Shown here one piece after another: positions 1 through 64,000 of a DNA stretch of 64,000 nucleotides. A program made the translations under genes and the position numbers. The notes beneath the pieces were generated by a model that saw only the letters and a program-made list of their open reading frames with translations, did not search any database and was not told the origin of the DNA. Within the stretch, counting starts at the first letter, position 1. The number at the start of each line of letters is the position of its first letter. This stretch comes from Cyanophora paradoxa CCMP329. Lineage: Eukaryota; Plantae; Glaucophyta. The stretch spans positions 10,072 to 74,071 of the forward strand of contig QPMI01000275.1 in NCBI GenBank assembly GCA_004431415.1, given 5' to 3'.

Positions 1-3000
1 ACTACACAATGATCGCCGAGACCGTCTCCTCCGTGCGCCCGCCCGCCCCGCCCGCCTCCGCCCCGCGCAGCCGTGGCCGAGCGGGCGGCAGCCGACGAGC
101 GGGACGCGGCGGATCGCACCGATGCCGGCGGACCTCTGCGCGGGGGTCGCCCTCGTGCTGCACGGCAACGCGGCGGCGGGCAGCTCGGGCCGGCGGGCCG
201 GCGTCGGCTACGGCGGCGTGCCGCGGAGCGTGGCGGTGGAGCTCGACTGCGGGCGGGACGCGGCGGCCGGCGACCCCGACGCCAACCACGCGAGCGTGCA
301 CCTTAACGGCGACCCCGCCGAGGGCCCCGCCCTCGCCCGGGCCTCCTGGGAGCCGGCGCCGTACCCCGGCTTCCCGCTGCGGGCCGCCGCCTCGGGGGCG
401 CCGGCCCTGCAGGACACGCCGGCGGGGGACTACCCGGGGCCCCACGCCGGCGTCGCCGACGGCGCCCTCGTCGCCCCGTTCCGCTGGACCGTGCGCGCGT
501 TCTCCTATTCGTCTCTTCTTTGTTATGACCAGATATGACCGCCTTCTTCAGGTGCCTTTCTTCAACTGGATGCCGAACGAGGAAGTGCTCCTCGTGACGC
601 AGAGCTTCACCCCTTTCCGATGCGGCTACCAGCTCGCCGGCAACCAGGCCCGTTAGCCACCCCGCGGCCCTTGCTCGGGTTTCGTTCTTGGCGGCTGACG
701 GGCGCGGGGCGCAGGTGGTGGTGACGTACCACGCGGTGGGGGGCGTGCTGACGGTCGACTTCAACGGGCGGCGCCTCCTCGCCGCCCCCGTCGACCTTGA
801 GGCCGCCCTCGGCTGTCCGCCCCCGCCCGCCCGCCCGCCCGCCCGCCCGCCCGCCCCGCCGCGCTTGACGGGCCGCAGCGCCGGCGGACGGGGCGATGTA
901 CGTCGGCCTCACGGCCGCCGTCCGCGGCACGGCCGACGCGAGCCGCGCGGGGACCACGTTCGCCGTCGACGCCACCCACTTCTCCGTCCTGTCGGGCGGT
1001 CCAAGCCGCCCGCCACCCGCCGTCCGCCCGTCTCTTCCCCCCTTTCTGACTAGGCGCCCCTTTCTTTTTCGGCGCAGGCAATTACTACGACGAGGCGGTG
1101 GACCCTCGGCCCTTCAACCTCGCGCCCCCCGTCGACGTCGTCCGCGGCCCGGCCGGCCCCGTCGCCGCCGGCGCGCCCGTCACCCTCACCGTCGCCCGCT
1201 CCCTTCTCTACCGGGTCCGTCCTTGCAAATCTTTTATGATTACACGGTCTCTTCTAACTTTTCTTGTTTTCGTCTTCTTAGGGCGCCGACTGGAGCTGGT
1301 CGACTCCCTCGGACGGCGATGGAAGCGCGCCGTCCCTCACGTACCGCTGCGTCGAAAGCTGCGCGCCGGGGGCGCCCTCGGCCCCTCAGCGGGCGGCGCT
1401 CTCGGCCTCCCCCGGCGCCCGCGGGGCCTACTCGGCCGACCTCGGCGCCCTCCCGCCCGGACGCTACCAGGCGCTTACCGCCGACTCCGCCGCCGAGTTC
1501 GAAGTCGCCGCCGGTCCGAACCTGAGCCTCACCTCACCTGAGCTCTGCCTGAGCTTCACCTGAACTCCGCCTTCGCCCAGGGGGCCGGCCGAGCGCGGCG
1601 GAGAGCTACGCTTTCCTTTCGGAGGCGCCGAAGGCCGCGACGTCCGTACCCCGGGTGCGATCGATTGAATGTAAAGTGGAGCTGCCCGGATTCGAACCGA
1701 CGCCGCTCGCTCTGCAGCGCATTGCGTTTGGTGTGGTGTGGCGGGACGCGGCGGGGGGCCTCGCGGCGCCCGACCCCTCCGCCCTCGCCGCCGCCCTCGA
1801 GGCCGACGGCGGCGGCCCGGCCCCGCCCCTCGCCGGCCCCCGCGCCTCCTCCCCTCCGGCCTCTACGAGGTACCCCCGCCCGCCCCGCGCCCGCGCCGCC
1901 CTGACGCCCGCGGCGGGTCGCGGCGGCGCTCCTGCGGGCGGCTTCGCGCTGCGGCTGAGCTACGGCGGCGCCGCGCTGCCCCGGGCCCCCTCCGCTTCTC
2001 CGTCGCCCCTACCCCTCCCCCTCCCTTCCCCTCCCCTCCGCGAGCCCCTCCCCTCCCATCCCCGGCGCCTCCTCGCCCCCGTCCCGACCCCCACCCCCGG
2101 CCCTCCCCGACCCCGCCCCCGGCTGGGAGGGCGCGCGCCCGTCGCTGGTCGCGTGCGGCGGCCCCGCGCCGCGCGCCCTCCCCGCGGCCGCCCCCAACTG
2201 CTCCTTCCCCGCCGGCGCCCCCGACCAGGCGCTCTGGGTCGCCCTCGCACCCCCCGAGGGAGTGTTCCCCCCTGCCGGCGCGGCGCCGGCTCTGCTCGCG
2301 GACGTCTCGTGCCACCCGCCTGAGCGGTCCCTCGTGAATCTTACACGCTTTTCTGTGTTCGAGGATGCGCCGCCGCCCTGGCCTCTCTACTGGGTACGCG
2401 TTCCTCTTCGTTCGCTTAAGCGTCCGCCCCCTTCCGACCCCCCCGCAGCTGGCACTCAACGCGACGGCGGCGGGCGCCTGCAACGCGACCGTCGGCGGCG
2501 CCGCCGGAGCGCCCCGCGGAGTTTTCTCGATTACTGTCCTCCCCGGTCCGCCCCGCCGTCCCTTAGATTTCAGGCGGGGCGCCGCCTGAGGGGGCGGCAG
2601 GCGCCGTGGACGCGCTGCGGTCGCGGCTGGAGGGGGGCGGGCCGGCCGCGCTGCCCCTCCTCCTCGCCGGCCCCGACGCCAACGCGTGCGCCCCGCCGCC
2701 GGCCCCGCGCGCCCCGCGCCCCTCAGCGGCCCGCAGGACGCTCCGCTTCTGCGCCGCCGACGCGTACGGCAACGCCGTCGCCCGCCGCTCGCCCCGCCGC
2801 TCGCCGCCGTGCTCGTCAACGCCTCCGCGGCGCGCCGCTGGCGGTGCCGGCGGAGGCGGAGGCGGCCGGCGGCTGCGCGCGGCTGCGCGTGCGGGCGCCG
2901 CGGGGCAGTACGCGCTGGAGCTGCGGCTCGGGGGCGCGCCGCTGCGGGCGCCGTGGCTGCCGCGCGGCGCCAGCGTCTTCGTGGACGGGCCGCCGTGCAG

Positions 3001-4615
3001 CACGCCGGCCCTCCTCTGCCCGACTGGTCCTGCGCCCCCGACCCCGCCGCCTGCGCCACCCGCCGCCTCTGCTTCGACGGCTCCGAGGCGGCCGACGGGC
3101 GCCCGTGCCCCGCGTGCGCGCCCCGCCGCCGGCCCCGCGCGGCCCGCCCGCTGACGGCGGCCGCAGCCGCCGTGGCTGCGGGCGGTGCGGGCGGCGGATT
3201 TGCCGCTCGTGTTCGGGCGCGGGCGACGGCGGAGGCGACGGCGGCCGACGCCTCCGGCGAGCCCCTCGCGCGCGTCGCTCTCTTCGGCGGCGGCGCAGCG
3301 GCGGCGGAGGCGGGGCGGCAGGGGCGGAGGCGATGGGGCCGGGGACGAGGCGCCGTTCGGGGCGCTGCGGGTGGGCCCCGGGCGGGGGCCGGGCCGGGGC
3401 GGCTCTCGGCGGCGGTGGCGCTGGCGCTGGCGGCGGCGGAGGGCGCGCCGCGCGGCCTCACCGGCGCGCTGCTCGCGCCGGCCCTCGGGCCCGTCGAAGT
3501 CGCCCTCCGCGCCGCCGTCCCGCCCGACGTGCGCCGCCCCGCCCCCGCCCTCGCGCCGCGCCGCGGGCGCTGAGTGGGCGGCAGGCGCGGGGGCGTGCGT
3601 GGCGCGGTGGAACGCGAGCAGCGGGGCGTGGGTGTGCGTGCCCGGCGGGACCCGCTTCGAGCCGGACGCGGCGGGGCGGCGCGGCGGGCGGCGCGGGCGC
3701 TGGCGCCGGGCTGGCGCGTCGGGTGGTTCGCGGCGGCCGTGACCCTCGCGGAGCCCCTCACGCTCGCCCTCGTCGCGCTGCCCGCCCCGGGCCCAGCCCG
3801 CCCCCGCCCCCGTCCCCGTCCCCGTCCCCGGCCGAGACCCCTTTCCTGTCCCCGTCACCGACCCCGTCACCATCCCCGTCTCCGGCCGCGGGGCCCTTGC
3901 CGTCGCCCGGCGCGGGGAATGGGACGGAGGCGCGGAACGCGAGCGGCCCGCGGCCGTGCGCGGGCGGCGCCGGCGCGAATCCCACCACCGACTGCGGCGC
4001 CGGCGACCCTCCGCCTCTGCAGGGTCCGCGCGCACTCGTTTTGCTTCGTTTGTTTCGCGAGCGGCCGCCGCAGCGGACGTGCGCGCATCGGAGCCGGCGA
4101 CGCCGGGCGGCGGCGGCGGCGGGGCGGCGGCGGGCGGCGTGCTGGGCACAGCGGCGGCGGTGGCGGCGCTGGCGTGCGTGGCGGCGGCGCGGCGGCGGCG
4201 GGCGCGGCGGGCGCGGCGCGAGTACGAGAGCCTGCTGGTGCGCGGGCCGGGGCCGGGCGCGGGCGGGCGCGGGCGCAGGGCGGGCGCGAGCCGGGGCGGC
4301 GCAGCGGGAGGACCTGGACGCGGCGGCCGGCGGCGACGGGGCGGCCGAGGAGCACTGGGCCCCAACGCCCTCGCCGCCCGCGCCCGCCGCCCCGCGCCGG
4401 CAGAGGCGAGGGGGGCGGAGGGGGCGCGGGAGGGGCCGCCCGCCCCGTCCGAGGCGGGCGATCGCGAGGGGCCGGCGGGGGCGGCGGAGTGGGAGCCGAA
4501 CCCATCGTACCCTTCCGGGGACGGCGGCGGGGAGGGCGGGGAGGGCTCCTGGGAGGGCAACCCGTCCTACCCGCCCCGCGCGGGGACCGCTACCCCTCGG
4601 GAAGCCCCGTCCTGA
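1..4615 (+). CDS. Multi-exon type-I membrane protein, 5'-truncated by the window edge: L-type (legume-like) lectin domain, filamin/Ig-like repeats, Pro/Ser stalk, TM helix and acidic cytoplasmic tail (copy 1)
   Basis: Exon peptides GVALVLHGN...GVGYGGVPRSVAVELDCGRDAAAGDPDANHASVHLNG and YVGLTAAV (L-lectin-like). GGFALRLSYGGAALPPGPLRFSV and GQYALELRLGGAPL (filamin-like). SPSPSP stalk at 3800-3900, then TM GGVLGTAAAVAALACVAAA followed by RRRRARR. Stop TGA at 4613-4615. Colinear with the inverted paralogue at 26291-31004. Confidence 0.8.
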
Positions 4616-5073
4616 TCGTGGCCCGGCCTCTATCCAGACTCCAGCTGCAGATCTAGAGGCTAGCGCTTGATCTGGAATTGAAACTCTGTGACCCCATATG
4701 CATGGCCAGCCCCTGACGCCGACCCGGGCCCTCTGCATGCACCCTAGGCCTCATCGATCAGAGATTTCCGTCCTCAAAGAGGCGATCCGTCCTTCCCGCA
4801 TCGCCCATTGACCGTATACCCTCTCCACACCCAGTCGTACTAATGTATAATTATGTAACCAGCAATCTAATATCACGCTTTTGTGCACATGTGAATGTTT
4901 TCATTACGGTACATATATACGACGTAGCGCTTTTCTGCACAGAAAGAATATTATATATAATTATCGTACATGGCCATAGGCCTGAGAACTCGAAAACGCC
5001 GTCTCTACAAAAACGAAAGTGCGAAAAAGATGTTGCATTTGATTTATCGATGGGCGGATTAGCGATCGTTGCA

Positions 5074-7193
5074 TTACTGCTGGCGGACGAATTCGAAGGC
5101 GCCCGTAAGAACGACGCCGAAGACTGCAGCGATGAAACTGACGGCGGCCGCGAAGGGAGCCATCGGCACTGCTGCCGAGAAGTACGGGACCGACGCCGGC
5201 GCCGGCGCCGCTGCGGCGGTCCACGTGAACGCGTTCGCGAGCGTGAAGGCTCGGAAACTGTTCTTGTCCGAGCTGATCCGCAGGTCGAAGCCCTGCCCGA
5301 CGTCGAAGCCGGCGTTCGTCGCCTGAAGGAGGGCGCGCCCCGAGGTCGAAGTGGACACCTGACAGGAAGCAAGCGCAGGGGCGCCTGCCGAAACGCCATC
5401 GATATCAGTCCCAAATCAAAATCCGAATTCAAAGATATCGATATAGAAGCGCACGGAAACGAATGATGGTTCGCGAGACGACGCGGGGGTTGACTGCTGG
5501 GCACGCGCGGCCCCCGGGGCTGATGATAATGATTGTAATCGGTTCCCCTTCGGGGAAGCCGTCCCCGACAATGTCGACGTCACCTCCCTCCTGCGCACGC
5601 CCACCGCGTCAGCGATCGTGGTCTTGTGCATGATCGCGATTCGATTTAAATTTCAGATCACTGTAGCTAGTTAGCTTGCATGCCTTCGATGTTTGAATGA
5701 CCGGCTTATCGAGGCGAGCTGTGTTGCTCGCATCGAAGACGAGACGAATGTTAGAGGATGCGCCAACGCCTTGTACAATAACCTGGGTGATTGTCTGCGC
5801 GCCCGCGGGTTTCGGCGTGATGAATCTAAAGCAAATCATGACTCTACAGATCTAGAAAAGCAGACGCGTATACAAATGAAATGCGCCCACCGCCTGGAAT
5901 GGGGCGACGTCTGGAGCCGCGGTTGGCGTCGGCTTCGGCGCGGATGCCGCAGGGGACGGGGACGGCGTTGGGGCGTCGGGGGCCGTTCCGGGCGTGGAAG
6001 GCGAGGGAGAGGGCGTGGCTTGGGCGGATCCGGGGCTCGTCGGCGAGGGGCTGGCCATGGACGACGTCGACGGGGAATTCGAAGGCGTCGGGGCCGATAG
6101 CTCGGATGGCGAGGGGCTGGGGCTCGGGCTCGCGCTGGGGCTGGGGCTGGGGCTCGAGCTCGGGCTGGGGCTGGGGCTGGGGCTGGGGCTGGGGCTCGCG
6201 CTGGGGCTGGGGCTGGGGCTGGGGCTGGGGCTGGGGCTGGGGCTGGGGCTGGGGCTGGGGCTCGGTGTCTCGCTGCGCGGTGGAACGAAATAATCAGCCC
6301 GGGCAATCGCAATTGCAAGCATCGCATCGAGACCGTTGACCTCGGCGACGGGGATGGGGACGGGCTGCAGTAATATTAATGTCAAAGATTCGGTGAGATT
6401 GGCGAAGGGGGCGCGCATTCACCTGGGCGAAGGAGAAGGGGTAGGGGTAATGGGATTCACGCATTTATTATTGACGGTATCCGCCACAAGAGGTTGGTTG
6501 CATTTGCAGATCGGTGTGCCGGCGCCGGAGTTTCCAAGGATGGCCCCATCCTCCGCACAGACGTTGACGCAATAGTTCGAGGAGTTGTAGACAGAGGTGA
6601 CCATAGGCGAATTGCAGCAACAAAAATCGGTTGAACCCGCGGTATACTTCTGTCCGTTGGTGCAGACCCCAGAGCAGACTTCTCCTGGGGCCTTGTGGGA
6701 GATAGATTTGGCGGTGACAAAGTCGCGTGTGCGGGACCCGAGCTGCTGCTTCTGGGGGCGCGAGCTCGAGGTGGCACGCGTAGCACGTGGAGGAGCACCG
6801 GCACCTGCTGGCGTCCATGATTGATATCGATAAAGTGATTAAATACTGATGATGTCATGACGGACCAAGGTTGGCTGTAAACGTGGCGATGCCTGCGACT
6901 GCTTGCAGTTCTGCGGGCTCATGCATTTGGCCAGACACGAACTCCGTCGACGTCGATTCTGAAGCGCATTTGGGGTGATGACCTATGAAAGCCGAGCCGC
7001 TCAAGCTTGCCAAAGTTGGGCTTTGCTGTTGGATATGCGCATGCCCTGCAGCCGCAACTGCACATGTACATGTTGAAAACCAGAGCATTCCAATGAACAC
7101 CGCATTTGCGAGGACGACCGAAGCTGATGCAGCACACGACGCGTTGCTATTTGCTCGGCCGCGCGTGCATGCACAGATGTCGGCGATCCGCAT
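5074..7193 (-). CDS. Secreted/cell-surface Cys-rich and (Ser-Pro)n hydroxyproline-rich-glycoprotein-like protein with a C-terminal hydrophobic anchor (multi-exon)
   Basis: N-terminal hydrophobic stretch [25 protein letters not shown]. Cys-rich exon ([25 protein letters not shown]...[10 protein letters not shown]...CKCNQP...KCVNP). Canonical short introns, e.g. 6365-6422. Long SPSPSP exon at ~6100-6265. RALLQ motif and a terminal hydrophobic tail [23 protein letters not shown]. Some exon boundaries are uncertain. Confidence 0.72.
6110..6262 (-). repeat. (AGCCCC)n hexamer repeat encoding Ser-Pro
   Basis: About 25 copies of ggggct on the + strand, within the coding exon. Confidence 0.95.
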
Positions 7194-7803
7194 GGTCGGC
7201 TTTGGCTTAAAGCTTGCTGCAGCTGGCGAGTGTCGACGTCGCGGCGTCGTCGCCGCCGTTGAACGTGTACGTATACGTATACGTTCGGTCGATCACGATT
7301 CGCGAGCGAGCAGCTTCCCAAGTTCAACTTGTTCAAGGCTTCACCAGGACTCCGGGACTCTCAGATTCTCAGTCCAAGGCTCCACGGCGGAGTCCACGCT
7401 CAAGCTCAAGGCCGGAGCGATGATCAACGTTAAGTAACGACTGTAACGATCGCGGTTGCCGGCGGTTGCAAATTGCGAAACGTCGCCGGCGACTCGCCGC
7501 GCGCGGCGCGACGGGTCTCTGGCACTCTCTGCGGCGAGTCTGCCCAAGGCGGCACGGCTGCAACTTTTTAATACTGCCTTTCGTGTAGATTTGCAGCAGC
7601 AAGAGTCCGCCAATCGCGAGGCTGTTAGCAACTCGGTGCGCCTTATGTGCAGATCTCTCTCTCTAGAGTCTAGAGCTGAGTCTGGCACTGCAGTAGGTAC
7701 GTATACGTAGTACGTACGTATACTAGTAGTAGTCGTCGTATACGTAGTGGGACCTCTTAGTAGGTACGTACGTATACGTAGTGGGACCTCTTAGTACTGT
7801 ACA

Positions 7804-8032
7804 TGTAGGCGTAGTTTTTTAGCCGTGGTAAATAATTGCCGTAAATTGCCGATCGAGAGGCCGAATTCGGCAATTTAGCAACACGGCAATTGCTTGGGGG
7901 GTAGGTATTTGCTTAGCCCGCCATAGAGCAAAAATCTGGATTCGGCAATTTATTGCCACGGCAATTCCGGTTTCGGACCAATTCGGCAATTTTACTACGC
8001 GGCAATTTAACTACAGTACGTTTACGCCTACA
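7804..8032. mobile_element. MITE-like element with terminal inverted repeats and multiple AATTGCC/GGCAATT subterminal motifs
   Basis: TGTAGGCGTA at 7804 is the reverse complement of TACGCCTACA ending at 8032. About ten GGCAATT/AATTGCC motifs lie inside, oriented inversely at the two ends. No clear TSD. The element sits among three copies of GTGGGACCTCTTAGTA (7747, 7781, 8061). Confidence 0.6.
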
Positions 8033-8819
8033 GTATGTACGCCTCCGGGAACTTTTGGAAGTGGGACCTCTTAGTAGGTACGCACCGCCGGTACCGGGTA
8101 CTGCCGTGAATGGTCACCGCCGACTCACCGGGTCACGGTCCGGGTGTACTGCCCCTAGGCGCCGGTACACGAACGGTAAACGGCTAATCGAACGGTACAC
8201 GTTCTTCGAATTTTTTTAATTTAACACAATTGAATTTCGGCCGCGGCCGGAGTCGCCGCCGGACTCCAGCAGTGGACCGGCACTCGCCCCGGGTCGCCCG
8301 GCCCCGGCCCCCGAGTCGACGTCGGACCGGGAGTCCGGGACTCCGGGAGCAGCGTCCGACGGTCGTCGTCACGGCGTCGTCCGACGGTCGTCGCTGCAGG
8401 CTGCACTGCAGCAGCGAGTCCAGCGACCGGACCCAACTTCACCCAAGGCCCAAGGGCCAAGACTCCCGAGTCCGGGAGTTTCGCGGAAAAACTTTTGAAA
8501 CTAACAGCACGTCACGACTCACGAGTCACGACTCACGAGTCATGAATCATGATCACGTGCACGGCCGGGCCCCCTCAGGATCGCGTACGCGTGCACGTGA
8601 GAGTCACGTCCGTCACACTGCCCAAGTCACAGGGGCCACCCGCGGCCGGCCGCGGCCCGCGGGCCAGTGTGACCACAGCCTCCAGGCCCTCCACTGGGCC
8701 ACAGGGGCCCAGGGCCCAGGCTCCACACTGGCAGCCTGTGAGTCTGTGACCACAGCTGCAGTGACCGACGGTGCCACTGACCGTCGGACCGTCTTAGACG
8801 GTTAGACCGTGTCGGACGT

Positions 8820-8948
8820 GCACGGTGCACTGCAGTCTGCACTGAGTGACTCTCAGAGTCTGCACAGACTGCACTGACTCTGCCACTGCCAGTGACTCTG
8901 CACTGAGTCTGCACTGACTCTGCACTGAGTCTGCAGTGCTGCCACTGG
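8820..8948. repeat. Degenerate minisatellite of ~11-bp CTGCACTGA(G/C)T units, partly inverted
   Basis: ctgcactgagt/ctgcactgact is repeated, with reverse-complement fragments (cagtgactc, cagagtctg) interspersed. Confidence 0.8.
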
Positions 8949-9015
8949 GCCGCGGCCCGCGCGCGGCCCGCGGCCCGCGCGGCCCGCGTAAGCATACGTA
9001 TACGTATACGTAAGC

Positions 9016-12000
9016 ATGCATACGCGTGTAATCGTAACGCTGCAGCTGGTCTTTGGCCTGCTGTTGTTTGTCCAACCCTGCCGGCCTCTTGAGCTTGCAG
9101 CTGCGCATCCGGCTACAGCGGCATTCGTGCAGACGCAGGTGCATCAGAGAGAATGCGATATCAACCCGCAGTATCACGCAGACGTCGAGCTCGGTGGGGT
9201 GTCGGGCTCGGCAGGGCCTTCAGCATGCGCAGCTGGCGCCGCAGCGATAGCGTGCACAGCTGCAGATGCAGCTGCGACTCGCGCTATCGATATTGCTGAG
9301 GCTGCAACCGGCTGCGGTTCGGCAACGACAACTCACGTGCACCCACAAATTTCAATCGAGGCACATGATGAATACGCATACGCACACGCAGACGCCGCGT
9401 TCGGCGCTGGCGCCAAAGACGAACACGAACATGATCATGAGCAGGCGCACGCGGGAGCAATGGGGGAGCACGGAGGGCCGTACGACCACCCCGAGGTGCG
9501 TCGACGTCTCAGCTCGAGATTGTATGCCGCAGTGCATGCGTACAAGTAGAAACTCGTGCTTGATTGTGGACCGACTGACGCTGTTTCTTTCCGCAGTTGC
9601 TCAAAGACCTGCTCACCGCCGATGAAGTGAACTTCTTAATTGACTTGAGCGATCAACAAAAAGAACCGTATCTTTACCTGCATCCACAAGGTCCGCTTAT
9701 TCTATGCGCGCGCACCTACGCGTAAAATTCGAGACACGAACGTCCGTAGAATTCAGGAATGGTAGCCGGCTACGGTCTGTTATCGAAAAGATTATTGACC
9801 GCCTCGGTCCTTCGTATTTGTATGAAGACATCCTCTCCGACGGCGTTCGCATTTTCTTGTGAGTTTTAAGGCCGGGCTTCGATGTGATCATTCAAGAACT
9901 GCCGATCGTGCTGCAGTACTAGTGCACTGCGCGCATGCGGCACGAGCACGTGCGCACCCCTCACACAGCTCGCAGATACGCCCCTGAAAATACCAGAACC
10001 GTATTTGCGAATGACTATCACAATGATGCGTGAGTAAATATAATTCTTAAAGCTTTGCTGCCAAATCGCAAATCTTTTAATTTCTAAAGACGAAGTTCTC
10101 TTTGCGTGCCCGGCCGCGCAGTTGCTGTTTGGATGACTGTGGGGAGTGGTACAAAAAGTGCGTATACGTATACACGACTAATTGAAAAACTAGAGGTCGA
10201 ACGGTAGGATAGAAGCGAGGGATTTAGATCCCTCGCGGGTGTGGCGGAGGCGCTAGGCGTGCTTCCGTTCAAGAAGCGGCGGCGTCCCCCGTTCTCGAGG
10301 CGCAGAAGAATGCGCGCACCTCGCGGGCGCTGTCGTACGTCAGTTCCCGTACAGAGAGAGGTACGTGCGCTCGCGCGCTGCCTCTTGGCTCTGTTTCTGC
10401 TCCGTGACGAGTCTCAGTGATTTGAGCGGAGCCGTCTTCAGCGGGATTTAGATCTCTGGATTTGGACAGAGTTTAGCCTAGAGGCTTTTGCCTGCGCGAT
10501 GCAGGAGCTGCACTCACCGGGCGTGGCCGCGGTGAGGAGCTAAAGGCGCTGCCCGACAGCAATTTGATCGGGAGGCCAAGACAACGATTCCAGCAGGGAA
10601 CGAGGCAGGACTCTGAAAAGCGAGTCAGCAGTGTCGGAAAAGAAGGAAAGAAGCCCGAACCGCGGCGGTGGGCGAACGATTGACGTGGAGGGGCTTGCCG
10701 CCGCCCAGGGCGTTGTCGATAGGCGGGGCATTTCGCATCGTTCTGTGCGGTCGTAAGACTTGAGCGACGGCGCGGGCGGCGAGGTGTCGGCGTCTGGGCG
10801 CACGGAAGCGAAGTTCAAACGCGGCGAATGTGCTTTTTGCAGCAGGGTACGTGACTTTTATAGGACCCGGGGGAGGAGACCCCAGGGGGGTACGCTGTTA
10901 TGCGTGTTGCAATTTGGACCTTGCAAGTTGGGTACATGATTGTATTTTTAAAAAAAACAAACAACGCCGAGAAGGCTATTCTTTCGCGCGAGAAAGAGAC
11001 AGCCGAGGCGCTGCGCGCGCGGCGGGGGGCGGCCGCGCGCGCTGCGCCGAGGCTGTGACCCACCACTAACCCAGCGGAGATTTCCGCTCGGCCGCGGCCT
11101 GCGAGATTCTCAGTACCAGAGGTAAGGCACGGAAATGAACGGGTTGCGTACGCGTTCAAGCGGAGCTGGAGGCTCCGTCCGATTAGCCCGACCTGCTGGC
11201 GACTGAGTGAGTAGTCGCAGCAGGCCGTGGCCGCCTTCGTATTTTCGAAGAATGCGGCAAGAATGCGGCTAGCGCTGACGCAATGTCTAGATCTGTTACA
11301 GGGTTTGGAAGGCGTGCACGGGGAGGGCGAACCCAGGGCGAAGGGTGGCGCCGAGCACTGTTGGAATGGGCAGATCCGATGTGCATCAGATCAAGGGCCG
11401 ACGCCAGGACGGCAAAGAGAAGAGTAAAGCTCTGAAGATGAAGAGAGCGTGCAGGAGCATGCAAGTGCGCATGCAAGAAGTGAGCCGACTCGGAGATTGA
11501 CTCGGAGTGAGCTGAAGCGAGGTGCACCGCGGAGGTGGAGAGAGAGACAAGGAGAAGCAAGATGAAAGGAATGTGCTCGTGCGGGGGATGAGCTTCAGCT
11601 CGGGTGCTGCGCCACTCGGGAATCAGTTGGCGAGCGTCGAACGCGCGTCTGGAGGCGCGTACCTGGTAAGCGAGCATATAGCTGCTGTTCTGCGGGCAGA
11701 GAAAGATCAGGAATCTAGCTCGGGAAGAGCAAGAGCGCAGAGCACGCACGCGCTACTGGAATGAGCCGGTCCGATGCGCATCAGATCGAGGGCCGACGCC
11801 AGGACGGCAAAGAGAAGAGTAAAGCTCTGTAGATGAAGAGAGCGTGGCCTGCAGGAGCATGCAAGTGCGCATGTAAGAAGTGAGCCGACTCAGAGATTGA
11901 CTCGGAGTGAGCTGAAGCGAGGTGCACCGCGGAGGCGGAGAGAGAAACAAGGAGAAGCCATCCAAAAAGGAAGATGAAAGGAATGTGCTCGTGTGGGGGA

Positions 12001-15000
12001 TGAGCTTCAGCTCGGGTGCTGCGCCACTCGGGAATCAGTTGGCGAGCGTCGAACGCGCGTCTGGAGGCGCGTACCTGGTAAGCGAGCATATAGCTGCTGT
12101 TCTGCGGGCAGAGAAAGATCAGGAATCTAGCTCGGGAAGAGCAAGAGCGCAGAGCACGCACGTGCTGGGCGGGCGTAAGAGCCACGAGCTGCAGCTGCAA
12201 GAACCCCGTCATGGACGCTTCTGCGAGGAGGAGCAGATTCTGAGCTTAGAGAGAGACCGACGGTCAGCAAGATCGCAGCGTACGATCCCAGGATCGCGGC
12301 GCCGATGCAGGGCGTGGAGGTCAATCGTTAGAGCCGCGCCGTTCTGGACGCTTCTGCGGCGCGGAGCAGCGGCAGTCCTTAAGACCTCGGAAAGATCGCA
12401 GTTTTAGAAGCACGCACGCACGATTCGAGGATCGCGGGCGCTGCCGGACACGCTGTGTCCTTGGTGTTGGCGCGCGGAGGGCGCCCTGCTTTGCTGCATT
12501 TGATGGAGCTGCTCAAAGGACAGCTGCAGGCCGGTTAGAACGTGAAGTTTCGGGCGAGGGCGGGCAGGCACACGATGAACGTGGCTGACGCGGCGGTGGA
12601 GGCCGATCCTGCTTGAGCTTCGCGGCTGATGCCGGGGAGATGTTATCGTTGGAGCTTGCAGATGAGCATGGGCAAGTGATCATGAGCTGGCAGGACGATG
12701 CGCCGCCACCAGTCGATGTAATGGTTGGAAGCGCGAGAGCGCAGAGTTGAGGTTGAAGCGGCTTTGTTTTGAATAGATTGCTCGTCACGGAAGTTCAGAA
12801 TCGAAGAGCCAGAGGCTGAACGCGGTAAAGATTAGATTGAGGTGCAGAATCGACCGAGGACGAAGTCCACGGGAATGGAACGGAAGAACACCTTATTCGA
12901 CCGAAGACGAAGTCTTCGGGACGCCTACGCGCGTGGACAGTGCACCGGAGATGTCGAGGAGAGCTCATCGCCTGAGGGTAGTCCCTGCCCGTCAGGCTCG
13001 CAGTCGCTCGTCTCATGTATGGCGCGCGTAGGATAGAAGCGAGGGATTTAGATCCCTCGCGGGTGTGGCGGAGGCGCTAGGCGTGCTTCCGTTCAAGAAG
13101 CGGCGGCGTCCCCCGTTCTCGAGGCGCAGAAGAATGCGCGCACCTCGCGGGCGCTGTCGTACGTCAGTTCCCGTACAGAGAGAGGTACGTGCGCTCGCGC
13201 GCTGCCTCTTGGCTCTGTTTCTGCTCCGTGACGAGTCTCAGTGATTTGAGCGGAGCCGTCTTCAGCGGGATTTAGATCTCTGGATTTGGACAGAGTTTAG
13301 CCTAGAGGCTTTTGCCTGCGCGATGCAGGAGCTGCACTCACCGGGCGTGGCCGCGGTGAGGAGCTAAAGGCGCTGCCCGACAGCAATTTGATCGGGAGGC
13401 CAAGACAACGATTCCAGCAGGGAACGAGGCAGGACTCTGAAAAGCGAGTCAGCAGTGTCGGAAAAGAAGGAAAGAAGCCCGAACCGCGGCGGTGGGCGAA
13501 CGATTGACGTGGAGGGGCTTGCCGCCGCCCAGGGCGTTGTCGATAGGCGGGGCATTTCGCATCGTTCTGTGCGGTCGTAAGACTTGAGCGACGGCGCGGG
13601 CGGCGAGGTGTCGGCGTCTGGGCGCACGGAAGCGAAGTTCAAACGCGGCGAATGTGCTTTTTGCAGCAGGGTACGTGACTTTTATAGGACCGGGGGAGGA
13701 GACCCCAGGGGGTACGCTGTTATGCGTGTTGCAATTTGGACCTTGCAAGTTGGGTACATGATTGTATTTTTAAAAAACAAACAACGCCGAGAAGGCTATT
13801 CTTTCGCGCGAGAAAGAGACAGCCGAGGCGCTGCGCGCGCGGCGGGGGGCGGCCGCGCGCGCTGCGCCGAGGCTGTGACCCACCACTAACCCAGCGGAGA
13901 TTTCCGCTCGGCCGCGGCCTGCGAGATTCTCAGTACCAGAGGTAAGGCACGGAAATGAACGGGTTGCGTACGCGTTCAAGCGGAGCTGGAGGCTCCGTCC
14001 GATTAGCCCGACCTGCTGGCGACTGAGTGAGTAGTCGCAGCAGGCCGTGGCCGCCTTCGTATTTTGGATGACTGTTTGGATGACTGTGGGGAGTGGTACA
14101 AAAAGTGCGTATACGTATACACGACTAATTGAAAAACTAGAGGTCGAACGCTAAGCTAAGCAATGATCAATTCGTACATTTTGTAGGTACAACGATGGGC
14201 GCCAGCGGCGGTCGGGGATGGTGGTCTGGCTCAACAGCGGCTCGGAATACGAGGGCGGCTTCACCGAGTTCGTGGTCCGCGATCGCGATCGCCGGCGCCG
14301 TCGTCCCCGGCCCCGGCCCGCGGCCGCGGGCCAGGTCCACGCTGCTCCGAATGATGCTTGGGGCTCCGGCCCATCTGCAAAGTAGAATCTCGGATTCGAG
14401 ATCAAGGGACCGCCTGGCTGGGGTATAAAGTTCGACTTGCTACAGAAGGACTCTCTGTTCTGGTACATCAAACTTCTTACAGTGATACGTTCAGCTTCTT
14501 GTCTTGCCTTTGAATCTGGAGCAGCCACGATTTCGCCGTCCACCGCGCCGGCCAGACGATCCGCGGCCAGAGGAGGTTCGTGGGTATCGAAGCTACAGCC
14601 GGTCAGGCTGGTTTATGCGAGACGAAAAACGTATACTCTTTGCTCAAAAAATTCCGCGCATGTGCAGAGTAATGACCATTTTTATCAACGCACCTTACAC
14701 GTGGATGGAGTCACGGGAAATAAAGGGCCCACAAGGCTACAACAGCACCCTCGCAAACGAGCTACGAGAGAAGTTTCAGCGTGCTAGCGTTAACGTTCAC
14801 GATCGCGATCAAGCGGAGTCGGATCCGGAGTCAGTGCGGGTACCGGATTCGAAGACGGATTCCGATGCGCATTACTTGGATTTCGGGTCTGTGCGGCCAG
14901 AGGTGGGCTAGCTATAGCGCTGTTTCACACGTGCAACTCGGAAAATGCGTGCGGAAATTCAAACGCGCTCCGATCCGCGCAGATCTGGCCGCTACTTAGC

Positions 15001-16125
15001 CAGGAGCAAGTGAGCCATCTGAATGCTGTCTTTTATCAAGAAGACGACGGCGATAAGACTCTCTACAGGAAAGACGTGAACCCTCACGGTGCATCCAGAA
15101 ATATTCGTAATCAATTGCAAATGCGTTCGAATCGCCTCGTCCGTTTGAATAGCATTTAATGCGTTGCTATACAGACCCGCATGAACGTGCTGACGCTGGT
15201 TTGATTCGCACGGTTCCGGTCCGCATGTGCGCAGATGGTCTTTTAGACCACATTGTACGAGACGTATTCGAGACGATCTTGCGAAAACTGGGGCCTTCCT
15301 ACTCATACAATGATCTCTTCACCGCCAGGTTTTACTCGTGTGTAATCCTATATATATATATGTATGGCTAGGCCTCGAACTGCCATCTAGACTGTCATGC
15401 AATATATTTACTGCGGCATTCGCGATCGTAGGCGTCGACCCCCTGCGACGGGACCACCTGCGCCGCCCTTTTGCAAAGAAGAAATTCACATTGACGCGTG
15501 TTGCTCGGACGAGTGCGGTGAATGGTACAGAACGTGAGCTCTTTTACTGATATATACCTGTAGGATGCGAGTACTGCCGAGGTTTCTAAACGTGAGGCTC
15601 TGGGTTGAACGCAGTCACGGCCGCGGCCGGCAGCGGAGGAGCCAGGTCATTGTGTGGCTGAACAACGGTTTCGAGTACGAAGGGGGGCACTCTTCCTTCG
15701 ACGTGAGTTACTTGAACCTGCGATTCTTTGCGGGAACTCAAATTCAAAACGTTAGCTAATGAAAGCGGCCTGCACGCGCCCGGCCAGAACATGGGCCTCC
15801 ACGTCAAGGGGGCCGCGGGGACGGCGCTCAAGTTCGACCTTCTGTCGAACGGCACTCTCCTCTGCGACGACTACGCGGTCCATCAGGAGAGGCCCGTGAC
15901 GCAAGGACTGAAACGGTCCGCAACGTTAACGCGTCCAGTGGCAATGCGCCTACTTAATTCGCTTCAATTATATTTGCGGCGCTGATTAATATTTCGTCTC
16001 TTCGAATTCGAAATCCCCCGTCGCCGCGCAGCATGATGCTCGTGTGGCTGCTCGCGCCACTGGAGTGGATGGAAACACTGGAGGGGCCGGCAGGATACGA
16101 CCGTTCCTTCGCCCTCACGCACTGA
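9016..16125 (+). CDS. Secreted tandem two-domain prolyl-4-hydroxylase-like 2OG-Fe(II) dioxygenase (many exons; one intron expanded by a 3.9-kb insertion)
   Basis: Signal peptide MHTRVIVTLQLVFGLLLFVQPCRP. Domain 1 exons: LLKDLLTADEVNFLIDLS / IIDRLGPSYLYED / YAPENTRTVFANDYHNDA / CCLDDCGEWYKK (10122-10157) / YNDGRQRRSGMVVWLNSGSEYEGGFTEF (from 14187) / IKGPPGWGIKFDLL / CHDFAVHRAGQTIRGQRR / VMTIFINAPYTWME. Domain 2 exons: IWPLLSQEQVSHL / ILRKLGPSYSYND / EIHIDACCSDECGEWYRT / HGRGRQRRSQVIVWLNNGFEYEGGHSSF / VKGAAGTALKFDLLSNGTLLCDDYAVHQERPVTQGLKR / MMLVWLLAPLEWME...stop. Both domains keep the HxD...H iron triad and a distal basic residue. Confidence 0.8.
10125..10203 (+). repeat. 79-bp target-site duplication, left copy (right copy 14072-14150)
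   Basis: ctgtttggatgactgtggggag...ctagaggtcgaacg is identical at both positions. Confidence 0.95.
10204..14065. mobile_element. Non-autonomous intronic retroelement-like insertion with A-B-A structure (1.04-kb direct repeats) and a 79-bp target-site duplication; Penelope-like/retrozyme-like
   Basis: Repeat A at 10204-11245 and 13028-14065, differing only by a few homopolymer indels. Flanked by an exact 79-bp duplication (10125-10203 = 14072-14150) plus a 6-nt filler GGATGA. No TG...CA termini and no RT/integrase ORF. Confidence 0.8.
11362..12163 (+). repeat. Two tandem ~395-bp diverged copies inside the element's B segment
   Basis: 11362-11751 and 11757-12163 share tggaatg...ccgatg(t/c)gcatcagatc...gagcgcagagcacgcacg. 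Confidence 0.9.
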
Positions 16126-17042
16126 CTCCCTAGGCCTGATTATGAGTTCGATAGCATGGGATATATAGGCTGCAGCTGCAGCTGTACGTATACATGTACG
16201 TATACGTGTACATCCGAACCCGACGAGGGCGAGGGCGGAGGGCCCCTGGGGGGGCAGCCCGCGACCGTCCTTCCCGCCCCGCGCGGGGGCCGCATCCCCT
16301 CGGAGCTCTCAGATTGTCCCCGTCCTGAGTGTCATCGCTTCGGGGCAGCTGCAGTCCATCCGTCCCCTCGGGAGGCCCCTTCCGTCAGCAATCGCCTTTC
16401 CCTCGGGCGGCCCCGTCCGTCCGGCTCCAGATCTAGACTCTAGAGGCTAGCGCTCCGGATCCGTCGTGACTCGTGAATTGAACCTTTCGAATGAAGCTCT
16501 GTTCCTATATCTATACCGCACCTGGCCTGTGCTGAATTGTGCACGTGATCGATATCGATTGCAAACATAAAAGTAGTAGTACTAGTACTAGTACAAAGAC
16601 GTCGATGCCGCAGTGCGTCCTGTCTATTGCGACGCGTCCGACGGTCCTAAATGTTAAATGTATAAGGCGTCCTGCTCGTGATCATGATCACTGAGGCAGC
16701 GCACACTAGTAATGCAACGTTAACGCTAACTGTACAGATATCTTGCAATTGCGAGTCAAATCACGAGGGAACACGGAGTCTGAGAGATCTAGAGAGTCAG
16801 GTGACCTTCGATATCGGTCAGATGACTGGTCAAGTGACCCAGTGAGAAGGGAGCGGATGTCTGATCATGGCATCGTGGTCAGTGACGGCGGCTGCTGCAC
16901 CTCAGGCCTCGTCTCAGAGTCTGGATCGGAGCTGCAGCTGATCGGTATCTGGTCCCGAATCTCGAAGTCCGCAGCAGCTATAGCTAGACCAAACGCGCGC
17001 TAGCGAGCGTTCCAGGCAGCGGCGGCGCCCGGCCGGCGAAGG

Positions 17043-17911
17043 ATGCCGAGCCCTTTGACCGCGTTCCTCATTGCGGGGGCGGCTCCGCCCGCCACCCTCT
17101 TTAGCCTCGCGTTCCTCGACTGGGCGGCCGAGAGCCACGCCGAGCGGCCCGACCCCGGCGCCGCCGCGCGCACGCTCTTCCTCTTCGCGTGCGGCGTGTC
17201 GGCCGCCGTCGCCGCGCCCCTCGTCGGCGCTGTGGCCGCCGCGGAGGCCGCCGCGGTCAACGCCGTCGGATTCCGTGCGTAGAAGCGCGCGCCACGCGCG
17301 GCCTCTGAATTCGAATATTCACTGAGTCGACGTCATCTCTCTGAATCTGTGCAGCGGTCTTCATTCCGGCTGCGCTCTGCGCGGCGGGAGCCGAGGCGGC
17401 GAGCCCTGGGGCGGTCGACCGGGCCGGCTGCTGGATCCGCGCCCTGCCCGCCCGCCTCGCGGCCCTCGCGGCCTGGGGCTGGGCCCGGTTGCAATTGGCC
17501 GCGGCCCGTGCGCGGCGGGACGACGGCGGGTTCATTCTGGTCGGGGCGGGGCCCGGCGGGGCCGACGTCGAGCTGCCGCCCCTCGGACCCGAGCCCGAGC
17601 CCGGGGCCGAGCCCGGGGCCACCTCGGCCCCTGGGACCCTCCCGTGGCCAGCCGACTCGATCGCGAGCTCGGAGCTCGAGTGTTCGGCTGCGGCGGCAGG
17701 CGAGGAAGTGGCTGCTGCTGCGGTTGCAATTGACGGCGGGGAGGCGGGGAGCAGTTTCTTCGGAGGCGGGCCCCCGGCGCCGGCCGGCGGCCTGGATCCG
17801 GATGGCGACGTCGACCTGGATCGTTATTTCACTGCCGTCCTGGACAACCTGGGGGCGGCCCGCCGCGGCCTAGCGCCCCGAGCGGGGCTGCAGTCTGTCG
17901 GGGGGTTGTAG
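17043..17911 (+). CDS. Hypothetical two-exon protein with hydrophobic N-terminal helices and an acidic C-terminus
   Basis: ATG at 17043. A GT-AG intron at ~17275-17354 joins in frame to ORF 17489-17911. GC3-rich codons. No recognised domain. Confidence 0.55.
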
Positions 17912-18635
17912 CGTGATATGTTGAATGCACGCTTAATTATAAGGACCCGGGCCCGGCGGCTTGCGCATGCAATTGATCATGAGCTCGAGACCCTCTGTTT
18001 GAATTTCTGCACATATATAATCGATATCGAGATCTCATGATCAGCATACATCTAGATTTATGATCTAGAAGATCTTCATCCGATGATCAGCTCGCTAGAG
18101 CCAAACTCTCGAACGCGCTGATTTCGCAATTTAGTGACCATGCATGCATATGATAATGATCATGATCAGTCATCGGGAAGGCAGTAATTATTATTCATTG
18201 AACGGAATGCATATGTGTTCTAGGCCTAATATTGTACACTGCAGCTGTGACATCGCATCTATTTCTTGAGAGACTGCGTTCGAAGAAATACGAAAATACG
18301 AGAGAAGAGCGCCGTCGCCCTTCCACTTGTACATGGACACTGTCACATTGAATTTAGATATAGTTCTTGAGAGACTACAGGTCATGGAAATGACGCATAC
18401 GTACTCTGCGCTTCAAAATTTAAATGCTCTAGGTCTAGATGTAGTGATTACATATGACTCGCTATAAAAATCGAATGCGAGCCGCGCGGCTCGACTTCTA
18501 CAAGTACAGTGGCGAAAGAGCTGATATGAATAAGCTGAAGAATCAGATATCGATGGACACCGCTTAAAAAGGGGATTCATCTCGCGGGCCTGTAGCTATA
18601 ACCAGCTACGTATTAGAATTTCGAGCGAGGCCGGC

Positions 18636-21600
18636 CTAGAACGCGAAGCGCTGGTCGGCCTTGAACCCGAGCTTGTCGAGGTTGGGGATGCACGCGAGGT
18701 TGATCATGGGGGCCGGCCCGCACATGAAGACCAGCGCGTCGTCGCCCGCCGCCGGCATGTGCGCCCTGCACGCATGCCAGAGCCAGATCAGACCAGCAAA
18801 CGACAAAGTAAACGATATCTTAATATATAAGACGCACGCGAGCATGGCGTGGTCGATGAAGCCGGTGGAGTAGGGCCAGGGCTTGCCGCCCTCCGGGGCG
18901 CGGTCGACGGTGTACCAGACGCGCACGCGCCCCGGGTGCGCCGCCGCCATCGCGTCCAGCTCGGAGCGCAGCAGGATGTCTGCGGGGCATGCCTCCGGAG
19001 TGAGAAACGAGAAGCGAGGAGGAGGAGGAGGAGGAGGAGCTTAAGCTGCTTAATAGAAAGCTTATGTCTGCTTAAGCGAGAAGAGGAGCTTTTGTCTGCG
19101 GGGGCGGCGGCGGCGGGATCCCGCAGCGAGAAACGATAAGTGAGGCGAGGCTTAAGCTGCTTATTGAAGCTGCTTTAATTTCATGAGATCAAAGCGCTGC
19201 GCTGTGCTGACCGGCCTCGGTCTGGTTGCCGTAGAGGAGGAAGATCTCGGTGCGGTCCTCGGGGTCCGCCAGCATCGCCTTGGCCACCTGAGGCGAGGCG
19301 AGACGAGCGTAAGCTTAAAGAAAGGCGCTTCAAATAAGAGAAGCGTAGGGACCTGGTACATGGGGGTGATGCCGGTGCCGCCGGCGATCATCCCGACGCG
19401 CCTCGCCGAGTGCGGCTTGTCCTCGATCTCGAAGCGCCCGCGGCCCTTGTACGTGATCTCGCCCGTCGGTCCCTTCACGTCCACCGTGTCCCCGATCGCG
19501 AGCGACTCGAGGTGCTGCGAGAAGGCGCCGCCCTCGGGGAAGCGCGGGTTCGCGTTCTTGAAGTAGACCTGTACATGTGTTAATAAAAAGAAGATTTAAA
19601 GGAGACGGATCTCTGTGTTTTTCAATGGTCCCGGACCTTGACGACGAGGTCGAAGTAGCCCTTGACCTCGTCCGCCGTGGTCGGCGTGTACGCGCGCATG
19701 ACCGGCTTGCCGTTGACCTGCGGCCGAGGCGGGGGGCGATCAGAAACGCTCTACTTGGCCGCACGAACGAAAAGCTAAACCTACTAAACCTAGAACTAAT
19801 CAAAAGCTTATTAAGGGCGCACGGTGGCGGAGAGGAACATGTGCTGGCCGACGGGGAGGCCGAGGACGTGGTCCGGCGAGGGCAGCGCGAAGCGGAAGCG
19901 CCGCGTGTCGTGGCTCAGCACCACCTGAAAATTTAAGCAAGTCAGTCAACAAGTCATACAAGAGGGCGGGCGCGGGCGCGCGCGCGGGCGCGGGCGCGCC
20001 TTCTCGATGAGCTTGACGGCGACCTTCTTCTTAGGGTCCAGCGTCACCGGCGAGGAGGACCCCGAGGCCGAGGAGGACGAGGCCGGGGCGGCCGAGGCGG
20101 AGGAGGAGGCGGGGGCGGCCGCGCCGCGCAACCAGGTGGGGAGCGCCGGGCACTGCGGGCACGGGCGAGGCTCGGTTGGCGAACGGAGGAGATCTAGAGC
20201 TCGGTGGGGAAGGGTGGGTACCTTGGGGTTGGGGAGGTAGTCGCCGTCGACGTTGCCGACGTACCAGTCGACGAGCATGTCCCACGCCTTCTTGCTGTGG
20301 ATCGCCTCGAACTCCTCCGTCGTGTCCGTGCCTGGGCTCCAGTTCAGTTGTTGGCTCGGATCAAATCGATCGGGCCGGCTTAGTGAGCTTTGAACTAAAT
20401 GAATATAGGCACCGGCGTTGATGGTGATGGACTTGGCGCCTCCCGGGTGCTCCTTGAGGAACTTGGTGCAGTCGTACACCTGATTACAGAAGATAAGAAG
20501 CGTTAGTTGAAGGATGATAAATAGAGCCAGCTAGATAGTTAAATAGGTAGATAGATATGTGTGCACCTTGTTTGAGACGATGATCCAGCAGTCCTCGGGC
20601 GTGTTGTGCTTCTCAATCTGCCGCGGAGAAGACGCGTCAAATCAAGGGGGCGGAACAGTACTAAGGGGCGGCTCGCCCACCTCGGCCATGGTCAGCTTGT
20701 GCGCAGAGGCGGCGGGGGCGGCGGCGGGGGCGGAGGCGGCGGCGGGGGCGGCGGCGGGGGCGGCGGGAGCGGCAGGGGCGGCAGGGGCGGAGGAGGGGAG
20801 GGGCTGCGGGGCCGAGGCGGCGGGGCTCTTGGGGTCCGGGTGGCGGAGCATCCAGCCGCCCGGCTGGTTGCCGGCCTGCGTCGGGTGCTCGAACCAGACC
20901 GCCAGCTCCCCGCTCGCCGTCCGCGTCGGGTGGACCTGCCTCGCAAGTTAAGCTAAGGCTTCTAAGAGAATCAATTGGAGATCCTTCTAATAAATCAGTA
21001 TAAGAACCTTGACGCGGAAGTAGGCGTTGTTGCCCATGCCCATGAGGTTCCAGGTCACGCGCTCCGGCTGCCCGTTGTTCGACTCGTCCCACGCCCGAAC
21101 CTGCGAACGAAGGGGCGGCGTCAGAGGGGCGCGGGCGCTGCGAACGAAGGGCCGGGGCGGCCCGGACCATCAGCTCGCGGCAGCGGAGTAGGACGAGGGG
21201 GTCCGCCTCGTGCTCCCAGAGGACCCAGCACCAGTGGCGCCCCTTGCGGTTCGGCTTCTCGTGCGCGTTGACCTTGGCGTGCTCCCACGTCGCCCCGTCG
21301 TCCAGGCTCACCTCCACGCGCGTCACCCGCCGGCCCCCGCCCGTGTAGGCGTACCCCGCGAGCCGCAGCGGGCCCGGCTGCCCGCCGAACGAGACGAGGT
21401 CGCCGTGGGCCGGCGCCCAGAAGGCCGAGTTGATGTTCAGCTCGTTGAAGATGTAGTCGGGCTTGTACCACCAGCCTGAGCAGCAAAGAAACATAATCTT
21501 CAGCCGAGGACCTCGACGCGTTCGCATCGGAGAGATTAAAGCGCACCCTCGGCGTTCGCCTTCTCCGAGTCGACGTGCGGCGGCATGATCCGGTTGTCGA

Positions 21601-22782
21601 AGAAGTGATCTGAGATCGAGACCGGAAGGATGGATCTTATAAGCGGCAGATCCAAATACAAAGGTGGAAAAGCTAAAGCGCACAGTAGTTCTGCGTCTCG
21701 TCGCCCGAGACGTGGATGGAGCAGAGCCACTTGACCATGCGGCCGCCGATCCAGCCCGGGATGATGATGCGGATGGGGTACCCGTGGTCCGGGTGCAGGA
21801 TCTCCCCGTTCTGCTTGTACGCAAGGATCACGTCGCAGTCCTGAGGGGAGTACACGCTCGTCAGGGGAGGGGAGGGGGGTAGGGACAGAATCGAGGGGGG
21901 CGGGGAGGGGGGTACCGCACCGGATCCATGGCCATGTGGATCGGGATCTGGGTGCCGTAGGTGCCGTCCGAGCCCTTCGGGAGCTGCGGGGGAGACGGGG
22001 TACATGAGTTTCGGGGGGTGCGGGGTACACGAGTTTCCCCGCGGCCGCGGGGGCGAGCCGTGGCCGGCGCACCTCGGCGCGGGGCCCGGCAAAGTGGACC
22101 CAGCGGGCGTTCGTCTCGTCGATGCCGCAGGCGCGGAGGACGTCGCAGAGGCGCGCGCCCGTCCACACGTTCGTGCTTACGCCCGAAGAGCCCCAGTTGA
22201 AGCCCTGCGCGCACGCGGGCGCCCGCCCGAGTCAGCGCGAGCTCGCGCGCGAGATCGAAAGGGGGACGGCGCGGGGGCGGGCGCACGATCGTCTGCTTGA
22301 CCATGTTCTCCTCCTTGCGGCGGTTGCCGGCGCAGACGAGCGTGACCGGGAGCGAGTGCTCGGGCAGAGCCGCGAGGTCGTCCATAGAGAACGAGCGCGG
22401 CGCGGCCAGGAGCCCCGTCACGTCGACGCGGTGCGTCGCCCAGTCCAGACGCGGCACCTGCGCGGCCACGATATGAGCTGATGCCTGAGCCGACGCTGAG
22501 CTGGGGCGAGCGCACGGCGCCGTGGTTCCGGACGTAGTGGAGCGGGACGGAGGTGATGAATCCGTCCTCGCGCAGGGCGTGGACGGGCGCCTCGCAGTTG
22601 AACGGGTGGCGCCCCGTGAGGCGCACGAGCTCCGGGTGGCGCCCCACCCACTCGTCGGGCGTGCCCACGTCGCGCGCGTCAACCGGCAGCTGCCGCGGCG
22701 CCCGCGGCGGCTTCGCGCTCGCCGCGAAGGCCGCGTCGGTGGCGAGCGGCATGGCGGGCATCTCGTTCGGGAGCGGCGGCAT
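18636..22782 (-). CDS. NIA: Assimilatory NAD(P)H nitrate reductase (Moco, dimerisation, cytochrome b5, FAD and NAD(P)H domains), multi-exon
   Basis: [118 protein letters not shown] (b5), [36 protein letters not shown]. Stop TAG at 18636. Confidence 0.97.
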
Positions 22783-23325
22783 CGCTGTCGCTGGCGCGGC
22801 GGTGCGCGGCGGAACGCCGTGCGGTGCTGCTGCTAGAGGCTGAGGTTTCGCGCGCCCGAGCGGCGGCGGAGGCGGCTGGCTGCTGCGCGTCGGGCTGGGC
22901 GCTACGGCTAAGGCGACAGCGAGGCTAGCGGTGCAACCTATGGTGAAGGCAGCTCTCTTCGCGAATGACGCCGATCGGCGCGCCGAAGCACCCGAGGCAT
23001 CCCGCTCCTTGCTGCTGGCCCTGGCTGAGAGAGGAGGCAAAGGGGCAAAGCTGGGGCAACCTCCACTCGCGAACCGGCGGACGGGGGGAGGAAGGAGGGG
23101 GGGAGGAGGCCGAGGGCGAACGAAGGCGGGGGGAGAAGCCCGACTGGGTGCCTCGGAAGGCCAACAGCAAGGAAAGCACCCTGGAAGGCCAACAGCATGG
23201 CTCCCTTCGGCGAGGGACCACCCAGCTGCAGCATACTGTAGCAGCATTCGCGCCTTAACGCTCGCTCAATCCTCACCGAGCGCGCCGCCCCTAGAGCCTG
23301 CTGTCGCCCGCCCTGAGCGACGTCA
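22783..23325. promoter_or_regulatory. Putative bidirectional promoter shared by nitrate reductase and NRT2
   Basis: 543 bp between divergent start codons of two genes of the same pathway. No specific cis element was identified. Confidence 0.65.
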
Positions 23326-25630
23326 ATGGCGCCAAACGCAGTAGCGCTCCCCACAATTGTCACAGTAGACAGCTTGGAGCCGCAGCTGAAGCCGAAAGGG
23401 ACGATGGCGCCCGAAGTCGACGCCGGCCTGTACTCCGGCGGCCTTCCAGCACCAGCCGCAGCTGCCGAGCCGAAGAAGTATAAGCTCCCGACCAATGCCG
23501 ATGGCAAGGCCACCACGTACAACCTCCTCTCCTTCGCCCAGCCACACAGTGAGCCCACGGCCGCGCTGCCCGTACGCGTCGGCGCCGCGATGCCGACGCT
23601 GACCGGGCCGCCCGCAGTGCGCGCGCTGTGGTGGGAGACGATCGCTTTCTTCGTGTGCTTCAACGCGTGGTTTGCCATCCCTGCGGTCAGCCCCTCGCCC
23701 CGGCCCGCACCTGCCGGCGCCCGCGCCGCGGCCGCTGACGGGCGGCGCCGCAGATGGCGACGACGATCCGCAAGGACATGGGCTTCACGCCGGCGCAGAT
23801 GGCCGACGCCAACTCGATCGGCGTCGCCGGGACCATCCTGTCCCGCATCGTGATGGGCGTCGTCTGCGACAAGGCGAGCCGCCGCCCGCCCCGCCCCGCC
23901 CCGCCCCGCCCCGCCTCGGCGGGCCTGACCGGCGCTGCAGTTCGGGCCGCGCTACGGGCAGGGCTTCGTTCTCTTCTTCGGCGGCATTCCCGTCGCGCTC
24001 GCCGGCCTCGCCACGTCGTACAGCGGCTACGTCGCCGTCCGCTGGTTCATCTCCTTCGTGCGCCCCCCGCGCCCGCCGCCCGCCGCCCTCCGAGGCTCAC
24101 GCTTGCTGCCCGCAGATCGGCGCCGCCTTCGTGCCGACGCAGTACCACAGTGCGCCGGGCGCCGCGCCGCGCTGCCGGCGGCCGCAGCCGCGGGGCGCTG
24201 ACGCGGCGGCGCGCAGTGTCATTCATGTTCGCGAAGAACGTGGTGGGCGAGGTGAACGCGCTCTCGGCCGGCTGGGGCAACATGGGCGGCGGCACCACGC
24301 ACCTCCTCATGCCCGTCATCATGAACTCATTCTCCAACTACGGCTACACCCCGCACATGTGCGCCGCGCCCCGGCCGCACCGCGCTCGGCCCGGCCGACG
24401 CTCCGTGCGGCGCAGGCAGTGGCGCCTGACGATGATCATCCCCGGCGTGGTGGCGATCGTGACGGGCATCTGCGTGATCCTGTTCACGCGCGACCTGCCG
24501 GAGGGGAACTACCGCGAACTGCAGAAGAAGGGCCTTAAGCAGAAGGTCGACACGAAGGCGGCGGTCAAGATCGCGCTGTCGGACTACCGCACCTACATCT
24601 TCGCCCTCAACTACGCCGTCTGCTTCGGCATCGAACTCACCATCGACAGGTCAGGCGCCCGCGCCTCGCCCCGCCCGCCCTCCCGCCGCGCGGCGCTGAC
24701 GCCGGCGGGCGCGCAGCACGTTTCCCGAGTTCTACGCGGACCACTTCAAGTTCGACAAGGTGCAGGCGGGGGCGGCGGCGTCGGCGTTCGGCCTCATGAA
24801 CATCTTCTCGCGCTGGTCCGGCGGCAAGCTCTCCGACATCTGCGCCAAGCGCTGGGGCATGCGCGGCCGCCTCTGGCTCATGTGGCTTGGCATCGTCTTG
24901 GAGGGCGTCTTCCTCGTCATCTTCGCCCGGATGGAGAACGTCGTCGCCTCGTTCTTCTTCATGCTCATCTTCTCGTACTGGTGCCAGGTGCGGACCGCCC
25001 CCGCCCCCGCCCCTGCGCGGCGCTGTGGTCGCGGCGCGCCGACGCGCGGGGCGGCAGATGTCGTGCGGGACGACGTTCGGCTGCGTGCCGTACCTCAACC
25101 CCAAGGGCCTGGGCGCGGCGTCGGGCCTGATCGGGGCGGGGGGCAACGCCGGGGCCATCTTGACGCTGCAGCTCTTCAAGCCGCTGAGCTACATGGACGC
25201 GTACACGGTCCTCGGCTGCTTCGTCTTCATCGTCCCCTTCTCGCTCGCCTTCGTCAGCTACCCCGAGCTCGGCGGCGCCTCGATGTGGAACTCGGGCGGC
25301 TTCGTCCGCGGCCGCCCCGAGGTGCCCCACGCGCCCATCGACGCGTCGAGCGTCGCCGGGTCCTCGGTGCACATGAACGGCGAGTGGAGCATAGCCAAGG
25401 GCGACGTGTGGAGCACGCACTCGGGCGCCGCGTTTATGTCCTCGCCCGACGGCGTGGCCCTCAACCACCGCGCCGGGTTCCCCGCCGCCGGCGATTCGGT
25501 CCGCAAGGGAACCGTGTACCCCGCGGCGGCCGACGCGCCGGCCCACGGACAGCCGCCGGCCGCGCCCGTTGCGATGTCGGCGCCGGTCGCCGCCGCGCCC
25601 GCCGCGATGGCGGCGCCTTCGCTCCAATAG
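23326..25630 (+). CDS. NRT2: High-affinity nitrate transporter NRT2 (MFS, NNP family), copy 1, multi-exon
   Basis: [117 protein letters not shown]. Stop TAG at 25630. Confidence 0.96.
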
Positions 25631-26290
25631 GCCCTCGCTCCGGCTTCGGGGCCCGCCTTGTGTTAATTTTAAGCTTCCTTCGGGCTTGTATCATAATGTA
25701 GAGTACGTTTCTCGCTCCTCGCTTTGAATTTCCTTGTGTCACAGATCAGCCATGTATTATCAGTTATCATAGATAGCTATAGTTTCAGTTTGCAATTCTC
25801 ATTTAATGCTCTCTTTTCGGAATTCAGTCCTACGCCGCTCCGAGTCGGCGCCCTCCAATCCTCTGGGCTCTGCACATGCAGCTGCAAGTCCCGGGAGCCA
25901 TCTGTGCCTGAGCGCATTTCTGCACTCGCCTCTTTCAACATTAATGTATAAATATCTGGATAGCTAGCTATCGATGCAGGAGTCAGCCTGACAGGGAGTT
26001 GCCTGTACCTTAGCTCGATGTTCGTAGTTATGTAAGTCGGCCGGGCATTAGGGGCAGTCATCTCGCTTTTTCAGTGTCAGATTCGAATTCGAAGTACGTG
26101 TCCGGTCCCCATGAATGCATTATACCTCTTTGGCTCTGGGATTTCTCGGTCTTATGATCGCGATCAGCCCGCGGCGCCGGGGCGCTGCGGCAAGCTGGCA
26201 GGGCGCGCATATATACGCAGAACTAGTTCTAGCTTCGAATCGTGCACGTGAGGCTCGAGCTTTGAGGCTCGCCCCGGGATCCGCGGCTCC

Positions 26291-29200
26291 TCAGGACGGG
26301 GCCTCCAGAGGGGTCGCGGCCCCCGCGGGGGGCGGGTAGGACGGGTTGCCCTCCCAGGAGCCCTCCCCGTCCTCGCCGCCGCCGGCCCCGGAGGGGTACG
26401 ACGGGTTCGGCTCCCACTCCGGCGCCCCCGCCGGCCCATCGCGATCGCCGGCCTCGGACGGGGCGGGTGGCCCCTCCCGCGCCGCCGCCCCCGCCGCCTC
26501 CCCCGCCTCGCGATCGGCCGCCGCGGGGCGGCGGGCGCGGGCGGCGAGGGCGTTGGGGGCCCAGTGCTCCTCGTCCGCCCCGTCGCCGCCGGCCGCCGCG
26601 TCCAGGTCCTCCCGCTGCGCCGCCCCCGCTCGCGCCCGCCCCGCGCCCCGCCCCGGCCCCGCGCGCGCCCCCGGCCCGCGCACCAGCAGGCTCTCGTACT
26701 CGCGCCGCGCCCGCCGCGCCCGCCGCCGCCGCGCCGCCGCCACACACGCCACCGCCGCCACCGCCGCCGCCGCGCCCAGCACGCCGCCCGCCGCCGCCCC
26801 GCCGCCGCCGCCGCCGCCCCGTGCCGCCGACTCCGACACGCGCACGTCCGCTGCAGGGGCCGCTCGCGAAACACACGAAGCGAAACGAGCGCGCGCGGAC
26901 CGTGCAGGGGCGGAGGGTCGCTGGCACCGCAGTCGGTGGAATTCGCGCCGGCGCCGCCCGCGCACGGGCCGCTCGCGTTCCGCGCCTCCGTCCCGTTCGC
27001 CGCGCCAGGCGACGGCGAGGGCCCCGCGGCCAGGGACGGCTCCGAGGACGGGGATGGTGACGGGGAAGGGGGCGGGGACGGGGAAGGGGTCTCGGCCGGG
27101 GGCGGGGACGGGGACGGGGACGGGGACGGGGTTGGGCTGGGCCCCGGGGCGGGCGGCGCGACGAGGGCGAGCGTGAGGGGCTCCGCGAGGGTCACGGCCG
27201 CCGCGAACCACCCGACGCGCCAGCCCGGCGCCAGCGCCCGCGCCGCCCGCCGCGCCGCCCCCGCCGCGTCCGGCTCGAAGCGGGTCCCGCCGGGCACGCA
27301 CACCCACGCCCCGCTGCTCGCGTTCCACCGCGCCACGCACGCCCCCGCCGCCTGCCGCCCACTCAGCGCCCGCGGCGCGGCGCGAGGGGCGGGGGCGTGG
27401 ACGGGGGCGGCACACGTCGGGCGGGGCGGCGGCGCGGAGGGCGACTTCGACGGGCCCGAGGGCCGGCGCGAGCAGCGCGCCCGTGAGGCCGCGCGGCGCG
27501 CCCTCCGCCGCCGCCAGCGCCAGCGCCACCGCCGCCGAGAGCCGCCCCGCCCCGCCTCCCGCCCCGGGCCCACCCGCAGCGCCCCGAACGGCGCCTCGTC
27601 CCCGGCCCCCATCGCCTCCGCCCCCGCCGCCTCCGCCTCTGCCGCCTCCGCCGCCTCTGCCGCCTCTGCCGCCGCAGCGCCGCCGAAGAGAGCGACGCGT
27701 GCGAGGGGCTCGCCGGAGGCGTCGGCCGCCGCCGCCTGCGCCGTCGCCCCGCGCCCGAACACGAGCGGCAGCTCCGCCGCCCGCACCGCCCGCAGCCACG
27801 GCGGCTGCGGCCGGCGTCAGCGGGGCGGGCCGCGCGGGGCCGGCGGCGGGGCGCGCACGCGGGGGCACGGGCGCCCGTCGGCCGCCTCGGAGCCGTCGAA
27901 GCAGAGGCGGCGGGCGGCGCAGGCGGCGGGGTCGGGGGCGCAGGACCAGTCGGGGCAGAGGAGGGCCGGCGCGCTGCACGGCGGCCCGTCCACGAAGACG
28001 CTGGGGCCGCGCGGCAGCCACGGCGCCCGCAGCGGCGCGCCCCGAGCCGCAGCTCCAGCGCGTACTGCCCCGCGGCGCCCGCACGAGCAGCTGCGTGCAG
28101 CCGCCGGCCGCCTCCGCCTCCGCCGGCACCGCCAGCGTCGCGCCGCCGGAGGCGTTGACGAGCGCGGCGGCGAGCGGCGGGGCGAGCGGCGGGGCGACGG
28201 CGTTGCCGAACGCGTCGGCCGCGCAGAAGCGGAGCGTCCTGCGGGGCCGCTGAGGGGCGCGGGGCGCGCGGGGCCGGCGGCGGGGCTTACGCGTTGGCGT
28301 CGGGGCCGGCGAGGAGGATGGGCAGCGCGGCCGGCCCGCCCCCCTCCAGCCGCGACCGCAGCGCGTCCACGGGGCCTGCCGCCCCCTCAGGCGGGCCGCC
28401 AGTGCGCTCGGGAGGGGCGGCGGGCCGTACCGGGGAGGACAGTAATCGAGAAAACTCCGAGGGGCGCTCCGGCGGCGCCGCCGACGGTCGCGTTGCAGGC
28501 GCCCGCCGCCGTCGCGTTGAGCGACAGCTGCGGGGGGCCGGTGTCAGGAGGGGTGGCCTCCTGGACGAACGGAGGGAAACGCGTACCCGGAAGAGGGGTA
28601 AGGACAGACGAGGCGAGTCCACAACGAAGATCCGCGTGAGGTTGATGAGGGACCGCTCGGGCGGGTGGCAGGAGACGTCCGCGTGCAGAGCCGGCGCCGC
28701 GTCGGCCGGGGGGAGCATTCCCTCGGGGGGTACAAGGGCGACCCAGAGCGCCTGGTCGGGGGCGCCGGCGGGGAAGGAGCAGTTGGGGGCCGCCGCGGGG
28801 AGGGCCCGCGGCGCGGGGCCGCCGCACGCGACCAGCAACAAGCGCGCGCCCTCCCAGCCGGGGGCGGGGTCGGGGAGGGGCCGGGGTGGGGGACGGGGAC
28901 GGGGGCGTGGAGGGCGCCGGGGAGGGGAGGGGGAGGGGCTGGCGGAGGGGAGGGGGACGGGGAGGGGAGGGGGTAGGGGCCACGGAGAACCGGAGGGGGC
29001 CCGGGGGCAGCTCGGCGCCGCCGTAGCTCAGCCGCAGCGCGAAGCCGCCCGCCGGCATCGCCGCCGCGACCCGCCGCGGGCGTCAGGGCGGCTGAGGGCG
29101 GGGTGCGGGGCGGGCGGGGGTACCTCGTAGAGGCCGGAAGGGAGGAGGCGCGGGGGGCCGGCGAGGGGCGGGGCGGGGCCGCCGCCGTCGGCCTCGAGGG

Positions 29201-32200
29201 CGGCGGCGAGGGCGGAGGGGTCGGGCGCCGCGGGGCCGCCCGCCGCGTCCCGCCAAACCACACCGAACGCGATGCGCTGCAGAGCGAACGGCGTCAGAAT
29301 GAAGAAATTGAGCCCGTTACGGCATCAAGTGCTAGTTTCACTTTGAACTACATCTTACGCGTAGAAGCCGACGCACCGCGGGGCCAGGGACGAACGACGC
29401 GGCCGCGAGGAAGGCGCCGGAGGCTTCCGCGCTGGGTCCCGCTGCGGCCGAGGGGGCGTGAGCGAGGGCCGGGGGGGAAGGCCGGAGGCCCCCGGGGGGG
29501 TACCGTGCGCGACGGCGAAGGTGGCCGAGGAGTTGGCGCTGATCGCCTCGTAAAGGCCCGGCGCGAGGGCGCCGAGGTGGGCCGAGTAGGCCCCGCGGGC
29601 CCCCGAGGGCGAGAGCGCCGCCCGCTGAGGGGCGGAGGGCGCCCCCGGCGCGCAGCTTTCGACGCAGCGGTACGTGAGGAACGGGGTTGCCCCGTCGACG
29701 GCGGGTACTGGAAAGCTCCAGGTCCAGCCGCTCCCCTTCAGAGCAAAGTGAGGGGAAGCGAAAAGGATGAAAATGGGGCGGCGAGCGGTGCAGCGCACCC
29801 GGTAGAGAAGGGAGCGGGCGACGGTGAGGGTGACGGGCGCGCCGGCGGCGACGGGGCCGGGCGGGCCGCGGACGACGTCGGTGGGGGGCTGGAAGTTCGG
29901 GGGGTACGGGAACCGCATCTGCTCGAAGTAGTGTCCTGCGGCGGGCTGAGAGAGAAGGCGGGGTAGCGTGATTGGAAGCGGGAGGCAGAGGGGACCTGCG
30001 GTTAGGACGGAGAAGTGGGTCGCGTCGACGGCGAAGGTGGTCCCCGCGCGGCTCGCGTCGGGCGTGCCGCGGACGGCGGCGGTGAGGCCGACGTACATCG
30101 CCCCGTCCGCCGGCGCTGCGGCCCGTCAGGCGCGGCGGGGCGGGGCGGGCGGGCGGGCGGGCGGGCGGGGCGGACAGCCGAGGGCGGCCTCCAGGTCGAT
30201 TGGGGCGGCGAGGAGGCGCCGCCCGTTGAAGTCCACCGTCAGCACGCCCCCCACCGCGTGGTACGTCACCACCACCTGCGCCCACGCGCCCGTCAGCCGC
30301 CAAGAATGAAACCCGAGCGAGGGCCGCGGGGTGGCTAACGGGCCTGGTTGCCGGCGAGCTGGTAGCGGCACGGGCTCCGGGCCTCGCTGTAGGTGCTCCA
30401 CAGAAAGTCGCCCATCGCCGAGCGCGTCACGTCGTACCGTCCCGCCTGCGCGCGGGGCGCTCGAGGCTAGGCGGGCGGGTCGGGCAGAGGCAGGAGCAAA
30501 GCGGCGCGCACCGCCGACACGAAAGGGGCGACGAGGGCGCCGTCGGCGACGCCGGCGTCGGGCCCCGGGTAGTCCCCCGCCGGCGTGTCCGGAAGGGCCG
30601 GCGCCCCCGAGGCGGCGGCCCGCAGCGGGAAGCCGGGGTACGGCGCGGGCTCCCACGAGGCGCGGGCGAGGGCGGGGCCCTCGGCGGGGTCCCCGTTAAG
30701 GTGCACGCTCGCGTGGTTGGCGTCGGGGTCGCCGGCCGCCGCGTCCCGCCCGCAGTCGAGCTCGACGGCCACGCTCCGCGGCACGCCGCCGTAGCCGACG
30801 CCGGCGCCGCCGGCCCCGAGCTGCGCCGCCGCCGCGTTGCCGTGCAGCACGAGGGCGACCCCCGCGCAGAGGTCCGCCGGCATCGGTGCGATCCGCCGCG
30901 TCCCGCTCGTCGGCTGCCGCGCGCTCGGCCGCGGCTACGCGGGGCGGGGCGGGGCGGGGCGGGCGGGCGCACCGAGGAGACCGTCTCGGCGATCATTGTG
31001 TAGTTGAAGACGACCTGTGCGCGCGCCGTCAGGCCGCCGGCGAGGCCCCGGCGGCCCGGGGCGGGCGGGCGGGCGGGCCTGGAAGCCGCGGCGGAAGGGG
31101 ACGCGCTGCGCGAAGAACATCGACCCGGCCGCCCCCGCCGCCGTCCCCGCCGTCCGGACAACCGCCACTCGAGCGAGCCCGGGATCCGACCCGGAGCCGT
31201 ACACGTCCAAGGCGCCTGAGGCGAGATTTCGTCCGAATTCGATCGCTTTTCGAACTGAGATTTGATCGCCGCGCACCGGTCTGACTCGCGATGGGCCCCG
31301 AAAAGGCGCCGGGGGTAGAGGAGAAAACGAGATCCTGGAGCTACCCAACGAGTTACAGGGGTACATGTCCAGGCCTCCGGGGGGGTTCATGCTCACGGCG
31401 GGGGCCAGGGAGGTGTTGGAGAAGGGGCGGAAGCAGCCCGTGGAGTAGCGGACGTTGGCGAGGGGGGGTACCGCGTGCGGCACGCACCAGAGGCGGCTGT
31501 GTAGCGTGCGCCGGCAGCCGCCGCGCTGGCCCGGGTTCCAGCCGCCCCGCAGGGGCACGGCCTCCTCGCTGCAGGCCGTGTCGAGCGCCGCCGTCGCCCG
31601 CACCCGCACCGTCTGCGCCCGGCGCACTTAGGGGCGCGGGGCGCGGGTCGCGGGGGGCGGGGGGCGGACGGCGTTGGGGCGAAGGGCCCGCCGGCGACGA
31701 GGAGGGCCTCGGCGGGGCGGCCCCCGCGGCCCACAGCGGCGGCGCGCCGGCGAGCGCCGCGCCCCGCAGGCCGAGCGTCACGCGGAAGGCCGCCCCGCCG
31801 GCGCCGCGTCCAGCAGCAGCGGCCCGCCCCCCGCCGCCCGCCCCGCCTGCCGCCGCTGTCAGGGCGGCGCCCCGGGGCGGGGCGGGGCGGGCGGGGGCGG
31901 CGGACGGGGCCGGCGAGGGCGACGGCGATGCCGCGCGGGTCGCTGGCGACGCGGACGGCGACGCCGGCGCCGGGCGCGCCGCGCGTGGCCGCCACTGCCG
32001 CCAGCAGCGCCCCCGCCTCGCCCGCCCCTCCAGCGGCCCCGCCGCCGACCCGAAGCCCCACGGCGGCGGCCCCGCCCCGGGCCCCGCCGCCATCACCACC
32101 GGCCACACGCCCCGCGCCCGCAACCCCTCCGCCCCCGCCCCCCTGCGCCCCGGCCCCCTCAGCCCCGCCCCGCCGCGCCCCGCCGCGCCCCGCGCCGCGC

Positions 32201-33061
32201 ACACGCCGCCGCGCCGGCCTGCCGCGGGGTCAGTGCGGCCAGGCGCCGCACGGGCGGGCGCCGGCGGGCCGCACCGTGCCGGGGAAGCCGTCGAATCGGA
32301 TGACGAGGAGGCGGCGGGCCCCCGCCCGCCACGGCGCGCGCGCCGCCTCGCTGCGCGGCGTCAGCGGCGGCCGGCAGACTGCTCCGCGCCGGGCGCCGGG
32401 CGGCACCTGAGGACGTCTGCGGGGTCGGCGCTGCACGGGGCCGCCGCCGGCGCAACGGCGGCGGCCGCCTGCGCCACCTCCGCCGCCCCGCCGAAGGGCC
32501 GCAGGCCGAACACCGTCTCCAGCGCCTCTCCGCTCTGCCGTCGCCGTCGGCGCCGCGCGCGGGGCGGGCGTGCGGGCGGCGGGCGCACGCAGGCGGCGAG
32601 GCCGAAGCGCAGGTCGCCGTGGGCGGCGGCGAGGGCGCTCCAGTCGGCCGCGAGGCGCCCCGCCAGCGCCCCGCCGCCCGCCCAGTCGCCCGCGTTCGAC
32701 CGGTCGCTCACGAAGTGCACATCGAGCGGCACCTGCGCGCCCCGCCCGCCCCGCCGCGTTAGCTGCGGCCTCGCCGCTGGCCGCCGGCCGCGGGGCGCGC
32801 ACGGTGGGGTCGAGGGGGAGGAATCGGAACTCGACGTCGAGGTCCGCCCCGAGCGCCACCGCCAGCTCCGCCTGCAGCGAGCCCGGGCTCACCTCTCCCG
32901 CGTCCGGCCCCACCACCGTGACCGAGCTCGCCGGCGGGCACGCTGCGGCCCCTTCGAGTCAGCCATCGAGGCCGCCCAAACCTGGGCAGCACCAAAGGCT
33001 CACCGCTCCGTGCAGGGCTGAGCAGCGCGAGGAGCGCGAGGAGCAGGCGGAGGCGCCCCAT
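26291..33061 (-). CDS. Full-length copy 2 of the type-I membrane VWA-like / L-lectin / filamin-Ig surface protein, multi-exon
   Basis: Signal peptide MGRLRLLLALLALLSPARS at 33061. VPLDVHFVSDRS...DLRFGLAA (degenerate VWA/integrin-beta I-like). Cys-rich linker, then lectin domain (AGSMFFAQRVPFRRGFQ...SVAVELDC). Filamin-like repeats, SP stalk, TM and tail as in copy 1. Stop at 26291. Confidence 0.8.
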
Positions 33062-33285
33062 GATAGCGGGGCGTGCGGGGCGCAACATCGCAACACAGGT
33101 ACGCGGCGCATGCGGGGGCCTCGCTGGCGGGGCCGGGATGCGCTCATTTCGAGGACAAAAAAGCGGTTCGCGCCGAACTTCGCGGCTGGCGGGGGGTACG
33201 GGTTGCCGGAACTGTGCCGAGCGGAGCCGAACCAGAGACCGACGATCCATCGACCCCAAGGACAACAAGCGTCCCGGCCGAGCCG

Positions 33286-34319
33286 ATGGATCGGGCGACC
33301 GATGAGGTGCGCCTTGCGGGCCCTTGCAGCGTATGCGATGTTTTGCCGCTGCCATACGCGCCGCGGGCGCCTGGGATCGCCGGCCGGCCGCGGGCGCGGA
33401 TCGCGCTAGGGGAGCTAGCCCGCGGAGTCGATGTTACCGGGTGTAGATCATCCATGGCTAACGGTTTTCGATGAAATCGCCGCCCGCACTGCCTCCGTGC
33501 CTGCGCCCGTGCGCTGATTCTCTCGCCGCGCTTACCAGGGACCCTGGCGCGAGAACACGAAGCTCAGGAAAGCAACGGCGCAGCTTGCAAAGCTCAATGT
33601 AGAGAACAATGTGCGCGGGCATACGCGTGCCGGGTTGAAGCGCCGCGCTAGATCGAGAGCGCCGCCGCCCGACCACAGAGGCATTGCAACTGACCTGAAG
33701 CTTGCCCGCCGCGCGCGCAGGACCTGCGGGAAGAGCTGGAGGTGGCCTTGTCGAAGCTGCGGCGCGCGAGGAGGCGGATCGCGCAGCTGGAGCGGAGCCT
33801 GCAGAGCAACGGGGCGGGCTCGCCCCCGCGCCCCGCCTCGAGCGAGCCCCGGGCGCTCTCCCTCGCCGGCTCGCGGCCCGTGGCCGCGCCCGATCCGTTC
33901 GACGAGGACGGCCGCTTCACGCTCCCGGGCTCGGGGCGGTACCATCGCTCCCGCTGCTGCCACCTGCGGGGGCGGCCGGAGGACCCGGATCGCTCGCCCT
34001 TCCGCCCCGACGAGATCCGCCGCTTCCCCTCCGAGCCGTTCGTCGAGAAGGCCGGGTACAGCCCCTGCCTCATCTGCCACGCGTACCGGTGCGCCCTCTT
34101 TCGGAGGAGGAGAAGAATTTGATCCGAGTCCGAACTCGAATTTGATCGCGGGGGCGCGCTCGCGCTCGCAGGCCGCGGGTGACCCCGGGCGGCCTATTCG
34201 TGTACTACTCCTGGGCGGACCCGTCGGCCCCGCAGGGGTACGGGAAGGAGGACGGGGACGTGTACGCCGCCCCGCGGAGCCTCCTGCACCCCGCCCCCGC
34301 CGCCATGCCCCTCTTCTAA
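33286..34319 (+). CDS. Small coiled-coil protein with an Ada-metal-binding-like Zn finger (multi-exon; 5' end uncertain)
   Basis: Spliced peptide KLRKATAQLAKLNVENNDLREELEVALSKLRRARRRIAQLE (coiled coil), then GRYHRSRCCHL...GYSPCLIC, matching the YHxxxC..L...GYxPCxxC pattern. GT-AG introns at ~33611-33720 and ~34089-34171. Confidence 0.6.
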
Positions 34320-35486
34320 ACCCCGGGGGGCCGCTTCTTCTACATGTAACCCATAGCTGTAGACCCACACCTCAGACTGCGCCCCCGCGGCCGGGCGCGG
34401 TAGCTGCCGGCGGTCCTCTTTTTCGGCCGCCGCGCGCGAGACACTGAGATTATAAGTAGAGCCGTGTGTGCAGCTGTAACCTTGCATGATATCACGATCA
34501 TTGATATCCGATGATCATAGTATCGATTATAATTAGCCTAGGTATCACTTATATTTCACGGCACTTGTTTATAGGGTACTTTTTTCTGCATTCAAACGTA
34601 TACTGTGTGCGCATGCAGCTCGAGTTTTGTGCATTCTAATTCTGCAGTGCGTTCAATTTTTGGGAGGCTATTTTCCTAGATATCGATCGGAGCTTTACTT
34701 CTCAGGCGCCGATCACTTATAAGTTGTGTAGTCTGATTTGCTTTTCAAAGTTTAACTTGTGTAGTCTGATTTGCGCATGCCTTCATGATCAGCTGCAGAT
34801 GACATAATATTGTTTCAAATTGCTAGATATATATATATATATATACCCAACGTCGACGCGTATGTGCGCTCCTGCGTAGAATTGCGAGTTTTTCATTCTT
34901 AAGCTTCTTCAAGGCTTCGGTAGCCGCCGGCCGCCGGGCCTCGTCGATATCATCTTAACCTTTAGGGGCGCGCGTTTGCTGGCTCTTTATTCATCTCAGG
35001 GTGTTTATTGTGAGCTGTTATAACTTGGCAAGGGTATATATCTATTCTAGATCTATTTTCTGGTTAACGTTTGTGTATTAAGCCGTTGCCCCCGGCCCCG
35101 GCCACCTGCAGCTGCAGAGCCGACGTTTTTGCTTAGGCTTTCAAGTTTCAGATGGAGCTAGTATCTGTACGCACGTGCGTGCACGTGCAGATTCAGATAG
35201 AGTACTACGGTAAACCTTAGGTCTTCTCGTGCGGAGCCGCCTCAATGTCAATGAATGAAATCACTTCATTGGCGCTTGCAATTGAGTCGCGGGAGGGGCG
35301 CCCGATGACCGTCGGACAGGAGGGGCGAGGGACAAGCGAGGGGAATTCGAAGGGCCAAATTTAAACAAGCTAGCGGAGGGAAGGGCCAAATTTTTAAACA
35401 AGGGGACGGGCCAATTTTCCGGAGGGAAGGGGTATCGGAAATGTTGGCGAGGGGTACCGCGGGGGAGGCCGGGGCTCGCCCCGCGG

Positions 35487-37443
35487 TCACTCGGCCCAGG
35501 GCGGCCACCCCGCGGCGAACATCGCCTGGACCGCCGCGCTGGTCGCCGGCTCGCACTCGTACCCGTGCCTGGACGCCACCACCTTCAGGCGTACCCCCCT
35601 TCGAAGTCCCCGGAGGACCTGTCGGGGGCGGTCGGGCGGCGGAGGCAACGGAGGCGCCGGCCGGGGGTACGCGGATCGGACCTCGTAGGGGCGCAGGGGG
35701 AATCCAGGCGGGTCCATGTCGTAAGCGATGCGGAGGCGGCGGAGGGCGGGGAGGGCCAGGATCGCTTCCGCCTCGGCCTCGGTCAGGGGCCGGGCGACCT
35801 GCAGGTCCAGGTCCGCCAGAGTCCGCCGCGCGCCGGCCCCGGAGAGGAGCGCGGCGACCGCCGCCGGGCTCGCCCCGAAGCCTGCGGCGACGTCGATATC
35901 GATCAGCTCGCTCGCGCACAGAAGCAAAGCGAAGCGGGGCGGGGGGCGCGCACATCTAACGCGGAGCGCGAGCCTCTGGAGCCTGGGGAGGGCGTCCAGG
36001 GCGTCGCCCAGGGCGTGCATAGCCGGCTCCGTCAACTCCTCCGCGAGCTCAGAGTGCCCGTCGAAGTGCAGGGTCGCCTCCCGCAGGCCCGCGGCGCGCC
36101 CGAGGGCCAGGATATCCTCCGGCTCCAGCTGGCCGCAGCCGAGCTGCGAAGGAAGGGACCTCGAGCGAGGGGCGTACGGGTACGAGATTCGGGGCGGGGA
36201 ACGGAGGCACCTCGAGCGCCAGGATCGTCTCCAGGCTCGGCATGCGGCTCAGCGCGGCCAGGGCGGCCCCCGTGAGCGAAGAACCCGAGGGACGGGCGTC
36301 CGCCGAGCGCCTCGGGAACTGGCCCGCCCTAGATCCGCAGTAGGGTGAGAGGACGGGCCGGGAGGGGCGCGGCGGGAGAGGGGACCGGTCACCTGAACGG
36401 CCCGCGTACGCAGTCGATGGCGATGCTGCGGAGGTCCCTCCCCGTGGCGCTGCCAGCGAGGGCCTCCACTGCTTCCGTGTACTCCCAGTGATTGGGCCAC
36501 ATAAGGGCCAGCTCCCTAAGGCGCGCGAGGGGCGCGAGGGCGGCCAGCACGCCCCGCGCGGAGTCCCGGTGCGGTCGGAAGCTGAGCGAGCGGAGGAGCG
36601 GGCAGGCGGCGGCGAGGGCGGCCGCTTCCTCCGGGCCGGCCCCGTCGTTGAGGTCGTCGAAGAAAAGGACGAGCGACTCCAGGCCGCCGAAGGGGGCGAG
36701 GGCGGCCCGCAGCTCGGCGGGCTCCGGCCACGCCAGCGACGCCGACCAGCACGAGAACCACTTGTTGAGGCCGATGCTGAGGCTCTGCAGGCCGCTGGGC
36801 GCGCCCCCCGGCGGCGCCAGCGCCCGCAGCAAGTCGAGGAGGAAGTCTCGAAGGAAGCTGCGGTCGCGGAAGTAGCTGCAGGACGAGTCGTCGTCGTCTT
36901 CGGCCATGGCGTGGCCGTACGCTCGCACCAGCTCGACGGTAACCTGGGCGGGGCCTCCGCGGACGACGCCCGAGAGCACCGCGCACGCTGCTGCCAGCGC
37001 GCGCCGGTGGCTGTACTTCGTCGCACTGCCGGACACGAGCTCCAGCCTGAGCGAGACGCTGGCGCCGCCGCCGCAGCGCAGCGTTCCCTCCTCGAAGAGC
37101 GCCAGTGCGGCATCGCACGCGTACACGCTCTCGACGGAGGGCTTCGCCGGCTTGAGCCGGAGCTCGACGCAGGACCATTCCGTCTCCTCGACCACCTGCC
37201 GCCACCGCCTGCGATCCAGCGCGCTTAGCTACGCGCGGGAAGAGCAACGCCGCCGCGGAGCGGTGCGGACCTGCACACGCGGCGCAGCGGCCAGCTCGCC
37301 TGCACGCCGAGCGCTTTGAAGACGTCGCTCATAATCGCGTCTGGCAGGGCATCGAAAGGCCCCGCCGCTTGGGAGGCAGGAGCAACCTCTATTTGAATGC
37401 AGGCCCGCTTCGCTGCGCGCTCTTCCGAAAGTTCCGACGCCAT
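35487..37443 (-). CDS. F-box / LRR-like (RNI-like) protein, paralogue A
   Basis: F-box FDALPDAIMSDVFKALGVQASWPLRRVCR|RWRQVVEETEW. Leu-rich repeats LQSLSIGL, LESLVLFF, ACPLLRSLSF, LPRLQRLAL, LPALRRLRI. Confidence 0.85.
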
Positions 37444-37697
37444 CGATAATCTCGATCTAAATCTGCAGCGGTCGCTGACAGATTCGCTGTGCTCAGCTGC
37501 GCATGCGTCGATCGTGTACGCATCAGCGGTCGACTGTATATGTACCCCCATCCCACAACTATCCCGTACCCCCCAACTGGCGTGTGCGTACCCCCCTGCA
37601 CGACGTCGTACGCGTCGTCGTCGACGAGCTCGGACGCCCCCGTCGCTGCTCTTAAAGAACATCCATAGCACTTCTTGTTTGGGTTCAAGGTCTGAGA

Positions 37698-37701
<4 letters not shown>

Positions 37702-37745
<44 letters not shown>

Positions 37746-37746
37746 G
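37702..37746. repeat. (GA)n microsatellite
   Basis: About 20 GA units. Confidence 0.95.
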
Positions 37747-37781
37747 GTTAGAGATGAAGGGGCCGGGAAAGGGGGCTACAG

Positions 37782-40209
37782 CTACAGGGCAGGATCCAGG
37801 GGGAGGGGCGCGGCCTCGCCCCACTCGGGGGCCGGGGCGCCGTCGACGCCCTGGCCCTGGCCCGAGGGGCGGCAGCAGCACGGGGAGGAGCAGCAGACGC
37901 AGACGAGCGCCGCGCTGCACATCCCGCAGCACTGCGGGTCCGAGGCCACCCGGACGGCCGCGTCACGCAGGCACCCCAGGCACCCCGCAGTCTTCGTACC
38001 CCTCCCGCCGCCGCTGCCCTCGCACGCCTCGGGCCCGCACCCACCGCAGGTCTCCTCCGCAGCCGGCGGCGGCGGCGGGGCCTGCACGCCCCGGCTCAGA
38101 AGCAAGGGGGGGGGGAGCCAGGGAGGGGGCGTACCCCCCCGGGCCCGAAGAGATCAGCCCAGCCGCCCCGCGCGTCGTCGCCCCCCGGCGGCTGCGGGGC
38201 GCCCCTCAGCGGCCGCCGGCGCCCGCCGCCCCGCGCGCCCCGCCGTCGCCTGCCTTCAGAGCCGGGAACAGCGCGTAGACGTGCGCCCTCGCCGCCAGGT
38301 TGATCTGTACCCCCCGACTCAGGCTCGAAAGGGGCCCCGCGCGGAATCGACCCCGCACCGCGTCGATGACCCGCGCGTGCTCGGACATCGGCAGACCGTC
38401 CACGGATCGCTCCCGCCTGCCGCAGGCCAGGGATCGGCGGAGGCGGGTAGAGGAAGGGAAGGGGGGTACGCACTTCCCGGCGGCGCCGTCCACCGCGCCC
38501 TCGTACACCGCCGCGTCCACGAGGTGCTCCTCGATCTGAAGAAAGCGTACCCCCCGTTGGCCGGGGGTACGCGGATCGGCGGCGCGGGCCCGCTCGCCTT
38601 AGGCTGCATGAGGAGAGAGGGCGCCGGGAACGGGTTCGGCGGCGGTCCTGCGGTACCCCCCTCAGGGCGTGCGCGGGGGTTCGAATCCGGAGGGGCCGCA
38701 CCGCCGACGGCGAGGTGGGCAAGAACGTAGAGGCCCGCGCACACCGCGTAGCCCCCCCTGCGCGACAGTCGGACCTCGGCAGGGGGGGGGAAGGCTGGGG
38801 GGTACCAGTTTGAAACGCCCGCGACGATGAGTGAGTCCGTCGCGACTGCGCAGCGGATGCGCTCTCCGTGGTTCACGTGTTGCGCCACCTGGGGTACAGA
38901 AATCAGCGGGGACCTTCCTCTCCGGGGTACGTAGTAAAGGAAAGGGGAGCGGGGTACGGCACCAGGTCGGAGACGCGGCCCATGCCGATCTCGTTGCCGC
39001 CGTCGCCGATGCCGCTCGTCCCGATGGGGTCCCACCCCTCCGCCGCCTGCCGCGACCGTACCCGTCCATTCAGCCCGCCGCGAAGCCCGCGCGGAGGGGT
39101 ACGGGCCAAGTTCCACCGTACCCGCTGCTTCGCCAGAGTGAAGAGGCGGTCGGTTCGGCCGCAGTATTTCGTGATGTCCTCCCCCCGCATGTTGTAGCAC
39201 CGCCCGTCGTGGGAGGGCCTGGGGCGGGGGTTCAGAGGGGGGAAAGGAGGCGAGGGGAGGGGGGTACAGTGCGCACCCGACGCGCTCGATGGATATGAGG
39301 TGGTCGATGTGCCGGGGGCGGCCCTTCTTCCCCGAGGGGGGGGAAGAGGCCTCGGACCTCCCGGCCGGCCGCGCCGGGAGCGCGTACCCGTTCTCCCGCG
39401 GGCTCCGCTTCCTCCCCCCGTCCCCTTCCCGGTCCCCCCCCGCCGCCGCCTCCGCCCCATCCTCGAGAGCCGGACCCGGCTCCGGGGCGTACAGCAGCCT
39501 CTCCACAAATTGATCCAGGGCGTCGCCCTCCACAAAGTTTGGGTCCCTGCCCGCCCGCCCGCCCGCGTCAGGCGAGGCGCGGCGCGGCGCGCGCGTGCCG
39601 CACTCAGGGCAGGGAAATATGGCGATGTCCTCGATCTTGCCCATCAGATCCATCTTTTCCGCACACGCCCGGACAACGGGCTCGTTCAGCCGGTCTGCGG
39701 GTCGTGTTGGGCCGGGCGGCCGGCCTGAGAGAGCATCGCAGGGGGCCGCCCGCGCGGCGCTCACCCGTAAACAGCGTCACCTTGCGGTTCAGACGGACCA
39801 GCGCGTTCGCCCTGCGCTCCGGATCCCGGTGAGCGGCGACGCTCTCCCGCGGCTAAGGGCGCAGACGTACATGGCCACGGCACCTGGCGGCCCGTCCCTG
39901 CAGACGCAACGTTGAGCAGAGGTCACGGTCAGACGGACGGACAGCCTCAGATCGGCGCGAACGCGCAAGGACTCGTACGCACGTTTCGCCCGCTCCGCAC
40001 CGCCAGATGTAGAATCCTGTGACGATGCCGATGTGCTTGCTGCTGATCATCTGCCGGCAGGCGTTCTCGAACTCGCCGGGCCGCACGAGGTTTGTGATGC
40101 CGCGCTTGCCGGGGTCCGCCGAAATGATCCGCTCGATCTCCTCGAACGCGCTCGCAGGCGCCTCGGGCGCAGCATCCGGCGCCGTCGCAGCTTCTTCGCC
40201 GACCGTCAT
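37782..40209 (-). CDS. DUF4392 / D-glutamate cyclase C-terminal-domain-like protein with a Cys-rich tail, multi-exon
   Basis: DPGKRGI, IGIVTGF...GETDGPPGA, HLISIERVG...DGRCYNMRGEDI, GIGDGGNEIGMG, LIVAGVSNWGGYA, GAVDG...SVDGLP. These are the hallmark motifs of this family. Confidence 0.88.
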
Positions 40210-40882
40210 CGCCACAAATACCTGTACCCGGAGCTGACCAATGGAACCGAATTCGAATTCGAATTCGAATTCGAATTCGGAAAGCGGGCCGCCGGCGCCT
40301 GTCTAGCTCAAGGCTCAAGCATCGAACGCGAGCTCGGATCCGGACAAGCGAGCTCGGGTGAAGCGAAGCGTGCGCCAGGTGCATGCGCACGGCATCGACG
40401 TCGGATCAAATTTGCCGTCGGCGTCGGATCAAATTTGCCGCTGACGGCAGTGATCATGAGCGGCGCAGCACGCGCTAGCTCGCTCGCGCTTGAGCTCGAG
40501 CTTGATCGAGCCATCTATAGCTGAGCGTCCGGATGCCGTACCCGATCGTGAATTCAATAAATGCACGGCGCGCCGCGGCGCGCGGTTAAACGTAGCAGAC
40601 TGAACGAGGATCGATTTCGAGATACAAGAGAAGGGCAACATGTAATAAACTAGAATACAAATTTGACTGCGCATCTAGGACTGAGGCCTAGGGAGTACAA
40701 GCAGCTTGATGCTGCGTGGACGTTTCTACAATTGAAAAAAGCGACACCTAGAGCTCCCGGAGCTAACTTAAGGGTGCCGATATGTCTGAAATGAAAGCAA
40801 GTACCTTTGTATGAGGACTAAATTAAGGGAGCGAAAAAAGCGAACTCGGAAGAGCAAAGACTAGACAGGAGGGATCACTTAA

Positions 40883-43195
40883 TTACAGGGAGTTGGCCGT
40901 GTTCGGAGCAAAGGTCACCGAGGGCGCGGCGACGACGGGCTGGGCGGGTGCCGCCCCCGAGGGGTAGGCGTCGCCCCTGCGAATCGAGTCGCCGGCCGCG
41001 GCAAAGCCGGCTCGGTGGTTGAGGGCGGGGCCGTCGGGCGTGGCGAGGAACGCGGCGCCCGAGTGCGTGCTCCACATCTCGCCCTTGGCCACGCTCCACT
41101 CGCCGCCGGGGTGCATGCTCGTCCCGGCCGACGTCGGCGCCGGCTCGATGGGCGCGTGGGGCACCTCGGGGCGGCCGCGGACGAAGCCGCCCGAGTTCCA
41201 CATCGAGGCCCCGCCGAGCTCGGGGAAGCTGACGCAGGCGAGGGAGAAGGGGACGATGAAGACGAAGCAGCCGAGGACCGTGTACGCGTCCATGTAGCTC
41301 AGCGGCTTGAAGAGCTGCAGCGTCAAGATGGCCCCCGCGTTGCCGCCCGCCCCGATCAGACCCGACGCCGCCCCCAGGCCCTTGGGGTTGAGGTACGGCA
41401 CGCAGCCGAACGTCGTCCCGCACGACATCTGCCGCCCCGCGCGTCGGCGCGCCGCGATCGCAGCGCCGCGCAGGGGCGGGGGCGGGGGCGGTCCGCACCT
41501 GGCACCAGTACGAGAAGATGAGCATGAAGAAGAACGAGGCCACGACGTTCTCCATGCGGGCGAATATGACAAGGAAGATGCCCTCCAAGACGATGCCGAG
41601 CCACATGAGCCAGAGGCGGCCGCGCATGCCCCAGCGCTTGGCGCAGATGTCGGAGAACTTGCCGCCGGACCAGCGCGAGAAGATGTTCATGAGGCCGAAC
41701 GCCGACGCCGCCGCCCCCGCCTGCACCTTGTCGAACTTGAAGTGGTCCGCGTAGAACTCGGGGAACGTGCTGCGCGCCCCCCGACGTCAGCGCCGCGCGG
41801 CGGGAGGGCGGGCGGGGCGAGGCGCGGGCGCCTGACCTGTCGATGGTGAGCTCGATGCCGAAGCAGACGGCGTAGTTGAGGGCGAAGATGTAGGTGCGGT
41901 AGTCCGACAGCGCGATCTTGACCGCCGCCTTCGTATCCACCTTGGGCTTGAGGCCCTTCTTCTCAAGGTCGCGGTAGTTCCCGTCCGGCAGGTCGCGGGT
42001 GAACAGGATCACGCAGATGCCCGTCACGATCGCCACCACGCCGGGGATGATCATCGTCAGGCGCCACTGCCTGCGCCGCCCGGAGCGTCGGCCGGGCCGG
42101 GCGCGGTGCGGCCGGGGCGCGGCGCACATGTGCGGGGTGTAGCCGTAGTTGGAGAACGAGTTCATGATGACGGGCATGAGGAGGTGCGTGGTGCCGCCGC
42201 CCATGTTGCCCCAGCCGGCCGAGAGCGCGTTCACCTCGCCCACCACGTTCTTCGCGAACATGAACGACACTGCGCGCCGCCGCGTCAGCGCACCGCGGCT
42301 GCGGCCGCAGGCGCGGCGCGGCGCCCGGCGCACTGTGGTACTGTGTCGGCACGAAGGCGGCGCCGATCTGCGGGCAGCGGGCGTGAGCCTCGGAGGGTGG
42401 TGGCGGGCGCGGGCGGGGGGCGCGGGCGGCGCACGAAGGAGATGAACCAGCGGACGGCGACGTATCCGCTGTACGACGTGGCGAGGCCGGCGAGCGCGAC
42501 GGGAATGCCGCCGAAGAAGAGGACGAAGCCCTGCCCGTAGCGCGGCCCGAACTGCAGCGCCGGTCAGGCCCGGCGGGGCGGGGCGGGGCGGGGCGGGACG
42601 GGCGGCGGCGCGCCTTGTCGCAGACGACGCCCATCACGATGCGGGCCAGGATGGTGCCGGCGACGCCGATCGAGTTGGCGTCGGCCATCTGCGCCGGCGT
42701 GAAGCCCATGTCCTTGCGGATCGTCGTCGCCATCTGCGGCCCCGCCCGTCAGCGGCCGCGGCGCCGGCGGGCCCGGGCGTGGGCTGGGGAGAGGGGCTGA
42801 CCGCAGGGATGGCAAACCACGCGTTGAAGCACACGAAGAAAGCGATCGTCTCCCACCAGAGCGCGCGCACTGCGGGCCGCACGGTCAGCGTCGGCATCGC
42901 GGCGGGCAGCGCGGCCGCGACCGCGGCGCGGGTTGGGGCGTCGAGCGCGGGGCTCACTATGCGGCTGGGCGAAGGAGAGGAGGTTGTACGTGGTGGCCTT
43001 GCCATCGGCATTGGTCGGCAGCTTGTACTTCTTCGGCTGAGTTGCGGCGGAGGGCATCGGCAGCTCTTGCACGTCGGAGCTGGAGGCGGAGGGAGAGTCT
43101 GAGATCTTCTTAACTTTCTCCTCGAACATCGGCGGCCGCTGGCTCTCTACGTGCATCGCCGGCAGCTCGATCGGGGCACTCGCATTCGGCGCCAT
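40883..43195 (-). CDS. NRT2: High-affinity nitrate transporter NRT2, copy 2 (inverted relative to copy 1)
   Basis: Same exon/intron structure and nearly identical core peptide to 23326-25630. N-terminus (MAPNASAPIELPAMH...) and C-terminal tail differ. Stop TAA at 40883. Confidence 0.96.
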
Positions 43196-43629
43196 GCTGT
43201 GAACGCTAGGGCGCTCTACTCTGAGCTAGGAAGCCCTGCGCCTGAGGGACCGGTCCGATGTATGCGCACGATGGACTTCGACTTCGGCGCGAGAATGTGC
43301 GAGTGCTGGACTTCTGCCGGTAGTCGTTCTCGGACCCGGCTGCAGAAGCGACAAGAGTCGCGACTCGCGACTCGACGCTGGGGGCAGGCAGCTGTGCGGG
43401 CGGCAGCATCGCTTCAAAACTGCTCAGCTGCGACTCGGCAAAAGGGCGGCGACCCGAGCAAAAGCTTAAGGGCCGCGACTCGGTCGTTCCCGCTGGGCTT
43501 GCTGCTCCTCTGTCCCTTCAAGAACGAAGCTGACCGGGATCCGAACCCGCGGCCACCAGCTGGGGTACAGGCCAGCGCGACGGTGGCTCTGCCGGGAGCA
43601 GTGCAAGCAGTGCGACTTGAATCTGAACG

Positions 43630-45729
43630 ATGTCGGGAGGACGTGCCAAGAAGCGGGCCCGCGTCAAAGAACCAGAACCAGCAGCCGAGGCGGCGCAGCA
43701 TGGCGCGGCTGCATCTGCATCAGCCGCGCAAGCGGCTGGAGTGCTAGACGCACTGCCGGACGCGTTGCTGGGAGACATCTTCAGGGCGCTGGGGCCGCGG
43801 GCGAGCTGGCCCCTGCGCGGCGTGTGCAGGTGCTTTTACCCCGCAGCCGCGCGCGCCGCGCGACGCACGCGCGGCCGCGGCTGGTTGCTTTCTCTTCGTA
43901 GCTAACTGTTCGAGGGCGCAGTCGATGGCAGCGCCTAGTCGAGGAGACGGATTGGGCCAGCGTCGAGCTGCAGATGGATGGCGGGAGAGCCGGCGACTGG
44001 GCGGCCGCGGGCGGCGTGCCCAAGCCGCGACGCAAGGCCGCAGCGAGCGAACGAAGCGGCGAGCGCGCTTTCAGCCGCGTGTCAACGCTCCTCGAGGAGA
44101 GAAGGCTACGGCTCGTCGGCGGCGGCAGCGTCGCGCTCCGGGCGGAGCTCCCCCGCCGGGCGATCTCGGCTCCACAGAGTGGGAAGAAGGGCAGAGCCGC
44201 TGATGCCGAGCTAAAGCGGAGCCACCAGCTCGCAGCGGCGGCGGCCTGCCGGCTCCTGGCCGTCGCCGCGTCCAGCGGCGTCGGACCAGCGCCGGCGCGG
44301 CCGCGCGAGGTGGTCATCGAGCTCTCGAGAAGAGACGGGCTGCTCATTGGCGTCAACGACGACGTGGACTTCGTTCGCACCTTCCTGCTCGACTTGCTGC
44401 GGGCGCTGGCGCCGCCGGGGGACGTGCCCAGCGGCCTCCAGAGCCTCAGCGTCGGCTGCAACGTCGAGCCGGAGCGCTACAGCCGCCAGGAGTGGCTCCC
44501 GTGGCCCGCGCCCGCCGAGCTCCAGCCCGCCCTCGCCCCCTTCGGCCAGCTCCGCTCCCTCGACCTCTTCTTCGGGCCCCTCGACGAAGGGATCACGAAG
44601 GAGGCGGCGGCGGTCGTCGCGGCCGCCTGCCCGCTCCTCGCCTCGCTCAGCGTCCGCCCGAGGCCCATGGCAGTCGCGCCCGTGCTGGCGGCGCTGGCGC
44701 CGCTGGCGCACCTGCAAAACCTCGCAGTCCTCGTGGGCCACCCGCACATCTGCGACGCTGTCGCCTTCGGCATCGTGACCATCGCCGGCGGCGCCGCCGG
44801 CAAGAGCCTTAGGAGCCTCGCCTTCCTCCCCGAGACCGAAGTCTACGCGTGCGTTCCGTATTGAGCCCCGCGGATCAATCAAATCTCTGACGGCGGGCGC
44901 GCGGGGCCGGCAGGCAGGGCGCATTCCCGAGGCGCAAAGAGCGCATCAAGAACCACCTCTTCGAAGCCTCGGACGACGCCCTGCTCGCCCTCGGCAGCAT
45001 GCCACACCTCGAATCCGTCAGAACGCTCTTCGTGCGCACGCACGCGCTCGAAGTCGATCGGCGCCTTGCGCTGTACCCCGCTGAACGAACCCCCCGCAGC
45101 TCACGTGCTCGGACGTGAAGAAGGCGGCCGTCCTCGCCCTGGGCCGCTCCGCGAGCCTCCGGGAGCTCCACGTCTTCCTCTACGCGAACGAAGTGAAGCA
45201 CGCGCGGGCCCTGGCGGAGGCCCTCACCGCGCTGCCCCGCATCGAGCGGCTCTTCCTCGAGCTCTCCTGTGCGCCGCTCTCTCTTTCAAACTCTGCGCTT
45301 CGTTTCTCACACACGGGCGGGAGCAGGCAGCGACGCGGGTCCCGGGGCCCGCGACGCTCTTGCGTTCCTCCGGAGCGCCGGCGCGCGGCGCGCCCTGACG
45401 GACCTGCGCCTCATCGTCTACGAGCCGGTCTCTGAGGCCCTGGCGGAGGCCCTCGCCGCGCTGCCGGCCCTCCGCCGCCTCGAGGTGGCGGCGCACCCCG
45501 TCTGCTGGCCGGTCCAGGGGGCCCTTCCCCCCCGCCCCCGCGAGGTGCGCGCCCCGGGCCCCGCCTCCGCTCCCCTCGGCTCATGTGAGCCCACGTGTGC
45601 AGATCCTCGGCCGCCTGCGGCCGGACGTGGCTGTGACGGTATGCGCCTTTTAACGAGACGGCGGGGGCGTGTGCGGTCTCGCGATTTCCCGCATCTTGCC
45701 GCCCTCCTCCCTTCTAGGCTACTCGCTAG
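43630..45729 (+). CDS. F-box / LRR-like protein, paralogue B (3' end approximate)
   Basis: LDALPDALLGDIFRALGPRASWPLRGVCS|RWQRLVEETDW, LQSLSVGC, ACPLLASLSV, LPRIERLFL, LPALRRLEV. Confidence 0.83.
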
Positions 45730-45979
45730 GCCCTCTTTCTCGGGCTCGAGCTCGCTACATATACTCGCTTTTTGTGGACCTGAATCGCAAGGGGTCACTG
45801 AGGAGCCGGGGGCACCGCAGCACGGGTACCGGTGGAGGGCGAGGGAGGAGAAGGGGAGGGGGGCAGGCTCGCGCGCTGCCAGAGGGTCGGAAACCAGGAG
45901 CCGGGAGCGAACTTCAAGCTTTGGTTGCGGAGAGCGCAGAGGGGCGGAGCGGGGCGGAAGGCGGGCGCCGCCGCCACCG

Positions 45980-48233
45980 CTATGCCGGCCCCGGGGGCAG
46001 CAGCCGGGAGCGGCCCCGGGGACCCGGGCCCAGGCCCAGGGCGCCCTCGGCGGCGAGGTGGGCGCTCTCGAAGGCGGCGCCGTCCATTCCCCCGTTCGAG
46101 AACTGCGCCTCGACCTGTACCCCCGCCCGCAAGCGCCCCCCGAGCAGCTGGCGGAGAGGTAGCCGTGAAGGGGGGCGGGCAAGCGAGGAGGGGGGGTACC
46201 GGGCACCTGGAAGGGGCGGGCGGAGGCGGGGGCGGGGGCGTCGAGGCGGGAGGCGAGGCGGAGGCGCCGCAGGGCCGGCAGCGCCGCGATGGCGGACGCC
46301 TCTGCCTCGGAGAGGGGCCGCCGGGGGGCCTCCAGCTCCAGGGCGGAGAGGGCCCGGCGCACGCCGGCGGCGCCGAGGAACGCCGCGATCTCCTCCCCGC
46401 TCGTCTCGAAGCCTGCGCGAGGGCAGGCGTCGACTCGACTTCGGAGGGCGGCGGCGGGGCCCTCGTCCAGCGCACAGGTCCAGGCCAGCGCGAGTGAGGC
46501 GAGGTTGGGCAGGCCCTCGATCGCCTCGGCGACGGCGCGCAGGGCGGGGGCGGGCCAGCTGGGGGCCGGCGCCAGCTCGAGCCGCGCCACGGCCCGCCGC
46601 GCGGCGGCGCCGCAGAGGAAGGCGGCGACGTCGGCGGCCGGCGTTCCGGCGCGGGCGTCCAGGCGCAGCTGGAGCCTGACCAGCCGCGGCAGGCCGGACA
46701 GCGCCCCCGCCGCGGCGCGCAGGGCCTCCGCGGTGCGGGCGGCGTTGGCGCCGCCGACCAGCTCCAGGAAGACCTCGCAGAGGCCCCGCAAGGACGAAAG
46801 GGCCCCCGCGGCCTGCGCCGCGTCGTGGCGGTACGCGTTGATCTGCGGGCGCGTCGCGATCGCGCGTCGGCGCGAGCGAGCAGAGCGGAGCGGAGCGGAG
46901 CCCAGCCCATGCTAGCTAGCCCAAGACACGTGCCGGCCTCAGCGCGGGGGCGGGGCGCGCGGGGCGAGCGCACCCGCAGCGGCGAAAAAGACTCGAGGCT
47001 GGGCATGCGGGCCAGGGCGGCGAGGCCCGGCGCGGCAAGGGCCGCGGCAAGGGCCGGGCGCGCGTCCGGCGACGGGTGCGGGAAGGACGACTCGGCCCCT
47101 CCGCCGCTGCGCAAGAAGTGAGGCAGAAGGAAGAAGAAGGAGGAGGGGGGACGCCCGCCGCGCACTCGAAGACGGACGAGTCGAAGAAGGCGAGGCTCCT
47201 GAGGCTCCGCCCGGCGGGCCCGTCCGCCAGCGCCGCGAGGCCGTCCTCGACGGGGCCGTCCGCCGGCTCGTGGAGGGCGGCGAGGCGCTCGAGCCGGGAG
47301 AGGGGCGACAGGGCCGCCAGCGCCGCCGAGGTCGACGCCCGGGCGCAGAGGGACCGGAGGAGCGGGCAGGCGGCGGCGAGGGCCGCCGCGCACTCGGCGG
47401 GGAGCGCGGCCGAGTTGCGGAACGAGAGGGTCAGGGAGCGGAGCTGGGCGAAGGGCGCGAGGGCGGCCCGCAGCTCGGCGGCCGGCGGCCACAGGAGCGG
47501 CGGCGGCCGCTGGCTGGGCGGCTCCGCGTGTACGCCGACGCTGAGGCTCTGCAGGGCGCTGGGGGCGCCCCCCGGCGGCGGCGCCAGCGCCCGCAGCGCT
47601 CCGAGCAGGCACAGGCGGAGGAACTCGCTGTCGCGCCCGAAGCCTTCGACTTCGTCGCCGGCGTCAGCGGACCCGAGAAACTCGACGACCACGTGACCCG
47701 GCTGCGCCGGGCCGCCGTGGCTGCGGGCGACGGCCGCTAGCAGGCTGCACGTCGCCGCCGCCGTGCGCCGGTGGCCGTCCCGCGCCGCGCGGGAGCAGAA
47801 CTCGGACAGCCACGGGCGGACTGCGACGCTGGCGCCCCCGCGGAGCCGCAGCCGCCTCCTCTCGAACAGGGCCGAAGCCGCCTCGAGGACACGATCGCAG
47901 GCTGCGCTGCACGCTTCGCTGAAGCGCAGCTCGAAGCTCGCCCACTCCGTCTCCTCCACCACGCGCCTCCATCGTCTGCGATGATCGCGTGCTAAGCTAG
48001 AGGCTGCGGCGAGGGGTTAAAGCGCACCTGCAGACGCCGCGCAGGGGCCAGCTCTCTCGCGGCCCGAGCGCCCTGAAGACGTCGCCCAGCAACGCGTCCG
48101 GCAGTGCGTCTAGCGCTCCTGCCGCTTGCAAAGGCGAGGCTGATGCGGATGCAGCCGCGCCATGCTGCGCCGCCTCGGCTGCTGGCTCCGGTTCTTCGAC
48201 GCGGGCCCGCTTCTTGGCACGTCCTCCCGACAT
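45980..48233 (-). CDS. F-box / LRR-like protein, paralogue C
   Basis: LDALPDALLGDVFRALGPRESWPLRGVCR|RWRRVVEETEW, LQSLSVGV, ACPLLRSLC, LPRLVRLQL, LPNLASLAL, LPALRRLRL. Stop TAG at 45980. Confidence 0.85.
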
Positions 48234-48480
48234 CAGTCGCTGTTCATGAAAGATCTGCGGCTCTAGCTCGCGGTCAGCTAGCGTCGACGTCAGCGCGGGT
48301 CGGCGCGCTGGCGCCGCGCGCGCTGCAGTGCGCATGCGGGCGCGGGCGCACTTGTGGGGCGGGATCGCGCCGCCTGCGTCGTCAGAAGGCATCGATCGGC
48401 TGCGCCAGCTTTAGCGCGTAGCTTTCCGCTGCTTCGCCAGGGAGGGGTACGTATACGTTTGCTGACCTGCATCGATATCG

Positions 48481-48831
48481 CGCCTCGACCGACAGCCCAG
48501 GAACAGACCGGCGATCGCAAGCAAGCGAACAGACGCGGGCGAGGTGCGAGAGGCCGCTCGACTCGCACGGCCCGCGCGGCTCATTGCGCGATTTCAACGC
48601 CCGCTGACCGCCGGGGCTGCAGACCTGCCGGGAGCAGCGAGCGATGTCGGGCTCCTCGACGAGACGGCGTGCGGGGAAACGGGCCCGCGTCGAAGAGCCA
48701 GCTGCGCCCGCGTCGTCGTCCCCGCCAGCTGCGGCAGCTCCGACGATCGATACGTTGCCGGACGCGGTGATGAGCGACGTCTTCAAGGTCCTCGGACCGC
48801 GGGCGAGCTGGCCCCTGCGCGGCGTGTGCAG
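48481..48831 (+). repeat. 351-bp near-identical duplicate (5' flank plus F-box exon) of 52327-52677
   Basis: Ungapped alignment at a constant offset of 3846, with about ten substitutions by eye. Similarity ends at the exon-1 splice donor. Confidence 0.93.
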
Positions 48832-51035
48832 GTGCGCGCAGCGCGCCAGCTCGCCGCCGCTGTGCGTCTTAGCTAAACACGCGACGGATGGCAGGAGGTG
48901 GCGGCGGATACTGGAGGAGACGGAGTGGGCCAGCATCGATATCGATATCGACCTCAACACCGAAAACGCTTCCTACTTCTGCACCGCTCTGCCGGAAAGG
49001 AAGCTGCGGCTCAGCGACGGCGCGAGCGTCCGCTTCCGCTCGCGCCTCGAGAACGTTTGGTTCGATGGGGTGCACCAGAACAACCAGTTCAGAGTGACTG
49101 CGGCGTTGCGTCTCCTCGTCGCCATCGGAAGCAGCCGCAGCGGCCGGGCGCAGCCTCGGCGCGTGAGCGTCGAATTCGACGGCGAAGGCGAAGCATTCAT
49201 CGACCACTACCCTTCCGCCAACGCCGACGTCGTCGCTTCGTTCTCCTCCTACCTGCTCGGCGTCCTGTGGGCGCTGGCGCCGCAGGACGGCGCCGCCAGC
49301 GGACTGGAGAGCCTCAGCGTCGGCTTCCAGTGGCGGCGCTCGCCCTGCGATCCCGAGGGCGATGAAGAGCCGGAGCTTGCAGATGTGCTCGACAAGCTGC
49401 CGGCCGGCGAGGCGCCGTGGCCGGCGGGCCCCGACCTGCAGGCCGGCCTTGCGCCCTTTCGCGGCCTGCTCTCCCTTGCCCTCGTCTTCGACGACGTCCT
49501 CATGGGCGTCAGCCGCGAGGCCGCGACGGTCATCGCCGCCACCTGCCCCCTCCTCCGCTCCGTCTCGGTCAGCCTCCGCCCCTTCCGCGAGTCGTCCAAC
49601 GGAGTGCTGGCGGCGCTCGCCCGCCTCGCGCACCTCGAGGAGCTGGTCTTGGAGTGGCCTGACGGCGACGTATGCCCCCGCTCGCACGCGTTCGACGCAG
49701 AGGCCGGCCTCACGGCGCTCGCGGACGGCCCCGCCGGCCAGAGCCTGCGCCGCGTCGCCGCCCGGAGCCTACAAACGATCGCTGCCGCCAGCACAGCGCC
49801 CCCGCTGGCGTGCGCAATCCCGTCTGCAATACGCCCGGCTCCCGTCTCGAGCCCGCTGACGCCCGCCCGCGCCGGGCGCGCGCAGACCCGTCGCGTTCCC
49901 GACTCGATACGAGGACTGCGACTTCGAGCCGATCGCGCTGAGCGACGGCGTCCTTTGCGCGCTGGGCCGCATGCCTCGCCTCGAGTACGTCGAAGGCCTG
50001 AGGGTCCGTCCGCCTGGAAGTCTCCGGCGCCGCCTCGCCGCCCCCGCCGTCTGAATCTTCGCAGATCCGCGCGGACGAGGCGGGGCGCGCCGCCGCCGTC
50101 GCGCTCGGCCGCCTCGCGGGCCTGCGGGAGGCGCGCCTGGTGTTCAGAGCCGACAGCGAGGGCCAGGCCCAAGCTAGTGCCGCCCTGCGCGCCCTGGCCG
50201 AGACCGTCGCTGCGCTCCCGCGCCTGGAGGTCCTCGGCATGAGTCTCTCGGGTGCGCAGAGCTGCGCTGCGCGCCCGCCCTACAGGCGCGCCCCCTCATC
50301 CGCGCGCTCTTCGGCGGCAGCGGGGATCTCGAGCACGGGATCGGATGCGATCGTCGAGTTCCTCGCCAGCGCCGGCGTGCGGCGCGCCCTCACCGGCGTC
50401 CGCGTCGCGTTTCGTATGCACGACCTGGCGCGCGCGCGCGAGTTCGCGGCGGCCCTCTCCGGCCTGCCCCGCCTCGCGCGGCTGAGCCTCTATCTCTCCG
50501 GTGAGACGAAGCTCCTCGCCTCGCGCCGCTCCCGCCGCGCGCTTAAGCTTACGCCGCGCCTTGCATGAAACGCAGGCCCTCCGGATCCGGACGCGGCGGC
50601 TCTGATCGGAAGCGCGCACGTCGCCGCTGTGCTTGGGAGCCCCGGCGCGCGGCGCGCCCTCACGACGCTGTAACTCTCCATCGGCCGGCCTCTGACGGAG
50701 GCCGACGCGGAGGCGATCTTGGCGCTCCCGGCCCTCGAGCGCCTCGAGCTGTTCCTCGCGCTGTACGGGAGCGCGCCTGCCGAGACTCCCGTCCCTCTCC
50801 ACCCGTTCGAGGTGCCTTCCTGCCAGCCGGCCCCGCCCCGCCCCGTTAGCTTGCCTGGTCGCCCGCCCCGCCCCTACCGACCAACCGTACCCCCCGGCAG
50901 GTCCTTCGGCACGGCCTGCGCCCCGAGGTCGAGCTGGTCGCCCGCCTGTTCCTCCCGCTGGGGCCCGGGTGCGAGGCCGCGAAGGAGGCCGTGCGGGGTC
51001 TCTTCGCCGGCCGCCCGTCGTCTTGGGTGATCTGA
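48644..51035 (+). CDS. F-box / LRR-like protein, paralogue D
   Basis: IDTLPDAVMSDVFKVLGPRASWPLRGVCR|RWRRILEETEW, LESLSVGF, TCPLLRSVSV, LPRLEVLGM, LPALERLEL. Stop at 51035. Confidence 0.85.
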
Positions 51036-51355
51036 TACGATCCGACGGCCCCCCCCCCCCCCTTCTGACGGGCCCCTCCCGCTTTGCTCCCGCCCCTCCC
51101 CCCGCTCCTCTGTGCCCGCCCGAGGAGCCCCGCCTCGTACGCGTGTGATATCCATACACTCGAATGAGAGCGAGTCGGAAGCTCAAGCTTGGGCGAGGGA
51201 GCCGGGCCGGGGCCGGGGCCAGAAGCCGGCCGCGGGATCTGCCGCTGGCCCGACCGCAACTGCAGGCCGGGTTGGAGAGAACGGGACAGGGGCAAGCTTA
51301 TAATGAAGCTAAAGCTTTAGCGCCCGCCGGCGACCGCCACCACCCGCCCGCCCAC

Positions 51356-51389
<34 letters not shown>

Positions 51390-52489
51390 AGGCCGCTGCC
51401 GATGTCCCGAAGGCAAGAGAGCTTCGGGGCCCGTCGGCCGCCGGCCCCCGAAGCGCGGGCCGGGGGTACCCGCATCGAGGGCGACGGTCCGATCCAGCCC
51501 GCAGAGCGCGCGGCGGCGGCCCGCGCGGGACCCACCATCGGATTCGCCGTCCTCGGAAGGGGCGGGAGGAGAAACAACGGGGTCCTGGGGCGAAGGTCGG
51601 CGGCGGGGTGCGAGGGGGGTACAGGATTTTTCTATGATTACCCACGGGGTGCGGCACACCGTTCGAACGGGAATGACGCTGAGATTCCGAATATCGTATT
51701 CAAATCCTCGGGCCTCCGAGCCGCCGGGGTGGACGGGTACAGGGGGAAAACTGGCCGAGCCGAGCGTCAGGTGGCGCGAGGCTGCCAGAGGGCGGCGGGG
51801 CGGCCTTGGAAACGCACCTGGAGCATCGGAAGGAAGAGTACAGCCCCGTTGCAATATGCTTAGCGATGAGTGTCGTGGAGTTGGCTGAAGCGTCCGCGGG
51901 GCGGCGCAGAGCGGCGGAATGCGGGTTTGTTTTCAAGCTGAAGTCGTCAATGCACCGAGACACGTCTCAGGAACTGCGCATGCGCGGGACCGTATGAGAG
52001 CCCTGGCCTTGCGGGGGGGCAAGCTAAGCGCGCCCGCGCCGCCCGCGCCCGCTAAGCGACGGGCCCACCGGCCATAGCGACACGAGCATGTGCGGACCAT
52101 CACCAGCAGAATAGGCCCGCCGCGAACCGGGCTCACGCGGCCTTGCGCGGCCTTGCGTGAGGGCAAGCGCACCCGCGCCGTCCGACGAGTCACGACGTAG
52201 ACGGGCACGTCGACTCTACGTTGCGACACGAGCATGCGCTGCACCTCGCGTAGCACGGTGTTGCATGCATATGGGGCCGGTTGGGGCCAGTTGGGTTTTT
52301 CCCGGGGTACGATTGCCGGCCAGCATCGCCTCGACCGGCAGCCCAGGAACAGACCGGCGATCGCCAGCAAGCGAACAGACGCGGGCGAGGTGCGAGAGGC
52401 CGCTCGACTCGCACGGCCCGCGCGGCTCATTGCGCGACTTCAACGCCCGCTGACCGCCGGGGCTGCAGACCTGCCGGCAGCCGCGAGCG

Positions 52490-54676
52490 ATGTCGGGCTC
52501 CTCGACGAGACGGCGTGCGGGGAAACGGGCCCGCGTCGAAGAGCCAGCTGCGCCCGCGTCGTCGTCCCCGCCAGCTGCGGCAGCTCCGACGATCGATACG
52601 TTGCCGGACGCGGTGATGAGCGACATCTTCAAGGTCCTCGGGCCGCGGGCAAGCTGGCCCCTGCGCGGCGTTTGCAGGTCCGCGTCGCCCCGTCCCTAAG
52701 AGCCGCGCGCGGCGCTTCTCAGCTAAGCATGCGGCGGATCACAGGCGGTGGCGAGGGCTGATCCAGGGCACGGAGTGGACGTGGTTCGAGCTGGGAGCAC
52801 CGGTCAAGCGCAAACCTGGGACCGCGGCGAGCTCGAGCCGCGCGTACGGGAAGACCCGAAAGCAAGCCGGGCGCGCTGACGGCGAGCAAGCGTACAGCGC
52901 CGTGGCGGCGCTCTTCGACCGGCGAGTCCGCAAGCTGCGGCTCGCCGCGGGCGCCACCGTAGTGCTCAGGCCCGAGCTCGCCGAGTTCGGAGGCGTGAGG
53001 GCGGCGCGGCAGGGCCACCGGCGCACCGTCGCGGCGGCGTGCAGCCTCCTCGCGGCCATCACCCGCAGCCACAGCGGCCCCGCGCAGCCGGGCCACGTGA
53101 TCGTCGAGCTCCGCGGCGTCGACGAGCTCTTCTCCTTCCGAGGGGAGTCCGACGAGTGCTTCCTGGAGGCGTACGTGCTGGGCGTCCTGCGGGCCCTGCG
53201 GCCGCCCGACGGCTCCGCCAGCGCCCTGGAGGGCCTCAGCATCGGCTTCACGTGCGACAGCAGCGACAGCGACATGTCCGACGAGCGCATGGCGTGGCCC
53301 GAGGCGGCCGGGCTGCGGGCCGCCCTCACGCCCTTCGGCCGGCTGCGGGCCCTCGACCTCTTCGCGCGCAACTCGTTCGGCCTCATGCCGGACGACGCGG
53401 CCGCCCTCGCCGCCGCCTGCCCCCTCCTGAAGACGCTCCTCCTCGTCCCGAGCTTCGACTACGCCCCGCGGGTGCTGGCCGCCCTCGCGCCCCTCGCGCA
53501 CCTCGAGGAGCTTGCCGTCGCCTGGCCGTCGGAAGAGGTCGCCCAGTCCTCGGGCGTCGGCGGCGGCCTCGCGGCCCTCGCCGGCGGCCCGGCCGGCAAG
53601 AGCCTCGCGCGGCTCGTCTTCTTCGAGGAGGCCGCCCTGTTCAGGTGAGCCCGAGCTTAGAACTTAGCTTGCACTTGGCTGGCTTCGAGCTTGCTGACGC
53701 TGCGGTGGTGCCAGGGGGCCCGGGGGCGAGTTCCCCCTCCCGTCGAGCTCCTCGGGCCTCCCGGACTTGGCCTACGCGCCCCTCGCGAGCGCCGACCTGC
53801 TCGCGCTGGGCCGCATGCCCCGCCTCGAGCTCTTCCTCCCCCTCTTCGTGCGCGCGAAGGCCCCTCGGAATCCGCATCTCCTGATGCAGTTCGTGCAGTT
53901 CGACCCGGACGCGGTGGAGCCCGAGGCGGTACGCGCCCTGGGCGGCATGGCGGGCCTCCGCCAGGCCGTCCTCTGGGTCGTCCACGGCTCCGACGCCGCC
54001 CGCGCCGCGGCCGCCCTGCGCGCCCTGGGGGAGGCCCTCTCCGACCTCCCCAGCGGGCCGGGCCTCGAGATCGGTCTGATCCTGCAGATGTGGGGTGCGC
54101 GGGCCGAGCCTTGCCTAGTCAGCCCTGGCGGCCTCGGCTTAGCTTTGCTCTACTCCGCGCAGGCCACCCCACGAGCTCCGAGATGGTCGCCGGCCTCCTG
54201 GGGAGCCCCGGCGCGCGGCGGGCCCTCACGGCGCTGAACCTGAACCTCCGCCGGCCGCTGGAGGAGGCCGACGCGGAGGCGGTCCTGGCCCTCCCCGCCC
54301 TCCAGCGCCTCGAGCTCAGCTGCGCGCTCGAGCCCCCCGCGTCCCCCGAATCCCTGCGCCCCTTCGAGGTGCGCGCGGCCAGCAACCCCAACCCTCCCCT
54401 CGGTCCCAAACCCGTCCTTCGAATTCCTTCGATCCCGAACGCGCCCTCCCTTCGACCCCGAACCCGCCGCCCGCCTTCGATCCCGGCCCGACACGCGCGC
54501 GGGGCGGCCAGGTCCTGGCCCGCCTTCGCCCCGAGGTTGCCGTGGCGGTCCGCCTGGGGCCCGACCGCGACCGCGGGGCGGGGCGCGCGGAGCTCGAGGG
54601 GGCCGCGCTGAGGGCGGCCGAGGCCGAGGTGCGGCGCCTCTTTGCGGGCGGCCGCGATAGCCGGCGCGTGTCATGA
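52490..54676 (+). CDS. F-box / LRR-like protein, paralogue E
   Basis: IDTLPDAVMSDIFKVLGPRASWPLRGVCR|RWRGLIQGTEW, LEGLSIGF, ACPLLKTLLL, LPALQRLEL. Stop at 54676. Confidence 0.85.
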
Positions 54677-55748
54677 TCAGCACACAGCCCGCCCTCCTCC
54701 CTCCCCTCCCCCCCCTCCTCCCTCCGAGGCTCCCCCCCCCCCCCCCCCTCCCCCGCGCCCCCGCGGCCGGGTACGAGCTCGCCTCGCAGCGAGCTCGAGG
54801 GCCCACTGCTCGCGATCGAGGGCCCGCCTCGCCTACCGGTATACCCCCGGATTCTCTGGAACAAGCTGCCCGGCCCGGCGGCGCCGGCGCCGGCCGCGGC
54901 CGGCGCCGTGTACTAGTACGTATACATACTTAGTATACCGTTCCTTAGTAATCCTTAATTATCATCAGTATATTTTAATAACTAGGGTCACCGGGTAGTA
55001 GGTACTACGTAAATGTCGCAATTGCTGAATATCGAATATGATCAAATTACTGAATAATCAGCCTAGCTAGGCCTGGCAGTCAAATTACAATCAGCAGAAA
55101 TTGCGCATGCGCGCGTGATTGCGCGATCATGCAGTAATTGCACATGCATATATATGCGCGCGGTGCATGCCATGATGTACGGTAGATATCACCATTCATG
55201 CCCCGCGGCGCGCGCGCGGCGCCGGCCGCGGCCCGGCCGGCGGGCGCCGGGCGCTCCCGCGCGCCGCTCCGCGCGCGCCAGGCGCCGGCTCGCCGCCAGC
55301 GCCGGCGCCGGCGCCGCCGGCCGCGTGGGATAAATTAAATGCGTATATACGAATATTTTTGCACATATACCGAGGTACGTGGAGTACTAGCACCGTGTAC
55401 AGCTACGAGCCTCCAAGGTATACACGTGGGGTACTTTTCAGAAGTACTAGTACTTGAAACTTGAAAAAAGAAATTTAATTGCCATCACTGCACTGTACAT
55501 GTGGGGTACACACGTGGGGTACTTTTCAGAAGTACCATAGTACTTTGAAAATTAAACCTCCGCGCCGGCGCGGGGTCTTTGCCGGTACGATGCCGGTACG
55601 TCTAACGCGTATCAATCGCAATTTTAATGTTCAGAAAAGCTGAAAGTACGTGGTGGGAACTCCGATGCTCCTACTATCCTGCATGGTACGGTATGGGTAC
55701 ACTGCTTTCAGCCGGCCAGCATGGCGGCGCCGGCGCCGGCTAGCTATA

Positions 55749-56253
55749 TAGGGCTGTCGCGGTACGGCGCGGTAGCGGTAGACTGGTCCTACCGACCGGC
55801 CCGGTAGACTTGCCCGGTCTACCGTCATACAAGCCCGGTAGCCATACAAATTCGCCCGTTGGGGGGTAGCCGGGCGCGCCCCGGGCACCCGGACTCCCGG
55901 GCCTCCCGGCCGCCGGGCCGCCGCGCCGGGCCCGCGCACCGCCGCGCGCCGCACCGCCGGCGCCCGCGCCGCACATCACTCTGCGCCAAGCTTAAGGTCA
56001 TGGCTGACAACCACCCCGCACTTCCTCACAACTGGGGCTCCTCACCCCGCAAGCACAAGCTGTAGATGCGCAAAGTAGCGTGTAAACAGTTTAGGCGCGT
56101 AGCGCCTTGGAGCTTGACGAATTTTAGCTTGATTTTGCGTCAGTTTTCGCGTACTATGCGTGCCAGCCGTGACCTACCGGGCGTACCCGGTCGGTACGGG
56201 TCAGAGAGGTCTACCGACCGGGTAGAGGGGGGGGGTCTACCGTGACAGCCCTA
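55749..56253. mobile_element. hAT-like MITE (TIR TAGGGCTGTC(G/A)CGGTA)
   Basis: tagggctgtcgcggta at 55749 and taccgtgacagcccta ending at 56253. Many CTACCG/CGGTAG subterminal motifs. 8-bp gcgccggc flanks both sides (left copy offset by tagctata). Absent from the paralogous site near 61365. Confidence 0.8.
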
Positions 56254-56538
56254 GCGCCGGCGCCGGCGCTGGCGCCGGCGCCAGGCTCCGCCAGCACGGC
56301 CAGCTGCAGGCTGCAGCTGCAGCGGCGCGCACGTCGACAACTTGCTACTAGCCTATATATATAGCTACTAGCCTTGGACCACGCTCATCTCTTGAGTTTT
56401 CCGGCCGCGGTCCATCTTGCGTCCAGCTGCAGCCTGCAGCAGGCCTGGGGTCAGATTTCGAAGCGCGCGTGCATCCGAAGCAATCCCCCAGCCCAGTAGC
56501 AGCGCCCTATCTATCTTCTTTCGAATTCCCGGAGTCCG

Positions 56539-57859
56539 ATGGGCGCTACGATGTCTTCTTCCCAGCAAACGCGCATGAGCTCGAGGGTTTTCCCTTCCTC
56601 TCCGGAGCTCCCCTCGTCCGCTGCCGCAGCTGAGTGCAAGCTGATCGAAGTGGCGACCTCCGACTCCAGCCCCGTGAAGCAGCAGCCGCAGCCGTGCTCG
56701 CCTCCGCGGCCCCGGGAGCGTGCCGTGCGCGTCCATTTCGCTGTGGACGATGACGAGACGGATTCGAAGGCGAAGCCGGCCCCGGCCGACGCCCCCGAAC
56801 CCACCTGCAAGGTCCGAACCCGCGCGCGCGCCGGCCCTGACCTCCTGCACGTGCACGCGCGCGGCTGCCCGCGGCGCTCGCCTCACGCTCTCGCTCCCGG
56901 CAGGCGCAGTCTCCTTCTTGCCCTTCGATTTCGAGCGAGGAGGCGCAGTCGCAGGAGCTCGAGGCCCTTCTGAGCGAGGTCCGCCGGCGCCGGCCCGGCC
57001 CCGATATCGAGCCCCTCGAGCTCGCCCTGAACGCGATCGCCTCTCCTTCGCTCGCGCAGCTCTGGGCCGCGATCGTGAACGGCACCGCCAAGTCCGCCTC
57101 CTTCGTCTCCGCCGTCGATTTCGAGCACTACTCCGCATTCCACCTGGTGCGCCCCGGCCCCGGCCCGGCCTGGCCCGACTCCTCTCCCGCTCCCAGCACT
57201 AGTTCTCACCCCGCGCCCCGCCCCGCCCCGCGCAGGCCCTCTTCCGCGCGCTGCGGACGAAGTGGACGCGGGACGAGGCGGTGTCCCTGGCCCAGGCGGA
57301 CTGGCTGAGCGACTCGGTGCGGGAGGCGAGCGGGCAGTCGGTGGTCACGCGGCGGCACGTCCAGACGAGCCTCGTGAACCTGGCCCTGTGGTGGGCGTGC
57401 CCGGAGGACGGGGAGGCGCTGGAGCCGGCGGCGCGGGGCGCGTGGTGCCGCGACTTCCTCGCCGCGCTCCTCGCGTGCATCGGGCGCCGGGACGCGGCCT
57501 CCGGCGGCCTCGCCGTCGCGCCCTACCAGGAGGTCCCCGTCGGCTGCTGCGTGCGGGCCGCCCTCCGCCTCCGCAGGCGCATGCGCGCCGCCGCCGCCGC
57601 CTCGGACGGCTCCGACGGCGAGGCCTCCGACTCCTCCTCCGCCTCCTCCTCCGCCTCCTCCTCGTCCGCCAGCGAGCTCGAGCTCTCGTGGAGCGAGGCG
57701 GCGGCGCGGGCGATCCTCAGCAGCCTCGAGCGCCCGGACATGAAGGTCGAGGAGGGGCAGCGGCGCCTCTGGGACCGCACGCACCTCCGCCGCCACGCCC
57801 TCGCCAACCGCCTCCGCGGCCGCCTCCAGGCCGGCGCCGTCACGCTCCTCGACTTCTGA
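56539..57859 (+). CDS. Hypothetical three-exon protein (possible degenerate EF-hand-associated protist domain), intact copy
   Basis: ATG at 56539. Introns ~56812-56903 and ~57148-57235 join in frame: AVDFEHYSAFHL|ALFRALRTKWTRDEAVSLAQADWLSD...SLVNLALWW...RDFLAALLACI. Stop TGA at 57859. Confidence 0.65.
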
Positions 57860-58253
57860 GCGCGCCGGCCGGGCCCGGGCCCTCGAGGCTTGAAGTCGGG
57901 GCTCCCGCCCTTCGCGGCGGGAGGCCTCCTGTCCTAATAGCTATAGTATCGTTATCGTAACGTTTCCGAGTTAACAACCTTCGTGAATGATTTATAAAGC
58001 GCCAGCTTTGCGAGCTTCCGTAGTACGCTTAACTGATTTCACGCGTCTATAGCTAATTAAGTATACGTAATTATAATGTCCTGTAGCCTAGTAGCTACGA
58101 TATCACGATATCATGCAGGTTAAATATTAGACATGTATAGACGACTCGATATATGGCATAATGTTTCAACACTGCAGCTGCAGCCACGCATTCCAAGTAC
58201 TATGGTATTAATGAACGGAACAGGGACACTGCTGTCGCAATGGCCCTGTTGGA

Positions 58254-59792
58254 GGGGAAGGACCTCTAAGTTCTGAGCAGGAAAGGGCAGGTTTAGGTTA
58301 CAATTACGAAGTAGAGTCTGGATCACTAGCAGACCGCCGCGGCGCGCCCGACCCTGTGCAAGTGCGCCAAGTGCGGGCCGCGGGTGCAAGGGGGGGTACT
58401 TGTACACATTACAGGGGGGGGGGGGTCCAGAGAGGCGACTCGGCGAGGCGGGCGGGGTGGCGAGGCGGGCGGGTGGGATGGCGAGGCGGGCGGCGGCGGC
58501 GGCGGGCGGGAAAGCGGGAGGAGAGACAGGTGGCGCCGGGCCCTGAGCATAGCCTGCACATACGCACATCCGAGGCGTCAGCTCGCCCCGGACACAGGCC
58601 GTCGGGGGCAGCCGGGCCAGGTGCACAGCAGCAGCGGCGGGGCGAACCTGGAGTCGACGAAGCTGAAGCATCCGGCGGGCGGCGGGCGGGAAAGCGGGAT
58701 GAGCGGTAGGTGGCGCCGGGCCCTGCGCGTAGCCTGCGCATGGACAGGGCGGAGGCGTCAGCTGGCCCCGGACAGCGGCCGTGCGGGGGCGGGTGCGGGC
58801 CGGGGCCCAGCGGCAGCGGCCGGGTGAGATGCGTAGCATGCGCAGCATGCGCAGCGGCGGGGCGAACCTGGAGTCGACGAAGCTGAGGCGGCGCGCGGGG
58901 CGGCGGCCGCGGGCGGGGAAGTCGATCGAAGCGGGTGGAGCGGCAGCTCGAGCTCAGGGCCGAGGCGTCAGCGCGCCCTGGAGAGCGGCGGCGCGGGGTC
59001 GAGGCCCAGCCCGGCGCGGCGTACTAGGAGCAGTTGCGAATACTGCGACGCAGCTGCAGCCACCATCTCGGGTCGCTTGCCGCGCGCGGGTCAAGACGCA
59101 CGGGTCAAGACACGCAGTCGCGGCGATTGAAGGGCTAGAAAACGCCGAGCAGGAGTCTAGATGTGCTTGAACCGGAGTCCGTCAGAAAGCGAGCTCGAGA
59201 GCGTAGGCGCGCACCGGAACGCGGCGTCGCGGGCGCGCGAAGTGCTTCCGGATGCTAGCTAGAGCATCCGAAGTGCTTCCGAAGTGCTTGCTCCTCGACC
59301 CCGCGACCTCGTCCATCACAACACGACCCCGGTGACGCGTACCCGGTTCAGGCTTGATGGGGGCGGGGGAACCGGCCGCGGGCTGGGTACAGCAAAATAA
59401 TAGGCTCCAGGCTCTCAGGAGACTTTTTCTCGGGCGCCCGGTACAACAGGTACTTGAGGCGGCCTAGCGCGCCACCCTGTGCCCATCCGGTCTCGGCATG
59501 TATGACATGAATCGTCGGGCGCATCAGGCGCGTTAAGGCGCACTTGGTCCGGCAGATATATCGCCTGTTGGTGAGGCGCTATATCACATTTTCGTAAAAT
59601 GTGTTATTCCCCATTCCTGATCCACCCGACGGAATCTGGATCTCCCAGAACACGTCTCCAGACTCCTAGGGACATGCCTTGCTAGGATCCGGCGAGAAAT
59701 CCCGGTTTTTGGGAGGTCGGGACATTTCATTTTGGCCTAGGGTGGGCACCCGAACATCCCCAAGTGGGGGAAGGGGAAGGGGGTCCTTCCCC
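58254..59792. mobile_element. Non-autonomous TIR element (GGGGAAGGACC...GGTCCTTCCCC) with internal repeated exon-like segments
   Basis: 11-bp TIRs. The whole 58213-59795 segment is missing from the duplicated copy at 63280-63283 (AAT junction). Internal direct repeats at 58504/58684 and 58633/58854. Confidence 0.7.
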
Positions 59793-60279
59793 AATTACTG
59801 CGTATACATGTGAACAATTTGAATTCGAATCGATCCAAGCAAATATTCAATCCATGGCCAATGACCAGGTTGGGGGCCTGGGTCTTTGGATCCGATCCGA
59901 TGATCATGATCGGAATGCGACGAACGGCTATGGGCGTGCCGCGCGCGCGCGCAGGGCACACTGTGACAGCCGCTGCGATGTCGATGTTGCAATTGACGGG
60001 CCGGGGCGGGCGGCCGCGGGGGGGCCGGGGGCCGGTCCGGGGGGGGAGGGGGGGGGATCCGGAGGGGGAGGCGGCCGCGGGTCCCCGGCGCGGGATTGAT
60101 GTGCGGCCGGGGCCGGCCGGGCCGTGCCAGCGAACGTTTTAACGGCGCGCGGTGGGCGTGCACAGCCGCTGCGACGTTGACGGGCCGGCCGGGGCGGGAT
60201 CGGCCCCGGGGGGCGCCGGCCGGGCCGGGCAGGGGGCGCGCGCGGCGCGGGGAGGGGGCCGGGGAGGGGCCGCGGGCCG

Positions 60280-60462
60280 GGGGGGCGGGGGGGTGGCGGG
60301 GGGGGGGGGCCGCCGGGGGGTGGGGGGGGGGGTGGGGGGGGGGGGGCCGCGCCGCGGGGGGGGGGGGGGAAGGGGGGGGGGAAAGGGGAGGAGGGGAGCT
60401 CGAGGAGGGAGGGTACCGGACCGGTACCGGTGGGGCGGGGGGGAGGGGAGGGCTGGGGGGCC
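60280..60462 (+). repeat. Poly-G-rich low-complexity tract (G-quadruplex-prone)
   Basis: Many runs of 6-14 G. Confidence 0.85.
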
Positions 60463-61599
60463 GCCGATTTGTCGTTCTCAAATTTTTATTCCGTGGGGAG
60501 GTTGAGGGGCTTTATTTATATATCATATAGCGCTAGCTATAGTATTCCGCGTCTTCCGCCTGTCATGATACTGGCACCCACTAGTACGTATACTGCCCCT
60601 CGCAGGCTCGCGTCTTCCCTCGGCCGCCGGGCCGCCGCCCCCGCGGCCGCCGGGCCGGCCGCGGCCGGCCCTCCGATTCTCGCCGGTTCCGCCGTAAGAG
60701 CTTAGCGTCGACGTCCCCTGCGCCTGATCATGATCATGATCATGAGCAGCGCCTCCCGCGTTCGAATTCACTTCCGGATCCGCGCGCGCGGTGCATGCCA
60801 TGATGTACATGTAGATATCACCATTCATGCCCCGCGCCGCGCGCGCGGCGCCGGCCGCGGCCGGGCCCGGCCGGCCCGCCGCCGGCGGCGGGCGCCGGGC
60901 GGCGGGCGCTCCGCGCGCGCCAGCTGCAGGCGCCGCCGCGCCGGCTCGCCGCCAGCCGCTGCGCGCCGGCGCCGGCGCCGCCGGCCGCGTGGGATAATTA
61001 AATGCGTATATACGAATATTTTTGCACATATATACCGAGGTACGTGGAGTACTAGCACCGTGTACAGCTACGAGCCTCCAAGGTATACACGTGGGGTACT
61101 TTTCAGAAGTACTAGTACTTGAAACTTGAAAAAAGAAATTTAATTGCCATCACTGCACTGTACATGTGCACGTGACTGCAGCGGTACGCCGGAACCGCGG
61201 CGGTACGGTGGCGGTACGGTGACGCCGGTACCTATTCCTTGTGTATCATTTGCAATATCATCAATTAGAAAACTTAAGCTTCAAGGTACGTGTTGGGAGC
61301 TCCCAGGCTCCTAGTACTGTGGTACGGAATGGCCGGGTATACTGCCTTCATGATCCGCTAGACGGCGCCGGCGCTGGCGCGCTGGCCGGCGGCACGCGCG
61401 CCGCGCGTCGACCAGACAGCTTGCGCTTTCTCTCATCAGATCACTTTCCAACTTGCGTATACGCAACTTCGAAAGTTCGTCCAGCAGGGCAGATCTAGAA
61501 GCGCGCATCGCATCGAACGCCGAAGCACAGTCAGCTTTCTCAGAGCCCAAGCAGCAGCTGCAACGCCCTATCTATCTTCTTTCGAATTCCCGGAGTCCG

Positions 61600-62913
61600 A
61601 TGGGCGCTACGATGTCTTCTTCACAGCAAACGCGCATGAGCTCGAGGGTTTTCCCTTCCTCGCCGGAGCTCCCTTCGTCCGCTGCCGCAGCTGAGTGCAA
61701 GCTGATCGAAGTGGCGACCTCCGACTCCAGCCCGTGAAGCCGCAGCCGCAGCCGTGCTCGCCTCCGCGGCCCGGGAGCGTGCCGCGGCCGTACGCGTACG
61801 CGTCCATGGCCATTTCGCTGTGGACGATGACGAGACGGATTCGAAGGCGAAGCCGGCCCCGGCCGACGCCCCCGAACCCACCTGCAAGGTGCGGACCGCC
61901 GGCCCTGGCCTCTAGCACGTGCACCCGGCTGCCCGCGGCGCTAGCGCTCGCCTCACGCTCTCGCTCCCGGCAGGCGCAGTCTCCTTCTTCGCCTTCGATT
62001 TCGAGCGAGGAGGCGCAGTCGCAGGAGCTCGAGGCCCTTCTGAGCGAGGTCCGCCGGCGCCGGCCCGGCCCCGATATCGAGCCCCTCGAGCTCGCCCTGA
62101 TCGCGGTTGCCGCCTTCGCGCAGCTCTGGGCCGCGATCGTGAACGGCACCGCCAAGTCCGCCTCCTTCGTCTCCGCCGTCGATTTCGAGCACTACTCCGC
62201 CTTCCACCTGGTGCGCCCCGGCCCCGGCCCGGCCTGGCCCGACTTCTCGCCCGCTCCCAGCACTAGTTCTCACCCCGCGCCCCGCGCGCGCAGGCCCTCT
62301 TCCGCGCGCTGCGGACGAAGTGGACGCGGGACGAGGCGGTGTCCCTGGCCCAGGCGGACTGGCTGAGCGACTCGGTGCGGGAGGCGAGCGGGCAGTCGGT
62401 GGTCACGCGGCGGCACGTCCAGACGAGCTCGTGAACCTGGCCCTGTGGTGGCGTGCCCGGAGGACGGCGACGCGCTGGAGCCGGCGGCGCGGGGCGCGTG
62501 GTGCCGCGACTTCCTCGCCGCGCTCCTCGCGTGCATCGGGCGCCGGGACGCGGCCTCCGGCGGCCTCGCCGTCGCGCCCTACAGGAGGTCCCGTCGGCTG
62601 CTGCGTCCGCGCCGCCCTCCGCCTCCGCAAGCGCATGCGCGCCGCCGCCGCCGCCTCGGACGGCTCCGACGGCGAGGCCTCCGACTCCTCCTCCGCCTCC
62701 TCCTCCGCCTCCTCCTCGTCCGCCAGCGAGCTCGAGCTCTCGTGGAGCGAGGCGGCGGCGCGGGCGATCCTCAGCAGCCTCGAGCGCCCGGACATGAAGG
62801 TCGAGGAGGGGCAGCGGCGCCTCTGGGACCGCACGCACCTCCGCCGCCACGCCCTCGCCAACCGCCTCCGCGGCCGCCTCCAGGCCGGCGCCGTCACGCT
62901 CCTCGACTTCTGA
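61600..62913 (+). pseudogene. Frameshifted duplicate of the 56539-57859 gene (pseudogene or homopolymer sequencing errors)
   Basis: Single-base losses versus copy 1: agccccgtg>agcccgtg (gives a stop at 61737), gagcctcg>gagctcg, gtgggcg>gtggcg, taccagg>tacagg. Confidence 0.6.
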
Positions 62914-64000
62914 GCGCGCCGGCCGGGCCCGGGCCCTCGAGGCTTGAAGTCGGGGCTCCCGCCCTTCGCGGCGGGAGGCCTCCTGTCCTAATAGCTATAG
63001 TATCGTTATCGTAACGTTTCCGAGTTAACAACCTTCGTGAATGATGTATAAAGCGCCAGCTGTGCGAGCTTCCGTAGTACTACGTATATACGGTACGCTT
63101 AACTGATTTCACGCGTCTATAGCTAATTAAGTAATTATAATGTCCTGTAGCCTAGTAGCTACGATATCGATATCACGATATCATGCAAATTAAATATTAG
63201 ACATGTATAGACGACTCGATATATGGCATAATGTTTCAACACTGCAGCTGCAGCCACGCATTCCAAGTACTATGGTATTAATTACTGCGTATACATGTGA
63301 ACAATTTGAATTCGAATCGATCCAAGCAAATATTCAATCCATGGCCAATGACCAGGTTGGGGGCCTGGGTCTTCGGATCCGATCGATGATCATGATCGGA
63401 ATGCGACGTCGACGAACGGCTATGGGCGTGCCGCGCACTAGGGGGCCCCCCAGTTCCAATAGCTCGGAATCAGATAGTCTTACGGTTTCGGAACAACGAA
63501 GTTCCCAATTCTCCATACTGGAAACTTCGTAACTCTGGGAACTAATGATCAAAAAGTACAATTAGTTTTGGAGGCCATGGAGATCCCAAGTCAGGAGTTC
63601 CGAGAGCAATAGCAATTGTTCCGATAGGAAGAGCAATTGTTCCGACGACAAAGGGAAGAGTTCCCAGAAAAGCTATAAATAGCAGGCTCGCGCACCCGGG
63701 CGCCCGCACCCCCGCCCCGTGCACCCGGCCCTGCAGCGCCGGGGGTTGCCATGCATGAATACTGCAATTGCAACACAGCGCCGCCCGCGGCCGCGCACTA
63801 TCTAGCGCTAGCACTGCGGAGGAGGGAAAGGAGGGCCTTGGGCCAGAAGACCACTCGGCCTTCCAGACCCTGAACGTAGTGAGCTCTTCGTTGCCAGGAA
63901 ACTCGCGTGATATCCTCGGGGATCTGCACTCTAGACGTGAATGAACTGAATAAACCTCAAGGGGAGTGACAGAGCTACCTTTCTGCCCAGCACGTCCTCG

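Follow-up and report, generated by a model that had tools for sequence, protein, structure and literature searches.

Two inverted gene copies

The window analysed here, a 64-kb stretch of Cyanophora paradoxa DNA, carries two copies of one gene in inverted arrangement, spaced ~21.7 kb apart (4615 to 26291). Copy 1 (1..4615, plus strand), delimited with blastn, tblastn and the annotated gene model, has its 5' end beyond the left window edge and corresponds to model P0001 (tig00001177_g7358.t1, 1633 aa). Copy 2 (26291..33088, minus strand), located by tblastn of P0001, is complete, with the start codon at 33088 and the end of the tail near 26294. The product is predicted to be a type-I membrane protein that combines a signal peptide, an L-type lectin fold, beta-rich repeats, a Ser/Pro stalk and a transmembrane helix with a tail in which two NPSY motifs occur. 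It should be added that the label "filamin-like" for the P0001 repeats refers to motifs judged by eye, and that a Pfam search of P0001 returned no filamin, Ig or VWA domains.

Copy 2 showed zero differences from the DNA contigs of run X8, and an assembly artefact was rejected for this copy, because these independent contigs from 2012 match it exactly at all of the patches described below. Letters of both copies were present in spliced contigs from sequencing runs, which shows that both are transcribed. A third expressed variant was considered and rejected, since 14 of the 16 variant letters in run contigs were copy-1 letters and k-mer contigs can switch between copies. One-nucleotide run-length differences, each breaking the frame of the other copy, lie near 1836 and 1979 (copy 1) and at 28067 (copy 2), and the gene model of copy 1 passes through a frameshifted stretch; with such differences in each copy, one of the proteins, or both, may not be intact.

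Constant blocks and divergent patches

Most exons of the two copies are 96-99% identical and most introns 90-96%. Blastn of copy 1 against copy 2 returned five conserved blocks, namely 1-481 = 31004-30521 (95.9% identical), 617-990 = 30373-30004 (95.2%), 1124-1216 = 29889-29797 (96.8%), 1330-1488 = 29684-29529 (88%) and 1699-4615 = 29295-26291 (90.6%), with no alignable sequence between them. The substitution level across the constant blocks is fairly even, about 2-5%. In the lectin core exon, the constant stretch (92..481, plus strand in copy 1) includes the A-D and G-Y loops together with the E/D/D/H metal motif and is 96.7% identical to 30913-30521; the start of this exon in copy 2, at 30913, is fixed by three run contigs.

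The constant sequence is interrupted by six essentially unalignable patches, five of them 107-267 bp long and the sixth, of ~30 bp, confined to an intron; a seventh patch lies upstream. The exon parts of all patches are in frame in both copies, and at each edge a single 30-nt step in the global alignment takes the identity from 0.93-1.00 down to 0.17-0.5. The uniform divergence that the preliminary description of this locus had set against its own proposal was thus not seen, identity being bimodal.

Patch 1 (482..620, plus strand in copy 1) comprises the last 3 codons of one exon (482-490), intron 491-551 and 23 codons at the start of the exon that follows (552-620), at an identity of 0.32-0.44. 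Its counterpart in copy 2 (30371..30520, minus strand) runs from the exon end across intron 30511-30446 into the 5' part of exon 30445-30344, and is matched identically by X8 DNA contig 30337-30554. The patch-1 exon encodes 32 aa in copy 1 (552-647) and 34 aa in copy 2 (30344-30445, minus strand), both in frame and both with the terminal C-x-YQLAGNQ. The earlier claim of an unalignable, yet in-frame, lectin-domain exon between near-identical copies was therefore borne out by blastn and by global alignment. The constant 3' end of this exon (621..647, plus strand in copy 1) is followed by a putative GC-AG intron (648-714), 95.6% identical between the copies, whose GC donor is placed by the reading frame only.

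Patch 2 (991..1136, plus strand in copy 1; 29877..30003, minus strand in copy 2) starts in the end of an exon, spans intron 999-1077 and reaches 19 codons into exon 1078-1214, in the linker past the last lectin strand; in copy 2 it contains a 60-nt in-frame intron (29995-29936; contig 29798-29997). Patch 3 (1215..1335, plus strand; 29679..29798, minus strand) consists of intron 1215-1281, with a GC content of 0.37, and of 18 codons at the beginning of exon 1282-1513. Patch 4 (1432..1698, plus strand; 29296..29585, minus strand) begins with a graded exon tail (1432-1513, 74% identical). The remainder (1514-1698, 41% identical) runs through an intron and a small diverged exon into the following intron, most of which it includes, so that one whole small exon is spanned together with introns on both sides. 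Patch 5 (2334..2449, plus strand; 28527..28646, minus strand) covers the last 20 codons of the exon ending at 2393 and intron 2394-2449; for copy 2, a spliced run contig contains its exon part (28587-28646) and skips intron 28528-28586.

Patch 6 (2563..2592, plus strand; copy-2 counterpart 28413-28384) is a non-coding swap of ~30 nt in the middle of an intron confirmed by run contigs, and since it is wholly intronic, protein-level selection is not required for every patch. The upstream patch was delimited in copy 2 (31335..31545, minus strand; contigs 31397-31612) and compared by eye with the copy-1 protein only (P0001 about 375-427); in this comparison the Cys and Trp positions are shared, amid otherwise diverged sequence. 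The three further variable peptide pairs of the preliminary description were found as quoted there, and the patches outnumber those it listed by patch 4 with its whole small exon, the intron-only patch 6 and at least one patch upstream of the lectin domain. Although every patch overlaps an intron, we rejected this overlap as a distinguishing property, because exons here measure 100-230 nt and introns ~60 nt, a spacing at which it is near chance.

Lectin fold and position of the patches

The AF2 lectin model, which covers the copy 1 protein only, has the jelly-roll beta-sandwich of legume lectins (core pLDDT 80-94). The top Foldseek matches were all legume or L-type lectins (7elv, E 3e-10, TM 0.74), and the profile of the homologue alignment matched 7elv at 5e-45. 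Scores against the curated Pfam models stayed below threshold, with 15-23 bits for PF18483 (cutoff 78.3) and 10.5 for PF00139 (cutoff 26.3). Alignment A1, of 68 sequences, shows no variation at G126, Y127, E137, D139 and H153 and a conservation of at least 90% at D148; the two copies share the Glu, Asp, Asp and His of the metal motif, as well as the Gly-Tyr loop, without any difference. The modelled structure and these matches support an L-type lectin fold, whose sugar binding is putative. The resemblance to L-type lectins (PF18483/PF00139, 7elv, concanavalin A) thus extends to the fold and to the invariant or near-invariant G-Y, E-x-D, D-P and H columns in the 68 sequences. Unlike these lectins, the present protein falls below the Pfam cutoff, carries two lineage-specific insertions of about 11 aa and 52 aa, and has an Asp (assigned by eye) at the usual Asn of the calcium/sugar loop.

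Patch 1 is the only patch resolved within the lectin fold at the DNA level. It lies within the lineage-specific 52-residue insertion, which is missing from 67 homologues and is modelled with pLDDT below 50. The other patches fall in linkers, in neighbouring or following domains, or purely in intron.

These positions bear on whether selection has kept the islands different as the ligand-contacting surface of a recognition receptor, with conversion homogenising the remainder, which we consider unlikely. By profile alignment, the insertion of patch 1 falls on a hairpin turn, presumably on the sugar-loop end of the sandwich if strand parity with the topology of concanavalin A is followed, and in the upstream patch the Cys/Trp scaffold has been preserved amid otherwise changed sequence; both would suit such a surface, as would the transcription of both copies. 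Against it, the A-D loop, the G-Y loop, the E-x-D...D-P...H metal loop and the pre-last-strand loop are all in constant blocks and differ between the copies by one residue, the metal ligands are alike, the low pLDDT leaves the patch 1 model uncertain, and the patches are scattered over several domains and linkers, one of them being purely intronic. The diversification of ligand-contacting loops put forward previously accordingly finds no counterpart in the canonical loops of this pair.

Substitution patterns and base composition

Codon statistics were calculated per exon from the window sequence. Constant parts have dS 0.094, dN 0.021, dN/dS 0.22, pS 0.088 and a GC3 of 0.97. In the patches pS is 0.60, i.e. 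saturated, pN is 0.47 and dN/dS is about 0.6, with dS at least 13 times that of the constant parts, which points to a much older coalescence of the patches. Patch introns are 39-44% identical, as compared with 90-96% for constant introns. Since synonymous sites are saturated and introns unalignable, the contrast between patches and blocks reflects recombination history and not fast protein evolution alone.

A dN/dS above 1 was not found for the variable segments overall, the ratio of ~0.6 being read against a saturated dS. Patch 1 has a ratio of about 1.0 (dN ~ dS), and patch 2, with dN 0.66 against dS 0.34 (omega 1.9), shows an excess that would favour selection for difference, although it depends on about 3 synonymous changes. 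The aromatic richness noted earlier was confirmed (residue fraction 0.10-0.25 in patches, 0.05-0.06 in constant parts) and also speaks for a selected surface, as does a coding-type GC3 of 0.81-0.87 in in-frame patches beside introns with GC of 0.37-0.68. The overall ratio and the saturation of synonymous sites and introns alike, together with the fact that only two copies are known, argue against it, and the immune-type diversification suggested by the preliminary description is not what these values indicate.

Patches 2, 3 and 5 retain significant amino-acid homology between the copies (z 5.5-6; patch 2 z 6.1), which identifies them as common ancestral segments and not foreign filler. No residual amino-acid similarity was detected between the copies in patch 1 (z -0.45), which may thus have arisen by non-homologous replacement. 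In patches 2 and 5 the exon portions are free of indels and differ solely by substitutions, at 24 of 59 and 28 of 60 sites, respectively.

The latter counts are difficult to reconcile with locally accelerated mutation around certain introns, by which error-prone repair would have introduced insertions, duplications and substitutions since a recent duplication. The intron overlap of every patch, the apparent make-up of copy-1 patch introns from short repeated motifs (e.g. 1520-1560, by eye), the small replaced stretches in other duplicates and the near equality of dN and dS in patch 1 would all be in line with such a process. The patch edges, however, are abrupt and not graded; the overlap itself is near chance with such short exons, and we regard this origin as very unlikely.

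Base composition follows the same partition. GC3 drops from 0.97 in constant parts to 0.81/0.87 in the patches. The lower GC previously ascribed to the patches and their introns is clear in copy 1, where intron GC is 0.37-0.68 in patches and 0.75-0.92 in constant parts, and weaker in copy 2, where patch introns have 0.59-0.75.

Family size and other duplicates

Searches of the protein collection with the lectin exon, with P0001 480-1000 and with a fragment returned P0001 itself and neither a copy-2 model nor paralogues. An exhaustive protein search gave only one match below 1e-30 and likewise no further family member; these absences are weak evidence, because copy 2 itself is missing from the collection. 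Tblastn with peptides of the patch-bearing exons found no silent donor cassettes in the 64-kb window, the weak matches being low-complexity noise, and strong matches of the patch-bearing exons other than patch 1 were confined to the two copies. With two members known and no third copy found, the receptor "family" of the preliminary description is not demonstrated. Further duplicate pairs in the window are 92-96% identical and show short replaced stretches, their patches being smaller.

Such pairs are relevant to a scenario of recent duplication (~5% divergence), after which segments were overwritten from distant paralogues elsewhere, in the manner of ectopic, cassette-like conversion. The even divergence of the constant blocks, similar to that of the other duplicates, would be accommodated by it, and so would the sharp patch edges and patch 4, in which a whole exon is swapped with both adjoining introns. 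Nevertheless, the window holds no donor for patch 1, no further family protein was found in the collection lacking copy 2, and the variant letters (14 of 16 from copy 1) gave no sign of a third expressed copy, so that this course of events appears quite unlikely. Still further removed, and in our view highly improbable, is a recognition-receptor system in which exon-plus-intron cassettes would be swapped among lectin-domain genes by directed conversion, the two copies being states of a larger repertoire elsewhere.

Origin of the divergent islands

The explanation we favour, with a somewhat better than even chance of being correct, is that the genes are old inverted paralogues kept ~96% alike by gene conversion, and that the islands escaped homogenisation and drifted to saturation. 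Inverted copies at such spacing are prone to intrachromosomal conversion. Conversion between them would homogenise exons and introns of the constant blocks alike. Six or seven short islands have escaped homogenisation, their divergence having reached saturation in both exon and intron. The islands would persist as they are now probably too dissimilar to pair, so that conversion tracts may halt there or mismatch repair may pass over them, and they seem to occupy change-tolerant sites, such as the inserted loop, linkers and domain edges.

The bimodal identity with its sharp edges supports conversion with islands, and so does the fact that constant introns are homogenised like exons (90-96% and 96-99%). 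The exon tail 1432-1513, with its intermediate divergence (dS 0.41), is what would result from conversion tracts with variable endpoints, and the short replaced stretches in the other duplicates of the window also count for conversion. The homogenisation of constant regions proposed earlier is thus upheld by their introns, their dS of 0.094 and their GC3 of 0.97, and the drop of GC3 in the patches fits, possibly, GC-biased conversion confined to the homogenised parts.

With two sequences alone, conversion is inseparable from recent duplication and patch overwriting, and the even 2-5% divergence of the blocks, together with the other duplicates at 92-96%, could stem from a single burst of recent duplication and not from prolonged concerted evolution. 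The two proteins may differ in function to some extent, although the pattern can be explained without such a difference.

Comparison with known systems and significance

Concerted evolution with conversion-resistant divergent islands is known from primate red/green opsins, RHD/RHCE and MHC paralogues. As in these cases, the present copies are near-identical in exons and introns, contain short older segments and are GC-rich in their homogenised parts; unlike them, they have islands that are fully saturated, include whole introns and number six or seven in about 3.5 kb. Bounded variable segments in constant frameworks are likewise shared with trypanosome VSG, Borrelia vlsE and chicken Ig pseudo-V conversion. 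The present locus differs from those systems in that the window has no silent donor array, the two known copies are both expressed genes, and the patches include introns and span several domains. We found no report of such islands in glaucophyte algae, and the C. paradoxa genome paper makes no mention of gene conversion (PMC6704402).

The gene pair alone does not show an algal variable immune-type receptor. What it offers is one 5-kb pair in which introns and synonymous sites are either ~4% or fully diverged and in which GC3 and intron GC track the homogenised parts. For annotation it is a caution that duplicates in this GC-rich, intron-dense genome can differ in short coding cassettes, and that their models need curation. 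Furthermore, the pair is useful for studying conversion between paralogues, possibly GC-biased, in a glaucophyte.

Patch map of the two copies

Copy 1 (1-4615, +, with its 5' end beyond the window edge) and the inverted copy 2 (33088-26291, -) of a membrane lectin-domain gene were aligned by blastn and global alignment, which revealed blocks at 0.93-1.00 identity; between them lie stretches where identity is only 0.17-0.5, and the change at each edge takes less than 30 nt. The near-identity interrupted by unalignable patches, as stated in the preliminary description, is therefore real, and the peptides quoted there and the exon lengths of 96 and 102 nt are correct. The stretch flagged there corresponds to patch 1 (482-620, + and 30520-30371, -). 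It is followed by patch 2 (991-1136, + and 30003-29877, -), patch 3 (1215-1335, + and 29798-29679, -), patch 4 (1432-1698, + and 29585-29296, -), which contains a whole small exon, patch 5 (2334-2449, + and 28646-28527, -) and patch 6 (~2563-2592, + and 28413-28384, -), located within one intron. At least one further diverged stretch, with Cys and Trp positions retained, was detected upstream by comparing the annotated copy-1 protein model P0001 (residues ~375-427) with copy 2 (31545-31335). The copies share 96-99% identity in constant exons and 90-96% in constant introns, versus 32-59% in exon parts and 39-44% in introns of the patches.

It should be added that the lectin exon, otherwise identical there, differs by seven residues (GSSGRR-type vs AQLGAGG-type) at 170-198 vs 30834-30803, where three single-nucleotide indels in a 30-nt span bring the reading frame back, a compensated frameshift. 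Furthermore, short motifs of the cctgagc and tcacct types recur at 1520-1560 (+) and make up this copy-1 patch-4 intron, as if it had arisen by serial micro-duplications.

In an exhaustive protein search the lectin exon matched one close protein, P0001 (1633 aa; EukProt EP00741 Cyanophora paradoxa, tig00001177_g7358.t1), in which all copy-1 patch peptides are present. Its long Arg/Ala/Gly-rich runs (residues ~160-350 and 1130-1430) have the appearance of GC-rich DNA translated in the wrong frame, and the published model probably needs curation. GC content of the window is 0.54-0.82 per 2 kb and introns are dense; the PacBio, Illumina-corrected C. paradoxa assembly has a genome GC of 67.6%, on average 9.2 introns per gene with a mean length of 86 bp, and gene models that needed manual curation (PMC6704402). 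Behind the TM helix, the acidic, Gly/Glu-rich part of the cytoplasmic tail carries two NPSY (NPxY-type) motifs (26294-26420, - and 4490-4612, +) that could be sorting or adaptor-binding signals.

Divergence of patches and constant blocks

Nei-Gojobori counts, done exon by exon between the copies, gave dS 0.094, dN 0.021 and omega 0.22 for the constant set (325 codons), and pS 0.60 (dS ~1.2, saturated at this GC3), pN 0.47 and omega ~0.6 for the patch set (85 codons). In patch 1 dN was about equal to dS, and in patch 2 dN was 0.66 vs dS 0.34, the latter resting on ~3 synonymous changes; the edge at 1432-1513 is of intermediate divergence (dS 0.41). Silent sites and introns of the patches are scrambled as much as the protein, so the contrast cannot be explained by a protein that evolved faster after a recent duplication. 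Either the patches were replaced, or their history goes back much further than that of their flanks. Overwriting from distant paralogues after a recent duplication would be a case of replacement, and we regard this course of events as quite improbable; no donor cassettes were found within the 64-kb window. Amino-acid homology is clear in patches 2, 3 and 5 (z 5.5-6 vs shuffles) and was not detected in patch 1 (z -0.45). Local mutational scrambling around introns appears the most doubtful explanation. All patch exon parts are in frame and without stops. Their GC3 is 0.81 (copy 1) and 0.87 (copy 2), with adjoining introns at GC 0.37-0.68; in the constant parts GC3 reaches 0.97, which fits GC-biased conversion there.

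Expression and exon structure

Reading frames, together with contigs of public sequencing runs placed on copy 2, served to set the exon borders. Contigs of runs X1, X4 and X7 skip the introns 27805-27858, 28238-28289, 28375-28429, 28528-28586, 32535-32588 and ~30116-30175, and these runs therefore behave as RNA, whereas X8 contigs, unspliced and identical to copy 2, behave as DNA of the sequenced strain. As 14 of the 16 variant letters in contigs on copy 2 are the exact copy-1 letters, both copies are represented in the spliced runs; a third expressed copy is not indicated. One spliced contig spans 28587-28711, including the patch-5 exon part, with zero differences. An X7 contig spans 29798-29997, i.e. 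patch 2, and includes the 60-nt intron 29995-29936 (-), which preserves the frame and contains no stop, suggesting retention or unspliced RNA; removal of the homologous copy-1 intron (999-1077, 79 nt) is required to hold the frame. Copy-1 patches are spliced in by the annotators' model P0001.

The intron 648-714 (+)/30343-30276 (-) has an apparent GC donor (CAG|GCCCGT) as the sole in-frame solution; a GC-AG reading of the neighbouring intron was rejected, since run contigs place its GT donor 3 nt further downstream. For the intron behind the exon that ends in ...GLYE (29122-29056, - and 1871-1930, +), no in-phase AG acceptor of canonical type was found, and the annotated copy-1 model continues through this exon 9/10 junction region without a break. 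Single-base run-length differences inside exons (~1836 and ~1979 in copy 1, 28067 in copy 2) each break the frame of the other copy, and P0001 reads through one such stretch. At 28067 the extra base occurs in RNA contigs with copy-1 letters and is absent from X8 DNA contigs. These differences are either real frameshifts (partial pseudogenisation) or residual long-read errors.

Lectin domain and position of the patches

The Pfam match to PF18483 was below threshold. L-type lectin signature columns are visible in the alignment of P0001:420-790 with 67 homologous domains, the profile of which matches 7elv, a legume-lectin domain of solved structure, at 5e-45. The core of the AlphaFold model is confident, and the model's Foldseek matches are L-type lectins only (7elv, E 3e-10, TM 0.74). 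The constant blocks contain all canonical loops and metal ligands; a single residue, in the loop preceding the last strand, is their only difference between the copies. Patch 1 (P0001 637-662) is inside a 52-residue insertion (616-667) that is absent from all 67 homologues, has pLDDT below 50 and interrupts the conserved L-x-D-G hairpin at its turn. Strand parity with concanavalin A would place this turn at the end that carries the sugar loops. The lectin fold is followed by a linker, which is patch 2, and by beta-rich repeats without a match in Pfam, which hold patches 3-5; patch 6 is non-coding.

Ligand recognition, with selection keeping the islands different, would suit such an orientation of patch 1, and we consider it unlikely. 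The immune-type reading of the preliminary description is unsupported by present evidence, given the constant loops and metal ligands and the patch omega. Word searches and the exhaustive search yielded no further family members, which is weak evidence, as the protein collection is itself without copy 2. The nearest other proteins show ~40% identity over ~60 residues, and the two named ones among the top ten are both bacterial.

Other duplicates and origin of the pattern

Further duplicated segments at 92-94% identity were found at 23468-25539 (+) vs 43038-40943 (-), 56499-58212 vs 61560-63282 and 48481-48903 vs 52327-52753. They also contain short replaced stretches, e.g. 23553-23581 and 25342-25385, and duplicates across this region may generally diverge in such a patchy way.

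From the comparison of these two sequences, we consider it somewhat probable that the copies are old inverted duplicates, which conversion between them would have homogenised; the islands would have escaped it where the protein tolerates change, and would by now differ too much for conversion. The observation is real and neat, and the proposed mechanism behind the patchy divergence is of a known kind.
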